This document shows positions 1 to 64,000 of a stretch of DNA of 64,000 nucleotides, piece by piece (the stretch's first letter is position 1; every line of letters starts with the position of its first letter). Under the pieces are notes generated by a model. The model saw only the letters and a program-made list of their open reading frames with translations, did no database searches and was not told the DNA's origin. The position numbers were made by a program, and so were the translations under genes. The stretch is from assembly GCA_032718475.1 (NCBI GenBank), contig JAUCBJ010008325.1:1-64000 (forward strand), written 5' to 3'. This stretch comes from Nemertoderma westbladi (taxonomy: Eukaryota; Animalia; Xenacoelomorpha).

Positions 1-1057
1 ATTGGTCTGTTCAACAGTTCTGCTGTTAGTATAGAGGTCGCGGTTGTTTATCATATACGTTTTGTGTACCAAGGTAGTGTACCAAGGTATAAGTGTTGTG
101 TATCAAGGTAGTGTACCAAGGTATACGTGTTGTGTTGCAAGGTATTCTTCGTTTGGTGTAACAAGGTAAACATGGGTTCAATCTTTAAGGCATGAGATTT
201 GTGTATCAAGGGTTACGATATTAGTGATTTTGAAAACAAGTTTATAGGCTATAACTGGGGTCAATATATTCAGTTCAATATTCAGAGTAAGCCTTTGTAC
301 AGTATGTAGTTCAAATTTCGGGAGACAGATGCACTGTAACTACTTAATTGATTAATTGATAAGTAATTTACATATGTATGATTTTTGTATGTGTTGTGTA
401 CGACATCATTTGCTATAAACACGACAAATCATTACAAATAAACAAATTAAATATGTTATTAACTTATCATAATAGTTAACTGAAGCCCCAGAAAATTTGT
501 TCGACTAGTTTGCGTGTTTCTCCGCCTCTATGTTTACATGGTGGTGGGGTGGGGGTCTGCTAAGCTAGTTCCTTTGAAATGCTATGTAAGCATGCCTCTC
601 GCGGTTTAGATGTTGGGACAGTAGCAATTTTCGACAGCCTGTTTTTCGTGGCTCTTTGAGGACGTTTGTCCGGATTAAAATACCTCAGAGGGTACTTGTT
701 ACAGAATTTAGCAATGAGAACAGTAGCACGGGGTATTCCTTCTGGGACAGGATCCATTCTCTGGTGAATTTGTCTCGTTTTTGGAATGAGTTTGGGGGAA
801 GTTAATGCTTCTGGAAGACTATCATGTTCACCCTTCAAACCGACCAGCGAAATGATCGAGAAATGGCAACTGCTTATATTATCTTTTGCGAATGATTGGA
901 ACTCTTCAGATACCCCCCCTCCCCCCAAGTTATTTTGCCAAGTACCGGTAAATGAATTATAACGGTATTCTGATTTCAATCCTGGAGATACTTGAGTTAA
1001 ATACGTGGCACATCACACAGTAACTAAGGTCCGTGCTAGAATGCTAGATTGAAATCC

Positions 1058-1290
1058 CTATAGTGGGGCTGTTAAACGCCTACCGTGTACTAATTGTAAT
1101 TATACCTTGGAGTCGTTGTTGAAGTTGACCCCATTGTGTATATCGTAGTGGTGCTGTTAAACGCCTATGTACCGTGTATTAATTGTAATGTATACCTTGG
1201 AGTCGTTGTTGAAGCTTGGCCCCCTTATGTATATCGTAGTGGGGCTGTTAAACGCCTACCGTGTATTAATTGCATTGTATACCTTGAAAA
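1058..1290. repeat. Short tandem repeat, ~88-bp unit, about 3 copies
   Basis: tagtggggctgttaaacgcctaccgtgta...taccttggagtcgttgttgaag recurs at about 1060, 1147 and 1237. Confidence 0.7.
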
Positions 1291-2065
1291 CATTATAGAA
1301 GCTTGGCGTATTGCTGTCCCATTGTTTATCATACTGATAGAGTATACCTTGAACATTATTATAATATGTATAATGAGCTAAAACTGTCTACCTTGGTATA
1401 AAAATGTCTACCTTGGAACGAACAAACTCTTTCACTTCCAAGGGATACAACTTCCAAGGGATACCGTCTTATACCAAGGTATACCAATATACTGCAGTAT
1501 CATAGAAACGGGAAGGGCAGCGACAATTTATCTTAGCCAACACATAGGGCTCTATAGAAGTAATTAAAATTGTAAGTGCCGATATAAACCCGTTCGTTTG
1601 TAGAAAATGACAGGCAGTCAAAGTTATGTTCCAAGGGTACAAAATATTTATCCAAAATCTTGTCCTACCCTCCTTAAACATATTGAGTGGTCAAATTGCA
1701 GGAAATAGGAGGGTCGAATAGATATAATTTGGGAAGCAGAATCAATACTCATTACAATAAATGTTTATTTGGCGGCATTCCGACACCATGTAGACAATCC
1801 GTAGATGTTGTTTTTACACTATTTTTTTTAAGAAAAAAGTGAAATTCTATATAGTTTACTATGCTAGAGGTTATTTTATGCCATGGGTCATGTTTATGTG
1901 CCCTTTGTGATTAAATGAAGAAGCAACGTCCACTCTATCGATTGGTATATAATATTAGCCAAGATATTCAAGTCATATTTTTGTATATAATTATATGATG
2001 TTGACAATCACGACTTTAGAGGGATTTTATGGGATACCCTATTTCGTGCAATACTTACCGGAACC

Positions 2066-2165
2066 TGTGGGGCGAGCCACGAAGTTGGCGGAGCCTTAGC
2101 GAATTGACACTGTTAGGGGGTGGGTCAATTTATGCAAATAGTTGTCGTCGTCGTCGTCGTCGTTG

Positions 2166-2197
<32 letters not shown>

Positions 2198-4150
2198 GTC
2201 GTCGTCGTCGTTGTTGTCGTCGTCGTCGTCGTTACGATTTTGACATGCTAATAACTTTGTCGGATTTAAAGCTGCCAAGTTGAAAATTTGTAGGTATCAA
2301 TATGAGCAAAAGTTGAGATTTTTGAGAGACTTTCAGACACCATCAGTGCAATGGTCTCCCGCTAGAGGGCCACATGTCTAAACATTAACTGCCCTCCCAT
2401 TTCTTTGCTTTTAATCCGTTTAAGCTGAAACTTGGCAGATATGTATTAGACCATTAGCTGTGACTTTCAAAGGAGGCGAATCCATCTGCAGTTCTCCAGT
2501 CTGCCGCTAGAGGGCCAAAGGTCTGAAAGTGAAATCGTTGTCGTCGTTACGATTTTGACATGCTAATAACTTTGTCGGATTTAAAGCTGCCAAGTTGAAA
2601 ATTTCTAGGTATCAATATGAGCTAAAGTTGAGATTTTTGAGAGACTTTCAGACACCATCAGTGCAATGGTCTCCCGCTAGAGGGCCACATGTCTAAACAT
2701 TAAATGCCCTCCCATTTCTTTGCTTTTAATCCGTTTAAGCTGAAACTTGGCAGATATGTATTAGACCATTAGCTGTGACTTTCAAAGGAGGCGAATCCAT
2801 CTGCAGTTCTCCAGTCTGGCGCTAGAGGGCCAAATGTCTGAAAGTGAAATCGTTGTCGTCGTTATGATATTGACATGCTTAGGGGTCATCCATAAAAGAC
2901 GTCCGAGCTAGAGGGGGGGGGAGGGGGGTCGGCCAAATCCGGACATTTACGGACAGGGGGGGGGGGGGGGGGGGGGTGTAGCAAAATTCGGACGTCTGTT
3001 TTTAAATTTTTTATTGTCAACTTTGCAGCCCATATGGCCAAATGTAGTCTAAACTTAACTTTGGGATGGGCACCTAGGCCCCGCATATTTAAAGTGAAAG
3101 TAAACGTTTCAGTTTCAAGTTTCAGAATCTGGGGAGACGGCCAACCTAACCCTTGATGGGTGTACCTGTACACTGTACAGTATACGTGAAGTTTATCATG
3201 TATTACAATGTATTAAGCCCGTACCGTAACGCTATATTATACTGGCTAATAAGTAGTTTCAGTTTGATAATGTACTGGTCAGTACTGCGGTCCCCTATTC
3301 TTTACTAGTGCCCACTCCCGGCAGGCCTAAGGCTGCACGATAAATAGGCTACCGGTACCGGTAATAATAATAATAATAAGTAACCGGTTATATAGTTTTC
3401 TATATATATTAGTACTGTTAATATTAGTAGTCGCCCCCCTATTTGTACAATGTACAGCAATAATTCGTGTATTTGTTTTCTGTTTTATTTTCTAAAATTC
3501 GGACGTCCGAATAGGGGGGAGGGGGGGGGGGGGGGGTCAAAAACCGGACATTCGCGGACAGGGGGGAGGGGGGGGTCCAAAAATTCGGGATTTTCTCGGA
3601 CGTCTTTTATGGATGACCCCTTATAACTTTGTCGAATTTAAAGCTGCCAAGTTGAAAATTTGTTTTGTTGAAAATCAGTTCAACAGTCACCCGCTATAGG
3701 ACTACTTTATGCCTGAAAGTGAATAGATTCTCCCGTCTCATTGATTTTAATCAGTTTAAGCTGAATCTTGCCATATATTCTGGACCACATGCTGCGTCTT
3801 TGTGGGGGGGGGGGGGGGGGGGGGGGGGAGATTTAATCGGTCTGCCGCCATACGACGAAATTTCTGAAAGTGAGATCCGTCTCTCATTTCGTTATCCGTT
3901 ATTCAAGATGAAACTTGGCCGATGTACGTATGTACTATTCATCCATAGGCTGTGTCTTTGTGGGGCTGGAGACCCTAATCCATCTTCAGTTCTCACTATA
4001 CCGCTAGAGTCAGAAATGTCTGAATAGAAATGAAAGAGGTAAAAAGTGATTAGGCGAAATCTGCTTAAAATTTGCTAATACAGTAACACTTTCGAATTAG
4101 TACTTAAATTAAATTTAAGTCACGTGCTGCGCGAAGGCCCCACTTCGTGT
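2066..4150 (+). mobile_element. Non-autonomous element, HINE/Helentron-like architecture (copy A)
   Basis: Starts tgtggggcgagccacgaagttggc, followed by a (GTC)n microsatellite (~2141-2232) and 315-bp internal tandem units (2231, 2546, 2861). Ends gcgaaggccccacttcgtgt. Near-identical copies at 14524-15825 (-) and 16182-17002 (+). Confidence 0.8.
2882..3620. mobile_element. PIF/Harbinger-type MITE nested in copy A
   Basis: TIRs ggggtcatccataaaagacgtccg / cggacgtcttttatggatgacccc, TTA TSD (2879-2881, 3621-3623). The empty site catgcttataac is present in copies B and C. Confidence 0.88.
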
Positions 4151-4689
4151 AGTTACTGTATGGTTTGGTGTAATTTTTCTTGTGGTAGTTGGGTTGGGTT
4201 GGTTATGTAGCACTAAAATCGATTTGGTATTTTGTTTTTTGATGGGCCTTAGTGCCTGAGTACTAACAGTCGCCCAAGTGGCCCTAAATGCTAGGTAGTA
4301 TCTGAGGGAATAAGACCCCATGTCCTATTTTATTGTTTTCATATTTTTGTATGGCAGCTTATTTCAGGGGGACTATAATTTGCAACGCCCAAGGTAGATA
4401 CCAAGGTATACATTTTTATGACTTGACTTCTTGTAGTGAAAATACAATATTAGTGTGCAACTCAGATTTTATATATGTTGTAGAGCTCGCTCTAATCTTC
4501 AAAACGAGCCATCAACCATTAAAATCGGTTGATGTAAACTGGATTTATAAACAAAAGTGTGAATTTTCAAAAATGTGCCATCCTTACTGACCAAGGACCA
4601 TATATAAAAATGATATAGTGTCTGGTTGGAGATGATTCCATTATTGTATGTCCACTTAACAGTGAACCCGATGTAGCATTCTTGTGTAG

Positions 4690-5200
4690 GTGCCATCCAG
4701 AGATTTGGTGTCCTCAGCAGTTAGAGTCTGCTGAGAGCAGGCTCTAGCGCCTGCCGCTGCTATAAGTAATCGAAACTTGAGTTACCGACGCATCCTACTG
4801 TATGTGATCTCAAAATCCAGGACAGCCCGTTCAATGGTGCCCTGCCCTGCCCCTGACTTCCGGGTCCATGATCAAAGGTAGCAAAAGTTATCAAATCAAA
4901 AGTCGTGCTCAGGCTTACCATCCTTTGAGCTTATGCTTATACGTTCTGACATTTCCTGAGGACTGAAAAAATAAACTGTCAGTGTGTCAACATTTTTGTC
5001 TTCTCGGAGTTAACAAATAAACCAACACTAGAAGCAACCTGTTCTAATGAGCTGAGTCGGGCTCCCTCTAGTGATTCTGAGAGTACTAACTAAACTAGCC
5101 TAGGTCATCCTGAATGCCTACATCAGTTAGGAGCTTGGCTGCGTTTCCTCGACTTCTGGGGCCGGTAGGAGACAGGGGGTGTTACCATCACCCCATTATT
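4690..5200 (-). mobile_element. Degenerate RTE-like LINE fragment
   Basis: Nucleotide similarity to the LINE at 21571-22630 (e.g. gccatccagagatttggtgtcctcagcagttagag; aacactagaagca..tgttctaatgagctgag). Confidence 0.8.
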
Positions 5201-5345
5201 TCAACATGTAGAGCAAAGAGATTCCAACAAGAAATGAAAAAAATATGTTGGTGCCAATTCCCAAGAAGGGCAATCTAACACATCTATGGTTCTTTTCGAG
5301 GTGTTTCATCTTGTTTCTCTGGTTATTTTTGAGATGTTAAACATT

Positions 5346-6172
5346 GGTTAACTCACCTACTAATAGGAACGGTGTTCTCTGGCAGCAGTTAACCCACCTA
5401 CTAATAGGAATGGTGTTCTCTGGGAGTGGTTAACTCACCTACTAATAGGAACGGTGTTCTCTGGCAGTGGTTAACTCACCTACTAATAGGAACGGTGTTC
5501 TCTGGCAGTGGTTAACTCAACTACCAATAGGAATGATGTTCTCTGGCAGTGGTTAACTCAACTACCAATAGGAATGGTGTTCTCTGGGAGTGGTTAACTC
5601 AACTACTAATCTCTGGCAGCAGTTAACCCACCTACTAATAGGAATGGTGTTCTCTGGGAGTGGTTAACTCACCTACTAATAGGAACGGTGTTCTCTGGGA
5701 GTGGTTAACTCAACTACTAATCTCTGGCAGCAGTTAACCCACCTACTAATAGGAATGGTGTTCTCTGGGAGTGGTTAACTCAACTACTAATCTCTGGCAG
5801 CAGTTAACTCACCTACTAATAGGAACGGTGTTCTCTGGCAGTGGTTAACTCACCTACTAATAGGAACGGTGTTCTCTGGCAGTGGTTAACTCACCTACTA
5901 ATAGGAACGGTGTTCTCTGGCAGTGGTTAACTCACCTACTAATAGGAACGGTGTTCTCTGGCAGTGGTTAACTCACCTACTAATAGGAACGGTGTTCTCT
6001 GGGAGTGGTTAACTCACCTACTAATAGGAACGGTGTTCTCTGGCAGTGGTTAACTCACCTACTAATAGGAACGGTGTTCTCTGGCAGTGGTTAACTCACC
6101 TACTAATAGGAACGGTGTTCTCTGGGAGTGGTTAACTCACCTACTAATAGGAACGGTGTTCTCTGGCAGTGG
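5346..6172 (-). repeat. 41-bp minisatellite made of the Cdc42 exon end plus 5' splice site, ~21 units
   Basis: Minus-strand unit CCACTGCCAGAGAACACCGTTCCTATTAGTAG|GTGAGTTAA. The rightmost unit is the real exon/intron junction. Three units are shortened to ~29 bp. Confidence 0.95.
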
Positions 6173-6320
6173 TGGGTTATCTCCGGGACCCATTTCTCTT
6201 TGATATTATCGAAGGATGAAGGCGAAACCACGGAGAAACAAACGAGGAACACGTCGGTCTGTGGGTAGGAGAGCGGGCGTAGTCGGTCGTAATCCTCCTG
6301 TCCCGCCGTGTCGAATAAAC
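6141..6320 (-). CDS. Cdc42: Cdc42 coding exon 2 (codons 54-114)
   Basis: Translates (G)[59 protein letters not shown](G). Acceptor atgtag| at 6321 and donor |gtgagt at 6140; 180 nt, phase 1-1, in frame with exon 1. Not in the ORF track. Confidence 0.97.
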
Positions 6321-7129
6321 CTACATTAATATATTAATATTATTAATTTATCAATTTCAATACCGGTACAGCGGAACCTATTAATTAATCAATATGCAAA
6401 TTAGTAAATCCGTCATAAATCAATATATTATATTATATAGGCAAATTTTTACTTTTTCCCAAGAAAAAAGTTATTACAATAAGTACCGGTAATTTTTTTG
6501 TCTTCTCACCAATTTATAATATTATAGCACAAAAAAACTGTAACCCGCTCAGCTGCTCCTTTCCGTTACCGTAATTTATATTTTAACATTGAGACGAAAT
6601 GTGATTTCGCCGAGACTGGATGTTATTGATTATGATTATAAATTTTTTTCCTGAAATGCTATAAATTTCAGGGCCTTCGCGCAGCACGTGAGTGTTTCAA
6701 CCTTGAAAAATACTTGAAAATTAAAGGATTTTCGCGATTGGGGATACCACACTAGAGGCGTCACTAGAGGGCCAATAGCAAAAAGTCCGAAATTCAACAA
6801 AACTTATTCGATTTGAGCCTCATGACTTAGGGTTAGGGTTAAATTAGGCCTACTGCTTTAATCAAGGTTTGTGCCTGACCAACAAACCCGAACCTAAAAA
6901 ACAAAGCAATAGGGCCTACCCCAACCCCACTCAGTACCTACAAATCACCCCAATAACCAAGTCATTAAGTAACCCACGACAGCCAAGTAAAATATCGCTA
7001 TGGTTTCCATATATAAACGTGGCGCATGTAGTGTGATAAAGCCCAAGCCCGCGATTGTGCGACTGCATGATGCATAATCACTAATCAGATAATGTGAATG
7101 TCCCCTGTAGGCTGTAGGGTTAGGTAGGG

Positions 7130-7395
7130 GTGAATATATAACAAAGACTCTCTGTACAAAACAAAGAGCAGAAGAGGTAAAGTCGCGTTAGGTCCCAAAG
7201 AGCGTTAAGTCCCAAAGACCTTTAGGTACAAAAGAGCGGTAGGTCCCGTTGCCATATAAAGGAGCAGGTTAGTAAAGGAGGATGTTCTGAGGTTACAGAG
7301 GCCTGTTGGGGGAACCAAAACAATAAACGATAGTTAACACATGTGTTTTGTACAGGTCTTTATTATTTGGGTCTTTGTTTTGTACTCCCCCCGTT
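7130..7395 (-). repeat. Dispersed repeat fragment shared with 39230-39480 and 47815-48060
   Basis: gcgttaggtcccaaagagcgtta, aaaggagcaggttagtaaagg and gggaaccaaaacaataaacg are reverse complements of motifs in the duplicated units. Confidence 0.65.
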
Positions 7396-7648
7396 AAGTC
7401 AACGCGTAGGGTTAGGGTTAGCGTTAGTGGTTAGGGTACAGGGTAGGGGCCATTGTTAGATTGCAGGATTGTAGGCTAACCTATTTGTACTTGGCAGCTT
7501 AGACAGTAGGTATTGCGTGTTGGTACTCGCAGACTAGTACTACCAAACATAAAACGCAAGAAATATCACATCGCATAACCAACGCATATACAGATAGTAG
7601 TATAAAGTATACAGGTATAGGTATAGCTGTATAGGGCCTACTGATATA

Positions 7649-9862
7649 CATCATGTCCTGGAATATGATGTTGCTATTCAGGTACATGCCCCCCCCCCCC
7701 CAAAAAAAAAAAATTTTTCTACAAATCTTAATGAGATTGCATGAAATTTGAAACAGAGATAGTTTCACCTCCCTCCTGCTCCTCCTCCGTGGGTGAGCCA
7801 GAATTTTTATTTTTGCTTTAAATCTTTAGCTACAAGCGTTTAAAAAAGGTGTCTTCGGTGACGGTGATATTTAACCAGTTACACTCCAGTTGTTCTTCAA
7901 CCTTATCCACGAAGCTAAGGAAAATCAACTACTTTCGCTAAGAAAGATTTTCCTTAGCTGAGATGGTGTATTCATAGTGGGCTATTTTACTTGTATGAGG
8001 CATATTTGTTTTTTTTGATTCCGGAAAAAACTAGCCTTTAAAAGTACCGGTACCCTGAAATTTTGCATGTATATACTACTCATCGAGGCGCATCGTGTGG
8101 GATGGGTCTCATATCCAGGAAAAATCTGGTTTCTATGGCAACGGACTTAGAAAAAAGTCTATGTATTTCAAGTCAATATTTATAACTCTATTTGTAGTAA
8201 AACTATAATACATATAAACTTGGGGTTTCTCAACTCAACTATAAGGTCCATAGCAGAGCTGATTGAGGTTAAATAGAAAATCCAGTTACTTTGGCAACCG
8301 GGCTAAACAGATGTTAAAATTTATAAAATGATAATTTGAAGCCTAAGGTTAAGGTGTGATGACTTGGGACCAATCCCTACCCCCACTATATAACTTATTC
8401 TGCGTCCGAATTTGATAGTTCTATTTTGCAGTTACCATGACAACCGCTGAAAACAGATGTTTTTAAACAAAAATAACTCATTTGGACATAGACTTCGCGA
8501 CAAAATTTTACGAAACTGGATATGAGTTATATGGACCACTAGTTGGAACTTTTAGTGAAACGCAAAACATTCCAGAAATAGCTACTTACCATGGTAACTG
8601 GAGTTTATTAAAGTCTATATCATTCAAGTATATATTCATAACTCTATTTTTAACAAAACTGTAATATATATAAACTTGGTTTGCAACTCATCTATAAGGT
8701 CCATATCCAAGCCGTTCGAGGTTAATTAGAAAATCCAGTTACCATAGCAACAAGACTAAAAAGATGTTAAAATTTATAAAAAGATAATTTGAAGAACAAG
8801 TTAATAGTATTATGATTTGGGACCAACACCTACCCCCCCTATATGACTTATTCTTCATCCGAATTAGATTGTTCTGATTTTCAGTTTCCATGACAACCAC
8901 TACAAACAGATGCATTTTGATAGAAAATCGGTAATTTGGACATAAACTACAATATTTTCTGAAACTCGGTATATGTGTTATCTGAACCACAATCTCTACT
9001 AAATCTTTTTTCAAAGGTTAAACAAACATTTCCAGAGAACTCTAGTTTCCATGGGAATGGAAGTTAATTATTGGCAAATACTACTAAACTAGGCTAAGCA
9101 ACGAACCAAAGTGTGGCGGTTTGTTTCATTTTCCTTAGCTTCGTGGTTGCATTTCCTTTAGGAAATGCCTTTCTAGTAGTGATTTGATGGTACCAATAAT
9201 AAGCTGCCCATGCAAGGATTCCAAATATGTAAAAACATTTGAATTTGGTTGGGAAATGAGATATGACTGAGATATGGGCATTCGAATGTTGCATGTTTAT
9301 GCTTCCCCCGCAGGCCATTTATTCTATTTAATAAATACACAATAAATACACAATGTTCTAGAACATTTTGTTTATTCCATACGTAGCTGGGCAACAATGC
9401 GATACCTCTTTAATTATACTATTACGTAGCTATTCATAAATAAACAAAATGTTCTAGAATATGGTATTTTTATTTAATAGAATAAAATAGCCTTATGCAG
9501 ATGCAAAACCATGCAACATTTGAACGCTCATATCTCAGCTATTTTTCAACGAAATTTAGATTATGTTACATATTTGGAATCCTTGCATGGCCAGCTTTCC
9601 ATTGGCACCAACAAACAGCTATAAGGTAGAAGAATAACTGCGGTGTAACTGGTGTAATAGCGCTGGAGACACTTCTTTTAAACGCTTGTAGCTAAAGATT
9701 GAAAGCAAAAATAAAAATTCTGGCTCACCCACGGAGGAGGAGGGAGGTGAAACTATCTCTGTTTCAACGCAATCTCATTAAGATTTGTAGAACATTTTTT
9801 TTTTGGGGGGGGGGGGGGGGGGCATGTACCTGAATAACGACACTATATTCCAGGACAGGGTG
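7649..9862. mobile_element. Non-autonomous DNA transposon with ~210-bp TIRs and TA flanks (Tc1/mariner-like), in Cdc42 intron 1
   Basis: 7649-7856 is the reverse complement of ~9666-9862 (tgtcctggaatat...ggtacatgccc(c)n(a)n...ctacaaatcttaatgagattgc...gggtgagccagaatttttatttttgc). TA at 7647-7648 and 9863-9864. Contains an internal ~453-bp duplication and an inner palindrome. Confidence 0.85.
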
Positions 9863-10326
9863 TAACTCGATAGACATGAACCTGAAAATGGCGCTACGTG
9901 GGTGGGTTCTACGTCTACCTGACTACTGCATTGTAATACTGTAATAACCACACCCCAGCACTTATATATGGTGTTCATAATCATCAATCATGTAGCAGGT
10001 TTTAACATTCGTTTATTGTTTTGGTTCCCCAACTCGCCTCTGTCAGTCTGTCTGTCTGTAACCTAGCCTACTCATTTAGATTTACTTACCTGTCTACAGC
10101 CGCAAGTTTATTTTCAACCTGTCAACCACACGAGATATCAGGATATCGAATGTAAAATGGATTACTGCATACTGCTGTACTGAGTTAGCCTACTGTACTG
10201 GGGTGTCGTTATAACTGTATAATGCAGTGCAGTGGTGCCCGATACTGCGATACGCGCTACGTGCTGACGACCTGACAACCTGTGTAGGCCTACGCTTCGG
10301 TATGCCTACCTGTATTGCTGTATTCA

Positions 10327-10533
<207 letters not shown>

Positions 10534-11439
10534 TCAGCCGCAGCCGGTCCTTAATCGAATACAGTAATACTGCAACTGTAAAGTAGGCCTAATACGGCGC
10601 TACTTTTGACTTCTGTACTTCAGTACTTAACCAACCGGGTCGTTCAGTCGTTGGTTGTCCAGTCTGTAGTTTTGTTCCGTTACCGGTATAACAGGCCAGA
10701 GTACTGGATTACAGGAAAAGCATATCAGCATATCCAGGTTATCACATCCAACCTCAGACAATCAGAACCTCAACCAACAGGGACTAGGTTGGTTGCCTGT
10801 GTGTTCTTACTGCTGTACCGGTATTGTTTTTTCTCTAGCTGTCTACAGGTCTAGCGCGATCTGGCAGTCCATGCAAATTATTCCATCAGATTAATTTTCA
10901 CTTCTGCCCATCCAGGAGTAACGACCACGCGACTGGTATGGTAGGGTCACAGGCTGACAGGTATCGGCACGCTACATGAGTGTCGCACATTGACCGCAAG
11001 TATTTTGATATTTCGTATTACTGTATGCTGTATTTATTATTCCAGTATTTTTTGATACAATTCTGATACTGTAATGTTGAATTAAATTGGTAATCCGATA
11101 CTGCCAATCAAAGTTTATGTTAATATATTTATTTAGAAGGTGTGGTTTATAGTGTTTTTGAAAAGGTTTATCTTAGCTTTTTTATGTTTTAAGTCTGATA
11201 CAGTATGATGATCGAAATGCCCATACCCATTTAGAATTTTCTCATATGTAAAGAAACGCATTTTATCTGGTATTTAGCTCTACCGCGGTTACATCCCTTA
11301 TGCAGAATTACACTTCACATTATTGGCATTGCCTTACAGGTACGGTACATTTCTTATGATTTAGGATATACATACTGTAGGCCTACTGTAGGAATATTGA
11401 TAAAATTAATAATGGGGCACACCGAAGGGAACTCAGACA

Positions 11440-12470
11440 AAATTGCGCCGCCACAACTCCCTATCACCAATGCCATTGGCTATATGTCCTTTCAGAAACG
11501 TACCAAGAATGTCATGGGCTGTCCGCCATGTTTATTCACTCCATGGGGCTGCCAAAAATCATTTGTGCACTGGCTGGTCCTCACGGCGAAAGCAATGTCC
11601 TGCAAAGTGGAGGCGGCTCTGTTCAAGTGTCAAGCTAGGGGAGACTATTGAAACACCTCCATGTTATATAGTGTTTGTTTAGAGATGTTTTCAATGTTCT
11701 TGACACAATGAACCCGGCGTAGTATGAACTCAGCAGTTATTGTATTGTATTGTAATTTTTATTGCCCATTGTACATATTACATTATTAGCACAAATGAAT
11801 ATAATTTACATGGTACGTAACAAAATAATACGGGCGCCTATTACCCCAAAATTAAGTTCACGTTAGAAAACCGCCCAACAGAATATTCCAACGGTCAATA
11901 ATAATAGAGGTACTTGTAGAAGTCAAATAACAAGCTCGTACAATAGTATTAGTTGAGGTATTAACTCGAATATATAAAGAGAAAATATTTCTCCGCAGCA
12001 CAGCCTTAAAATTATATGTTAATTTATGTAGTATATGTTTGTGTTTATGTAGTATGCCAGTTATGTAGTACCCAACATAGACTCTCATATGCAGTAGGAG
12101 TAGGCCTTACTGGTTCTTATGCTGCACTAAATAAACGAACCTTAAGATTCCGTTGCATTCTATGGGATTTCCAAAATCTGGACATAATGTACAAGTACAA
12201 TTCAATGCCACTCATGACTTCCCCTTACGTATCCGAAGGTCTTCACCTGACTTCCGTATCCATGATCCAAAGTAGCAGAAGTCATCCACATGCTCAAGCA
12301 AACCATCCCTGGAACTTCAAATGCTCATACCATCAGACATTTCCTGGGGGCTGTCGATGTTCACGGTCACCAACATTTTGGTCTTTTTGGAATTTACAAA
12401 AAGACCGACACTAGAAGCAGCCTGTTCCAATGAGCTGAAAAGCCTTTTGTCTCCCTCCAGTGATTCTGAC
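11440..12470 (-). mobile_element. Two degenerate pieces of the RTE-like LINE family (~11440-11725 and ~12170-12470)
   Basis: Match 21645-21950 and 22085-22365 (cactggctggtcctcacggcgaaagcaatgtcctgcaaag; cccttacgtat.cgaaggtc.tcacctgacttccg). Confidence 0.85.
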
Positions 12471-12729
12471 AGTAGAGGCCCACGCGTCGTTTGGAATTGC
12501 TCAGAACTTGTAGCTCAGAAGAAATTTCCCGGGTTTTATTAGGAACGAGGAGACACTACTACACCTTCCAAGGAAACGAATTGATTGACTCGCGAAGTTG
12601 AGGCTTACAGTATAGATAAACGAATACGGTTAACGAATAAAGGGAGAGACACCTACGCGTAGTTAAAACTTTCACATTAGGCCTAAATGTTAAGGTTCCG
12701 TGTTCGTAAACAATGCACCTGATATCACC

Positions 12730-13030
12730 ACCTTTGGCTTAGTGGTTAAATACGTTGACTTGAATTCATATTTTTCCAGAGGTCGTGGATTCTATCCCTA
12801 CATGGGGGTCTGAGTACTCGATTCGGCACATACTGTATGCTTTAAAGAAACTGGTCAGGTACTAAAGGTACTAAAGTACCTTTCGAAAGGTACTAAAGTA
12901 CCTTTCATCGCATCCTTAAATGGTAGCTAAATGAGTATCAGGGAGTCATTATTCTGGGGGGACCGCGGAAATAAGTCGTAAGACTTTGTTCGTTATGGTT
13001 GGCCTAACGGACGAAGGAAAACTTTACTTT
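12730..13030 (+). mobile_element. Probable tRNA-derived SINE
   Basis: A-box-like tggcttagtggtta (~12735), degenerate B-box ggattctatccc (~12788), unrelated body, actttactttt tail. No intact cloverleaf. Confidence 0.45.
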
Positions 13031-14523
13031 TAAATACCACTAAGCGATTTTAATAAAAGCAATACAATAATTATTTATCTGTCTCTATAACGATGCGCCA
13101 TTACTATCATGGCTTTAGTATTTCTGGCATCTACAAAATACAGTAAATATAGGAACACTAAAAATATTCACTCTTTAATATTGAGTAGAACCAAAGTAGG
13201 CCTATAACTTATACAATTGCTTACGAACTATTAAATCTACAGTATTCTCATTTTCTGAGTTGTCTAGGTCTACGCAGTACAGTCTCTACCGGTACTCCTA
13301 AAAGCAATGCAATATGAGTACGGCCTTCACGAAGCCAGTTTATATCACCAAACGGTCGAAGATTTATACAGTTGCGAAAAGTACTGATGCACGTATAGTC
13401 TCATAATGTACTGATGCACTGTATAGTAGTCTCATAAAGTACTGATGCACACTGTAGCAATCTCGTAAAGTTAGGATATAGGCCTACGTCTGTAGTCCCG
13501 AAAAGTACTGATCGATATCAGTTGAGTAAAGGTTTGATGAAGGAGATGGCAATGTAGGCATATACAACAACAAGACTATATTATGAAAAAATGTACTCAG
13601 AAACAGTTTTGGATGGGCTACAGTAGTACTGTACAATTTCAATAATCAAGGGAAATATATTCTCAGATGTAAAAACCACTTCTTAGCCCCGCAGAGTCAG
13701 TCACTGCACAGTTTCTTCACAGAACATCTGAGACCCAGCTAGCACAGGTCATATTCGAGCTCAATAGATCTCTCGCTCTTGCTCTAGGAACCCGAACTGG
13801 ACCCTGCAAAAAGAAGAATTCATCCCGGCCATGCCACCAAGTTCATTAGAAGTTCAGGCTGTATTATGTGACATCCAAGCTCGACTTACTGTACAACGAT
13901 GGAACTCAGAGTAAAGTCACTTAGTTTAGTTTAACATTTATTTTATTGAACATCGAAGTTCACCCAATTGGGCAACAAGCATAATGCTTATAAGCACCCT
14001 TTTGGACCGAGGAATACAAATTAACAAGGAGCACTAGACCCGCACCACTCTAAAATGGAGTACGTTAACACTAACTGCAATAAGCCAGCCGAAAAAATGT
14101 AAACATAAGATAAAAGTTAACACAATTATTAGAGAAAACAGAACCAATTGAGCCATATGAAACCAGCCACAAGCACTACATACATACTGTACACCACACA
14201 TACATACACACACCCACCTACATACACCCATTTCATACTTGCTTACTCATTGGTGCTATTGAACTTTACCAAGATTATAATATTTTTATTAAGAATATTT
14301 TAATTGAATTAATAAAGAATGTTACACACAATATTAGATTTCATTTTGTTTTTGGGTCCATATAATAACAATGTCAATGTAGGATTCCCTCCAAGAGATG
14401 ATAAAGTGTTGTAAAGAACATTTTGTTGATCTGAGTAATTAATACATTCTGTAAAATAATGGAATGCGTCTTCCCTAGCTTGACCACAAGAACATTTAGG
14501 TGACGATTTAACGTGGTTTAAAT

Positions 14524-15697
14524 ACACGAAGTGGGGCCTTCGCGCAGCACGTGACTTAAATTTAATTTAAGTACTAATTCGAAAGTATTACTGTATTAGC
14601 AAATTTTAAGCAGATTTCGCCTAATCACTTTTTACCTCTTTCATTTCTATTCAGACATTTCTGACTCTAGCGGTATAGTGAGAACTGAAGATGGATTAGG
14701 GTCTCCAGCCCCACAAAGACACAGCCTATGGATGAATAGTACATACGTACATCGGCCAAGTTTCATCTTGAATAACGGATAACGAAATGAGAGACGGATC
14801 TCACTTTCAGAAATTTCGTCGTATAGCGGCAGACCGACTAAATCCCCCCCCCCCCCCCCCCCCCCCCCACAAAGACGCAGCATGTAGTCCAGAATATATT
14901 GCAAGATTCAGCTTAAACTGATTAAAATCAATGAGACGGGAGAATCTATTCACTTTCAGGCATAAAGTAGTCCTATAGCGGGTGACTGTTGAACTGATTT
15001 TCAACAAAACAAATTTTCAACTTGGCAGCTTTAAATTCGACAAAGTTATAAGCATGTCAATATCATAACGACGACAACGATTTCACTTTCAGACATTTGG
15101 CCCTCTAGCGGCAGACTGGAGAACTGCAGATGGATTCGCCTCCTTTGAAAGTCACAGCTAATGGTCTAATACATATCTGCCAAGTTTCAGCTTAAACGGA
15201 TTAAAAGCAAAGAAATGGGAGGGCATTTAATGTTTAGACATGTGGCCCTCTAGCGGGAGACCATTGCACTGATGGTGTCTGAAAGTCTCTCAAAAATCTC
15301 AACTTTAGCTCATATTGATACCTAGAAATTTTCAACTTGGCAGCTTTAAATCCGACAAAGTTATTAGCATGTCAAAATCGTAACGACGACAACGATTTCA
15401 CTTTCAGACCTTTGGCCCTCTAGCGGCAGACTGGAGAACTGCAGATGGATTCGCCTCCTTTGAAAGTCACAGCTAATGGTCTAATACATATCTGCCAAGT
15501 TTCAGCTTAAACGGATTAAAAGCAAAGAAATGGGAGGGCATTTAATGTTTAGACATGTGGCCCTCTAGCGGGAGACCATTGCACTGATGGTGTCTGAAAG
15601 TCTCTCAAAAATCTCAACTTTTGCTCATATTGATACCTACAAATTTTCAACTTGGCAGCTTTAAATCCGACAAAGTTATTAGCATGTCAAAATCGTA

Positions 15698-15750
<53 letters not shown>

Positions 15751-15825
15751 TATTTGCATAAATTGACCCACCCCCTAACAGTGTCAATTCGCTAAGGCTC
15801 CGCCAACTTCGTGGCTCGCCCCACA
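14524..15825 (-). mobile_element. HINE-like element copy B
   Basis: Reverse complement of copy A without the PIF MITE. Splits the CR1 reading frame between NDL and YLNHV. Confidence 0.85.
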
Positions 15826-16050
15826 AGTCATTATTGAGGGAGGAACAATTACATCTGAATCGTGCAAGAGCACCGTTCATTGTGGGTGTTCCTATAGTAA
15901 TAGGGGACTATTGTTGATATTGTAGTAACTGCTATGGACTCCATTGCCAGACGTTTAAAAACTTAGAAGTAGCTTGGCGCGTTTCCTCCGAAAGGGTGTT
16001 CCATAAACGGACGGTAGATGGTAGAAAGTAATCACGATAAAAGTTAGTCC

Positions 16051-16155
16051 TAGGTAGGTAGGGTAGGTAGGTAGGTAGGTAGGTAGGTAGGTAGGTAGGT
16101 AGGTAGGTAGGTAGGTAGGTAGGTAGGTAGGTAGGTAGGTAGGTAGGTAGGTAGG
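16051..16155. repeat. (GGTA)n microsatellite
   Basis: About 25 tandem ggta units inside the CR1 ORF. Confidence 0.95.
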
Positions 16156-16181
16156 GGCGGCCGCAAGTCGTTTGTATTGCT

Positions 16182-17002
16182 TGTGGGGCGAGCCACGAAG
16201 TTGGCGGAGCCTTAGCGAATTGACACTGTTAGGGGGTGGGTCAATTTATGCAAATAGTTGTCGTCGTCGTCGTTGTCGTCGTCGTTGTCGTCGTCGTTAC
16301 AATTTTGACATGCTAATAACTTTGTCGGATTTAAAGCTGCCAAGTTGAAAATTTGTAGGTATCAATATGAGCAAAAGTTGAGATTTTTGAGAGACTTTCA
16401 GACACCATCAGTGCAATGGTCTCCCGCTAGAGGGCCACATGTCTAAACATTAAATGCCCTCCCATTTCTTTGCTTTTAATCCGTTTAAGCTGAAACTTGG
16501 CAGATATGTATTAGACCATTAGCTGTGACTTTCAAAGGAGGCGAATCCATCTGCAGTTCTCCAGTCTGCCGCTAGAGGGCCAAATGTCTGAAAGTGAAAT
16601 CGTTGTCGTCGTTATGATATTGACATGCTTATAACTTTGTCGAATTTAAAGCTGCCAAGTTGAAAATTTGTAGGCATCAATATGATCAAAAGTTGAGACG
16701 TTTGAGAGACTTTCAGACACCATCAGAGCAATAGTCTCCTGCTAGAGGGCCACATGTCTAAACGTTAAATGTCCTCCCATTTCTTTGCTTTTAATCCATT
16801 TATGCTGAAATTTGGCAGATATGTAATAGACCATAGGCTGTGGCTTTGTAGGGAAACTAATCCTTCCTTCTTCAGTTACCCAGTCTCCCGCTAGAGGGTT
16901 AACGTTTTCCGGGAAAATCTTCTCCTATGTTTTTATAATCCTTTCGAGTTGATACTTAGCATTAACTCATTTCACGTGCTGCGCGAAGGCCCCACTTCGT
17001 GT
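16182..17002 (+). mobile_element. HINE-like element copy C (shorter subfamily)
   Basis: Same 5' end, (GTC)n tract, two 315-bp-type units and the same 3' end cacgtgctgcgcgaaggccccacttcgtgt. Confidence 0.85.
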
Positions 17003-19175
17003 ATTGTATGCACTAGCTGCCCCTACACTCTCTGGTAGTATATCAGTTAAGTGAATTGGCGCTCTCCCTGAAAACATCCTATGCATTATACATAATTTAT
17101 GGAGGTTCCTCCTGTCTTGAAGAGTGGGTAAGCCAGAGTCTTTATATAAATTTACAGAGGAGCAGGATATAGTTAGCCTACAAATTATACGTATAGCCTC
17201 TTTGTTTAGCAGTTCTATAGAATCCTTAAGTTCTTTGTATTTGACTGTGCGAAGTAGGGGTAGTTTACGTGCAGCGGCGGCGACTATTGATTTAATATGA
17301 AGATTCCACTTAAGGTCATTTGCAATTAAGCAACCAAGATGTTTATGTTGATGAACAGTAGCGACATGGTCGATGGTCGTTATTAAGAGTTAATGGAAAA
17401 TGGTCGTGATGAAGAGATCGCCGGTGAGTTATTAACATGTCTTCAGTTTTAGATGCATTAAAGTTAACCAACCATTTCGTCCCCCATTCTGAGATATGGT
17501 CGAGGTCTGTTTGCAGAGAAATGGATGATTCTCTTGGCTTACCACACAACACAGCTATGTATATAGCTGTATCATCAGCGTAGTACAGACTTATATTGTT
17601 TGAAACAATATCGTTTATAAAAACGAGAAGAAGAATAGGTCCAAGAACAGATCCCTGAGGAACGCCTGCTAAGAAGACTGATCTAGAGCCATTCACCGTT
17701 ACGCATTGAAAGATGTCCTGTAAATAACTTTGAAGCCACTTAAACATGGCACCGCCGATACCCATGTATTCGAGTTTATGGAGAAGGCTCCTATCATGGA
17801 CACTCGATCACTATCAAGGCCTTACTCACGTCCAGAAATACAATGCGGATTTCTTTGCCTTTATCAAGTAAACTTACCAAGGCATTGTATGGAGTGATGA
17901 GCTGATACACAGTCCCATCTCCATGCGTAAAACCAGATTGATGTTTAGATATAAAATCCCGGATAGGCCTAAGATTATATAAAATTTTAACTAAAGATCT
18001 CTCGAATAATTTTCCCAGATGACTTGTTAAGGAGAAATAATGAAAATAAAAACTACAGTAGTATCTATTAATACTGTAGATACTACTGTGGATGCTCCCA
18101 AATTTAGTTTATTAAAATTTTTGATTTTATCAAATAAAAATATTAAATATACCCCCGCCCAATCCCAACGCCTTGATATTGTAGTATTAATGTAGCACAC
18201 AATACAATATACTGTAGTGAAAAATAATACAGTATAATTTTATCAATATACAGGACGGTGTTGACTCCACCCAACGTTTTGTTGCATTGATTGATTTTAC
18301 TGATTGAATTCTATTCTAAGCACTGGGTCGTTCAAATGCTTTATTTGTAAATCTTCAGATTTCCTTACTACTGTAAGAAAATCGTGTCCGTCAATCTGTT
18401 TGTTTGTTTGTTTTTCACACGAAAGGCTGACGATATTATCCTGTCAATTATGTTGTTTTTAGTACCCACCTGTAGTGTATGGTCTGAATGGGTGTATAAA
18501 GCAATTTACAGAAAAATACAGTCATTAGTTTTTGCACAAAAATTTAATAAACGAAAAGTACCATAGAAGCAGTGGTAAAATAACACCAATAACAATAACA
18601 GCTGGTGTTCATGATGAAAAATGGCTTATGTAATGGATTTCTACACAGGCTTAGTATAAATCGATGAGGTTGCCAAGATTATTGTACTTAGTACACCCAT
18701 ACTGTTTGCTTAGGCCCTACTTCCTAAACTCCACTCCTATACAAGCTTGAAATTCTTCATAGGGTTAGCATTAGTGTGTGTTAATTATTTTTAACAGCTG
18801 ATAGCCTTCTCAGTCAAGGTATGGCCGAATGTGAATTTATTACTGATTCGTGAATAGGTGAATGAATTTTAGTAATAATGTAGGCCTTCAACTGTAGGTA
18901 ATGTTTTGAGAGGGACCCAACTACACTATATGTTTGTCTATGGACGGCCTTCTTATAGCCAGCTTGCTGGCTTTTTATATATTAACTGTGTTCGTCTCTC
19001 AGAAGCAAAGACACCAAACGAATTGCAATAAAAACCGAAAAACTACTAAAAGTACCGAAAATATTCACTGTATTGCGGTGAAAATTACTTTATACAGAGC
19101 CCAGGACCACGCTGAATGAATCCAACGGTATTTTCCTCATATCGCGAGAGCCAGTAGTTTAGGAGGAGATAGAGG

Positions 19176-19716
19176 TGTGACGGGATCCAGGAGGGATCCC
19201 GATTTATCCGATGTGGTAATTTAGTCCACGCGTCCCCGCCGTGTATAAGGGTGAAATAAAGTAACTGAGTTCTGAAGTTCGGTGTATAATAATAATAGGG
19301 CATAGGATATAGATATAGATATAATGTGTACAAGGCGGGATACGGTAACTAAAGTCCCGTGATCCCCTAACTAAACTAATTGACTACTAACCTACGCTAG
19401 CACTGCTACACTGAGATAACTGAATCACTGATTAATAGGTTATTGGTTATATTGCACGGTGGCCTTACTGCTACTCAATCGATGCCATTCCCCCCTCTGA
19501 TTGGTTAATACCCTTGTTGGCGCCCCGTGGAGTATTCCCGTTCACTCCACCTGTTCTCCCTGGGTTAGGGGTTTGGCCCCTGACCCTCTATTGTGTGCTT
19601 CCTTCCCACTCTTATTGGGATGGCACGAGTTGGTTAATTGCCCAATCTCGTGGCTCCCAATATTGCTTATCGGCTTATAACTTTATGGGGTGTTGGCGGG
19701 ATTGAATAAGCTAACA
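19176..19716 (-). repeat. 3' LTR of BEL element 1 (~541 bp)
   Basis: Minus strand reads TGTTAGC...CCCGTCACA, preceded by the PPT GGGGGGGAG. 19176-19292 is identical to 34316-34432. The U3 boundary is inferred from the PPT only. Confidence 0.75.
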
Positions 19717-19754
19717 CTCCCCCCCATGCTATCTTCCCGGTAAGAAGATAGCAT
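19717..19754 (-). promoter_or_regulatory. Polypurine tract with adjacent 11-bp-stem hairpin
   Basis: Plus strand ctccccccc abuts the LTR. atgctatcttc-ccggtaa-gaagatagcat lies immediately internal to it. Confidence 0.7.
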
Positions 19755-20417
19755 CAACCTAAAAGTGCGTTACAATCCCGCTGGATCCCGATCTAGTATC
19801 GGGTGTGGGGTGGAATTCTTTTCTCTCGGGGTCGGCTTTCCAGGCCGCCCCCTATGGGTATGATAACGCTACCCTGTGTGCCTGGCGTCTCATGTCGGGC
19901 CGATCGCGCTCACCTCCCACGCAACTTTTGTTTCCCCAACATTTTCGCCCTATCTCACCTTCACTCTCACCCTAACTCTCTCACATTCGGACCTCCTCGT
20001 CCCTTACTCAGCCTCTTATTCTCCCCCCCCCACACTGGAATTGCATCGGCACTCTCTCCGCACTCCGCACTATTATTCCGTCCCTCAACCTCACTTCGAC
20101 CGTCTCTTCCCTTCTGACGAATCTCCCCCCCTCTCGTGCCGTCGCACTCAAGAAGTGTGAAATTGTCTGGCGTCTCGTCCATAGTGCCATAGTCAGTTAC
20201 CCCCCAGTCCCACTAGCTAGTTGAGAAAGGTTGTATGACTATAGTACTTACTCCGATCGTGTATTTTACTGCTAATTACTACGTACGTACATACAAATTG
20301 CACTTATATGATTGTTTGCATTAATTAAATTTGTACTTAATGGTTCGTACGTTGCATGCGGCGCCTTCCAGGCGCACCACGTCCCAGTCTCAGTCTCACT
20401 CCCTCGTATCTGGGAAC

Positions 20418-21570
20418 TTATCTGTTCCTCCTCACGTCCTCTTCCCTGGCCCGTTTCTTGGTTATCACCGTTCCTCTGGCATCATCCGCTTTCTGCTTCC
20501 GGACCTTCGCCGCCACTTCCTTGCTGATCCCGGTCGTTGGCTCCTTGGGCGCTGGTGTTATTAATGCCCGATACCGCTTCGCCGGTGGCCCCTCAGAATG
20601 GCCTGGTTGTCTCCCTCGTGTGGCGTCCCATAGGATCATTTTCATTGCCTTTGGTACGTGTTCCGCCAAGAAATCCCTAAACTCCCTCCGGTTCTCTGGT
20701 GTCCACCTGTCCAGGTACCGTTGCGTGTTCATAACTCCGGCGAACGATGCCGCCGTGCTACCTCTTGATAGGTAAACGGTAACCTTCGCTTTATGATTTC
20801 CATGTGGGTCTCCTGGTTTATGAGGAAGAAACCCCACTTGAACTCCTGGGCCTTCATGCGCTGGCGCGTCATGGCCCCGACGTCGGCCCACTCCTCGAAT
20901 CTTGTGAACTTCTCCTCGTCGCTCATCCAGTCGCACTCCCGCCCGTAGTGTCCCCGAAAGTGGCACTTTGGACATCGGTTATGCAACCGTGGACACGCCC
21001 CCATCCTGTGACTTGGTTCTCTACAGTAGAGACAAAAGGTTCCCCGTTGGAACCGGTATAGGCAGCTGCTTTCCTGATGGGTCTGTCTCCCACAGTAGTC
21101 GCAGCCGAGTACCAATGTCTCCCGTCCCACCTCGTCTTTCGTCCCAAGCGATCTCCGCGGTCTATGGAGTCGCTGGTAGGCGAACTTCTCTACGTTGCTC
21201 TCCCTGTTTACGTCGATCTCTCCGCCCCTCTCGGGCATCGTCTCCCCGAATACTATCCGTGGTGCCGTCCCCGGTTGCTCGCCCAACCTGATGGTGCTCC
21301 CCGCGAAATCCATCGCCGGCTCCTCGTGCACCCAGGTCCGCTTGCCGGATCTGTTCCAGAAGGCCCTCGCCCCACTGGCTGTCACCACCCTTCCGCCAAC
21401 CCAGTCCGTGTCCGAGTGGCCTATCCTTTCGATGGGCGGCATCTCTCCGAACTCGTCGCCGTCGTCTTCCTCTTCTGGTAGTGTTTCCAACCCCGGTATC
21501 CCGACGGATCCACTATGTCCCTTCCCGCCTTGGCTCTCGCCCGTAGCTCTCCATCCCTCTAGCTCCCTTA
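20418..21570 (-). CDS. C-terminal part of the extra ORF3: three CCHC zinc knuckles plus a basic tail (one apparent frameshift near 20755)
   Basis: CDYCGRQTHQESSC, CLYCREPSHRMGAC and CPKCHFRGHYGREC (each CX2CX4HX4C). In frame with 22631-23967 once the LINE is removed. The tail continues in ORF 20418..20975. Confidence 0.75.
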
Positions 21571-22630
21571 CTACTACTAGGATCGGCATGCTGCATTGCA
21601 GCTGCATTTTTAATAATGCTGTGCCGGCTTGTCAACAAAATTGCACCGCCACAACTCCCTATCACCCATGACATTTGCTAGATCATCCGCATCTTTAAGG
21701 CCAGTGTCCTTTAAGATGCGTCTCAAGAAAGTCATGGGCTGTCCACCATGCTTATTCACTCCATGAGGCTGCCAAAGTACAAGATTATGCACTGGCTGGT
21801 CCTCACGGCGAAAGCAATGTCCTGCAAAGCGGAGGCGATTTTGTTCTAGTGTCAAGCTTGGGGGAACCAATGAGACACCTCCAATGTTATATAGTGTCTG
21901 GTTGGAGATGTGTGCATTGTACTTGACACAATGAACCCGGCGTAGCATTCTTGTGAATGTGCCATCCAGAGATTTGGTGTCCTCAGCAGTTAGAGCCCAG
22001 CATGGACTCCCGTAGAGGAGTACTGGAACTACTGCTGCTCTAAATAATCGGACCTTAAGTTTCCGATTAATTCTCGGTGACTTCCAAATCCTGGAAAGCC
22101 TATTCAAGGCTGCCCATGCCTTTCCCTTACGTATTCGAAGGTCCTCACCTGACTTCCGGATCCATGATCCCAGGTAACAGAAGTCGTCGACATGCTCAAG
22201 CATACCATCCTTTGAGCTTATGCTCATCCGATCACAGACTTGCTGAGGACTTTCAAAGTTAACTGTCAGAATTTTGGTCTTTCTGGAGTTAATAAAAAGA
22301 CCAACACTAGAAGCAGCATGTTCTAATGAGCTGAGGAGCCGTTGGGCTCCCTCTAATGATTCTGAGAGTACTCCTAAGTCATCAGCAAAGTCTAGATCAG
22401 TTAGGTACTTGGCAGGATTTCCTCGACTTCTGGAGCCAGTAGGTGGAGTTATCATCACCCCATCATCATTATGATGATCTAAGGACATGCGTAGAACATA
22501 GTCAACCACAATAATGAATAAGAATGGTGCAAGTGTGTCTCCTTGGAGGACGCCCCATAACACTTCAAATGGTTCTGTGTCACCGTCAACAGTAGACACA
22601 AATGTTGTCGAACCATCGTATACCTATACA
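21571..22630 (-). mobile_element. 5'-truncated RTE-clade LINE inserted into ORF3
   Basis: ORF 21610-22599 contains GVLQGDTLAPFLF, DLDFADD, FCYLGSWI and RLRFAGHCFR. (TAG)n tail; 13-bp TSD tctagctccctta at 21558-21570 and 22631-22643. Confidence 0.93.
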
Positions 22631-24025
22631 TCTAGCTCCCTTAGCTTCCTTGGCGGTTGGTCGCCCTCGGCGCCCGCTGGTATGGGCATCGTTTGCAACC
22701 CCGACGTCGACTGTTTCGGCGATCCCAACGTCCATCCCAATTCTCGCCCTAGAGACTCCCCCGAACTCCCTGACGAAGTCCAATGAAGTTCGTCTAGGCC
22801 CGCCTGTTCCTCGAAGCCGTAACTCTGTGCCCTGGCCTCCTCTTCCCTCTCCTCTGCTTCTATCCTCTCCCGTCTAGCGACTTCTTCCAGTCGCTTTGCT
22901 TCTCGTCTGTCCGCCTCTAGCTGCTCCCATCTCTGATACGGTGTATCTGTCTCCCCGTCTACCAGATGTCGGCTGTTGTAGTACACCGACTTGCCCTTCA
23001 GCCCCGGGTGGTCTACCAGACCGTCAAAGGCCGTCTTAAAGGCTCTCCTGTAGCTTAGGGGTGATCCCGATAACAGAAATGCCCCTGGTTCCCTTTCGAT
23101 AACTACGGTCATGAATAAGTTAAGCAAACTTATCATCATCCAGTCCTCCTGCAGGATATATCGCTTCTGATATACCTTTATCGCTCCTCTGCGAAACTGA
23201 TATACCTCCTGCTTTCCCGGTCTCGCTCCCCACTTCAGCGAGTTCGCTAGTTCTGCTCCGTATTCTTCCCTAAACTTTCCCCAGTCCATCGGTTTGTGGC
23301 ATACGAGCCCCAATAATTGGCCCATCGCCACCGCCCCGCATTGGCCTGTGTTCTCGACCACCCCCAATCCATCCGGTGCCATCATAGCCATAAAGACTTT
23401 CTGCATATCCAGGAGGTTGGTGGCGTCCTGACCAATGATCCTCTCCGCGTCCTCGCGAATCGCCGATCCCACTTTCGTCGTCGACTTCTCTCTTACTAAT
23501 ACTTGTACCGCTTTCGGCAATCGGTCTAATTTCGGCCCATCCCTCTTCCCATACGTCCCTAGGTCGAATAAGAAGATGTCCCCATTTGGCGCGGCCAAAT
23601 GCAAGAGTATGGTCCTGGCCGACCCTGCCGTTCCTCGTCTCGAACCCGCTTCATCTTCCACGGTTCCCTCGTCATCTAGGATCATATATCCTCCTCTGTT
23701 GACGGACTCTATGAATCTTTTCCAGTCCTTTCTCGGTGATTCCCTCGGGTACTTCGGAATCCCGAACTTCGCCTCGTCCCCTTTCACCACGTAGTGGAAG
23801 TGTTGGAAGATCGCGTTGTCCAGCGACGGCGTTCCGTAGGTCCCGACCAGCCGCTGCTCGTGCATCTCCCGGAAGTGGTCCTGCAGCGCTCGTGCCGCGT
23901 GACCCCTTTCCAACTTCTCGTAGTATCCTCTCGTCTTCTCCTCCGGGTGTCTTTCGGTGAAATCCACCAGTATTTCTTTTCCATTCTGACTCCGCCTTTC
24001 TCTTCCTGATCAGCTTACTCGCCAT
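22631..24025 (-). CDS. N-terminal part of the extra ORF3: DEDDy (WRN/EXD/RNase D-like) 3'-5' exonuclease plus charged helix
   Basis: ExoI ILDDEG; LLHLAAPNGDIFLFDL; LPKAVQVLVREKSTTKVGSAIREDAERI (ExoII); NLLDMQ; GAVAMGQLLG; KW..R..Q.RYILQED (ExoIII-like). The likely start ATG at 24025 needs a 1-nt correction in an A-run near 23978. Confidence 0.75.
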
Positions 24026-24533
24026 TCCGAATGCTACACTCGCTCACCTGCAGGGTGGTGCCTTACCAAGGCGCAATACAGATGAGTGAAGTATTTAAGA
24101 TGTTTCGTACAGTTCGATAATGGCCTACTTTCTACTTAATTGCGCCTTTCAAGCTAAATTTAGCCTAATTAATTTCGGAGCTAGTAAATCAGCCTAATTT
24201 ACAATTTCCGTCCGTTACTTTTATTATGTTCTAGAACGACTTTCCTTGTGTTGCCACTATTTTTCGATTTTTAGTCCTATTCTATTTATTTGTTTGTTTG
24301 CTTTGATTCTACTGTCCTACTACCTACTACTGCCTATGGGTTTATTCTATTCTCTGATCCATATTCTGGCCTACTCTGTGGGCCCATGCAGTACAGCAGT
24401 ATGCGTCGTGTGGCCACACGATTTATCCAGCTGTACTCATATGCCCCCCTCTCGCTACTAACTCTACTTACTGCTAACTAATATCTATATCCTTTTTACC
24501 CCTTTTACCTCTCACTCTCTCTCTCTAACTAAT

Positions 24534-25574
24534 GGTACTACGTACCCCCTAACTCTAACTCTAACTAGGTACCACGCACCTACTAACTCTAACTCTAACT
24601 AGGTACTACGTACCTACTAACTCTAACTAACTATTGGTACTACGTACCCTCTAACTCTAACTCTAACTAGGTACTACGTACCTACTAACTCTCTAACTAT
24701 CGGTACTACGTACCCTCTAACTCTAACTAGGTACTACGTACCTACTAACTCTAACTAACTATTGGTACTACGTACCCTCTAACTCTAACTCTAACTAGGT
24801 ACTACGTACCTACTAACTCTCTAACTATCGGTACTACGTACCCTCTAACTCTAACTCTAACTAACGGTACTACGTACCCTCTAACTCTCTAACTATCGGT
24901 ACTACGTACCCTCTAACTCTAACTAGGTACTACGTACCTACTAACTCTCTAACTATCGGTACTACGTACCCTCTAACTCTAACTCTAACTAACGGTACTA
25001 CGTACCCTCTAACTCTCTAACTATCGGTACTACGTACCCTCTAACTCTAACTAACTATTGGTACTACGTACCCTCTAACTCTCTAACTATCGGTACTACG
25101 TACCCTCTAACTCTAACTCTAACTAACGGTACTACGTACCCTCTAACTCTCTAACTATCGGTACTACGTACCCTCTAACTCTAACTAACTATTGGTACTA
25201 CGTACCCTCTAACTCTCTAACTAACGGTACTACGTACCTACTAACTAACTAACTCTAGGTACTACGTACCTACTAACTAACTAACTCTAGGTACTACGTA
25301 CCTACTAACTAACTAACTCTAGGTACTACGTACCTGCTAACTCTCTAACTCTAGGCACTACGTACCTACTAACTAACTAACTCTAGGTACTGCGTACCTA
25401 CTAACTAACTAACTCTAGGTACTACGTACCTACTAACTAACTAACTCTAGGTACTACGTACCTACTAACTAACTAACTCTAGGTACTACGTACCTACTAA
25501 CTAACTAACTCTAGGTACTACGTACCTGCTAACTCTCTAACTCTAGGCACTACGTACCTACTAACTAACTAACT
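24534..25574. repeat. Tandem array of ~30 GGTAC-TAC-GTACC hairpins separated by CTAA/CTCTAA runs (~29-37-bp units)
   Basis: Unit e.g. taggtactacgtaccta-ctaactaactaactc. Lies inside element 1 between integrase and ORF3. Confidence 0.95.
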
Positions 25575-25683
25575 ATTATTTTTATTTTATTTTATTTTTA
25601 TTTGTGTGGGAAGGGCGTCTCGCCCTCAATCCCACCCCCCTCAGTCCAAAACTTGGACGACTAAACTCCACTCTAACTCCAAT

Positions 25684-26610
25684 TTAAGGTGCCCCTTCTA
25701 GAAGACAGCATTTACCTACCGCTCTCCTGTAGGTTTTTCTGTCCTTCGCACCTATCTTTCCACCTATCCGCACTTCTACCGATCGGACTCTTCCGTCCTC
25801 GTCGGAGTAGGTGCCTACAACTCTCGCCAACCGCCACTGGTTGTTGATGATAGTATCATCCGTAACGATTACGAGATCTCCTACTTTTAACTCCCGATTC
25901 GGTTTCCTCCACTTGCTTCGCTTATGGAGCGTGGGTAGGTATTCTTCTACCCACCTCCTCCAATACTCTGCGCTTATTGCTTTAGCGACTTTCCAACTCT
26001 GGCGGGAATGTATATCATCTGGGTCTACACCCCGCATATCGATGGTCGCTGGCCTTTCCATCAGAAAATGGCTAGGCGTCAACGCGTCTAATGACTCAGG
26101 GTCATCATTCTCCGGGTATAGCGGTCTGCTATTAATGATCCCCTCGCACTTCGCAAGTACTGTCCGTAAAACGTCCTCAGTGACCATGTGGGTGTTCATT
26201 AACTTCGTCATTAGACGCTTTGAACTGCCCACCAGTCTCTCGACGCATCCTAGTGTATGTGGTGCATACGGCGTCCTTCTCTCCCACTTTACTTGTCGTC
26301 TCCTCATGGCTGCCCTGACTTCTTCTCCCTCCAAGATGTCCAAGGCCTCTGCCATCTCATTCTCTGCGCCCACAAAGTTGGTGCCGTTGTCGCTGTATAT
26401 CACTGCGATCGTCCCACCTTTGCGGTCCCTAAACCTTTCTAAGGCGTTAATGAATGCTGATGCGGTTGCATCTTGGGCGAGTTCTATCCCTACCGCCCGC
26501 GTATTGTTGCATACGAAGATAATACCGTAGCGTTTCTCCGTGTGTCGCATCACCTTGATCTTTATCGGCCCGAACATGTCCACACCGCAATGCGTAAATG
26601 GCGGGTCGTG
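25684..26610 (-). CDS. BEL/Pao integrase core and C-terminal domain
   Basis: PPFTHCGVDMFGP, YSDNGTNFVGA, VERLV, INSRPL, ALTPSHFL, WRRWVEEYLPTL, GDLV, WRLARV. Same frame as 26611-31785, separated by a single TAG. Confidence 0.95.
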   Translation of the reverse strand, partial: HDPPFTHCGVDMFGPIKIKVMRHTEKRYGIIFVCNNTRAVGIELAQDATASAFINALERFRDRKGGTIAVIYSDNGTNFVGAENEMAEALDILEGEEVRAAMRRRQVKWERRTPYAPHTLGCVERLVGSSKRLMTKLMNTHMVTEDVLRTVLAKCEGIINSRPLYPENDDPESLDALTPSHFLMERPATIDMRGVDPDDIHSRQSWKVAKAISAEYWRRWVEEYLPTLHKRSKWRKPNRELKVGDLVIVTDDTIINNQWRLARVVGTYSDEDGRVRSVEVRIGGKIGAKDRKTYRRAVGKCCLLEGAP

Positions 26611-29600
26611 CTATCTTACCCTACTCGCCGGTAGTGGCGCCATCTCCTGTACGGCTCGTTCCTTCTTCGCTCGTCGGCAGGTCTGGCACTGCCCCACTAC
26701 CGTTTTAACCTTCTTCCTTAGTTGTTTGACCCAATAGGTCCTCCTTATCTCTGTGAGGGTTCGGTTGGTGCCCCCATGCAATATCGATTTGTGGGAGTCC
26801 CATATGATCTGGTGGACTATAGGCAATCCTGTGGGAATGATGATGGGTTTCGGTGGCACGACTATGCTGTTGTTATATCCCACCCTAGAATTCATTACTA
26901 GAATCCCATCGTCGTTGAGTTGCGGCGACAGTGTAATCAACTCGCTGTCCCGTCGGAGGTGCTGTTGGTTGCCGACACGTTCCACCTCGTCGCCGTAGTT
27001 CTTTCGTTGTTCATAGCGGATTATTGCCTTGGCCGCTCCTTCCAGATCTATGGTTTCCCTGGTTTTCTTCTCCTTATTAACTCCCGCGAGGAAATTCCCG
27101 AAAGCTCTCCAGTACGCCACTAATTTCTTGGTCTTGTACCAACTAGAACTGTAGCTGAGGAGTTTGTCCGTCGGGTTATCGCGTAGTTCTTGCTTTGGTT
27201 GCACGTCCCTAATCTCCCTCACCATCTGGGAGTATATCTCTTCTCCCTCTGAGTCTCCCTCTTCTCCCTCTGATATTGGTTCCGAGCCCGGGTCCACCTT
27301 CCTCATCGGCGGCCAGGCCTCCCTATCACTTAGAAATTGTGGCCCATGTTGCCACAATACTTCCTTCTTTAAGAAAGTGTGGCGTTCCACGCCCCTCGAC
27401 AGCAAGTCCGCTGGGTTCTCGTCTGTTGGGCAGTAGTGCCACCTTTCCAGTTCTGTGCTCGCCCTTATTTCGTCCACTCTATTCGCGACGAATATCGGGT
27501 ATCTCGTCTTTTCGTTGTGTAGCCAACCAAGCACTACCATGGAGTCCGTCCAGTAGTGTGTCTCCACTATGTTGGGAATTGTATCCACTAGGTAGGCTGT
27601 GGCTCTAACTCCTAGTCTCGCAGCTGTCAATTCTAACTTGGGAACAGATGCTGAATCTGGCGGCGTTGACTTAGCTTTGCTAAAGGCTAGTCTGGGCTTG
27701 TGAGCCCCCTCTCGTTGTACTAAATAGAGTGCCGCTCCGTATGCCTCTAACGACGCGTCGGAGAACATATGTAGGTCCAGATTCGTCATGTTCCCGTCCG
27801 GAAAATACACTCGCGGCATGTTGTATGTTCCCATCCTCTCCAAGTCTCCTGTCCATTTGCTCCACTGTTTCTTGATGTCCTCTGGTACCTCTACGTCCCA
27901 CTCATCCTTCAATTTATATACTCTCTTGAGTATCTGTTTCCCCGTGACTAGTAATGGGGATGCTAGGCCTAGGGGATCGTATATCCTTGCTATATACGAT
28001 ACATAACCCCTCTTCGTATGGGTGTCTGCGCCCTCTTGGCTCAGCTGATACTTCAGTTCGTCTGTTCCTCTATCCCACACGATTCCCAATGCCTTTTGCT
28101 GCGATTGTGTTCTCTTATTCGCCATGTCCTGTCCTTTGGCTGTTGTAGGGTTGTCCATGGTCGATTCCGGTTTCTTGTCCTCTATTGCCTTGATAAATTC
28201 TTCTGAACTGGATTGGAATTTGGTCAGGTTGAAGCCGGATCCTTTCAGGATGTCGCGAACCTCGCGCCCTGTTTCCAGTATCTCCTCAACCGTATTTCCA
28301 GACTCCATACCGTCGTCTACGTAGAAGCCGCGTCGGATCATATCGACGGCCCTACTGCTGTATCTATCTTCCTTGCCCTTTACCGTGTCTCTCACTGCCA
28401 TAGTCGTCGTAAATGAGGACGACTTGGCCCCCATGTTTTGTACTACCATCTTATACGCTGGTATTACCGGCGGTTCTTCTTCGCCGTTATACCATAAGAA
28501 GCGTTGACTGTCACTATCTTCTTCCGTTACACGGACCTGGTTGAACATGCCTTCTATGTCACACGTGAAGGCGTGTTTCCCATTTCGAAATCTAAGTAAC
28601 ACCTCTATGCCCGAATTGTAAATATTTGGGCCTTCCAACAGGTAATCGTTTAAGCATTTTCCGTCGGTCTTTGCCGATGCATCGACTACCATCCTAAGTT
28701 TACCTTTCTTTGGGTCTAATGCTACGTGGAGTGGCAGGTAGTATGTCCTGTCCGTGTTCGGCTCGTCGACCGGTAACTCCACGGCCCATCCCTTCTCGAC
28801 GTACTTCTTAATTGTTTTGTGAATGTACTCGTTCTTCTCGGGGCTCCGTTTTAGTGTTTGTTTCAGCTTACGAAGTCTCGTGAGTACCATCCCTCTATTA
28901 TCGGGTAGCGGTATCTTCGGTAGTTTCCATACCATTCCTATTGTATACCGCCCCTCATCACACGTCATCGATTCCTCCACGCTTTGTAGAGCCTGGTTGT
29001 CTTCTACCGAGGTCCTGACCCCGGTCTCTTTCAGTCCCTCAAAGTCTTGTCTGAGCAGTCTTTTAAGCTGCTCCTCTGCTCCCTCATCACCCATTTCCTG
29101 CATTGTTCCCACGAACATGCATCCTGATGTCTCCGACATCCTGAATGGTATCTTGCTCTTAATTGGACCACTCAGCGTCCACCCGAATGGTGTTAATATA
29201 GCCACCGGGTCGCTCTGCTTGTCTTCGCCGAAGACCGTTTGCATTCTTTCGTGGGCCGTCGGGCAGTCCATTCCCACTATGATGGATACCTTCCTAACGT
29301 CCACGTCTGGGATCGAGAAGTCAATGTTGTCCAGGAATTTGTATTGCTCGATCTCGATGTTGGTTGGCCGCCTGGCATTGATGTTAATTGACTCTATTAC
29401 TTGGATGGGGTCGATGGTTGCCCCATAATCGCATCCTGGTGCCACTGCTGCAATTGCGCACCATCCTGTCCTCATCTCTAGGATCTCATCTTTGCTAGAG
29501 ATGGTTGTTACCGCCATCCTGCTTGGCCTTGTTCTCAATCCTATTTCTTCGGCTACCCATTCCTCGACTAATGTGAAGGCAGCTCCACTATCAACCAGCA

Positions 29601-31785
29601 TTAGTGTTGTTACTGATCGATTGCCTTCCCCGATCACTCGCACCGGTACTACTCCAAGTAACACCGTGCCTCTCTTCTTCGCCCCTACCGTGCTCGTGCT
29701 CGTTGCCATCGTTTGGCCTCTCCTTTGGCCAAACTTGACCGGCTTCTCTTGGCATTCCCTGGCCTTGTGTCCACTCTTCACACATCGCGAGCAGATTTTA
29801 TTGCTCGACGCGTAATCTATCTGGTCTTGCCTCGGTAGCGCCTGCCAGTACCTGCAGTTCATGGTTTTATGAAGCGCATTTGCGTGTAGCTGGCATTTGC
29901 TCTTTGGGTCGTAGCCCTCTTTATACAATGCATTGCGTATCGCAGTTATATTCGTACCAAAGTCCCTACTATTCTTGTTGACTGGATTTGGCCTACTGGA
30001 CGTACTGGGGTTATGTTTATTCATGTTGTTATTGTTCCCCTGTCCGTTCCATGATGTAGTCTTGTCTTCGTTTGCCTGTGGACTTGCTGTCCCCTGGGTC
30101 GCTGCGTATGGCAATGATTGCCTGAGTCTCGGCAATGCGTTTGATGTATTGTGCTCTGGTTTCGGCCTGTAGTGATCTGTCTTTGGTCCCTTTCCCAGGC
30201 TATCTTCACTATAGACTGGGTCCGTTATTAGTTCAGCCTCGTAATTTAAGAAGTTTGACATTTCTTCTAAACCCGGTTCCGCACCCTTCTTGTCTCGAGT
30301 GGAGAAAGCGATCTTCCTCCACTTGTTGCGCAGCCAGTTCGGTAGTGCCTGCGCTATCGTGGTGATGTTGTTGGACGCATTGAGCTCGTATGGCGCGTCT
30401 AGCGTCTTCAACACGATTAGCGCCTTTTCGACTTTGTTAGCAAACGTCTTGATGCTAACGGGGTTATCCTGTAGGCCACCCGATGTTATGCCTCTCAGCG
30501 TCTGCCTGATGATCTTGGCCGGGTGCCCGTATTCCCTATCCAGTGCCCGCCATGCTGTCGTGAAGCCGCCCTCTATTCCCTGATATTGCCTCACGATGTC
30601 GTATGCTGGGCCTCCCGTGTACACTTGTAGATACTTTAGGCACTCCGCCTGCGTCAAGTTTTTTGTTAGTATTTCGTTACTATACATTCGCCGAAACTGT
30701 AAATATTCTTCCGGCCTACTCCCGTCGAACTTGAATGGTTCCACGGGTGGTAACTCGATCCTCGTTTTCAAAGCATCGATCAATGTGGCCATCCCTATCG
30801 CCTGCGCTTCCAATGGATTCGACGGGTGCTGTATAGTTTCCCCTGTTTGGTGCGTTCCGTCTGTCCTACTTCTTGACCTTCTCTGGCTTGGGTATGTCAT
30901 TGGGGGTAGCGGCCCCCTCCATATATCTGTGTCACGCGATCTGTTTTCGTCCAGGGGTCTCGTTGTTCTTGCTACCATCGGGGTATATTGTTGATATTGT
31001 GATGGGGGAATGTCACCCTGCCCCCCCCCCCCCACCGGTATGTTTGGTAATGGGGTTGATGTTAATATGTTGGGGCCCATGCACCTATCCGCAATAATTC
31101 CCCCCTCCCCTGGGTATATGTTATGTCCCTGCATGCTGTAGTCATACTGCTGTGCTGGTACCGGTATAGGCCTATCAGCTTCTGGCCTACCCGCCGGTAT
31201 GTACTCCGCGACTTCCGGGTTTAATCCCGTCGTTCGCGCTACCCCATCGCCTACTCTATCTCTCCCAGCATGGCCTACGGTATGTGCAGTAAGACCTACA
31301 GTATGCCCTACAGTCTGCATGTGTTGCTCGGGATCGAAGTTTATTCTTCTCGAATAATCCTCCCCGCGGCTACCGTATTCTCGACCGGTAGGTATATTCC
31401 GTCGGAAAGTTTCTCTTCGACCCCCCTCTCTACTGTTTTCATCTTCGTAGTGGTACATCGTGTACCCCTCTCTCGGCGTGTAATGCGTCTCACCGGATCG
31501 CATCCCTCCGGGGCGACGGCAATCTCCCGGAGTCCGACCCCACTGACTCTCCGTTCTCATCTGGACTACCGACGGCTCGCTGTCCGTCCTCGCTCTTCTA
31601 TCGTTTGCGGCGATACTTCTACTACTGTCTTCCTTTCTTCTCCTATCAGTGGAATATTCCCGCTCGCGAGATCTCTCGTCGACCTCCCGGTTAAACCCCA
31701 CTGTTCTTCTTCCCTCCTCTGATCGGGCCCGACGCTTCGTCCGCCCTCTCGCGACGTCAACCTGTCTCTCTCTGCTCGATCGCAC
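26611..31785 (-). CDS. BEL/Pao Gag-Pol: capsid-like Gag, Cys/His motifs, aspartic protease, RT, RNase H, integrase HHCC
   Basis: KFDGSRPEEYLQF, CSRCVKSGHKAREC, MLVDSGA, RMVVDAS, CDIEGMFNQV, FYVDD, LHMFSDAS, WTDS, FVANRV, NPADLLSRG, H..ILHGG..CQTC. Confidence 0.96.
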   Translation of the reverse strand: MRSSRERQVDVARGRTKRRARSEEGRRTVGFNREVDERSREREYSTDRRRKEDSSRSIAANDRRARTDSEPSVVQMRTESQWGRTPGDCRRPGGMRSGETHYTPREGYTMYHYEDENSREGGRRETFRRNIPTGREYGSRGEDYSRRINFDPEQHMQTVGHTVGLTAHTVGHAGRDRVGDGVARTTGLNPEVAEYIPAGRPEADRPIPVPAQQYDYSMQGHNIYPGEGGIIADRCMGPNILTSTPLPNIPVGGGGQGDIPPSQYQQYTPMVARTTRPLDENRSRDTDIWRGPLPPMTYPSQRRSRSRTDGTHQTGETIQHPSNPLEAQAIGMATLIDALKTRIELPPVEPFKFDGSRPEEYLQFRRMYSNEILTKNLTQAECLKYLQVYTGGPAYDIVRQYQGIEGGFTTAWRALDREYGHPAKIIRQTLRGITSGGLQDNPVSIKTFANKVEKALIVLKTLDAPYELNASNNITTIAQALPNWLRNKWRKIAFSTRDKKGAEPGLEEMSNFLNYEAELITDPVYSEDSLGKGPKTDHYRPKPEHNTSNALPRLRQSLPYAATQGTASPQANEDKTTSWNGQGNNNNMNKHNPSTSSRPNPVNKNSRDFGTNITAIRNALYKEGYDPKSKCQLHANALHKTMNCRYWQALPRQDQIDYASSNKICSRCVKSGHKARECQEKPVKFGQRRGQTMATSTSTVGAKKRGTVLLGVVPVRVIGEGNRSVTTLMLVDSGAAFTLVEEWVAEEIGLRTRPSRMAVTTISSKDEILEMRTGWCAIAAVAPGCDYGATIDPIQVIESININARRPTNIEIEQYKFLDNIDFSIPDVDVRKVSIIVGMDCPTAHERMQTVFGEDKQSDPVAILTPFGWTLSGPIKSKIPFRMSETSGCMFVGTMQEMGDEGAEEQLKRLLRQDFEGLKETGVRTSVEDNQALQSVEESMTCDEGRYTIGMVWKLPKIPLPDNRGMVLTRLRKLKQTLKRSPEKNEYIHKTIKKYVEKGWAVELPVDEPNTDRTYYLPLHVALDPKKGKLRMVVDASAKTDGKCLNDYLLEGPNIYNSGIEVLLRFRNGKHAFTCDIEGMFNQVRVTEEDSDSQRFLWYNGEEEPPVIPAYKMVVQNMGAKSSSFTTTMAVRDTVKGKEDRYSSRAVDMIRRGFYVDDGMESGNTVEEILETGREVRDILKGSGFNLTKFQSSSEEFIKAIEDKKPESTMDNPTTAKGQDMANKRTQSQQKALGIVWDRGTDELKYQLSQEGADTHTKRGYVSYIARIYDPLGLASPLLVTGKQILKRVYKLKDEWDVEVPEDIKKQWSKWTGDLERMGTYNMPRVYFPDGNMTNLDLHMFSDASLEAYGAALYLVQREGAHKPRLAFSKAKSTPPDSASVPKLELTAARLGVRATAYLVDTIPNIVETHYWTDSMVVLGWLHNEKTRYPIFVANRVDEIRASTELERWHYCPTDENPADLLSRGVERHTFLKKEVLWQHGPQFLSDREAWPPMRKVDPGSEPISEGEEGDSEGEEIYSQMVREIRDVQPKQELRDNPTDKLLSYSSSWYKTKKLVAYWRAFGNFLAGVNKEKKTRETIDLEGAAKAIIRYEQRKNYGDEVERVGNQQHLRRDSELITLSPQLNDDGILVMNSRVGYNNSIVVPPKPIIIPTGLPIVHQIIWDSHKSILHGGTNRTLTEIRRTYWVKQLRKKVKTVVGQCQTCRRAKKERAVQEMAPLPASRVR

Positions 31786-34235
31786 GCCGCTGGGGATACT
31801 CGCGATCCCCCTATTACTTTCCGTCGCCGGTCGTTGCGGTTTACCTATTTCGGCCCTCGCATTATCCGCTGACGGCTGTGGGAGACTCCCTGCCCCCCCC
31901 CTCTCGCCGCTAACTCCCTGTTGTGGGGTCCTCGTAGCCCCCCCCCACTCGCTACGTCTAACTTAGCTACCTCTCTCCCCGCTATTATATACCTCTCTAG
32001 TCGACACATCAACCCTACTGCGGTCGGGTCCATTCACCCCCGCCTCTCCCTCTGCTATTGCGTGGCCTACCAGGCCCTCTACTCCCTCCCTACCAACTAC
32101 GTGGCCTACCAGGCCCTCTGCTCCCTGTCTACTAACTACGTGGCCTACCAGGCCCTCTGCTCCCTGTCTACTAACTACGTGGCCTACCAGGCCCTCTGCT
32201 CCCTGTCTACTAACTACGTGGCCTACCAGGCCCTCTGTTTCCTGGTTATGCAGGCCCGACGCGTTTACATTAATAGCACCCATATTGGAAACGGAATTAT
32301 TTTGTTCGTTTGGAACAAAGTTATTTATATTATTCTGCACGACTACGTTATCTGAATTATTTTGTAAATTCGGGCATAGGTCATTATTTAAATTATTCGA
32401 ATTATTTTGCGTAATTGCGTTATTTAAATTATTTTGTAGATTCGAATTTGGGTTATTATTTTGATTATTTGAATTATTTTGCGTAGCTACATTAATATCA
32501 GAATTATTTCCTACATTAATACTAGGGGCGTTCTGATTTAAATTTAAATTACTACCACTATGTAAAGCATTCCCTGTAATAAAGGTTAGATTAGTGTTGT
32601 CCCATACGGTATTATCAATATTAACAACGTCTACTGTACCATTATTATTATTACCCCCCCCCCGCCCGTACGGTCGCACCAGTCTTGAGTCTGTCGTGCG
32701 GTCCCTGTCAGTGGGGTATTAATAAATGTATCTACGGCCCTCGGCTCCCTAAAAATACTCGAGCCGGCCCCGCTTTCAGACGGCGACGCTCGCACCAGTT
32801 GCAGCTCGTGCGCCCGTCTAATCTTATCTCCCGCAAGCACATTCTGGCGTTTCCTTATTTCTTCCTGCTCTCGTTCAGCCTCTGCCTTTCTCTTCTCACA
32901 CTCCTGGGTGTCCCGGGCGGCCGACTCCGGTACACTCCTAATACTCTCCCTTCGTCTCGCCTCTCGCTCCTGACGTTCCTTTTCCTCCCTTGCCTCACGC
33001 TCCTTACGTTCCGCCTCACGCTCCTTGCGTTCCCTTTCCTCCCTTGCCTCACGCTCCTTGCGTTCCCTTTCACGCTCCTTGCGTTCCCTTTCACGCTCCT
33101 TGCGTTCCCTTTCCTCCCTTGCCTCACGCTCCCTACACTCCCTTTCCTCTATCTCATCATACTCCCTTAGGCTTTTCAAAGCCCTTTCGGCCCTCTCTCC
33201 GGTTTCTTTAAGCAATGCCGTTTCCCTCTCTAACCGCACTCTCCCTTCCTCTAGCCGTTCCTTCATTTCTCTATGACCTTGCTCTGCCATGCTGAGACGG
33301 TATGCGGCACCTATTTCTCTCACCGCTCTTTCTTTCGCGGAGGATGTAACAGACTTATCGGTTACGACGGATTTCCCCCGCCTTCCCGACCTACTGACTT
33401 TCCCCCGCTTCCCGGAGCTTTCTCCGACCGACGAGGCCGAATCCTCGGGGTTAACCTCGGATTCGCCCCCTTCGAGTCCCCTCCAACCTACTGGTTTTAC
33501 TCCCCGGGCATCGACCAAGTATGGCCCTATGTACACTGACGCTACGCTAGGTTCCATACTCCCACATTCCCACAGTTCAAACAGTTCCCCGGCAATCTCA
33601 TGTGCTCTCGTTTCGGCTAGTTCTCTCTGCCCAAAACGTATTAGATAATTAAAGTGTCTATCCGACTCACCTAGTCGCTTTCTCAGTCTCACCTCGTCTA
33701 CCTTCGCCCCTTCCTTCTTGGCATCCTTTAGCATCCTCCGGGCCGCGATGTAGGCTCGTCGAAGTCGCTCTGAAACCCCGACGTCCTCGTCGCCGACCTC
33801 TCCTCCGTCCCTCCGGGTTCGACGTCGTACCGGCGGCTCCACCGTCGCCGTTCCGGTGGGCCGTCCGTCGCCCTCGGCCTGTAGCTGGCCGGCGACATCG
33901 GTACCGATCTCTCCTCCGTCTCTTCGCGTCCGGCGTCGCACCGTTGGCCCCACCGTCGCCGTTTCGGTGGGCCGCTCGTCGCCCTCGGCCGGTAGCTGGC
34001 CGGCGACATCGGCGCGCCGTTCTCCGTCTCGTGTCGACTCGTCTCCATCTCCCTCCATCTCGCTCCCTTCCTCTCTTGGCTCGACTTCGGGTTCCAGACT
34101 CTCCTCGTTCTGGACTTCCGGTTCGCCCGTTATCGATGGCTCCGGCGTGGTGGGCCTGTATCGCTTGGTCGCGGCCTCGCGGATCGTTTGATCTTCGTCC
34201 GGGGTCCGCGGCGGTGTCTCGCCCGATTCACTCAT
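31786..34235 (-). CDS. Extended Gag N-terminus of element 1 (acidic region, E/R coiled coil, N-rich segment, 13-aa repeats), disrupted
   Basis: ATG at 34235, 80 nt after the 5' LTR. Frameshift in the G-run at ~32654-32663 and a TAA at 31963, then in frame with the 1724-aa ORF. Confidence 0.8.
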
Positions 34236-34315
34236 CTCGTCTGGTCGGTGGAGTTCGGCTAGCTAGCAGTGTAGTTCTTAGAGTTTAACTGGGGCGGCAG
34301 CTCGGATTTAGTTAC

Positions 34316-34432
34316 TGTGACGGGATCCAGGAGGGATCCCGATTTATCCGATGTGGTAATTTAGTCCACGCGTCCCCGCCGTGTATAAGGGTGAAATAAA
34401 GTAACTGAGTTCTGAAGTTCGGTGTATAATAA
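34316..34432 (-). repeat. Truncated 5' LTR (3'-terminal 117 bp only) of element 1
   Basis: Identical to 19176-19292 and joined directly to the protease region of element 2. Confidence 0.9.
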
Positions 34433-37400
34433 CGGTCCCCTACCCCGTGCAAAGACCTCAACTCTATTTGTATCTCCTCGGCGTCCTGGAAGCTAGAAAC
34501 AGCTCTCGCCACTTCCTCGTCGATATACGATAATGTGGACGCAGTGTCCAACATCACATATATTCGCTTAGACCCCTTATCGCCAGTAAGTTTCACCGGA
34601 ATCACGCTAAATATTTCCAACGTGGCCGATGATAAATACGTCCGCGCGCTGGTCGATGAACTATCCGCGGTGAAACCTTGGTAGGTCACCTCTCTTGCGC
34701 TCGACTCGCCATCCTCGTCCGACGAACCTGGTTGATAACCATCGTCTTGGATGCCGGTATACGTATTCCTTCTTATCGATACGGGTTCTTTGCTCCCCTT
34801 CCTGTGAGGATTTCGCTGTAAGTAACAGTCCGTTGGGGTATGGAAATCCGCATGTAGCAACTTGTGATGAGTCTGCCGCATTCCATGCATCCGTCCTTGC
34901 TGTTCGGGCACTGCCGCCGTACATGACCTGGCGCAAGACATGCCCAACAGGTGTCCAACGTCCGCACTTGAACTCTTCTCTGTTCCGAATTTAATTCTTT
35001 GAACCGTCTGCAACTATCTAACTTATGGTCGTCAGATCTTACCTCCTTTAGTAAACAGTATTGGCAACCTACAAATCCATCCGGCAACTCCTGTTGCTTT
35101 AACCTAGGTCTATCTAACCGCTCACCTGACCATACTCGCGAGTCTGATCTAAAGGCTGGGGTACTCGAATTATATCTGTCTACTGAGTTAAATGTCACAG
35201 TGGTCCTATCATCGTCAAAACTTACCATAGACTTACCGGTAACAGGTTTAGACTCTCTCATATTCTCTTCTGAGAAGTTTGATTTCATCTCTGCTACTGC
35301 GTCTGTGGCTATCATGTCATGAATATGCTGAAGTGTCAATACTTTACCTTGGCCTTCCAACTTATTCTCTAATTTGCGCCATTTCTGTCGGTAACGCATG
35401 TTTAGACGTCTTATTACGCTCTTCAAAACTTCGGCGTGATCACCATGATGAGGTAGATTCACCGTCTTCAAGATGTCCAATGCGTTCGAAATAGCATTCG
35501 CTAAGTTCAACAGCTCTAACGGAGTTGTAATCCTTCCGCCCTTACCCAAGTCTTCTACTATCGACTGTGCCATCTTGGTTTTATTCCCGTAGATGTCGCT
35601 AAGCGTCTTCATCGCTAACTCGAATGCTCTTTCATTGCCGACGAAGTTGTCAGCAATGGCTCTAGGTTCTCGATGGAGCATCTGAAGCAAATAGTTGAAC
35701 TTCTCGTTGGGAGTAAAGGTGCTGTTGGTTAGCTGTTCGTCGACATAGGTTTTGAACGTCCTCCAATGCTTATGGTTGCCCATAAACTTCTGGGGTTGTT
35801 GCGTCGGCAGTCCTTGCCTAGCAGCAAACTTACCTATGTCCCTAAGGGTTGCGTCGTTCCGGGTTAACAAATGGTTTAGTTCTGCAGGGTTGTTAAGTCT
35901 GGTCCTTTCCCGGGGATTAAAACTTACCTGCTCCGTGTCCGTCCTTCTCTCCTTATAGTTTCGGGACTTCTGACGTCTCATGTCTTCCTCTTCATCGCTT
36001 GATTCGGTGTCAGTCCTTAGCGCTCGCGATGGTTTGCGTGCCGAGGCCCTGACCCATGCATCCTGTATAAATTTCTCTGCCGAATTTTCGAAATCGGGAT
36101 TATGGATATTCGGGACAGGCGTCCTTACCTGAGGTCTATGTGGTATAGTTTCCTCCGATATACGTACTCGTTGACTAGGCTGGACTTTATCTGACTCAGG
36201 CCTGCTAGGATTAGAATTACTTCTTACCTGGGCTGTTTCCTTTAACCGTAGGTTACTAAGCATGTCCGTTATAGGTTGGATGTGCGGCGATATAGCTTGC
36301 GCTAAACTAGCACTTAACTCATCCCTTGTAATAAATTCCTGGCTAGGGTTCTGTTGTATAGTCGACTCTATCTGAGTAATCCGCTGTCTCTCATATGATC
36401 CCTCTTCCGGTTTAACCCGGAAGTTCTCCGTCGAACTGGGTCGGCGCTCCGTCCGCGTATTCCAAACCCGCGGGTTCGGTTCGCCCAATACTCGGCCCGT
36501 CGGAGTTTCTCTAAACTCTTCGTTGTCTCGTTATGTAGTGGTGCGGTGTTCTGATGACGTGGATTCTGCGCGATAGGTGAAGCACTAATACCAACTGGTG
36601 TACGATATGTAGAGAACGGTTTAGCGATCCGAGTACTCGTAATAGCTGGACCGGGTATAGGAATTCTGGTCGTCGTCGACTCGCGTATAGTCGGAGTTCT
36701 CGCTTCCTGTTCGGCCTTCTGCAGTGCGAACAGTTCTCGCAACTCGGTCCCTACACTCGCCCCACATTCTTCGATCATTCGCATCCCCTTCTCGGCGATT
36801 TCATTTGCCTTTCTAGTCCGTTCCTCGCTCTCTAGGTTTAATCTCGCACTTTCCAACTGCGCCAGTTTACGTTCTTCTTCTTCCCTCGCTCGTCTCGCTG
36901 CGCTCTCTTCTTCCACACGCGCCTTCTCTTCATACAACGCCCGTCGCTCCCTCTCGCGCTCAAGTTCGCGCTCCTTGCGCTCGCGTTCGAGTTGGAGTTC
37001 GCATCTTCTTTGCTCGCGTTCCTTAGCTTCCCGTTCGCGTTCGAGTTGGAGTTCGCGTTCTTCGTGTTCGCGTTCGAGTTGGAGTTCTCGTTCTTCGCGT
37101 TCGCGTTCGAGTTGGAGTTCTCGTTCTTCCTGTTCGCGCTCCACTTGCTCACGCTTACCTTTGTCTTCCAACTCTCGCAACTTTGCGTCTAACTTACGTG
37201 TGCGCTCCCGTTCCCGCTCGGCTTCCTTCCGTGCTTCAGATGCACGCAAAACTTCCGCCTGCTGTTCGTCCAGTCGGCGTCTTCTCTCCTCCGCCGAGTT
37301 GTGAGAAACAAGGGATCTAGCACATATAACTTTGGTGACTAACCTGGGAATCGCCACTGTCTCTAGATGCGTCGTCGGGTGGAGTTAACGTTCTCTGTTG

Positions 37401-38187
37401 GATATTGTCCGTCGTCAGCAGCACCTGGCCCGGTACCACCACTCCACTCTGCATCAGCCAGCTGGTAACTTCCCGTTGATACCTGCGCTCCTCCTTATCC
37501 TGCATCTCTTCTCGCTCCACTAAGTTTCTTAACTCTGCGTCACTCACTTGGGTCGCCTGCGCTTGTGATGCCCATAGCAACCAGTTCTCCGTCCTAACTC
37601 GCCGAAATCGCTCCGATAACGCGCGGTGCTCTAGCAAGGCTGCTAAAACCCTGTCGTAAATCCTCGTCGCCACGTCGCTCGACTGAGACTCCACTGTTCT
37701 CTTTGCTAGGACTGCAAGCTCCTCCGTCTGTTTGAATAACGCTGAGTTGTATCCCTTTCTAATCTCTACTAACCCTTCCCTTCCGATGTTCGCTGAGTCG
37801 GCTAGCATCTTCCTTACCTTGTCCGCCGTCCGGGTTATATGTCCGGCATGCGCGCGAAGTTTCTTCTTTATCGCGATGTCAAATTCTCTTTCGCTTACCT
37901 GACTCACACTTGGTGGACTTGAAGGATTATTTCGGGAACTACGGGTACTCCTTATAGCCGCTGGGACCACGGCACTTACCATACCCACAGGTCTGGAAAC
38001 CGGGCTCCGGGCTCTCGCTTCTGCTATACTACCCTCCCTATCACTCATCTAATTCAAAATATTCAAAAATGAATTTGCCACCCAAATATTTCTAACTTTA
38101 TATATATATAGCTCAAAATCAATGTAATTTTATTTTTAAATATTATTTCTATATCCACTAGCGCGTGGCTACACCTTCAGGTTGCGA

Positions 38188-38189
<2 letters not shown>
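34433..38189 (-). mobile_element. Second, truncated BEL/Pao element (gag plus start of protease), frameshifted
   Basis: ORFs 37317-38048, 36368-37357, 34773-36488 and 34433-35013. Motifs KFMGNHKHWRTF, EKFNYLLQML, CQYC..HKLDSC, CWACLAPGHVRRQC and VMLDTASTLSYID. Confidence 0.85.
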
Positions 38190-38232
<43 letters not shown>

Positions 38233-41200
38233 GATAGCCTATTGCTAGTTGTGCCGACGCACTATTTGTTCAGAGTTGTGCCCTTTCAGTGGGACTGATT
38301 ATTTGAAAATTGTGGTGACATCAATTCCTGTGCTACCACTAGGGGGTGTGGTGTATAATGTGAGGGTAATGTGAGGGAGTGTGATATTGCTTTTTCGTCT
38401 TTGGTTATTTATTGATATTAAGTTTCTTTGATTGTAGGCACAACTTGGTGTCCGTAAACATCATATATCGTGTATAATTGAGGGGAATAACAAATTGAAT
38501 ATTTAAGATCGCGATGTTATATTATAGTGCTTTTAATGAAACATCGAATATCACTAATTTTTAATTGTATAAGTTGTTGAACTAATTATATGAATGCTGA
38601 ATGGGAAATTATTCTTATTATATTTTTATTATAAGGTGGTCGATAAAGCAATTTCCAGGCTCAATTTCTTTGTAAATGTACGGTCTCAGGAATTCTTAGC
38701 ATGCGAGTATTCCTAGCCCGTGGGTATTCTTAGCCTTGCATTCTTAGCCCATGGGTATTCTTAGCCCGCGAAACAATAACGTTTATTGTTTTGGTTCCCC
38801 CAGTACTCCTCTGAAACCTGCTCCTTTGCTAACCTGCTCTTTTACTAACTCGCGCGCTAAGAACACTCGCGGGCTAAGAATTCACCCAACAAATGTACTT
38901 GTTCAGAGCTGTGAATTCTACATTTCTTCTATATTGAATGTACAGCAAGCAGCAGGGCATTAGAAATTTGAATCATTGCTTCACGAAATAAAAGAAAAGG
39001 ATTATTGTAATATTTCGTTTTATTCCATATCGTAACATCCAATCTTTTAACACCCTATCTCGTATAATCATGCTTCCCCCATCTCGTAGCACGTAATGCA
39101 TTATTGTCAAAAAATTTGCAAAATAAACTTGGTTTCTAATCCGATCTATAGACTCTTGGGTGTCCACAACGGTATTAGTACATAGAACAACAGTTTGGCA
39201 ATAATAATTTGCTACAAGCGTGCAATAATAAATACAAAAGGGTGAGTACAAAACAAATACACAAGACCCAAAAACTTAAGACCTGTACGAAACACATGTG
39301 ATAACTTTCGTTTATTGTTTTGGCTCCCCCAACTATGACTATGTAACCTGCTACTTTACTAACCTGCTCCTTTAAATGCCAATGAGACCTAACGCTCTTT
39401 GGGACCTAACGCTACTTTACCTCTTAGTTTTGTACGTCCTTGGTCTTTGTTTTGTACTGACCCAGATACAAGAGCAGAAAACCAGCTATATCGTCCTGCT
39501 ACAACGTTATTAACTTCAGCAACTGTATCATAGACCTATTTGCCTTTAACACTTTGCGTACCAACACGGTACGAGTTCATCACACGTATTGTCACGACAC
39601 GTACTCGTGTTCATAATGATAATGCCGCCTTTAAATACTGTAATTATAACCTAACCCTCATGGCGGCAGAGTGCCGCCTTTACATATATTATCCTGACTC
39701 CCATGGCGACAGGGTGCCGCCTCTTTATAAAAACCTCTTATAACTTTCTTATAACTATTGGGGCGGATAAATGGAGTTCATATTCGTGTTGTGCAGGAAA
39801 AACTGGTCTAGAAAAATTAATTTATTGCTTGAAGGGATTCCTGTTGGTTTGATTAATTTTAAATTACATAGTTTATGCAAATTAATTTCAATTTAGCCAA
39901 TAATTATGTTACAAATGATTAAGGCTGCAGTGTGCCCCCCGGGGTTCAAATGAAAGATTTATAAATTTCGAAAATGGTTAAAGGCGGAAGTGTGCCGCCT
40001 TTGAGGGTAGGATAAGTAATAATATGGTTATCCTCTTTATATATAACAACAAAATAAACCTTGGTACGATCAAATATACTTTCTTGGAAGTAAAAATTTA
40101 CGTAATTTATCTTTGGTACACAAAGGGCTACACTTATTTTCTTAAAATTTAATAATAGTTTGAGTAGGTTCTCGAGAATTTCGTTGCCATATTCGTAAAC
40201 ATGACGATTGTAATGTTGTGATAGACATAAGAGCATATTGCTTAAAATATATTAAATATAATATAAATATAATTTGCTATACAAATTTCTGGCTGCTTAT
40301 ATTGCATGCATATAGTCCAGCAAAATCAAATCAAGTCTCACACTGTTCATAAAGGAATAAGCAATCAAAGTGTAATCTATGTACCCCTTTCGATATCGCT
40401 TAATGCACTGATTCTTAATAATAATATACAATTATTTCTTATATTTAATAAACTGTAATTTTATTAGGAAGAAATTTCACCTTTCTGTAATATATTATTA
40501 CTTCAAGAATACACCTCGTTAGTAATAATAATGTTATAATTTTAATTAGATTGTTTACTCGGGTAAATGGGTGGCTTTTAATATAAATGCTATTTAATTA
40601 TTTATTTAATACTAAATATTATTACCTTTAACAAAGGATGTTACCCAATACATGAAAACAATTTTTTTGCTCCAATCATGTCCTGATGAATAAAATATAA
40701 AAAAGTAGAAAGTTTCATGGGTGGTGCTAAAAATTCTGGAACATTTAATACAAAAATCGACACACCGGCACCATTGGCATGTATAGTACCCTATTAATTA
40801 AAAGTATAAAGAGACAAACATTTACTGATAATTAATAGGTAGAGAACTATAGAGAAACCCACCACACAGCACAATTAGCTAGTTGCTGCATATGACCTTC
40901 CTATCCTGTCTGGCCTTATGGCAGGCAGCCCAGCACCATCTTCCAGTCCAAGCCCACTTCTCCATTTGATGCGTGACCCACGAACGCAATGGGATGCGCC
41001 TCGGATAAGGGCAAACTTGACTCGTGTCCTACTCTTACTGTCTTACTCGGGTAAATTGGTTAGCGCAAATTTGCGGGATTTCCGGCATCGGGACCGGGAT
41101 TATCACTCTCGGGATCCCGTCTGCGTAAAACTTAACTATAAATAAACTTCAATAAACACTATATTACGTAACTAACGGTCAAAAGTGAAATTATTCATAA

Positions 41201-41329
41201 ACCACAATATTACTTACAAAATAATAAACTATCTTAATTCAATTTAATACGATGCAGAGAGGTTCCAACCACGAAGACTATAACAGTCTACAGTATGAAA
41301 CCAAGACTTCTCCATTTGGCTGAATATAT

Positions 41330-41600
41330 TGTCTGTTTTGGCAAGTATATAAATATACCTTGCCTGTTTTGGCAAGTATGTAAGTATGCCTTGCCTGTTT
41401 TGGCAAGTATATAAATATACCTTGCCTGTTTTGGCAAGTATGTAAATACACCTTGCCTGTTTTGGCAAGTATATAAATACACCTTGCCTGTTTTGGCAAG
41501 TATGTAAATGTGCCTTGCCTGTTTTGGCAAGTATATAAATACACCTTGCCTGTTTTGGCAAGTATATAAATACACCTTGCCTGTTTTGGCAAGTATTTAA
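41330..41600. repeat. 31-bp tandem repeat with CTTGCC-tgtttt-GGCAAG hairpin (~9 copies)
   Basis: Unit tataaatataccttgcctgttttggcaagta. Homologous array at 50835-51145. Confidence 0.95.
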
Positions 41601-42949
41601 ATATGTATTGCCTGTTCTGGTAAGTATTTGAATTTGATAGAGTATATTATAAATATGATGGAAACTTCCTGTAAGTTTCACGTGTAAGACAAATGTTGAA
41701 TAAATTATAAAACAAAATATTATTTTATGGCTTTTTCCCTGGAGCAAAGAGTAGTAACGCAGGAGGAGTAAACGAACAAATGTAATATGTCCTCTACTTA
41801 AAGTAATTGAATTGCCGTACTACTGTAATGAGAATTTCAAAGATTTTTGAGTCAAATTTTAATAATATCTCGAAACAGGAAATGTCTACAAGGTAGGCCT
41901 ACATCCTAAATTTGCATAGAGGATAAAACAAGCAGGAAACGAGCTGTATCAACAAATCAGGCTGATAATATAACAAGTATTATCAAGTCAAGTCAAGTTT
42001 GTCAAGTCAAGTGATGTCAAGTCAGTATGTCAAATCGTATGGCGCCAAGTCAAACTACTATCAAGTCACGTGATGTCAATCAAGGCATTAATTATGAAGT
42101 AATGTCGAGTCCAATGATGTCAAGTCAAGTGTCATAAAACCAAGTGATATCAAGTCAAATAATTTAAATTGATAAAAAGTGTTGTAAAGTCAAGTGAAGT
42201 CATATACCATCATGATAAATGACCATGATGTCTGTCACGGTTTTCTAATTATTGAAATGGCTTCCGTCAATTTGTTTCACCCACTGCATCGTACCCATCT
42301 TGTGAAATTTTGGTGCCATTCAAGTGCCCCAAAACGAAAACTACAAGTAGCACAAAAATTATAAAGTGTTAAATTTTGACTTTGGTTATAAATATCTATA
42401 CTGGTTTTCAAAGTCGCTGATTACTACGATATAACTCGTAAAAAATCATTCGTGCTAACGTAACTATCATTTTTGCTGCTTGTCTGGTGGGACGGATAAA
42501 TACGGATACTAGAAATATCCCAGGTATCGAAAGTATTAATTGCTATTGCTAAAGGTAAAATAGGAGTACATAAGGGAAAAACATTTTCCGATATTGATAA
42601 TATTGAATTAAGTGATGTTTTATCAGATGATGGTTATCAGATGACAGGTTATGCCTTTCTGACTGAAAATTCTGAAATTGACTTTCTCACATTGCGAAGT
42701 TCTATTTATCCTTCGCAGCTAATTAATTAGCCATAGCCATTCCTGGCAAATCTGAAATACGAATAAGGCTAAATATTAGGCTGATTAAGAGAACAAGAGT
42801 TCGTGCTCTTCTATTTAATTTATAGAATTACTATTTATTGTATTTTAGGTGGTAGCAGCAGCGGGGGACTGATACCTCCAGGTAAATTATAAATATCACG
42901 CGTAATTATATCCGTAGCTGTTCCCATAGTTGGTAGGTGCTAAAATGCA

Positions 42950-43885
42950 CAACGAGCAACAATGACCTACAGCGAGCAACAATGAGCAACAATGAGCAGC
43001 AATGAGCAATAACAAGCAATAATAAAGTACAAGAACGAGCAACAATGAGCAACAACGAACAACTACGAGCAACAATGAGCAACAACAAGCAGTAATAAAG
43101 TACAAGAACGAGCAACAATGACCAACAGCGAGCAACAATGAGCAACAATGAGCAGCAATGAGCAATAACAAGCAATAATAAAGTACAAGAACGAGCAACA
43201 ATGAGCAACAACGAACAACTACGAGCAACAATGAGCAACAACAAGCAATAATAAAGTACAAGAACGAGCAACAATGACCAACAGCGAGCAACAATGAGCA
43301 ACAATGAGCAGCAATGAGCAATAACAAGCAATAATAAAGTACAAGAACGAGCAACAATGAGCAACAACGAACAACTACGAGCAACAATGAGCAACAACAA
43401 GCAATAATAAAGTACAAGAACGAGCAACAATGAGCAACAACGAACAACAATGAGCAACAACGAACAACAATGAGCAACTACGAGCAACAATGAGCAACAA
43501 CAAGCAATAATAAAGTACAAGAACGAGCAACAATGAGCAACAACGAACAACAATGAGCAACAACGAACAACAATGAGCAACTACGAGCAACAATGAGCAA
43601 TAACAAGCAATAATAAAGTACAAGAACGAGCAACAATGAGCAACAACGAACAACAATGAGCAACAACGAGCAACAATGAGCAATAACAAGCAATAATAAA
43701 GTACAAGAACGAGCAACAATGAGCAACAACGAACAACTACGAGCAACAATGAGCAACAACAAGCAATAATAAAGTACAAGAACGAGCAACAATGAGCAAC
43801 AATGAGCAACAACGAACAACAACGAGCAACAATGAGCAATAACAAGCAATAATAAAGTACAAGAACGAGCAACAATGAGCAACGT
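42950..43885. repeat. CAA-rich complex minisatellite (10-mer gagcaacaat with higher-order units)
   Basis: Recurrent gagcaacaat and aagcaataataaagtacaagaac. Source of the spurious L/C/V-rich ORFs. Confidence 0.95.
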
Positions 43886-43899
43886 AATGCAATGTAATG

Positions 43900-45008
43900 A
43901 TATAATGAGTTAAGTGCCGTTATGTAGCCCATTGGAATATCGTTATATAGCCAGTAGGAAAGTCGTTATATAATGAGTTAAGTGCCGTTATATAGTCCGT
44001 TGGAATATCGTTATATAGCCAATAGGAAAGTCGTTTTATAATGAGTTACGTGCCGTTATATAGTCCGTTGGAATATCGTTATATAGCCAGTAGGAAAGTC
44101 GTTATATAATGAGTTAAGTGCCGTTATATAGTCCGTTGGAATATCGTTATATAGCCAGTAGGAAAGTCGTTATATAATGAGTTAAATGCCGTTATATAGT
44201 CCGTTGGAATATCGTTATATAGCCAGTAGGAAAGTCGTTATATAATGAGTTAAATGCCGTTATATAGTCCGTTGGAATATCGTTATATAGCCAGTAGGTA
44301 ACTCGTTTTATAATGAGTTACGTGCCGTTATATAGTCCGTTGGAATATCGTTATATAGCCAGTAGGAAAGTCGTTATATAAGGAGTTAAGTGCCGTTATA
44401 TAGTCCGTTGGAATATCGTTATATAGCCAGTAGGAAAGTCGTTATATAATGAGTTAAATGCCGTTATATAGTCCGTTGGAATATCGTTATATAGCCAGTA
44501 GGAAAGTCGTTATATAATGAGTTAAATGCCGTTATATAGTCCGTTGGAATATCGTTATATAGCCAGTAGGTAACTCGTTTTATAATGAGTTACGTGCCGT
44601 TATATAGTCCGTTGGAATATCGTTATATAGCCAGTAGGAAAGTCGTTATATAATGAGTTAAGTGCCGTTATATAGTCCGTTGGAATATCGTTATATAGCC
44701 AGTAGGAAAGTCGTTATATAATGAGTTAAGTGCCGTTATATAGTCCGTTGGAATATCGTTATATAGCCAGTAGGAAAGTCGTTATATAATGAGTTAAGTG
44801 CCGTTATATAGTCCGTTGGAATATCGTTATATAGCCAGTAGGAAAGTCGTTATATAATGAGTTAAATGCCGTTATATAGTCCGTTGGAATATCGTTATAT
44901 AGCCAGTAAGGAAAGTCGTTTTATAATGAGTTACGTGCCGTTATATAGTCCGTTGGAATATCGTTATATAATGAGTTAAGTGCCGTTATATAGTCCGTTG
45001 GAATATCG
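43900..45008. repeat. 68-bp tandem repeat (~16 copies) built of three 22-23-bp subunits
   Basis: cgttatataatgagttaagtgc / cgttatatagtccgttggaatat / cgttatatagccagtaggaaagt; period 68 (44101, 44169). Confidence 0.95.
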
Positions 45009-46743
45009 TGTTTCATATTAATTGGATCACAAGGGCGTTTATTTTTGGTAAAATAGTTGCCTGTCAGATTATTTTTGAGTATAATGGTAATAACAATAAT
45101 ATATTACTAACTACTACACTGTAACAATTAGATGTTGAGAGTCTAGTACAACTAGGCCCGGATATTTCCATTCATATAGTGCAACCCTTGTCTTTCTGTT
45201 TTGAAACACTTAACTTGTTTTTCAGTAATCGAGATTATATAATTAGTTAAAATTGTAATTAAATATTTCTTATATATTCGGCGAACTCCTGATAAGTGTG
45301 TGGGTGGAGGGTCATATTAACAACACGACTCATATCACCGCCTGCCGTTTTTCCATTCATCGCATTATATGTGCTGTATTTCCCGTACATACATTCGCCT
45401 CATTGCTTGATATATGCAAAAGCGTAAAATAAAATATAAAAAAGCGTTAAAAGATTATATACTACACTACTACTCTATATACTAATAGCTGCAAACTCAA
45501 AATATTATAATTAAAAAAATGTCAAACTAAATAATGTTGTGTTTGGTTTGATAATTCTGAAGGTATACGGGTTTCCGATGTCGCTGATCAAGATGAAACT
45601 AGTTACAAATATTTCTGGTAAAGCAAACCCATTTTTCGTGCCATTCTGGTGCCCCAGAACGAAAAGTACAAATAGCACAAAATTATAAACTGTTAAGTTG
45701 CCTTGGGTTTGGTAATTCTGAAGCTGTACCGATTTTCAAGGTCGCTGATCACGATACAACTCGTTAATAATAATTTGTGGTAACGCAACAATCATTTTTG
45801 GTGCTTGTCTGGTGGGACGAAAAATACCAGTTAGCGTAAAATTTCAAACGCCAAAATTCGATTTCTTCGAAATTTTGGTTGGATAATAACGATATTTTTG
45901 AGTGTCATGTTCGTGATCAGCATCCCAAAAAACCTATATGGTCATCAAATTATTTGGTTTTATTAAGGATTAATAAATCATGTTTGTAATGCCAAAAATT
46001 GATTCAAAATCGAAATACGGCCCTCGCACAGCACAATATATAATATGTATATGAGATCATCCACTGTGTTCATCCGTGGGAGTTAGTGTGGAGTGCCCCT
46101 TGCCTTGTACGTACAAACAAGAGAAGGAAGCAAGTGAAAGAGTACCCTTAATATTGCCTCCAGTAGTGTTTCATATTCACAGATAAATTTACATTACCCC
46201 GAATTATTATGAACCCGAATTTGTGGGGCAAGGGGCCTTCCTATTCACATCACAAATCAATATCGCCGTAGTCCGGCTGCCCCATCCATTGCATTAGCTA
46301 CACTACTGTCTGGCCAGCAGACATATATTCGCCTTCAAGCTCGATATATTGCCTTCTCTAACAATGGCATCGCCGTTCACTCCATGTAAACAATTAATGT
46401 TCCTACAACTCGTGTTATAAATTCCATGAGATAATTTTAATCAATGTTGATGGTGTCATTTGTTTGATGTTCTCACAACTATTACATGTTAGCAGAACTC
46501 TAGTCAATGATTTTTGAATGTTCAAGAAGAGGACGCTAAAGGGATACACGATTTTTTTCCCTCACATTTCAGGTATTGCAAAGTGGCACTTGTGCTAACA
46601 TTACAAAGAGTACATGGGGACCCGATCAAAACGTCGGACACATGTCCCTGATCAAATGTCAGCTCAACTTGTTACCACTATTTTTTTGTCACCACAACTG
46701 CCATTTTTGATAGCCAAATGTTAGCACAACTGCCAGTTGGATA

Positions 46744-46801
<58 letters not shown>

Positions 46802-48628
46802 GATAGCCGATTTCTAGTTGTGCCGACGCACTATTTGTTCAGAGTTGTGCCCTTTCAGTGGGACTGATTATTTGAAAATTGTGGTGACATCAATTCCTGT
46901 GCTACCACTAGGGGGTGTGGTGTATAATGTGAGGGTAATGTGAGGGAGTGTGATATTGCTTTTTCGTCTTTGGTTATTTATTGATATTAAGTTTCTTTGA
47001 TTGTAGGCACAACTTGGTGTCCGGAAACATCATATATCGTGTATAATTGAGGGGAATGACAAATTGAATATTTAAGATCGCGATGTTATATTATAGTGCT
47101 TTTAATGAAACATCGAATATCACTAATTTTTATTTGTAAAGTTTATGAACAAATTATATGAATGATGAATGGGAAAATATTCTTATTATATTTTCATTAT
47201 AAGGTGGTCGATAAAGCAATTTCCAGGCTCAATTTCTTTGTAAATATACGGTCTCAGGAATTCATAGCATGCGAGTATTCTTGGCCCGTGGGTATTCTTA
47301 GCCTTGCATACTTAGCCCGTGGGTATTCTTAGCCCGCGAAACAATAACGTTTATTGTTTTGGTTCCCCCAATACTCCTCTGAAACCTGCTCCTTTGCTAA
47401 CCTGCTCCTTTACTAACCTGATCCTTTACTAACTCGCGGGCTAAGAATACTCGCGGGCTAAGAATTCACCCAACAAATGTACTTGTTCAGAGCTGTGAAT
47501 TCTACATTTCTTCTATATTGAATGTACAGCAGCAGGGCATTGGAATTTTGAATCATTGCTTCACGAAATAAGAAAAGGATTATTGTAATATTTCGTTTTA
47601 TTACATATCGTAACATCCAATCTTTTAACACCCTATCTCGTATAATCATGCTTCCCCCATCTCGTAGCACGTAATGCATTATTGTCAAAAAATTTGTAAA
47701 ATAAACTTGGTTTCTAATCCGATCTATAGACTCTTGGGTGTCCACAACGGTATTAGTACATAGAACAGCAGATTGGCAATAATAATTTGCTACAAGCGTG
47801 CAATAATAAATACAAAAGGGTGAGTACAAAACAAATACACAAGACCCAAAAGACTTAAGACCTGTACGAAACACATGTGATAACTTTCGTTTATTGTTTT
47901 GGATCCCCCAACTATGACTATGTAACCTGCTCCTTTACTAACCTGCTCCTTTAAATGCCAATGAGACCTAACGCTCTTTGGGACCTAACGCTACTTTACC
48001 TCTTAGTTTGTACGTCCTTTGTCTTCGTTTTGTACTGGCCCAGATACAAGAGCAGAAAACCAGTTAGATCGTCCTGCTACAACGTTACTAACTTCAGCAA
48101 CTGTATCATAGACCTATTTGCCTTTAACACTTTGCGTACCAACACGGTACGAGTTCATCACACGTATTGTCATGACACGTACTCGTGTTCATAATTCATG
48201 ATAATGCTCATAATGCCGCCTTTAAATACTGTAATTATAACTTAACCCCCATGGCAGTTTACATAGTTTATGCAATTTAATTTAAATTTAGCCAATAATT
48301 ATGTTACAAATGATTAAGGCTGCAGTGTGCCCCCCGTGGTTCAAATGAAAGATTTATAAATTTCGAAAATGGTTAAAGGCGGCAGTGTGCCGCCTTTGAG
48401 GGTAGGATAAGTAATAATATGGTTATCCTCTTTATATATAACAACAAAATAAACCTTGGTACGATCAAATATACTTTCTTGGAAGTAAAAATCTTTATCT
48501 TTATCTTTGGTACACAAAGGGCTACACTTATTTTCTTAAAATTTAATAATAGTTTGAGTAGGTTCTCGAGAATTTCGTTGCCATATTCGTAAACATGACG
48601 ATTGTAATGTTGTGATAGACATAAGAGC

Positions 48629-49683
48629 TTAGGGCGGTGCGTTTTTTACTTTTTATCGATTTCATTGTTCTACCGGTGCACAAATGTTGCCAAATGGTAA
48701 AAAAATAAGGCAAAAAAAAATTATTTAAATTTCATCTATATCTTCACGGATCCCAAGAGGGTTGAAATTTTGTGCCATCGCGATGCACCATAATGAAATT
48801 TATAACAATATAACACATTGATGAAAGATCAATGACTCAAAAAAGAACTTCCTGCATGCATCAAATGTCATCAAATGGGTCCAAACTTAGTTAGATACCA
48901 AAATTTTAACTTTTGGGTCAAGGGAACTAGTGCCACAGGCACATGGCCAGTACCTACCATTTGGCACAAGTGTTGATTATTCTCAATTTTCGCGATGGCC
49001 AACTTTGATTTATCCTACTGCATTCATATTATGCTCATTAGAACCGCAATGGCCGATTTAGTGGGGGTAGACACATTCAAAACAAACGTAGAGCGAATAG
49101 TTCTTGAGATATCGCAGAAAATGTGAAGTACGGCACAAGTCTACATTACCGCCTTGATGTGATATGGACAAATACACAATAAATGATATTTTGAATTATC
49201 TCAAGGAATCAAATTCGCTCTATGCTTATTTTGATGGTGTCTACCCCCACTAAATCGGTCATTGCGGTTCTAATGAGCATAATAATAATGCCGTAGGAGA
49301 ACTAAAAGTTGTCCATCACCAAAATTGAGAATAATCATCACTTGCGCCAAAGAGTAGGTTCTGGTCATGTGCCTGTGGCACAACTTCCCTTGTTCCAAAA
49401 ATTAAAATTTTGGTATCTAACTAAGTTTGGACCCATTTGATGACATTTGATGGATGCAGGAAGTTCTTTTTTGAGTCATTGATCTTTCATCAATGTGTTA
49501 TATTGTTATACATTTCATTATGGTGCATCGCGATGGCACAAAATTTCAACCCTCTTGGGATCCATGAAGACATAGACGAAATTTAAAGAAATTTTCTTTG
49601 CCTTATTTTTTTTACCATTTGGCAACTTTTGTGCACCGGTAGAACAATGAAATCGAAAAAAAGTAAAAAACGCACCGCCCTAA
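48629..49683. mobile_element. Foldback MITE, almost entirely palindromic (~490-bp arms), hAT-like ends
   Basis: ttagggcggtgcgttttttact... / ...agtaaaaaacgcaccgccctaa, with AGAGC duplicated on both sides. Empty site cataagagcatattg at ~40226 in copy 1. Confidence 0.9.
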
Positions 49684-50834
49684 AGAGCATATTGCTTAAA
49701 ATATATTAAATATAATATAAATATAATTTGCTATACAAATTTCTGGCTGCTTATTGCATGCATATAGTCCAAAAAATCAAATCAAGTCTCACACTGTTCA
49801 TATAGGAATAAGCAATCAAAGTGTAATCTATGTACCCCTTTCGATATCGCTTAATGCACTGAATTCTTAATAATAATATACAATAATTATTTCTTATATT
49901 TAATAAACTGTAATTTTATTAGGAAGAACTTTCACCTTTCTGTAATATAGTATTACTTCTAAGAATACACCTCATTAGTAATAATAATGTTATAAGTTTA
50001 ATTAGATTGTTTACTCGGGCAAATGGGTGGCTTTTAATATAAATGCTATTTAATTATTTATTTAATACTAAATATTATTACCCTTAACAAAGGATGTTAC
50101 CCAATACATGAAAACTATTTTTTGCTCCAATCATGTCTTGATGAATAAAATATAAAAAAGTAGAAAGTTTCATGGGTGGTGCTAAAAATTCTGGAACATT
50201 TAATACAAAAATCGACACACCGGCACTATTAATGGTATAGTACCCTATTAATTAAAAGTATAAAGAGACAAACATTTACTGATAATTAATAGGTAGAGAA
50301 CTATAGAGAAACCCCCCCACACAGCACAAATATCAGTTAAAAATTATAAAATAGAGTTAAGTACAGAAGAGGCGATGTAGATTAATTAGCTGGTTGCTGC
50401 ATATGACGTTCCTATCCTGTCTGGCCTTATGGCAGCCCAGCACCATCTTCCAGTCCAAGCCCACTTCTCCATTTTTGATGCGTGACCCACGAACGCAATG
50501 GGATGCGCCTCGGATAAGGGCAAACTGGACTCGTGTCCTACTCTTACTGTCTTACTCGGGTAATTTGGCTAGCGCAAATTTGCGGGATTTGCGGCATCGG
50601 GACCGGGATTATCACTCTCGGGATCCCGTATGCGTAAAACTTAACTATAAATAAACTTCAATAAACACTATATTACGTAACTAACGGTCAACAGTCAAAT
50701 TATTCATAAGCCACAATATTACTTACAAAATAATAAACTATCTTAATTCAATTTAATACGATGCAGAGAGGTTCCAACCACGAAGACTATAACAGTCTAC
50801 AGTACGAAACCAAGACTTCTCCATTTGGCTGAAT

Positions 50835-51145
50835 ATATATACCTTGCCTGTTTTGGCAAGTATATAAATATACCTTGCCTGTTTTGGCAAGTATGTAAGT
50901 ATGCCTTGCCTGTTTTGGCAAGTATATAAATATACCTTGCCTGTTTTGGCAAGTATGTAAATATACCTTGCCTGTTTTGGCAAGTATATAAATACACCTT
51001 GCCTGTTTTGGCTAGTATATAAATATACCTTGCCTGTTTTGGCAAGTATATAAATATACCTTGCCTGTTTTGGCAAGTATATAAATACACCTTGCCTGTT
51101 TTGGCAAGTATATAAATACACCTTGCCTGTTTTGGCAAGTATTTA
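50835..51145. repeat. 31-bp hairpin tandem repeat (~10 copies)
   Basis: Same unit as 41330-41600. Confidence 0.95.
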
Positions 51146-53580
51146 AATATGTATTGCCTGTTCTGGTAAGTATTTGAATTTGATAGAGTATATTATAAAT
51201 ATGATGGAAACTTCCTGTAAGTTTCACGTGTAAGACAAATGTTGAATAAATTATAAAACAAAATATTATTTTATGGCTTTTTCCCTGGAGCAAAGAGTAG
51301 TAACGCAGGAGGAGTAAACGAACAAATGTAATATGTCCTCTACTTAAAGTAATTGAATTGCCGTACTACTGTAATGAGAATTTCAAAGATTTTTGAGTCA
51401 AATTTTAATAATATCTCGAAACAGGAAATGTCTACAAAGTAGGCCTACATCCTAAATTTGCATAGAGGATAAAACAAGCAGGAAACGAGCTGTATCAACA
51501 AATCAGGGTGATAATATAACAAGTATTATCAAGTCAAGTCAAGTTTGTCAAGTCAAGTGATGTCAAGTCAGTATGTCAAGTCGTATGGCGCCAAGTCAAA
51601 CTACTATCAAGTCACGTGATGTCAATCAAGGCATTAATTATGAAGTGATGTCGAGTCCAATGATGTCAAGTCAAGTGTCATAAAACCAAGTGATATCAAG
51701 TCAAATAATTTAAATTGTTAAAAAGTGTTGTAAAGTCAAGTGAAGTCATATACCATCATGATAAATGACCATGATGTCTGTCACGGTTTTCTAATTATTG
51801 AAATGGCTTCCGTCAATTTGTTTCACCCACTGCATCGTACCCATCTTGTGAAATTCCACCATAAGAGGCAGGCAAAGAATCGCAAGTTTTCTTTGTTTTA
51901 GCTTTTCCAAGGCTCGTCATTGTTAAAATTGATTTCTAATATTAAGGGGACCATTATCTGATATTCATGATTCTGTATATAAAACAAGATTTTTCACAAT
52001 TTCTCAATTTTGACATTTTCCACTGTCAATTTTTTTATTTTTGTCCAAAAAGTTTGAGTCTACTCTATATATAGCATCTCTATATATATATATATAGCTG
52101 CAAACTCAAAATATTATAAGTAAAAAATGTCAAACTGAAAAATGTTGTGTTTGGTTTGATAATTCTGAAGGTATACGGGTTTTCGATGTCGCTGAACAGG
52201 ATGACACTAGTTATAAATATTTCTGGTATGTGCATGTGCAAATCCCATTTTGGTGCCATTCAAGTGCCCCAAAACGAAAACTACAAGTAGCACAAAATTA
52301 TAAAGTGTTAAATTTTGACTTTGGTTATAAATATCCACAGTATACTGGTTTTCAAAGTCGCTGATTACTACGATATAACTCGTAAAAAATCATTCGTGTT
52401 AACGCAACTATCATTTTTGCTGCTTGTCCGGTGGGACGGATAAATACAAATGGCGTACAATTTCAAACGCCAAAAATCGAATTTAGTTCGATAATCCTAT
52501 ATTTTTGAGTGTCATATTCGTGATCAGCGTCCCAGAAAACCCACAATGTCATAAAATCAGGTTGATTTGATAATCATTTTTGTATTATCCAATTAGTGCT
52601 ACTTGTATTTTTCATGCCGCACATTGACACGTACATATCCATAAATTCCCTAATCAATAATGTACGATATATTTCAGTGTTATATTCGTGATCAGCATCC
52701 CAAAAAACCTATATGGTCATAAAATCAATTTGATTTAATTAAGGATAAATAAATCTTGTTTGTAATGCAAAACATGATTCACAATCGAAATACGGCCATC
52801 GCACAGCACAATATATAATATGTATATGAGATCATCCTCTGTGTTCATCCGTGGGAGTTAGTGTGGAGTCCAGTCCCCCTTGCCTTGTACGTAAATACAA
52901 GAAAAGGAAGCAAGTGAAAGAGTACCCTTAATATTGCCTCCAGTAGTGCTTCATATTCACAGATAAATTTACATTACCCCGAATTATTATGAACCCGAAT
53001 TTGTGGGGCAAAGGGCCTTCCTATTTACATCACAAATCAATATCGCCGCAGGCTGGCTTCCCCATCCATTGCATTAGCTACACTACTGTCTGGCCAGCAG
53101 ACATATATTCGCCTTCAAGCTCGATATATTGCCTTCTCTAACAATGGCATCGCCGTTCACTCCATGTAAATAATTAAATGTTCTAGAATATTTTATAGAC
53201 AGCACGAATTCGCTGCCTAACTGCAGAGGAGAAATGTTCCTACAACTGGTGTTATAAATTCCATGAGATAATTTTAATCAATATTGATGGTGTCATTTGT
53301 TTGATGTTAGCACAACTATTACATGTTAGCAGAACTCTAGTCAATGATTTTTGAATGTTCAAGAAGAGGACGCTAAAGGGATACACGATTTTTTTCCCTC
53401 ACATTTCAGGTATTGCAAAGTGGCACTTGTGCTAACATTACAAAGAGTACATGGGGACCCGATCAAAACGTCGGACACATGTCCCTGATCAAATGTCAGC
53501 TCAACTTGTTACCACTATTTTTTTGTCACCACAACTGCCATTTTTGATAGCCAAATGTTAGCACAACTGCCAGTTGGATA

Positions 53581-53978
<398 letters not shown>

Positions 53979-54212
53979 TAATATATAATGAACAAGCCTT
54001 GTTAAAATATCAGATCGAGTTAAAAACCAACATCTGTGGCCCAGTAGGTTAGACTGCGATGGTTGTTCGGACATTCAAGTAGATGGTACGTTGTGGCATG
54101 ATTTCCGCACAATTCACAATTTACAGCAATAATCTGTGGAAGCAGCGTGGAACCCGGTAGAATTACATATTAGATGGTGGAACCCATGGGCAGAATATCT
54201 TGTTATGACGTG

Positions 54213-57200
54213 AACTTGAACTTGAACTTGTTTATTAGCGGATTACAAAGTAAAATAAATACAAATCACTACAGTTAGGTATATGGCTTGTAGGATAGTT
54301 CTTTTTACAGAACACAGCAGAACACAGTAGAACACAGCAGAACACAATAGAATAAAGGCGGAACATAGGCGAACACAGCTGTAATTAAAATCTACAGCAA
54401 AAAATAACACACTTGGGAAAATACCGGACTTAATCATACAACTGTAAGATGTCAATTACATATTTAAATTAAATGGCGGTTTTACATATCCTCCAAAATA
54501 AATTACCTGATCAGAGTTGCCCGATCAGCTGTTCGGTTAGGCCTGTACCTGTTACTAGTCCAGCAGTCTGCCTGTCAGCCTGTTCCAATACTGCAGTAGG
54601 CCTAGTGCTGTAGAGACATGTACAGACTGATAGACTGTACATTGTACAGGCAGATAGATGTAGGCATTTACCGGCAATTACCGGGCACAGTGTAGAGTAT
54701 ATTACCAATGTACTGATATAGGCCTACTCAGCTACCGGTACTGTAGTGCTGTAGAACTAACCAACTCTCCATGGTTACAGGATAGTGAGAAGTAATTTAT
54801 TTTGGAGGATATGGAAAACCGCCATTTAATTTAAATATGTAATTGACATCTTACAGTTGTATGATTAAATCCGGTACTTTCCCAAGTGTGTTATTTTTTG
54901 GTGTAGATTTTAATTACAGCTGTGTTCGCCTATGTTCCGCCTGTATTCTATTGTGTTCTGCTGTGTTCTACTGTGTTCTGCTGTGTTCTGTAAAAAGATA
55001 TATCCTGGCTTGTACAACTACAGTACAGTACGACAATCATAGTGCAATTGTTACTGTTTAACACAATATAGGCAATTTAGTACATAATATAATATACGCA
55101 ATTTTAGTGTTAAATATTAAAAATTTACAACAATGTTCGATGTCCAGTTAAAATAAAATGAATATAGAAGGTAATTGATACAGAAATTGTTAAAAACTGA
55201 TAGGTTAAAAATACACAAAAAAAATTTTCTGAAAAGAATCCACAAGCAAAATTAATATGAATAGACCAGGTGCATGTAACAAATAAAAATAAGGAACGTT
55301 ATTGATACTTAATAAAATAACACATAAATACTGCCATTAACAACTTGCAACAAGAAACATATTAAAGTTCCAAATGAAAAAATACTAGAGAGGTGGAGAC
55401 TATTTTTCCAAAACTACAGTATCTTGATTGTCTGTGGATGTACGAATTATATTTAAATAAAATAATAAGAAATAAATATGGATTCGATCTTGTTTAAAAT
55501 ATCCTAAAAAAGTTAAAATAAACTGACACCACTTTTTTCACCAAATTAACATATTTACACTAACAAAATATATTTAAACTAAAATAATTACAAGATAAAA
55601 AGCATGATCCAAGCTTGACGCCCAATGTGTGTAGTGTTATCACCGATAGAAATTAACAAAAAGAAAAAAAAATGTAGCCGCTAAGGATAGCCCTAAGAGA
55701 TAATTACATCTCATTTCCATAGGGATCCCTGTTATAAAAGGTAGATAAAATATAAAGTTTATAAGTAATAGAAACATAATAAAATCGCTATGTTATTGTG
55801 AACACCGAGATATCCGTGGATGCAAGTTTATCTAAAAAGTGTTTCTTCAGGTTGTGTTGGAATACGACAAGAGATGGCGCTCGAGTTATTGACCCTGGTA
55901 GATCATTCCACAACGAGGGCCCGTAGTATGAGAATGTAGACTGGCCGTGGACGGTGTGTCTCTGTGGGATTTCCGCACGTATATGTGGCCCCCGAAGATT
56001 CATTGCACCTTGATTAAAAGAAACTAGCTCCGAGAGGTATGATGGAGCTTGCAAGTGTAAAACTTTATACATATACGACAGCATTTTAGAATAGCACCTT
56101 TCCCTTAATGGAAGCCAGTTTATATCCTTGAAGTGGACCGGGCCGATGTGATCACGAGACCCCATACCCAGGCAGAAACGAATGCATTTTCGTTGGAGAG
56201 CCTCCAACTGAGTTCGCAATTTGGAAGAGATAGTCAAGAACCAGCAGCTAGAGGCGTAGTCCATATGGGGCTGGATGAGGGCCATGCAGAGTAGTCGACG
56301 GGAATGGCGATCGAGAACTCCTCCATTGCGGTGAAGAAATTTTAGACGGCTGTTTCCCTTTTTAATTATTTTTTGAGCCATATTCTCACCTGCAAGAGTG
56401 TTATCGAGTTCTGCTCCGAGATAGGTCACCGCATCCTTCACCGGTATATCAATGCCGCCGCATTTAACTTGCAGTTTCGGAGCTGATGCTAACCTCTGAT
56501 GTGTACCAAAACAAATTGCCTGGGTTTTCTTGAAATTTATGCTAAGGCGATTATCATTACACCAATCGTACACAGCATCCATATTCTCTGACAGGACGCG
56601 AGATAGTTCATCCACATCAGAATTTGAGTCCAATAAGCTGGTATCATCGGCAAACATTGGGGCTGCAATTTCTATAGCTTGTGAAATGTCATTGGTATGG
56701 TCACCGAATAAATCGGGCCCCAAAATCGAACCTTGAGGAACTCCAATGTCAATTTGGCTTCTTTCCGATTCTACACCATTAATACTCACAAACTGCTGTC
56801 TACCCGTCAGGTACGATTTCATCCATCTTGTAGTGCTATCAGAGAATCCCATAAGTTTGAGTTTGGCTAGCAGTGTGGAATGAGCTATGGTGTCGAACGC
56901 CTTGCTGAGGTCTATTAGAACCATACCTGTAAGGTGGCCTTTCTCAATACCTTCTCGGATGAAGTTGTCTACATAGATTAGGGTAGTCTCAGTCGAATAT
57001 CCACGCCGAAATCCAGACTGAAGTTTATTAGCGATCCCACTTGTTGCTATATATTCCGCATGCTGGTTGTGGACGACCCTTTCAAGAATCTTCGATAAAA
57101 TTGGCAGGAGAGAAATCGGTCTGTTATTTTCCTTTTCTAGAGCATTACTAGAACTTTTTTTAATAGGCTTGACTTTGGCGGTTTTGTAATTTTCAGGAAA

Positions 57201-57869
57201 AGTGCTGGTTTTGATCGAAGTATTAACTATGTGTGTTATAGGTCCAGTAATGACGTCACAGCAATCCTTTGTTATTCGTGCTGGAATTCCATCTGCGCCT
57301 GTACATTTGCTTGTATCAATTTCCTGGGTAATTGACTCTATTTCTTGTTCAGTTATTTCGGAAAGAGTAAATGTTTCCTGACTGGTTCCCATGTTTTGGT
57401 AATAATCCCTTGTAGCCTCGTATCCAAATCGTCCTGTAGGAGATGGTAATTTCGATTCCAAGGATTTTGCGACATTTGAAAAATACTCGTTAAAACAGTT
57501 GCTTATTAGTTTTGGGTCACGTGATATTACACCATCTATTAACAATCCTGGACTGGCAGAATCAGCTGTTTGTGTCTTTTTGGAAGGCATGCCAAGTGAT
57601 TTGAAAATTTTCCAAAGGTCTTTGGGATTGTTTTTAGAAGATTGTACTTTTGCTTTGATATATTCTGCTTTTTTGAAACGTATTAAACTAGTTACTTTAT
57701 TCCTAATTTTTTTGAAATCATCTTCATTGGCTTTTGCTTGGTGAAAAACAAGTGTAGCTTTGTGGCGTTTTGTAATGGCATCGCGAACCTCATTATCCAT
57801 CCATGGCTCGCTTCGGTGTTTAACCCTCACTGATCTTGGCGGCGCTAAACGGTCAATTATAGGTGGATT
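54213..57869 (-). mobile_element. 5'-truncated L2/Crack/Daphne-type LINE inserted in the host LINE
   Basis: RT at 55788-57869 (NNRPISLLP, QSGFR, DLSKAFD, GVPQGSILGP, FADD, YLG, APSYL, LWNDLP). AATAAA and (CAAGTT)3 tail at 54213-54236; CAC present at both junctions. Confidence 0.9.
54293..55005. mobile_element. Mutator-like (MULE) MITE in the LINE 3' UTR
   Basis: ~215-bp TIRs starting GGATA; 9-bp TSD tggcttgta at 54284-54292 and 55006-55014. Confidence 0.88.
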
Positions 57870-58619
57870 GTGTCTTTGCTTGAAGTTCGCCTTCGTCCAG
57901 TCTCGGCTTGTTAGAGCGGGTGTGTTCCAGAATGCGCTGTCAATTTCGGAAATTTTCGCTGTATTGATGTTTAAATATATTGTAAACTCCTCCGTCTTTG
58001 GCAATTTGTGGCTACTTTGGAGTTCTATTGATAGATTGCGTTCCTGCGCGATGGCGATGACCAGGCGATTATGTGTGTTTTTGTGTAGACCCAATACACG
58101 TTTTAGGTATGATGACTTTATTTTATCGAGAGTAAGGAAATTTGTAGCTGTGAGGTGCGGCCATATTATCCCGAGGCTGTATGTTACACACGGCCGAATT
58201 TTCAGGTTGAACAGTTTTATTGCTGTCTCGAGTGATAACAGTTTGGTATCTTTAATCGAATGAACAGCCGAAAGCGATTTAGTTACAATTTTCGATATAT
58301 GCATTGTGAAGCAGAGTGTTGTTTGGAATATTACGCCAAGGTAGGTGTAAGAGTTGGTAACTTTAACTGTATCGTTGTTGTAATAAAATTTATCTTCTCT
58401 TGACAACCTCCCGCCCTTCCTAAACTTAATAATCTCGGTTTTGGTCAGATTAACCTGTAGTCCGTTGTGAGCCGCCCACTTTGCTGTTGCATTCAATGCT
58501 GTTTGTAGACCTTCTCTGGATTCGCAGTAGATAAGAAGGTCGTCAGCAAAAAGAAATACTATTACTGCGATGGCTGCGCGTTTGATTGCAACGATTAAGT
58601 CTAAAATAAACAATATAAA

Positions 58620-59725
58620 TAGGAATGTATAAATAGTAAAATATTGAGAGTAAAATTATCGGTGTAAAAATATCGCAAGTAAAATTATCGAGAGTAAAAT
58701 TATCGCGAGTAAAAATATCGCGAGTGAAATTATCGAGAGTAAAATTATCGCGAAAATATCGCAAGTTAAATTCATTTTTATAGTAGTGTTTAAAAATTAC
58801 AAAAACTGTAGCTATAAAAATTTATATTTTTTTAAATAAGACAGTGTTTATTTTATTGTTTCTATGGTAGGCCCTATTACTGCAACTAGTGTTTTCGTGG
58901 GTAGCTAGTATTTCATTCCAAAAATCATAGCTAATTTTACTCTCAATATTTTTACTCTCGACTTTTTTCTCGCACATTTTTACTCTTGCTATTTTTACTT
59001 ACGATATTTTTACTCTCGATATTTTTGCTCAATATTTTTACTCGTGATATTTTCGATATTTTTACGCTCGATATTTTTACTCTCGACATTTTTCTCGCGA
59101 TATTTTTACTCTTGATATTTTTACTTTCGATATTTTTACTCTCTATATTTTTACTCCCGACATATTCCTCGCGATATTTTTACTCTTGATAGTTTTACTC
59201 TCGACATTTTTTTGCGATATTTTTACTGTTGATATTTTTACTCATCGACATTTTTCTCGCGATATTTTTACTCTTGATATTTTTACTTTCGATATTTTTA
59301 CTCTCGATATTTTTACTCAATATTTTTACTCGCGATATTTTCGATATTTTTATTCTCGATATTTTTACTCTCGATATTTTTACTGTCGATATTTTTACTC
59401 ACTATTTTACTCCTGAAAATCTACTCTCGATATTTTTTACTCTCGATATTTTTAAACTCTCAATATTTTTACTCTCGATATTTTTACTCCCAATATTTTT
59501 ACTGTCGATATTTTTACTCACTATTTTACTCCTGAAAATCTACTATCGATATTTTTTACTCTCGTTATTTTTCAACTCTCGATATTTTTACTCTCAATAT
59601 TTTTTGAACTCGCGCTAAATTATCGATATTTTTCATCTTGCGATATTTTTACTCTCCATATTTTTCAACACTCAATATTTTTAATCGCGATATTTTTCAA
59701 CTCTCGATAATTTTTAAATATAACC
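58620..59725. repeat. Foldback-like element of ~15-bp subrepeats in opposite orientations
   Basis: (gagtaaaattatcgc)n at 58640-58770 faces (tttttactctcgata)n at 58930-59715. Truncates the host LINE at its 5' side. Confidence 0.65.
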
Positions 59726-60098
59726 AATTATTATTCTGTGACAATGACAAGTGTTACCAATGACAACAGAATGCTACTGTAAATTTCACCACATTAATTT
59801 ATACATACATTGCCAGAATTCCAGTATGTGGGCCTATGTGGGCATTTTTCTGGGCAATGCATGGTGTAGATGTAAGCCTGATGTGATAGCTGGCTTATAT
59901 ACCTATAGGACCTTATAGCAGCAACCTTATATGTCATATAACCTGGAACAAATTAACAGTTAGAATGAACCCTAATGAAATACTGTAGGCCTAGTAACAT
60001 AAAAACCATATAGGCCTACTATTTACATTATAGGCCTAATATTATATTAGTGTTGAAATTGTAATTAACAGATAGTAAGTAGCCTTCTTGGAAATGCA

Positions 60099-63000
60099 AT
60101 GCCTGGGAAAAAAGTAGGAGCGCCGCGTAAAAGAGCCAAGTCATCTACTGAAAATATTGTGGGCGTTCCAAAGAAAAGAGCAAAGAGAACTGAAGGGAAA
60201 AAATGTCAACCGCATGTGAAACGAAAACTGAAACCGAAGACACACGTTGTGCCGAAAAGAAAATCCGGAAAACACTACACTAAGAGAAAATGTGTAATTA
60301 AGTCTAAGATAATAAAAAGTGCAGCAACAAAAAACAAACATCTTGAGAATGTTGCATTGTCATCTAAAGATCCCTTCTTTGAAGTCAAATTTAATCATGC
60401 GAATATTTCAAATATTAATAAGACCAGGCAGATTTACACTTCAGTGAATATAGCTGATAATGCAAGGCTCAATGTTCTTATTAATGATTATGATCATGTG
60501 TTTGATGTAACCTTAAACAGAAGTTACTCTGCATCACAAAACCCAACTCAAAATGCTCTCGATCTTGCTGTGGAACGAGGGAATAGATTTGCAATACAAG
60601 CAATATATAATGACATAAATAATCCCAAGAATAGAGCTGCAGCCTTGCCCGCAACTTCATTGGAAACTCAAGATGTTGGTGTGTACAATTTTAGACTACT
60701 AGGACATGCTGTTAGACCACTTACAAGCACCAGGGGAGGGAAGGAAGGCAATTCTGCTCTGTGCAAATCAAGCGGCAGTTATGTAGTAAGGAATACAATA
60801 TTGCGAATGTGTCATTTAGGAGTATCACGGGATATCGTTAATTTGGTTAGGGCTCATATGAACAACGATTTCCAATTTTATTTCCTGGGAATAGAAGCTG
60901 CTGTGTCATGTGGCCATCGCAAGTTGGCAGGCTATTTAGTTGAGTTGTCATTGAAATGTTCCATGGGTTTCAATTTACTACACAAGGAAGTGTTGCTTAA
61001 TGACACTCAGGAACTCACTCCATTTAAATCTGTCTCAGTGCTAAAGAAACCCCAAACTCGCTTTCGTATATCTCCTATACACTGTGCTGCCATAAATCCG
61101 AATACAGCATATTTAGAAAAGTTGTTGTCTATTGTACCAGAATATAATGTTTCTGATGTGAAACAAAGAAAACCCATTCATTTTGCTGCTGCTTGTGAAT
61201 CCACAGGACCCCTTCTGCTTCTGCTGGCGAGAGGAGCTAGTGTTAATGAAACGGATAGTCTCGGAAATACACCTCTAATATTTGCTGCAAAGGCAGGTCG
61301 TGAACAAAATATAGAAGTCATACTAAATGAAATCAGAAATGCCCAATCAATGCAAGTAGTTATCACTGGAGGAGTTGATAAAGCTAACCGATCTGGCTTT
61401 GCACCTATACATTTAGCTACAAAGTTTAGACATCTCAAGTCACTTAAGAAACTTATAGCCGGAGGGGCCAATGTTGAGAAAAATTTAACTGCCAGCAGAA
61501 ACCGGATGACTGCATTGATGATCGCTGCTGAAGTAGGTTCTATTGAAGTATTAAAATGTTTGGTGGACGAAGGCAATGCAAAAATAGATGCTAAAGATAA
61601 GCATAAGAAAACTGCACTTATATATGCTGTTATGAATGGAAACTACAATGCAACAGCATACTTATTATCTTGTGAGGCCAATATTAATACCAAAGATAAT
61701 TCTGGAAATGCTATAATTCACTATGCTGCAGCATATGGGTGGTATCATATATCCCAACTCTTAATAGATGAAGATGTCAATCTAAATGTTATCAACGACT
61801 GGAAACTCACACCGTTAGCCATAGCCATGATGAATTCTTATACCGAAGTTGCTGCCCTTTTGATGGATTATGGAATTGATGTGAATTATAAGGGTGAAGA
61901 AGGAAAAACATTATTGAGTATTATTTGTGCAAAATCAAAACCCAGTAAAATGTTTGTCAAAGGTATCAAACAACTTGTTATTCACCGAAAAGCAAATCCA
62001 AATATTTGTGATGCATATGGAAATACATGTCTCCATTATTTGGCTGCAAATTACCTTCTTGCGGAAGCAACAGATAGTAATTTTGGAATTGAGGTAGCCT
62101 TAATCTTGCTACATGGTGGAGCAGATATAACAATTAGAAATAATAAAAAGCAATCCCCGATTTTGATAGCTGCAGAATCGGGATCAATGAAACTTCTCGA
62201 ATTTCTTATTAATTCGTCAAATATATTTCAGTGTGAACTGGGAACTGATGATAACACCCTTCTACATTTACTAGCATCTCAAAATGTTATTAAAACAGAC
62301 TTAACATCATTATGGAAGACAATAAAATCAAACATTCCAAATGATGTTCTAAAAGAAATGGGTACATCATTCAATAGCAGAGGTTTTTGTCCACTACATT
62401 TAGCATGTGTTAGCTATGGAGAGCTTAGTGCAAACCAGAGTACCACCTACAAAGTATTGAAGTGTGTTAGAGAGAATATATCAAATTTAATTGCATCTGT
62501 TCCAGTCGTGGTAAACATGCAAGTGGGGAAACGTAAAGTTTTTACAGATGATGAATGTGAATATGATACTGTGAGGGCCTTTGGGAGTGCCACACATGAT
62601 TTAAATAATCAATTAGAATATGATGGAGCTTACGGTCTAATGACACCAGTACACATAATTTTATGTTGCCATGGTGGTTATGTACCTTTTGGACAAGAAG
62701 GTCCACTATCTTCCTCTAAACGACCAGTGCTTGAAATGCTACTCAGGGAATCTCCAAATTTAAATTTCCTTGATAAAGATGGTCACATGCCCATTTACTA
62801 TGCTCTCTCTAAATGTAATTCAAAACATAGGAGATGGAGCAATGATGAAATTTCTGCTAGCATGTTAATTAAGGCAGGCTGTGATGTCAATCAATTTACT
62901 GAACTTCTTAATGATGGACATCCTGTAGATAATAATATAAACAATGGCAATGCACGCAAGAGAATAAATCCATTAATGATAGCTGCTAAACATTCAATGG

Positions 63001-64000
63001 TACAAGTTGTAAAGGATTTGCTAAATTATGGTGCAGATATTTGGAGAATCGATGACATTGGTATGACACCTTTACATTTTGCATGTTCAGCAGTAACAAA
63101 TGAAACAAATGCTGTTGAAGTTATAAATATTCTTTTGAAAATGTTAGATTCAGAATTGAAAATAAAGTACATCAATATGGTTAATGACTATGGTGAAACA
63201 GCTTTACATCTTGTAGTATCAACGAAAACCAATTCTTCGGATACAAGTAATGATATTGAAGACATTCTTGTAAATAATGGAGCTGATCTAAGTATATTAG
63301 ACAACAATAAAAGATCAGTCATTCAAAGAGCATTTGTTGAATTAGGAAGTCAAAGTGAGCTAAGTCACATCGATCCAATTGAGACAGTTATATATTTATC
63401 ATCACACATGAATGCCATAAATTTATCAAATAGGGATGGATGTGGCCGAACAGTACTCCATTGGTCAGCTTGTCGAGGTTCTGCTATATCATCTTTACAT
63501 TTGACAGAACAATATAAAAAACATTCAATTGATCTTAACCTACTTGATAGCGATTATAACACACCACTCGCATTGGCTGTAAAAAATAGCCATGATAGTT
63601 GTGCTATAATACTTATTCAGCAAGGTTTACATCTTGATATTTCTGTCATTAGCAAAAATATACCTTTAAGTAAAAATATAGATTATTGGATGTGGAATCC
63701 AACTTGTAATGTACTACAACCAGCAGTGAAGCAAAATCATCTTCTTACTGTTGTGGCATCTCTAGAGTGGCCAGGCATCATGTCATTGATTGTTCAGAAA
63801 CTGAAGGAGACAGGAATCAGTATGCGGTCTGCGATTGAGTATATCCTGCGTGCAAACAAATTTAATGCAGCCCTTTCATTATTGCGGAAAATGCGGTCTT
63901 CTCAAGTAACGCTTAGTGGCAGAAATGCAATTGGTCAAAACCTGCTTCATATATTATGTTTTACATTGCCTTCAGATGAAACAACTGCTGTCAAATGCAG
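60099..64000 (+). CDS. Large ankyrin-repeat protein, probably an invertebrate tankyrase-like PARP (pme-5/tank-1 type); runs off the window
   Basis: Open frame from ATG 60099 (MPGKKVGAPRKRAK, basic NLS-like) to the window end (~1300 codons). Motifs GVYNFRLLGHAVRPLTSTRGGKEGNSAL, GFNLLHKEVL, ISPIHCAAINPN, RKPIHFAAAC and many TPL/TALH ankyrin repeats. No PARP domain lies within the window, so the family call rests on recalled motifs. Confidence 0.8.
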   Translation, partial: MPGKKVGAPRKRAKSSTENIVGVPKKRAKRTEGKKCQPHVKRKLKPKTHVVPKRKSGKHYTKRKCVIKSKIIKSAATKNKHLENVALSSKDPFFEVKFNHANISNINKTRQIYTSVNIADNARLNVLINDYDHVFDVTLNRSYSASQNPTQNALDLAVERGNRFAIQAIYNDINNPKNRAAALPATSLETQDVGVYNFRLLGHAVRPLTSTRGGKEGNSALCKSSGSYVVRNTILRMCHLGVSRDIVNLVRAHMNNDFQFYFLGIEAAVSCGHRKLAGYLVELSLKCSMGFNLLHKEVLLNDTQELTPFKSVSVLKKPQTRFRISPIHCAAINPNTAYLEKLLSIVPEYNVSDVKQRKPIHFAAACESTGPLLLLLARGASVNETDSLGNTPLIFAAKAGREQNIEVILNEIRNAQSMQVVITGGVDKANRSGFAPIHLATKFRHLKSLKKLIAGGANVEKNLTASRNRMTALMIAAEVGSIEVLKCLVDEGNAKIDAKDKHKKTALIYAVMNGNYNATAYLLSCEANINTKDNSGNAIIHYAAAYGWYHISQLLIDEDVNLNVINDWKLTPLAIAMMNSYTEVAALLMDYGIDVNYKGEEGKTLLSIICAKSKPSKMFVKGIKQLVIHRKANPNICDAYGNTCLHYLAANYLLAEATDSNFGIEVALILLHGGADITIRNNKKQSPILIAAESGSMKLLEFLINSSNIFQCELGTDDNTLLHLLASQNVIKTDLTSLWKTIKSNIPNDVLKEMGTSFNSRGFCPLHLACVSYGELSANQSTTYKVLKCVRENISNLIASVPVVVNMQVGKRKVFTDDECEYDTVRAFGSATHDLNNQLEYDGAYGLMTPVHIILCCHGGYVPFGQEGPLSSSKRPVLEMLLRESPNLNFLDKDGHMPIYYALSKCNSKHRRWSNDEISASMLIKAGCDVNQFTELLNDGHPVDNNINNGNARKRINPLMIAAKHSMVQVVKDLLNYGADIWRIDDIGMTPLHFACSAVTNETNAVEVINILLKMLDSELKIKYINMVNDYGETALHLVVSTKTNSSDTSNDIEDILVNNGADLSILDNNKRSVIQRAFVELGSQSELSHIDPIETVIYLSSHMNAINLSNRDGCGRTVLHWSACRGSAISSLHLTEQYKKHSIDLNLLDSDYNTPLALAVKNSHDSCAIILIQQGLHLDISVISKNIPLSKNIDYWMWNPTCNVLQPAVKQNHLLTVVASLEWPGIMSLIVQKLKETGISMRSAIEYILRANKFNAALSLLRKMRSSQVTLSGRNAIGQNLLHILCFTLPSDETTAVKC

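Follow-up and report, generated by a model that had tools for sequence, protein, structure and literature searches.

A BEL/Pao Element and Its Third Gene

The window, that is, the whole stretch of DNA analysed here, comprises 64,000 nt from Nemertoderma westbladi (assembly GCA_032718475.1, contig JAUCBJ010008325.1, positions 1-64,000, forward strand). Its minus strand carries a BEL/Pao element of 15.3 kb (19176-34432), a length that includes a 1.07-kb LINE and lacks most of the 5' LTR. The element has the following parts outside its third open reading frame (ORF3).

34316-34432, minus strand: 5' LTR remnant (last 117 bp), identical to 19176-19292
25684-34262, minus strand: gag-pol, with DUF1759, zinc knuckle, protease DSG, RT YVDD, RNase H DAS / Peptidase_A17, integrase and DUF5641
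24559-25576, minus strand: tandem repeat array separating pol from ORF3, built of 32-bp units that each contain a short stem-loop (repeat and folding analysis)
19717-19737, minus strand: polypurine tract (sequence)
19176-19716, minus strand: 3' LTR of 541 bp, TGTT...CACA (self-comparison and sequence)

Pfam identified DUF1759, Asp_protease_2, RVT_1, Peptidase_A17 (E 5.9e-40), Integrase_H2C2, rve and DUF5641 (E 2.5e-25), and gag and pol follow the PR-RT-RH-IN order together with BEL-specific domains. The 541-bp 3' LTR (TG..CA) lies within the 0.2-1.2 kb range of BEL/Pao LTRs and is accompanied by a polypurine tract, with 117 identical bp left of the 5' LTR. It contains TATAA at 19451 and TCAGT at 19423, and an 8-bp hairpin immediately precedes the LTR end. 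In LTRs, polypurine tract, gag-PR-RT-RH-IN order and BEL/Pao Pfam families, the element resembles Belpaoviridae / Semotivirus as described in the available text of PMC8742986, PMC3118150 and PMC554778. It differs in its size (~15 kb versus 4.2-10 kb, a range that is descriptive rather than strict), in having a nuclease-like third gene instead of env, and, in the window copy, in having no tRNA-Arg/Gly-type primer site and a 1-kb hairpin array ahead of ORF3 (PMC8742986). The array noticed upstream in the preliminary description was recovered as ~31 copies of the 32-bp period with 29 strict stem-loop units (folding z = -3.7).

In the window copy, two stops (31963-31965, 26611-26613) and, near 32.66 kb, a change of frame interrupt gag-pol. 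This copy is dead, and the host of ORF3 is a multi-copy BEL/Pao retrotransposon family.

ORF3 consists of the following pieces in the window.

22644-24025, minus strand: upstream piece with N-terminal region, exonuclease domain and acidic / coiled linker; frame break near 23.98 kb
21558-22643, minus strand: 5'-truncated LINE inside ORF3, which we take to be of RTE type, with a 13-bp target-site duplication (21558-21570, 22631-22643)
20729-21557, minus strand: downstream piece with acidic linker and knuckles (ORF and motif analysis)
20933-21103, minus strand: three CX2CX4HX4C zinc knuckles (21103-21062, 21034-20993, 20974-20933; motif)
20418-20756, minus strand: basic C-terminal tail, in another frame in the window copy (ORF analysis); length variant in other copies near 20.76 kb

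As first proposed, ORF3 occupies the env position on the same strand as pol, with the integrase stop (25684) on one side and the polypurine tract / 3' LTR (19716-19176) on the other, and has no env features. A search of its three pieces for a transmembrane anchor found none, the highest 19-residue Kyte-Doolittle windows reaching 1.3, 0.04 and 0.66. The three knuckles are all canonical. In the ESM Atlas the knuckle piece led to CCHC / HEXBP-like clusters (at most 0.85, recognition 2130). A derivation of the knuckles from either gag within the window was unsupported (best BLASTP E 0.017 and 0.11).

The interrupting LINE is a truncated RT fragment (Pfam RVT_1, E 3.7e-10) bounded by the 13-bp direct repeat. 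Frame arithmetic agrees with the earlier statement that its removal rejoins ORF3, since the exonuclease and knuckle frames are in register. LINE-free joints across the insertion site were seen in other copies on one contig of run X1 (41 letters on the shorter side) and on three contigs of run X2 (45 letters); a joint of 18 letters in run X3 was not counted, and a search of run X5 saw none. The 461-codon open frame is not that of the ATG at 24025, and a third frame holds the tail (20418-20978), so that the window copy has two further frame breaks, near 23.98 and 20.76 kb. At these two places the contigs of other copies vary in length, in all covering contigs at the first and in a minority of the depth at the second, and read-through into the tail may be confined to some copies. 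The expected protein of ~850 aa thus holds for the family (465 + 267 + 111 codons) but not for the frame-broken window copy.

ORF3 was present on family contigs at identities from 99% down to below 90%. None of the contigs listed spans integrase to ORF3, so the constant linkage of ORF3 to the element is indirect. Could ORF3 be a separate insertion with its own termini? We judged this unlikely, as self-comparison revealed no terminal repeats flanking ORF3 and its base bias is that of pol: both are purine-rich and T-poor (T 0.165 and 0.141 in ORF3, 0.168 in pol), compared to 0.268 in the LINE and 0.308 in the flank.

A Predicted DEDDy Exonuclease Domain

The N-terminal domain of ORF3 is predicted to be an exonuclease of the EXD/WRN/RNase D type (PF01612).

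23104-23700, minus strand: DEDDy-type (PF01612-like) exonuclease domain (Atlas, directed profile, hhalign, alignment)
23676-23674, 23670-23668 and 23451-23449, minus strand: predicted catalytic residues D112, E114 and D187 in 461-codon numbering (alignment)
23160-23158, 23148-23146 and 23145-23143, minus strand: ExoIII-region residues Y284, E288 and D289 in the same numbering (alignment)

The motifs named in the preliminary description are present in order: ILDDEG at 23682, LLHLA at 23607, IFLFDL at 23577, KVG at 23475, IRED at 23460 and YILQED at 23160. Altogether, eight motif blocks in order support the DEDDy assignment (hhalign, MAFFT). At ExoI, D112-x-E114 was matched to DTE by combined-profile hhalign, while MAFFT retained the Asp and shifted the Glu. 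At ExoII, K, G and D187 are invariant in alignment A1 (24 sequences). At ExoIII, Y284 and the Gln three residues upstream are invariant in A1, with Glu at +4 and Asp at +5. ExoIII had been called non-canonical in spacing, which it is, but it is also atypical in sequence, with YxxxE versus the family's YxxxD. The spacings between motifs exceed those of the bacterial set (75 versus 59-60; 97 versus 65-68).

Several lines of evidence bear on the fold. First, in a blind ESM Atlas (language-model) search, 24 of 30 matches fell in 3'-5' exonuclease (PF01612) clusters, the best of them at 0.94 with 178/256 features and PF01612 on 34% of the cluster members; the remaining six were unnamed clusters of 213-214 aa at 0.95. 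Recognition of the domain was 2622, where known families mostly reach 2300. Second, a directed profile built from 79 DEDDy sequences, all bacterial, scored 9.1 bits (P=3.7e-5, 0/2000 shuffles), and the reversed sequence and eight other window ORFs were negative. Scaled to the size of Pfam this P corresponds to E ~0.9, so the sequence evidence by itself is weak. Third, hhalign aligned 179 columns with a score of 31.8 versus 19.3 for the best of 100 shuffles, at probabilities of 39% and 9%; the EXD-only score was 25.8 versus 23.9 for the best shuffle, and global mode with the EXD set gave nothing useful. Identity to bacterial EXD2-like members is ~20%.

Other searches with the exonuclease piece were empty. 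Pfam, to which the earlier description had looked for an exonuclease family, gave no match at E <= 1, the gathering score not being reached, and NCBIfam, PHROGs and PDB sequences gave none either. There was no match in a search of 5.8 billion proteins (253-807 aa, and 808-2305 aa, the second range being weak evidence) or among metagenome and viral loci, and a plasmid search returned two matches, both at E 4. The sole match among 1.84 billion representatives, 18 residues to a 14-stretch repeat protein, was disregarded. An Rfam search gave two sub-threshold matches, and a tRNA scan nothing. A single-sequence AlphaFold model reached a pLDDT of 35, and a Foldseek search with it was uninformative. 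A guided model, made from the window domain and 23 of 30 bacterial EXD2-like sequences (seven were omitted for a misfit to the trimming pattern), reached a pLDDT of 65 and matched EXD2, EXD1, Egalitarian, Nibbler, WRN and RNase D; these matches are circular, because the alignment dictates the fold, and the model was not counted as evidence.

The negative searches of curated families and sequences, together with the failed single-sequence fold, would suit a domain that is not DEDDy at all, in which the motifs are due to chance and the gene encodes a different type of accessory protein that binds RNA. Set against the blind Atlas result, the directed profile and the eight ordered motif blocks, such a reading appears highly improbable. 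The proposed exonuclease identity is supported by the Atlas, the profile, ExoI and ExoII; Pfam, PDB sequences and the protein databases gave no match, and ExoIII is atypical.

The domain is like the host proteins EXD2, WRN exonuclease, Nibbler (Mut-7), EXD1 and Egalitarian (PF01612) in motif order and predicted fold, and unlike them in its insertions between motifs, its YxxxE and its triple-knuckle tail. The atypical ExoIII, the stem-loop array directly upstream and the (circular) fold matches to Egalitarian structures with I-factor RNA would also be compatible with an RNA-binding adaptor of the Egalitarian or EXD1 kind, weak or dead in catalysis, whose grip on stem-loops, for instance those of the array, would serve the localisation, export or packaging of element RNA. 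Pseudo-nucleases usually lose their catalytic acidic residues, whereas ORF3 has acidic residues at all four acidic positions, unchanged in every variant listed, and we consider an adaptor of this kind unlikely.

Among the profile subsets, the EXD2/WRN-like one fitted best of the three tested (P 3.2e-4, compared to 0.036 for RNase D and 0.042 for PolA). Together with the ability of CCHC knuckles to bind single-stranded DNA as well, this could indicate a DNA-directed helper whose task would be to trim or proofread the 3' ends of cDNA ahead of integration, in the way that WRN and EXD2 act on DNA. However, the profile is bacterial only and cannot predict substrate, and integrase normally processes LTR ends itself, which leaves such a helper quite unlikely.

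Purifying Selection and Proposed Function

Among copies of the family, purifying selection acts on the exonuclease domain, the part of ORF3 that the selection test covered. Among 40 listed variants in the domain (23 further variant rows lie outside these counts), 31 were synonymous, compared to 11.6 expected (0/200,000 simulations), and 32 were at third codon positions, with no stops, no indel rows and a crude omega of 0.12. The only variant in a catalytic codon among those listed is silent, and with CpG sites set aside 25 of 30 were synonymous. For the antisense frame whose third positions coincide with these, the score was 29/40, so the strand is not fixed by the selection test alone.

We tentatively favour the reading that ORF3 is a third gene kept by purifying selection, encoding a predicted fusion of a 3'-to-5' exonuclease with three zinc knuckles, which likely trims the RNA of its own element; taken as a whole, this is a realistic possibility that falls somewhat short of probable. 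The ORF3 protein would probably be translated from an RNA that is separate, spliced or started internally. Its N-terminal domain would adopt the DEDDy fold and be active as a nuclease, with Glu288 or Asp289 as the fourth metal ligand, and the nucleocapsid-type knuckles and basic tail would bind element RNA. In the particle, the enzyme may remove 3' tails that are single-stranded and halt at a duplex or hairpin; candidate substrates are a primer derived from the LTR, remnants of RNA left by reverse transcription, or the 3' end of the transcript.

Selection between copies is to be expected only where the ORF3 of a given copy promotes the spread of that copy; purifying selection among copies thus favours a role in cis over a diffusible anti-piRNA factor. 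The latter would trim or destroy host piRNA or siRNA precursors, or compete with host trimmers, and so lift silencing of the element. Nibbler, Mut-7 and EXD1, host proteins of the same fold, act in small-RNA pathways, and such enzymes are among the (circular) guided-model matches. The family is multi-copy, and a silencing-related role is raised in the available part of PMC5408684. On the other hand, the benefit of a diffusible suppressor would extend to every element in the cell and should weaken between-copy selection, which is difficult to reconcile with an omega of ~0.12, and nothing at the locus points to such a role. Furthermore, mature piRNAs are usually protected by 2'-O-methylation. 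We consider counter-silencing somewhat unlikely, and return to trimming of the element's own RNA.

A Candidate Self-Priming Site

One possible substrate concerns the start of reverse transcription.

34256-34315, minus strand: expected primer-binding region after the 5' LTR; no TGG within 60 nt
19345-19353, minus strand: candidate self-primer LTR site, exact complement of the first 9 nt past the 5' LTR

In this one damaged copy, no TGG, and so no tRNA-Arg- or tRNA-Gly-type 18-nt primer-binding site, was found in the 60 nt past the 5' LTR. The candidate site, ~70 nt past the predicted transcription start, would pair over 9 exact bp, or 12 bp with one bulge (-13.1 kcal/mol). Equal or better pairing was obtained in 38/3000 shuffled LTRs, 31/1000 shuffles and 9/2068 internal positions (P ~0.01-0.03). 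This weak pairing is a hint of self-priming. As in the self-priming elements Tf1/Sushi, Tcn1 and TAR, a tRNA-type primer site is missing and the sequence after the 5' LTR is complementary to the LTR; unlike in them, the exact match is 9 nt, under the criterion of at least 10 bp of LTR complement starting 0-5 nt past the 5' LTR (available text of PMC6317226). We found no self-priming BEL/Pao example in the searchable literature.

A speculative extension, which we regard as very doubtful, is a BEL/Pao lineage without tRNA priming, in which LTR-derived RNA would anneal after the 5' LTR and the knuckle-tethered exonuclease would cut back the unpaired 3' tail as far as the edge of the duplex, making the RT primer. 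If true, this would be a primer-maturation nuclease encoded by a retroelement and a concrete job for captured DEDDy genes.

Precedent and Significance

DEDDy ORF3 cargo is already known from rotifer elements of other classes: the available text of Rodriguez, Kenefick and Arkhipova (2017, PMC5408684) describes it in the bdelloid LTR retrotransposons Juno and Vesta and also in Athena/Terminon, in agreement with the preliminary description. Compared to Juno and Vesta ORF3, as given there, the gene studied here is similar in encoding a (predicted) DEDDy exonuclease in the env position, in having no transmembrane segment and in the change of one catalytic Asp to Glu (DEED in rotifers); in our alignment this change is at the fourth catalytic position. 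It differs in its host element, which is BEL/Pao rather than gypsy-like, in the three fused CCHC knuckles and in its length of ~850 aa. Furthermore, the same source, in its available part, reports no departure from neutrality for env and GDSL ORF3s sequenced in rotifers, whereas selection is strong on the exonuclease domain of ORF3 in the family studied here.

A precedent in nematode LTR elements, which the preliminary description also named, may exist but could not be traced: in the openly searchable literature, we found no passage on it and no BEL/Pao element with an exonuclease gene. What is new, in that it was not found in this literature, is the exonuclease cargo in a BEL/Pao host, the knuckle fusion and the selection signal.

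Why retroelements capture 3'-5' exonucleases has been a standing question since the 2017 rotifer report, which in its available text shows neither selection nor function (PMC5408684). A second LTR superfamily with an exonuclease, under strong purifying selection and equipped with RNA-binding knuckles, indicates that the cargo is functional, and more than one capture of exonuclease cargo is probable. The exonuclease domain, which is uninterrupted, lends itself to direct assay, and the multi-copy family opens the questions of substrate, expression and primer to existing types of data.

The BEL/Pao element and its neighbourhood

A BEL/Pao LTR retrotransposon occupies positions 34432-19176 of the minus strand. 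The Pfam matches DUF1759, protease, RT, Peptidase_A17, integrase and DUF5641 follow one another as expected for BEL/Pao, and the pol motifs are DSG, YVDD and DAS. This copy is dead, as its gag-pol carries two in-frame stops and one frame change; other copies of the family are known here from contigs of public sequencing runs alone. In self-comparison of the window, the last 117 bp are all that remain of the 5' LTR, identical to the 3' LTR. A second BEL/Pao gag, 26% identical to the first over the capsid region, abuts this remnant directly, which suggests that most of the 5' LTR was lost through deletion or rearrangement next to it.

Features of the window
3' LTR of the BEL/Pao element, minus: 541 bp, TG start and CA end, preceded by a polypurine tract
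34433-38048, minus: second, different BEL/Pao gag and protease start (DUF1759, E 3e-10)
31963-32718, minus: Asn-rich, A+T-rich stretch of the gag region with a 39-bp repeat, in frame with downstream gag-pol
About 24025-20418, minus: ORF3, the gene between integrase and 3' LTR
21558-22643: RTE-type LINE inserted in ORF3
4613-5199, 11437-11725 and 12108-12474: diverged fragments (70-80% identity) of the same LINE family
55788-58655, minus: 955-codon ORF containing a reverse transcriptase domain (RVT_1, E 6e-41), probably a non-LTR element
2180-2881 and 15049-15750: inverted repeat pair, 702 nt, 99%, 12 kb apart
38190-39500 and 46759-48078: direct duplication of at least 1.3 kb, 96% identity

Structure of ORF3

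ORF3 starts 1.66 kb past the integrase stop; between the two lies an array, 1 kb long, of stem-loop units that repeat every 32 bp. The preliminary description saw no env features in it, and no transmembrane segment was found. Its exonuclease motif positions were all recovered in the sequence, and frame arithmetic bore out its proposal that a LINE, here 5'-truncated, splits the gene at a 13-bp duplication with the halves in register. LINE-free contigs cross the insertion site in runs X1 and X2, from two studies; no such joint occurs in run X5, and that in run X3 is too short to count. Contigs matching this LINE family far outnumber those matching the LTR element.

The three proposed knuckles lie downstream of the LINE site, each a canonical CX2CX4HX4C. 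Their derivation from either window gag is not supported, BLASTP showing no resemblance. The window copy of ORF3 has further defects, frame breaks at about 23.98 kb and 20.76 kb, and family copies in the run contigs vary in length at both breaks; the suggested fusion protein of about 850 aa therefore holds as a family estimate but not for the window copy. A minority variant in X1 and X2 drops 547 bases at 20395-20943 and with them the last part of knuckle three and the entire tail.

ORF3 and pol have a common purine-rich, T-poor strand bias from which the LINE and flank differ, and this points to long residence of ORF3 in the element. Support for constant linkage is indirect, since none of the listed contigs spans integrase to ORF3.

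Purifying selection among family copies

ORF3 is real and kept by selection. Over 23080-23780, which covers the predicted exonuclease domain, 1550 contigs in X1 and 957 in X2 range in identity from 99% to below 90%. Among the 40 listed variants (of 63), 31 are synonymous against 11.6 expected, a value reached in 0 of 200,000 simulations; 32 fall at third codon positions, none makes a stop, and the listed rows contain no indel. The comparison between copies sought in the preliminary description thus yields a purifying signal, with a crude omega of 0.12 from these 40 variants. Listed rows that are polymorphic between copies give 25/31 synonymous, and exclusion of CpG sites leaves 25/30. Alternative frames score 3-6/40 except for the antisense frame with common third positions (29/40); despite that score, the coding strand is assigned by the open frame and motifs. 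The run with the most contigs may be the window's own source, and X2 is a separate study.

Two contigs of low depth on the predicted exonuclease domain (22918-23486) come from run X5, which has another organism code and is tentatively taken as RNA. One of them shows 28 differences over about 236 letters. Either a diverged subfamily or carry-over DNA could account for these contigs.

Identity of the predicted exonuclease domain

The exonuclease call is supported by two tests but not by standard searches. Standard searches with this piece of ORF3 gave no match in Pfam, NCBIfam, PHROGs, PDB sequences, 5.8 billion proteins, or metagenome and viral loci; 1.84 billion representatives gave one short match, to a repeat protein, and unguided structure prediction gave no usable fold. 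On the other side, a blind ESM Atlas search (recognition 2622) placed 24 of 30 matches in 3'-5' exonuclease clusters, the best at 0.94 with 178/256 features and PF01612 on 34% of its members; the other six fell in unnamed clusters (213-214 aa, 0.95). Directed profiles were built from bacterial sequences (30 EXD2/WRN-like, 38 RNase D-like, 11 PolA; subfamily labels assigned here). The combined DEDDy profile scored 9.1 bits (P 3.7e-5, 0/2000 shuffles better), a directed result not significant at Pfam scale; the reversed sequence and eight other window ORFs were negative. EXD2-like sequences did best (P 3.2e-4), with RNase D (0.036) and PolA (0.042) poor, and hhalign aligned 179 columns at only 39% probability. 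A guided model (23 bacterial sequences, pLDDT 65), which matches EXD2, EXD1, Egalitarian, Nibbler, WRN and RNase D, was discounted as circular. The N-terminal domain very probably has a DEDDy fold, and a non-DEDDy protein, which the empty searches would allow, is highly improbable.

In the alignments, D112 and E114 fall in ExoI, D187 in ExoII, and Y284 with E288 (or D289) in ExoIII. ORF3 has insertions between these motifs relative to the aligned sequences, and the single listed variant in the catalytic codons is silent. Catalytic activity is predicted as likely; a catalytically dead RNA adaptor is improbable.

Possible role and relation to known elements

ORF3 is shown to be a protein gene under selection, with three knuckles, acidic residues in its motifs and no membrane segment. 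Its product would bind RNA of its own element and trim single-stranded 3' tails as far as the duplex edge, a reading we hold tentatively. A cis role is preferred, because selection between copies is expected mainly if the product benefits the copy encoding it; a counter-silencing nuclease is an unlikely alternative. Host proteins of this family, among them Nibbler, Mut-7, EXD1 and Egalitarian, process small RNAs or help to transport RNA.

Trimming of element RNA has a local hint in the primer region. An 18-nt tRNA-Arg/Gly primer site is typical of Belpaoviridae according to ICTV (PMC8742986), whereas this one damaged copy has no TGG within 60 nt after the 5' LTR (34256-34315). The first 9 nt there are instead complementary, without mismatch, to LTR positions 19353-19345, extending to 12 bp with one bulge (19345-19358) inside a predicted hairpin. 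This complement was equalled by 38/3000 shuffled LTRs, by 31/1000 on energy and at 9/2068 internal positions. It may be a lead for self-priming, noticed post hoc in a single damaged copy, its 9 exact bp falling below the criterion of at least 10 bp given for self-priming LTR elements in the available part of PMC6317226. Trimming of cDNA rather than RNA is decidedly improbable, and a primer-maturation nuclease encoded by a tRNA-independent BEL lineage would be a still longer shot.

The rotifer precedent named in the preliminary description is borne out by the accessible text of PMC5408684, where Juno, Vesta and the Terminons are described as having DEDDy ORF3s in which DEED replaces DEDD and for which no function was demonstrated; the accessible parts of PMC6431247 and PMC5718144 repeat this account. 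The available portions of PMC8742986, PMC3118150, PMC554778, PMC9094657, PMC11662393, PMC4131045, PMC3601003 and PMC6317226 do not mention an exonuclease in a BEL/Pao element. Wider literature searches, whose coverage excluded older subscription papers, Repbase and GyDB, found neither such an element nor confirmation of the nematode precedent named in the preliminary description. Compared to Juno and Vesta, as far as that source was available, the window element has in common a nuclease cargo in the env slot, which is already known; within the literature covered, the BEL/Pao host and the fusion to three knuckles appear to be new.
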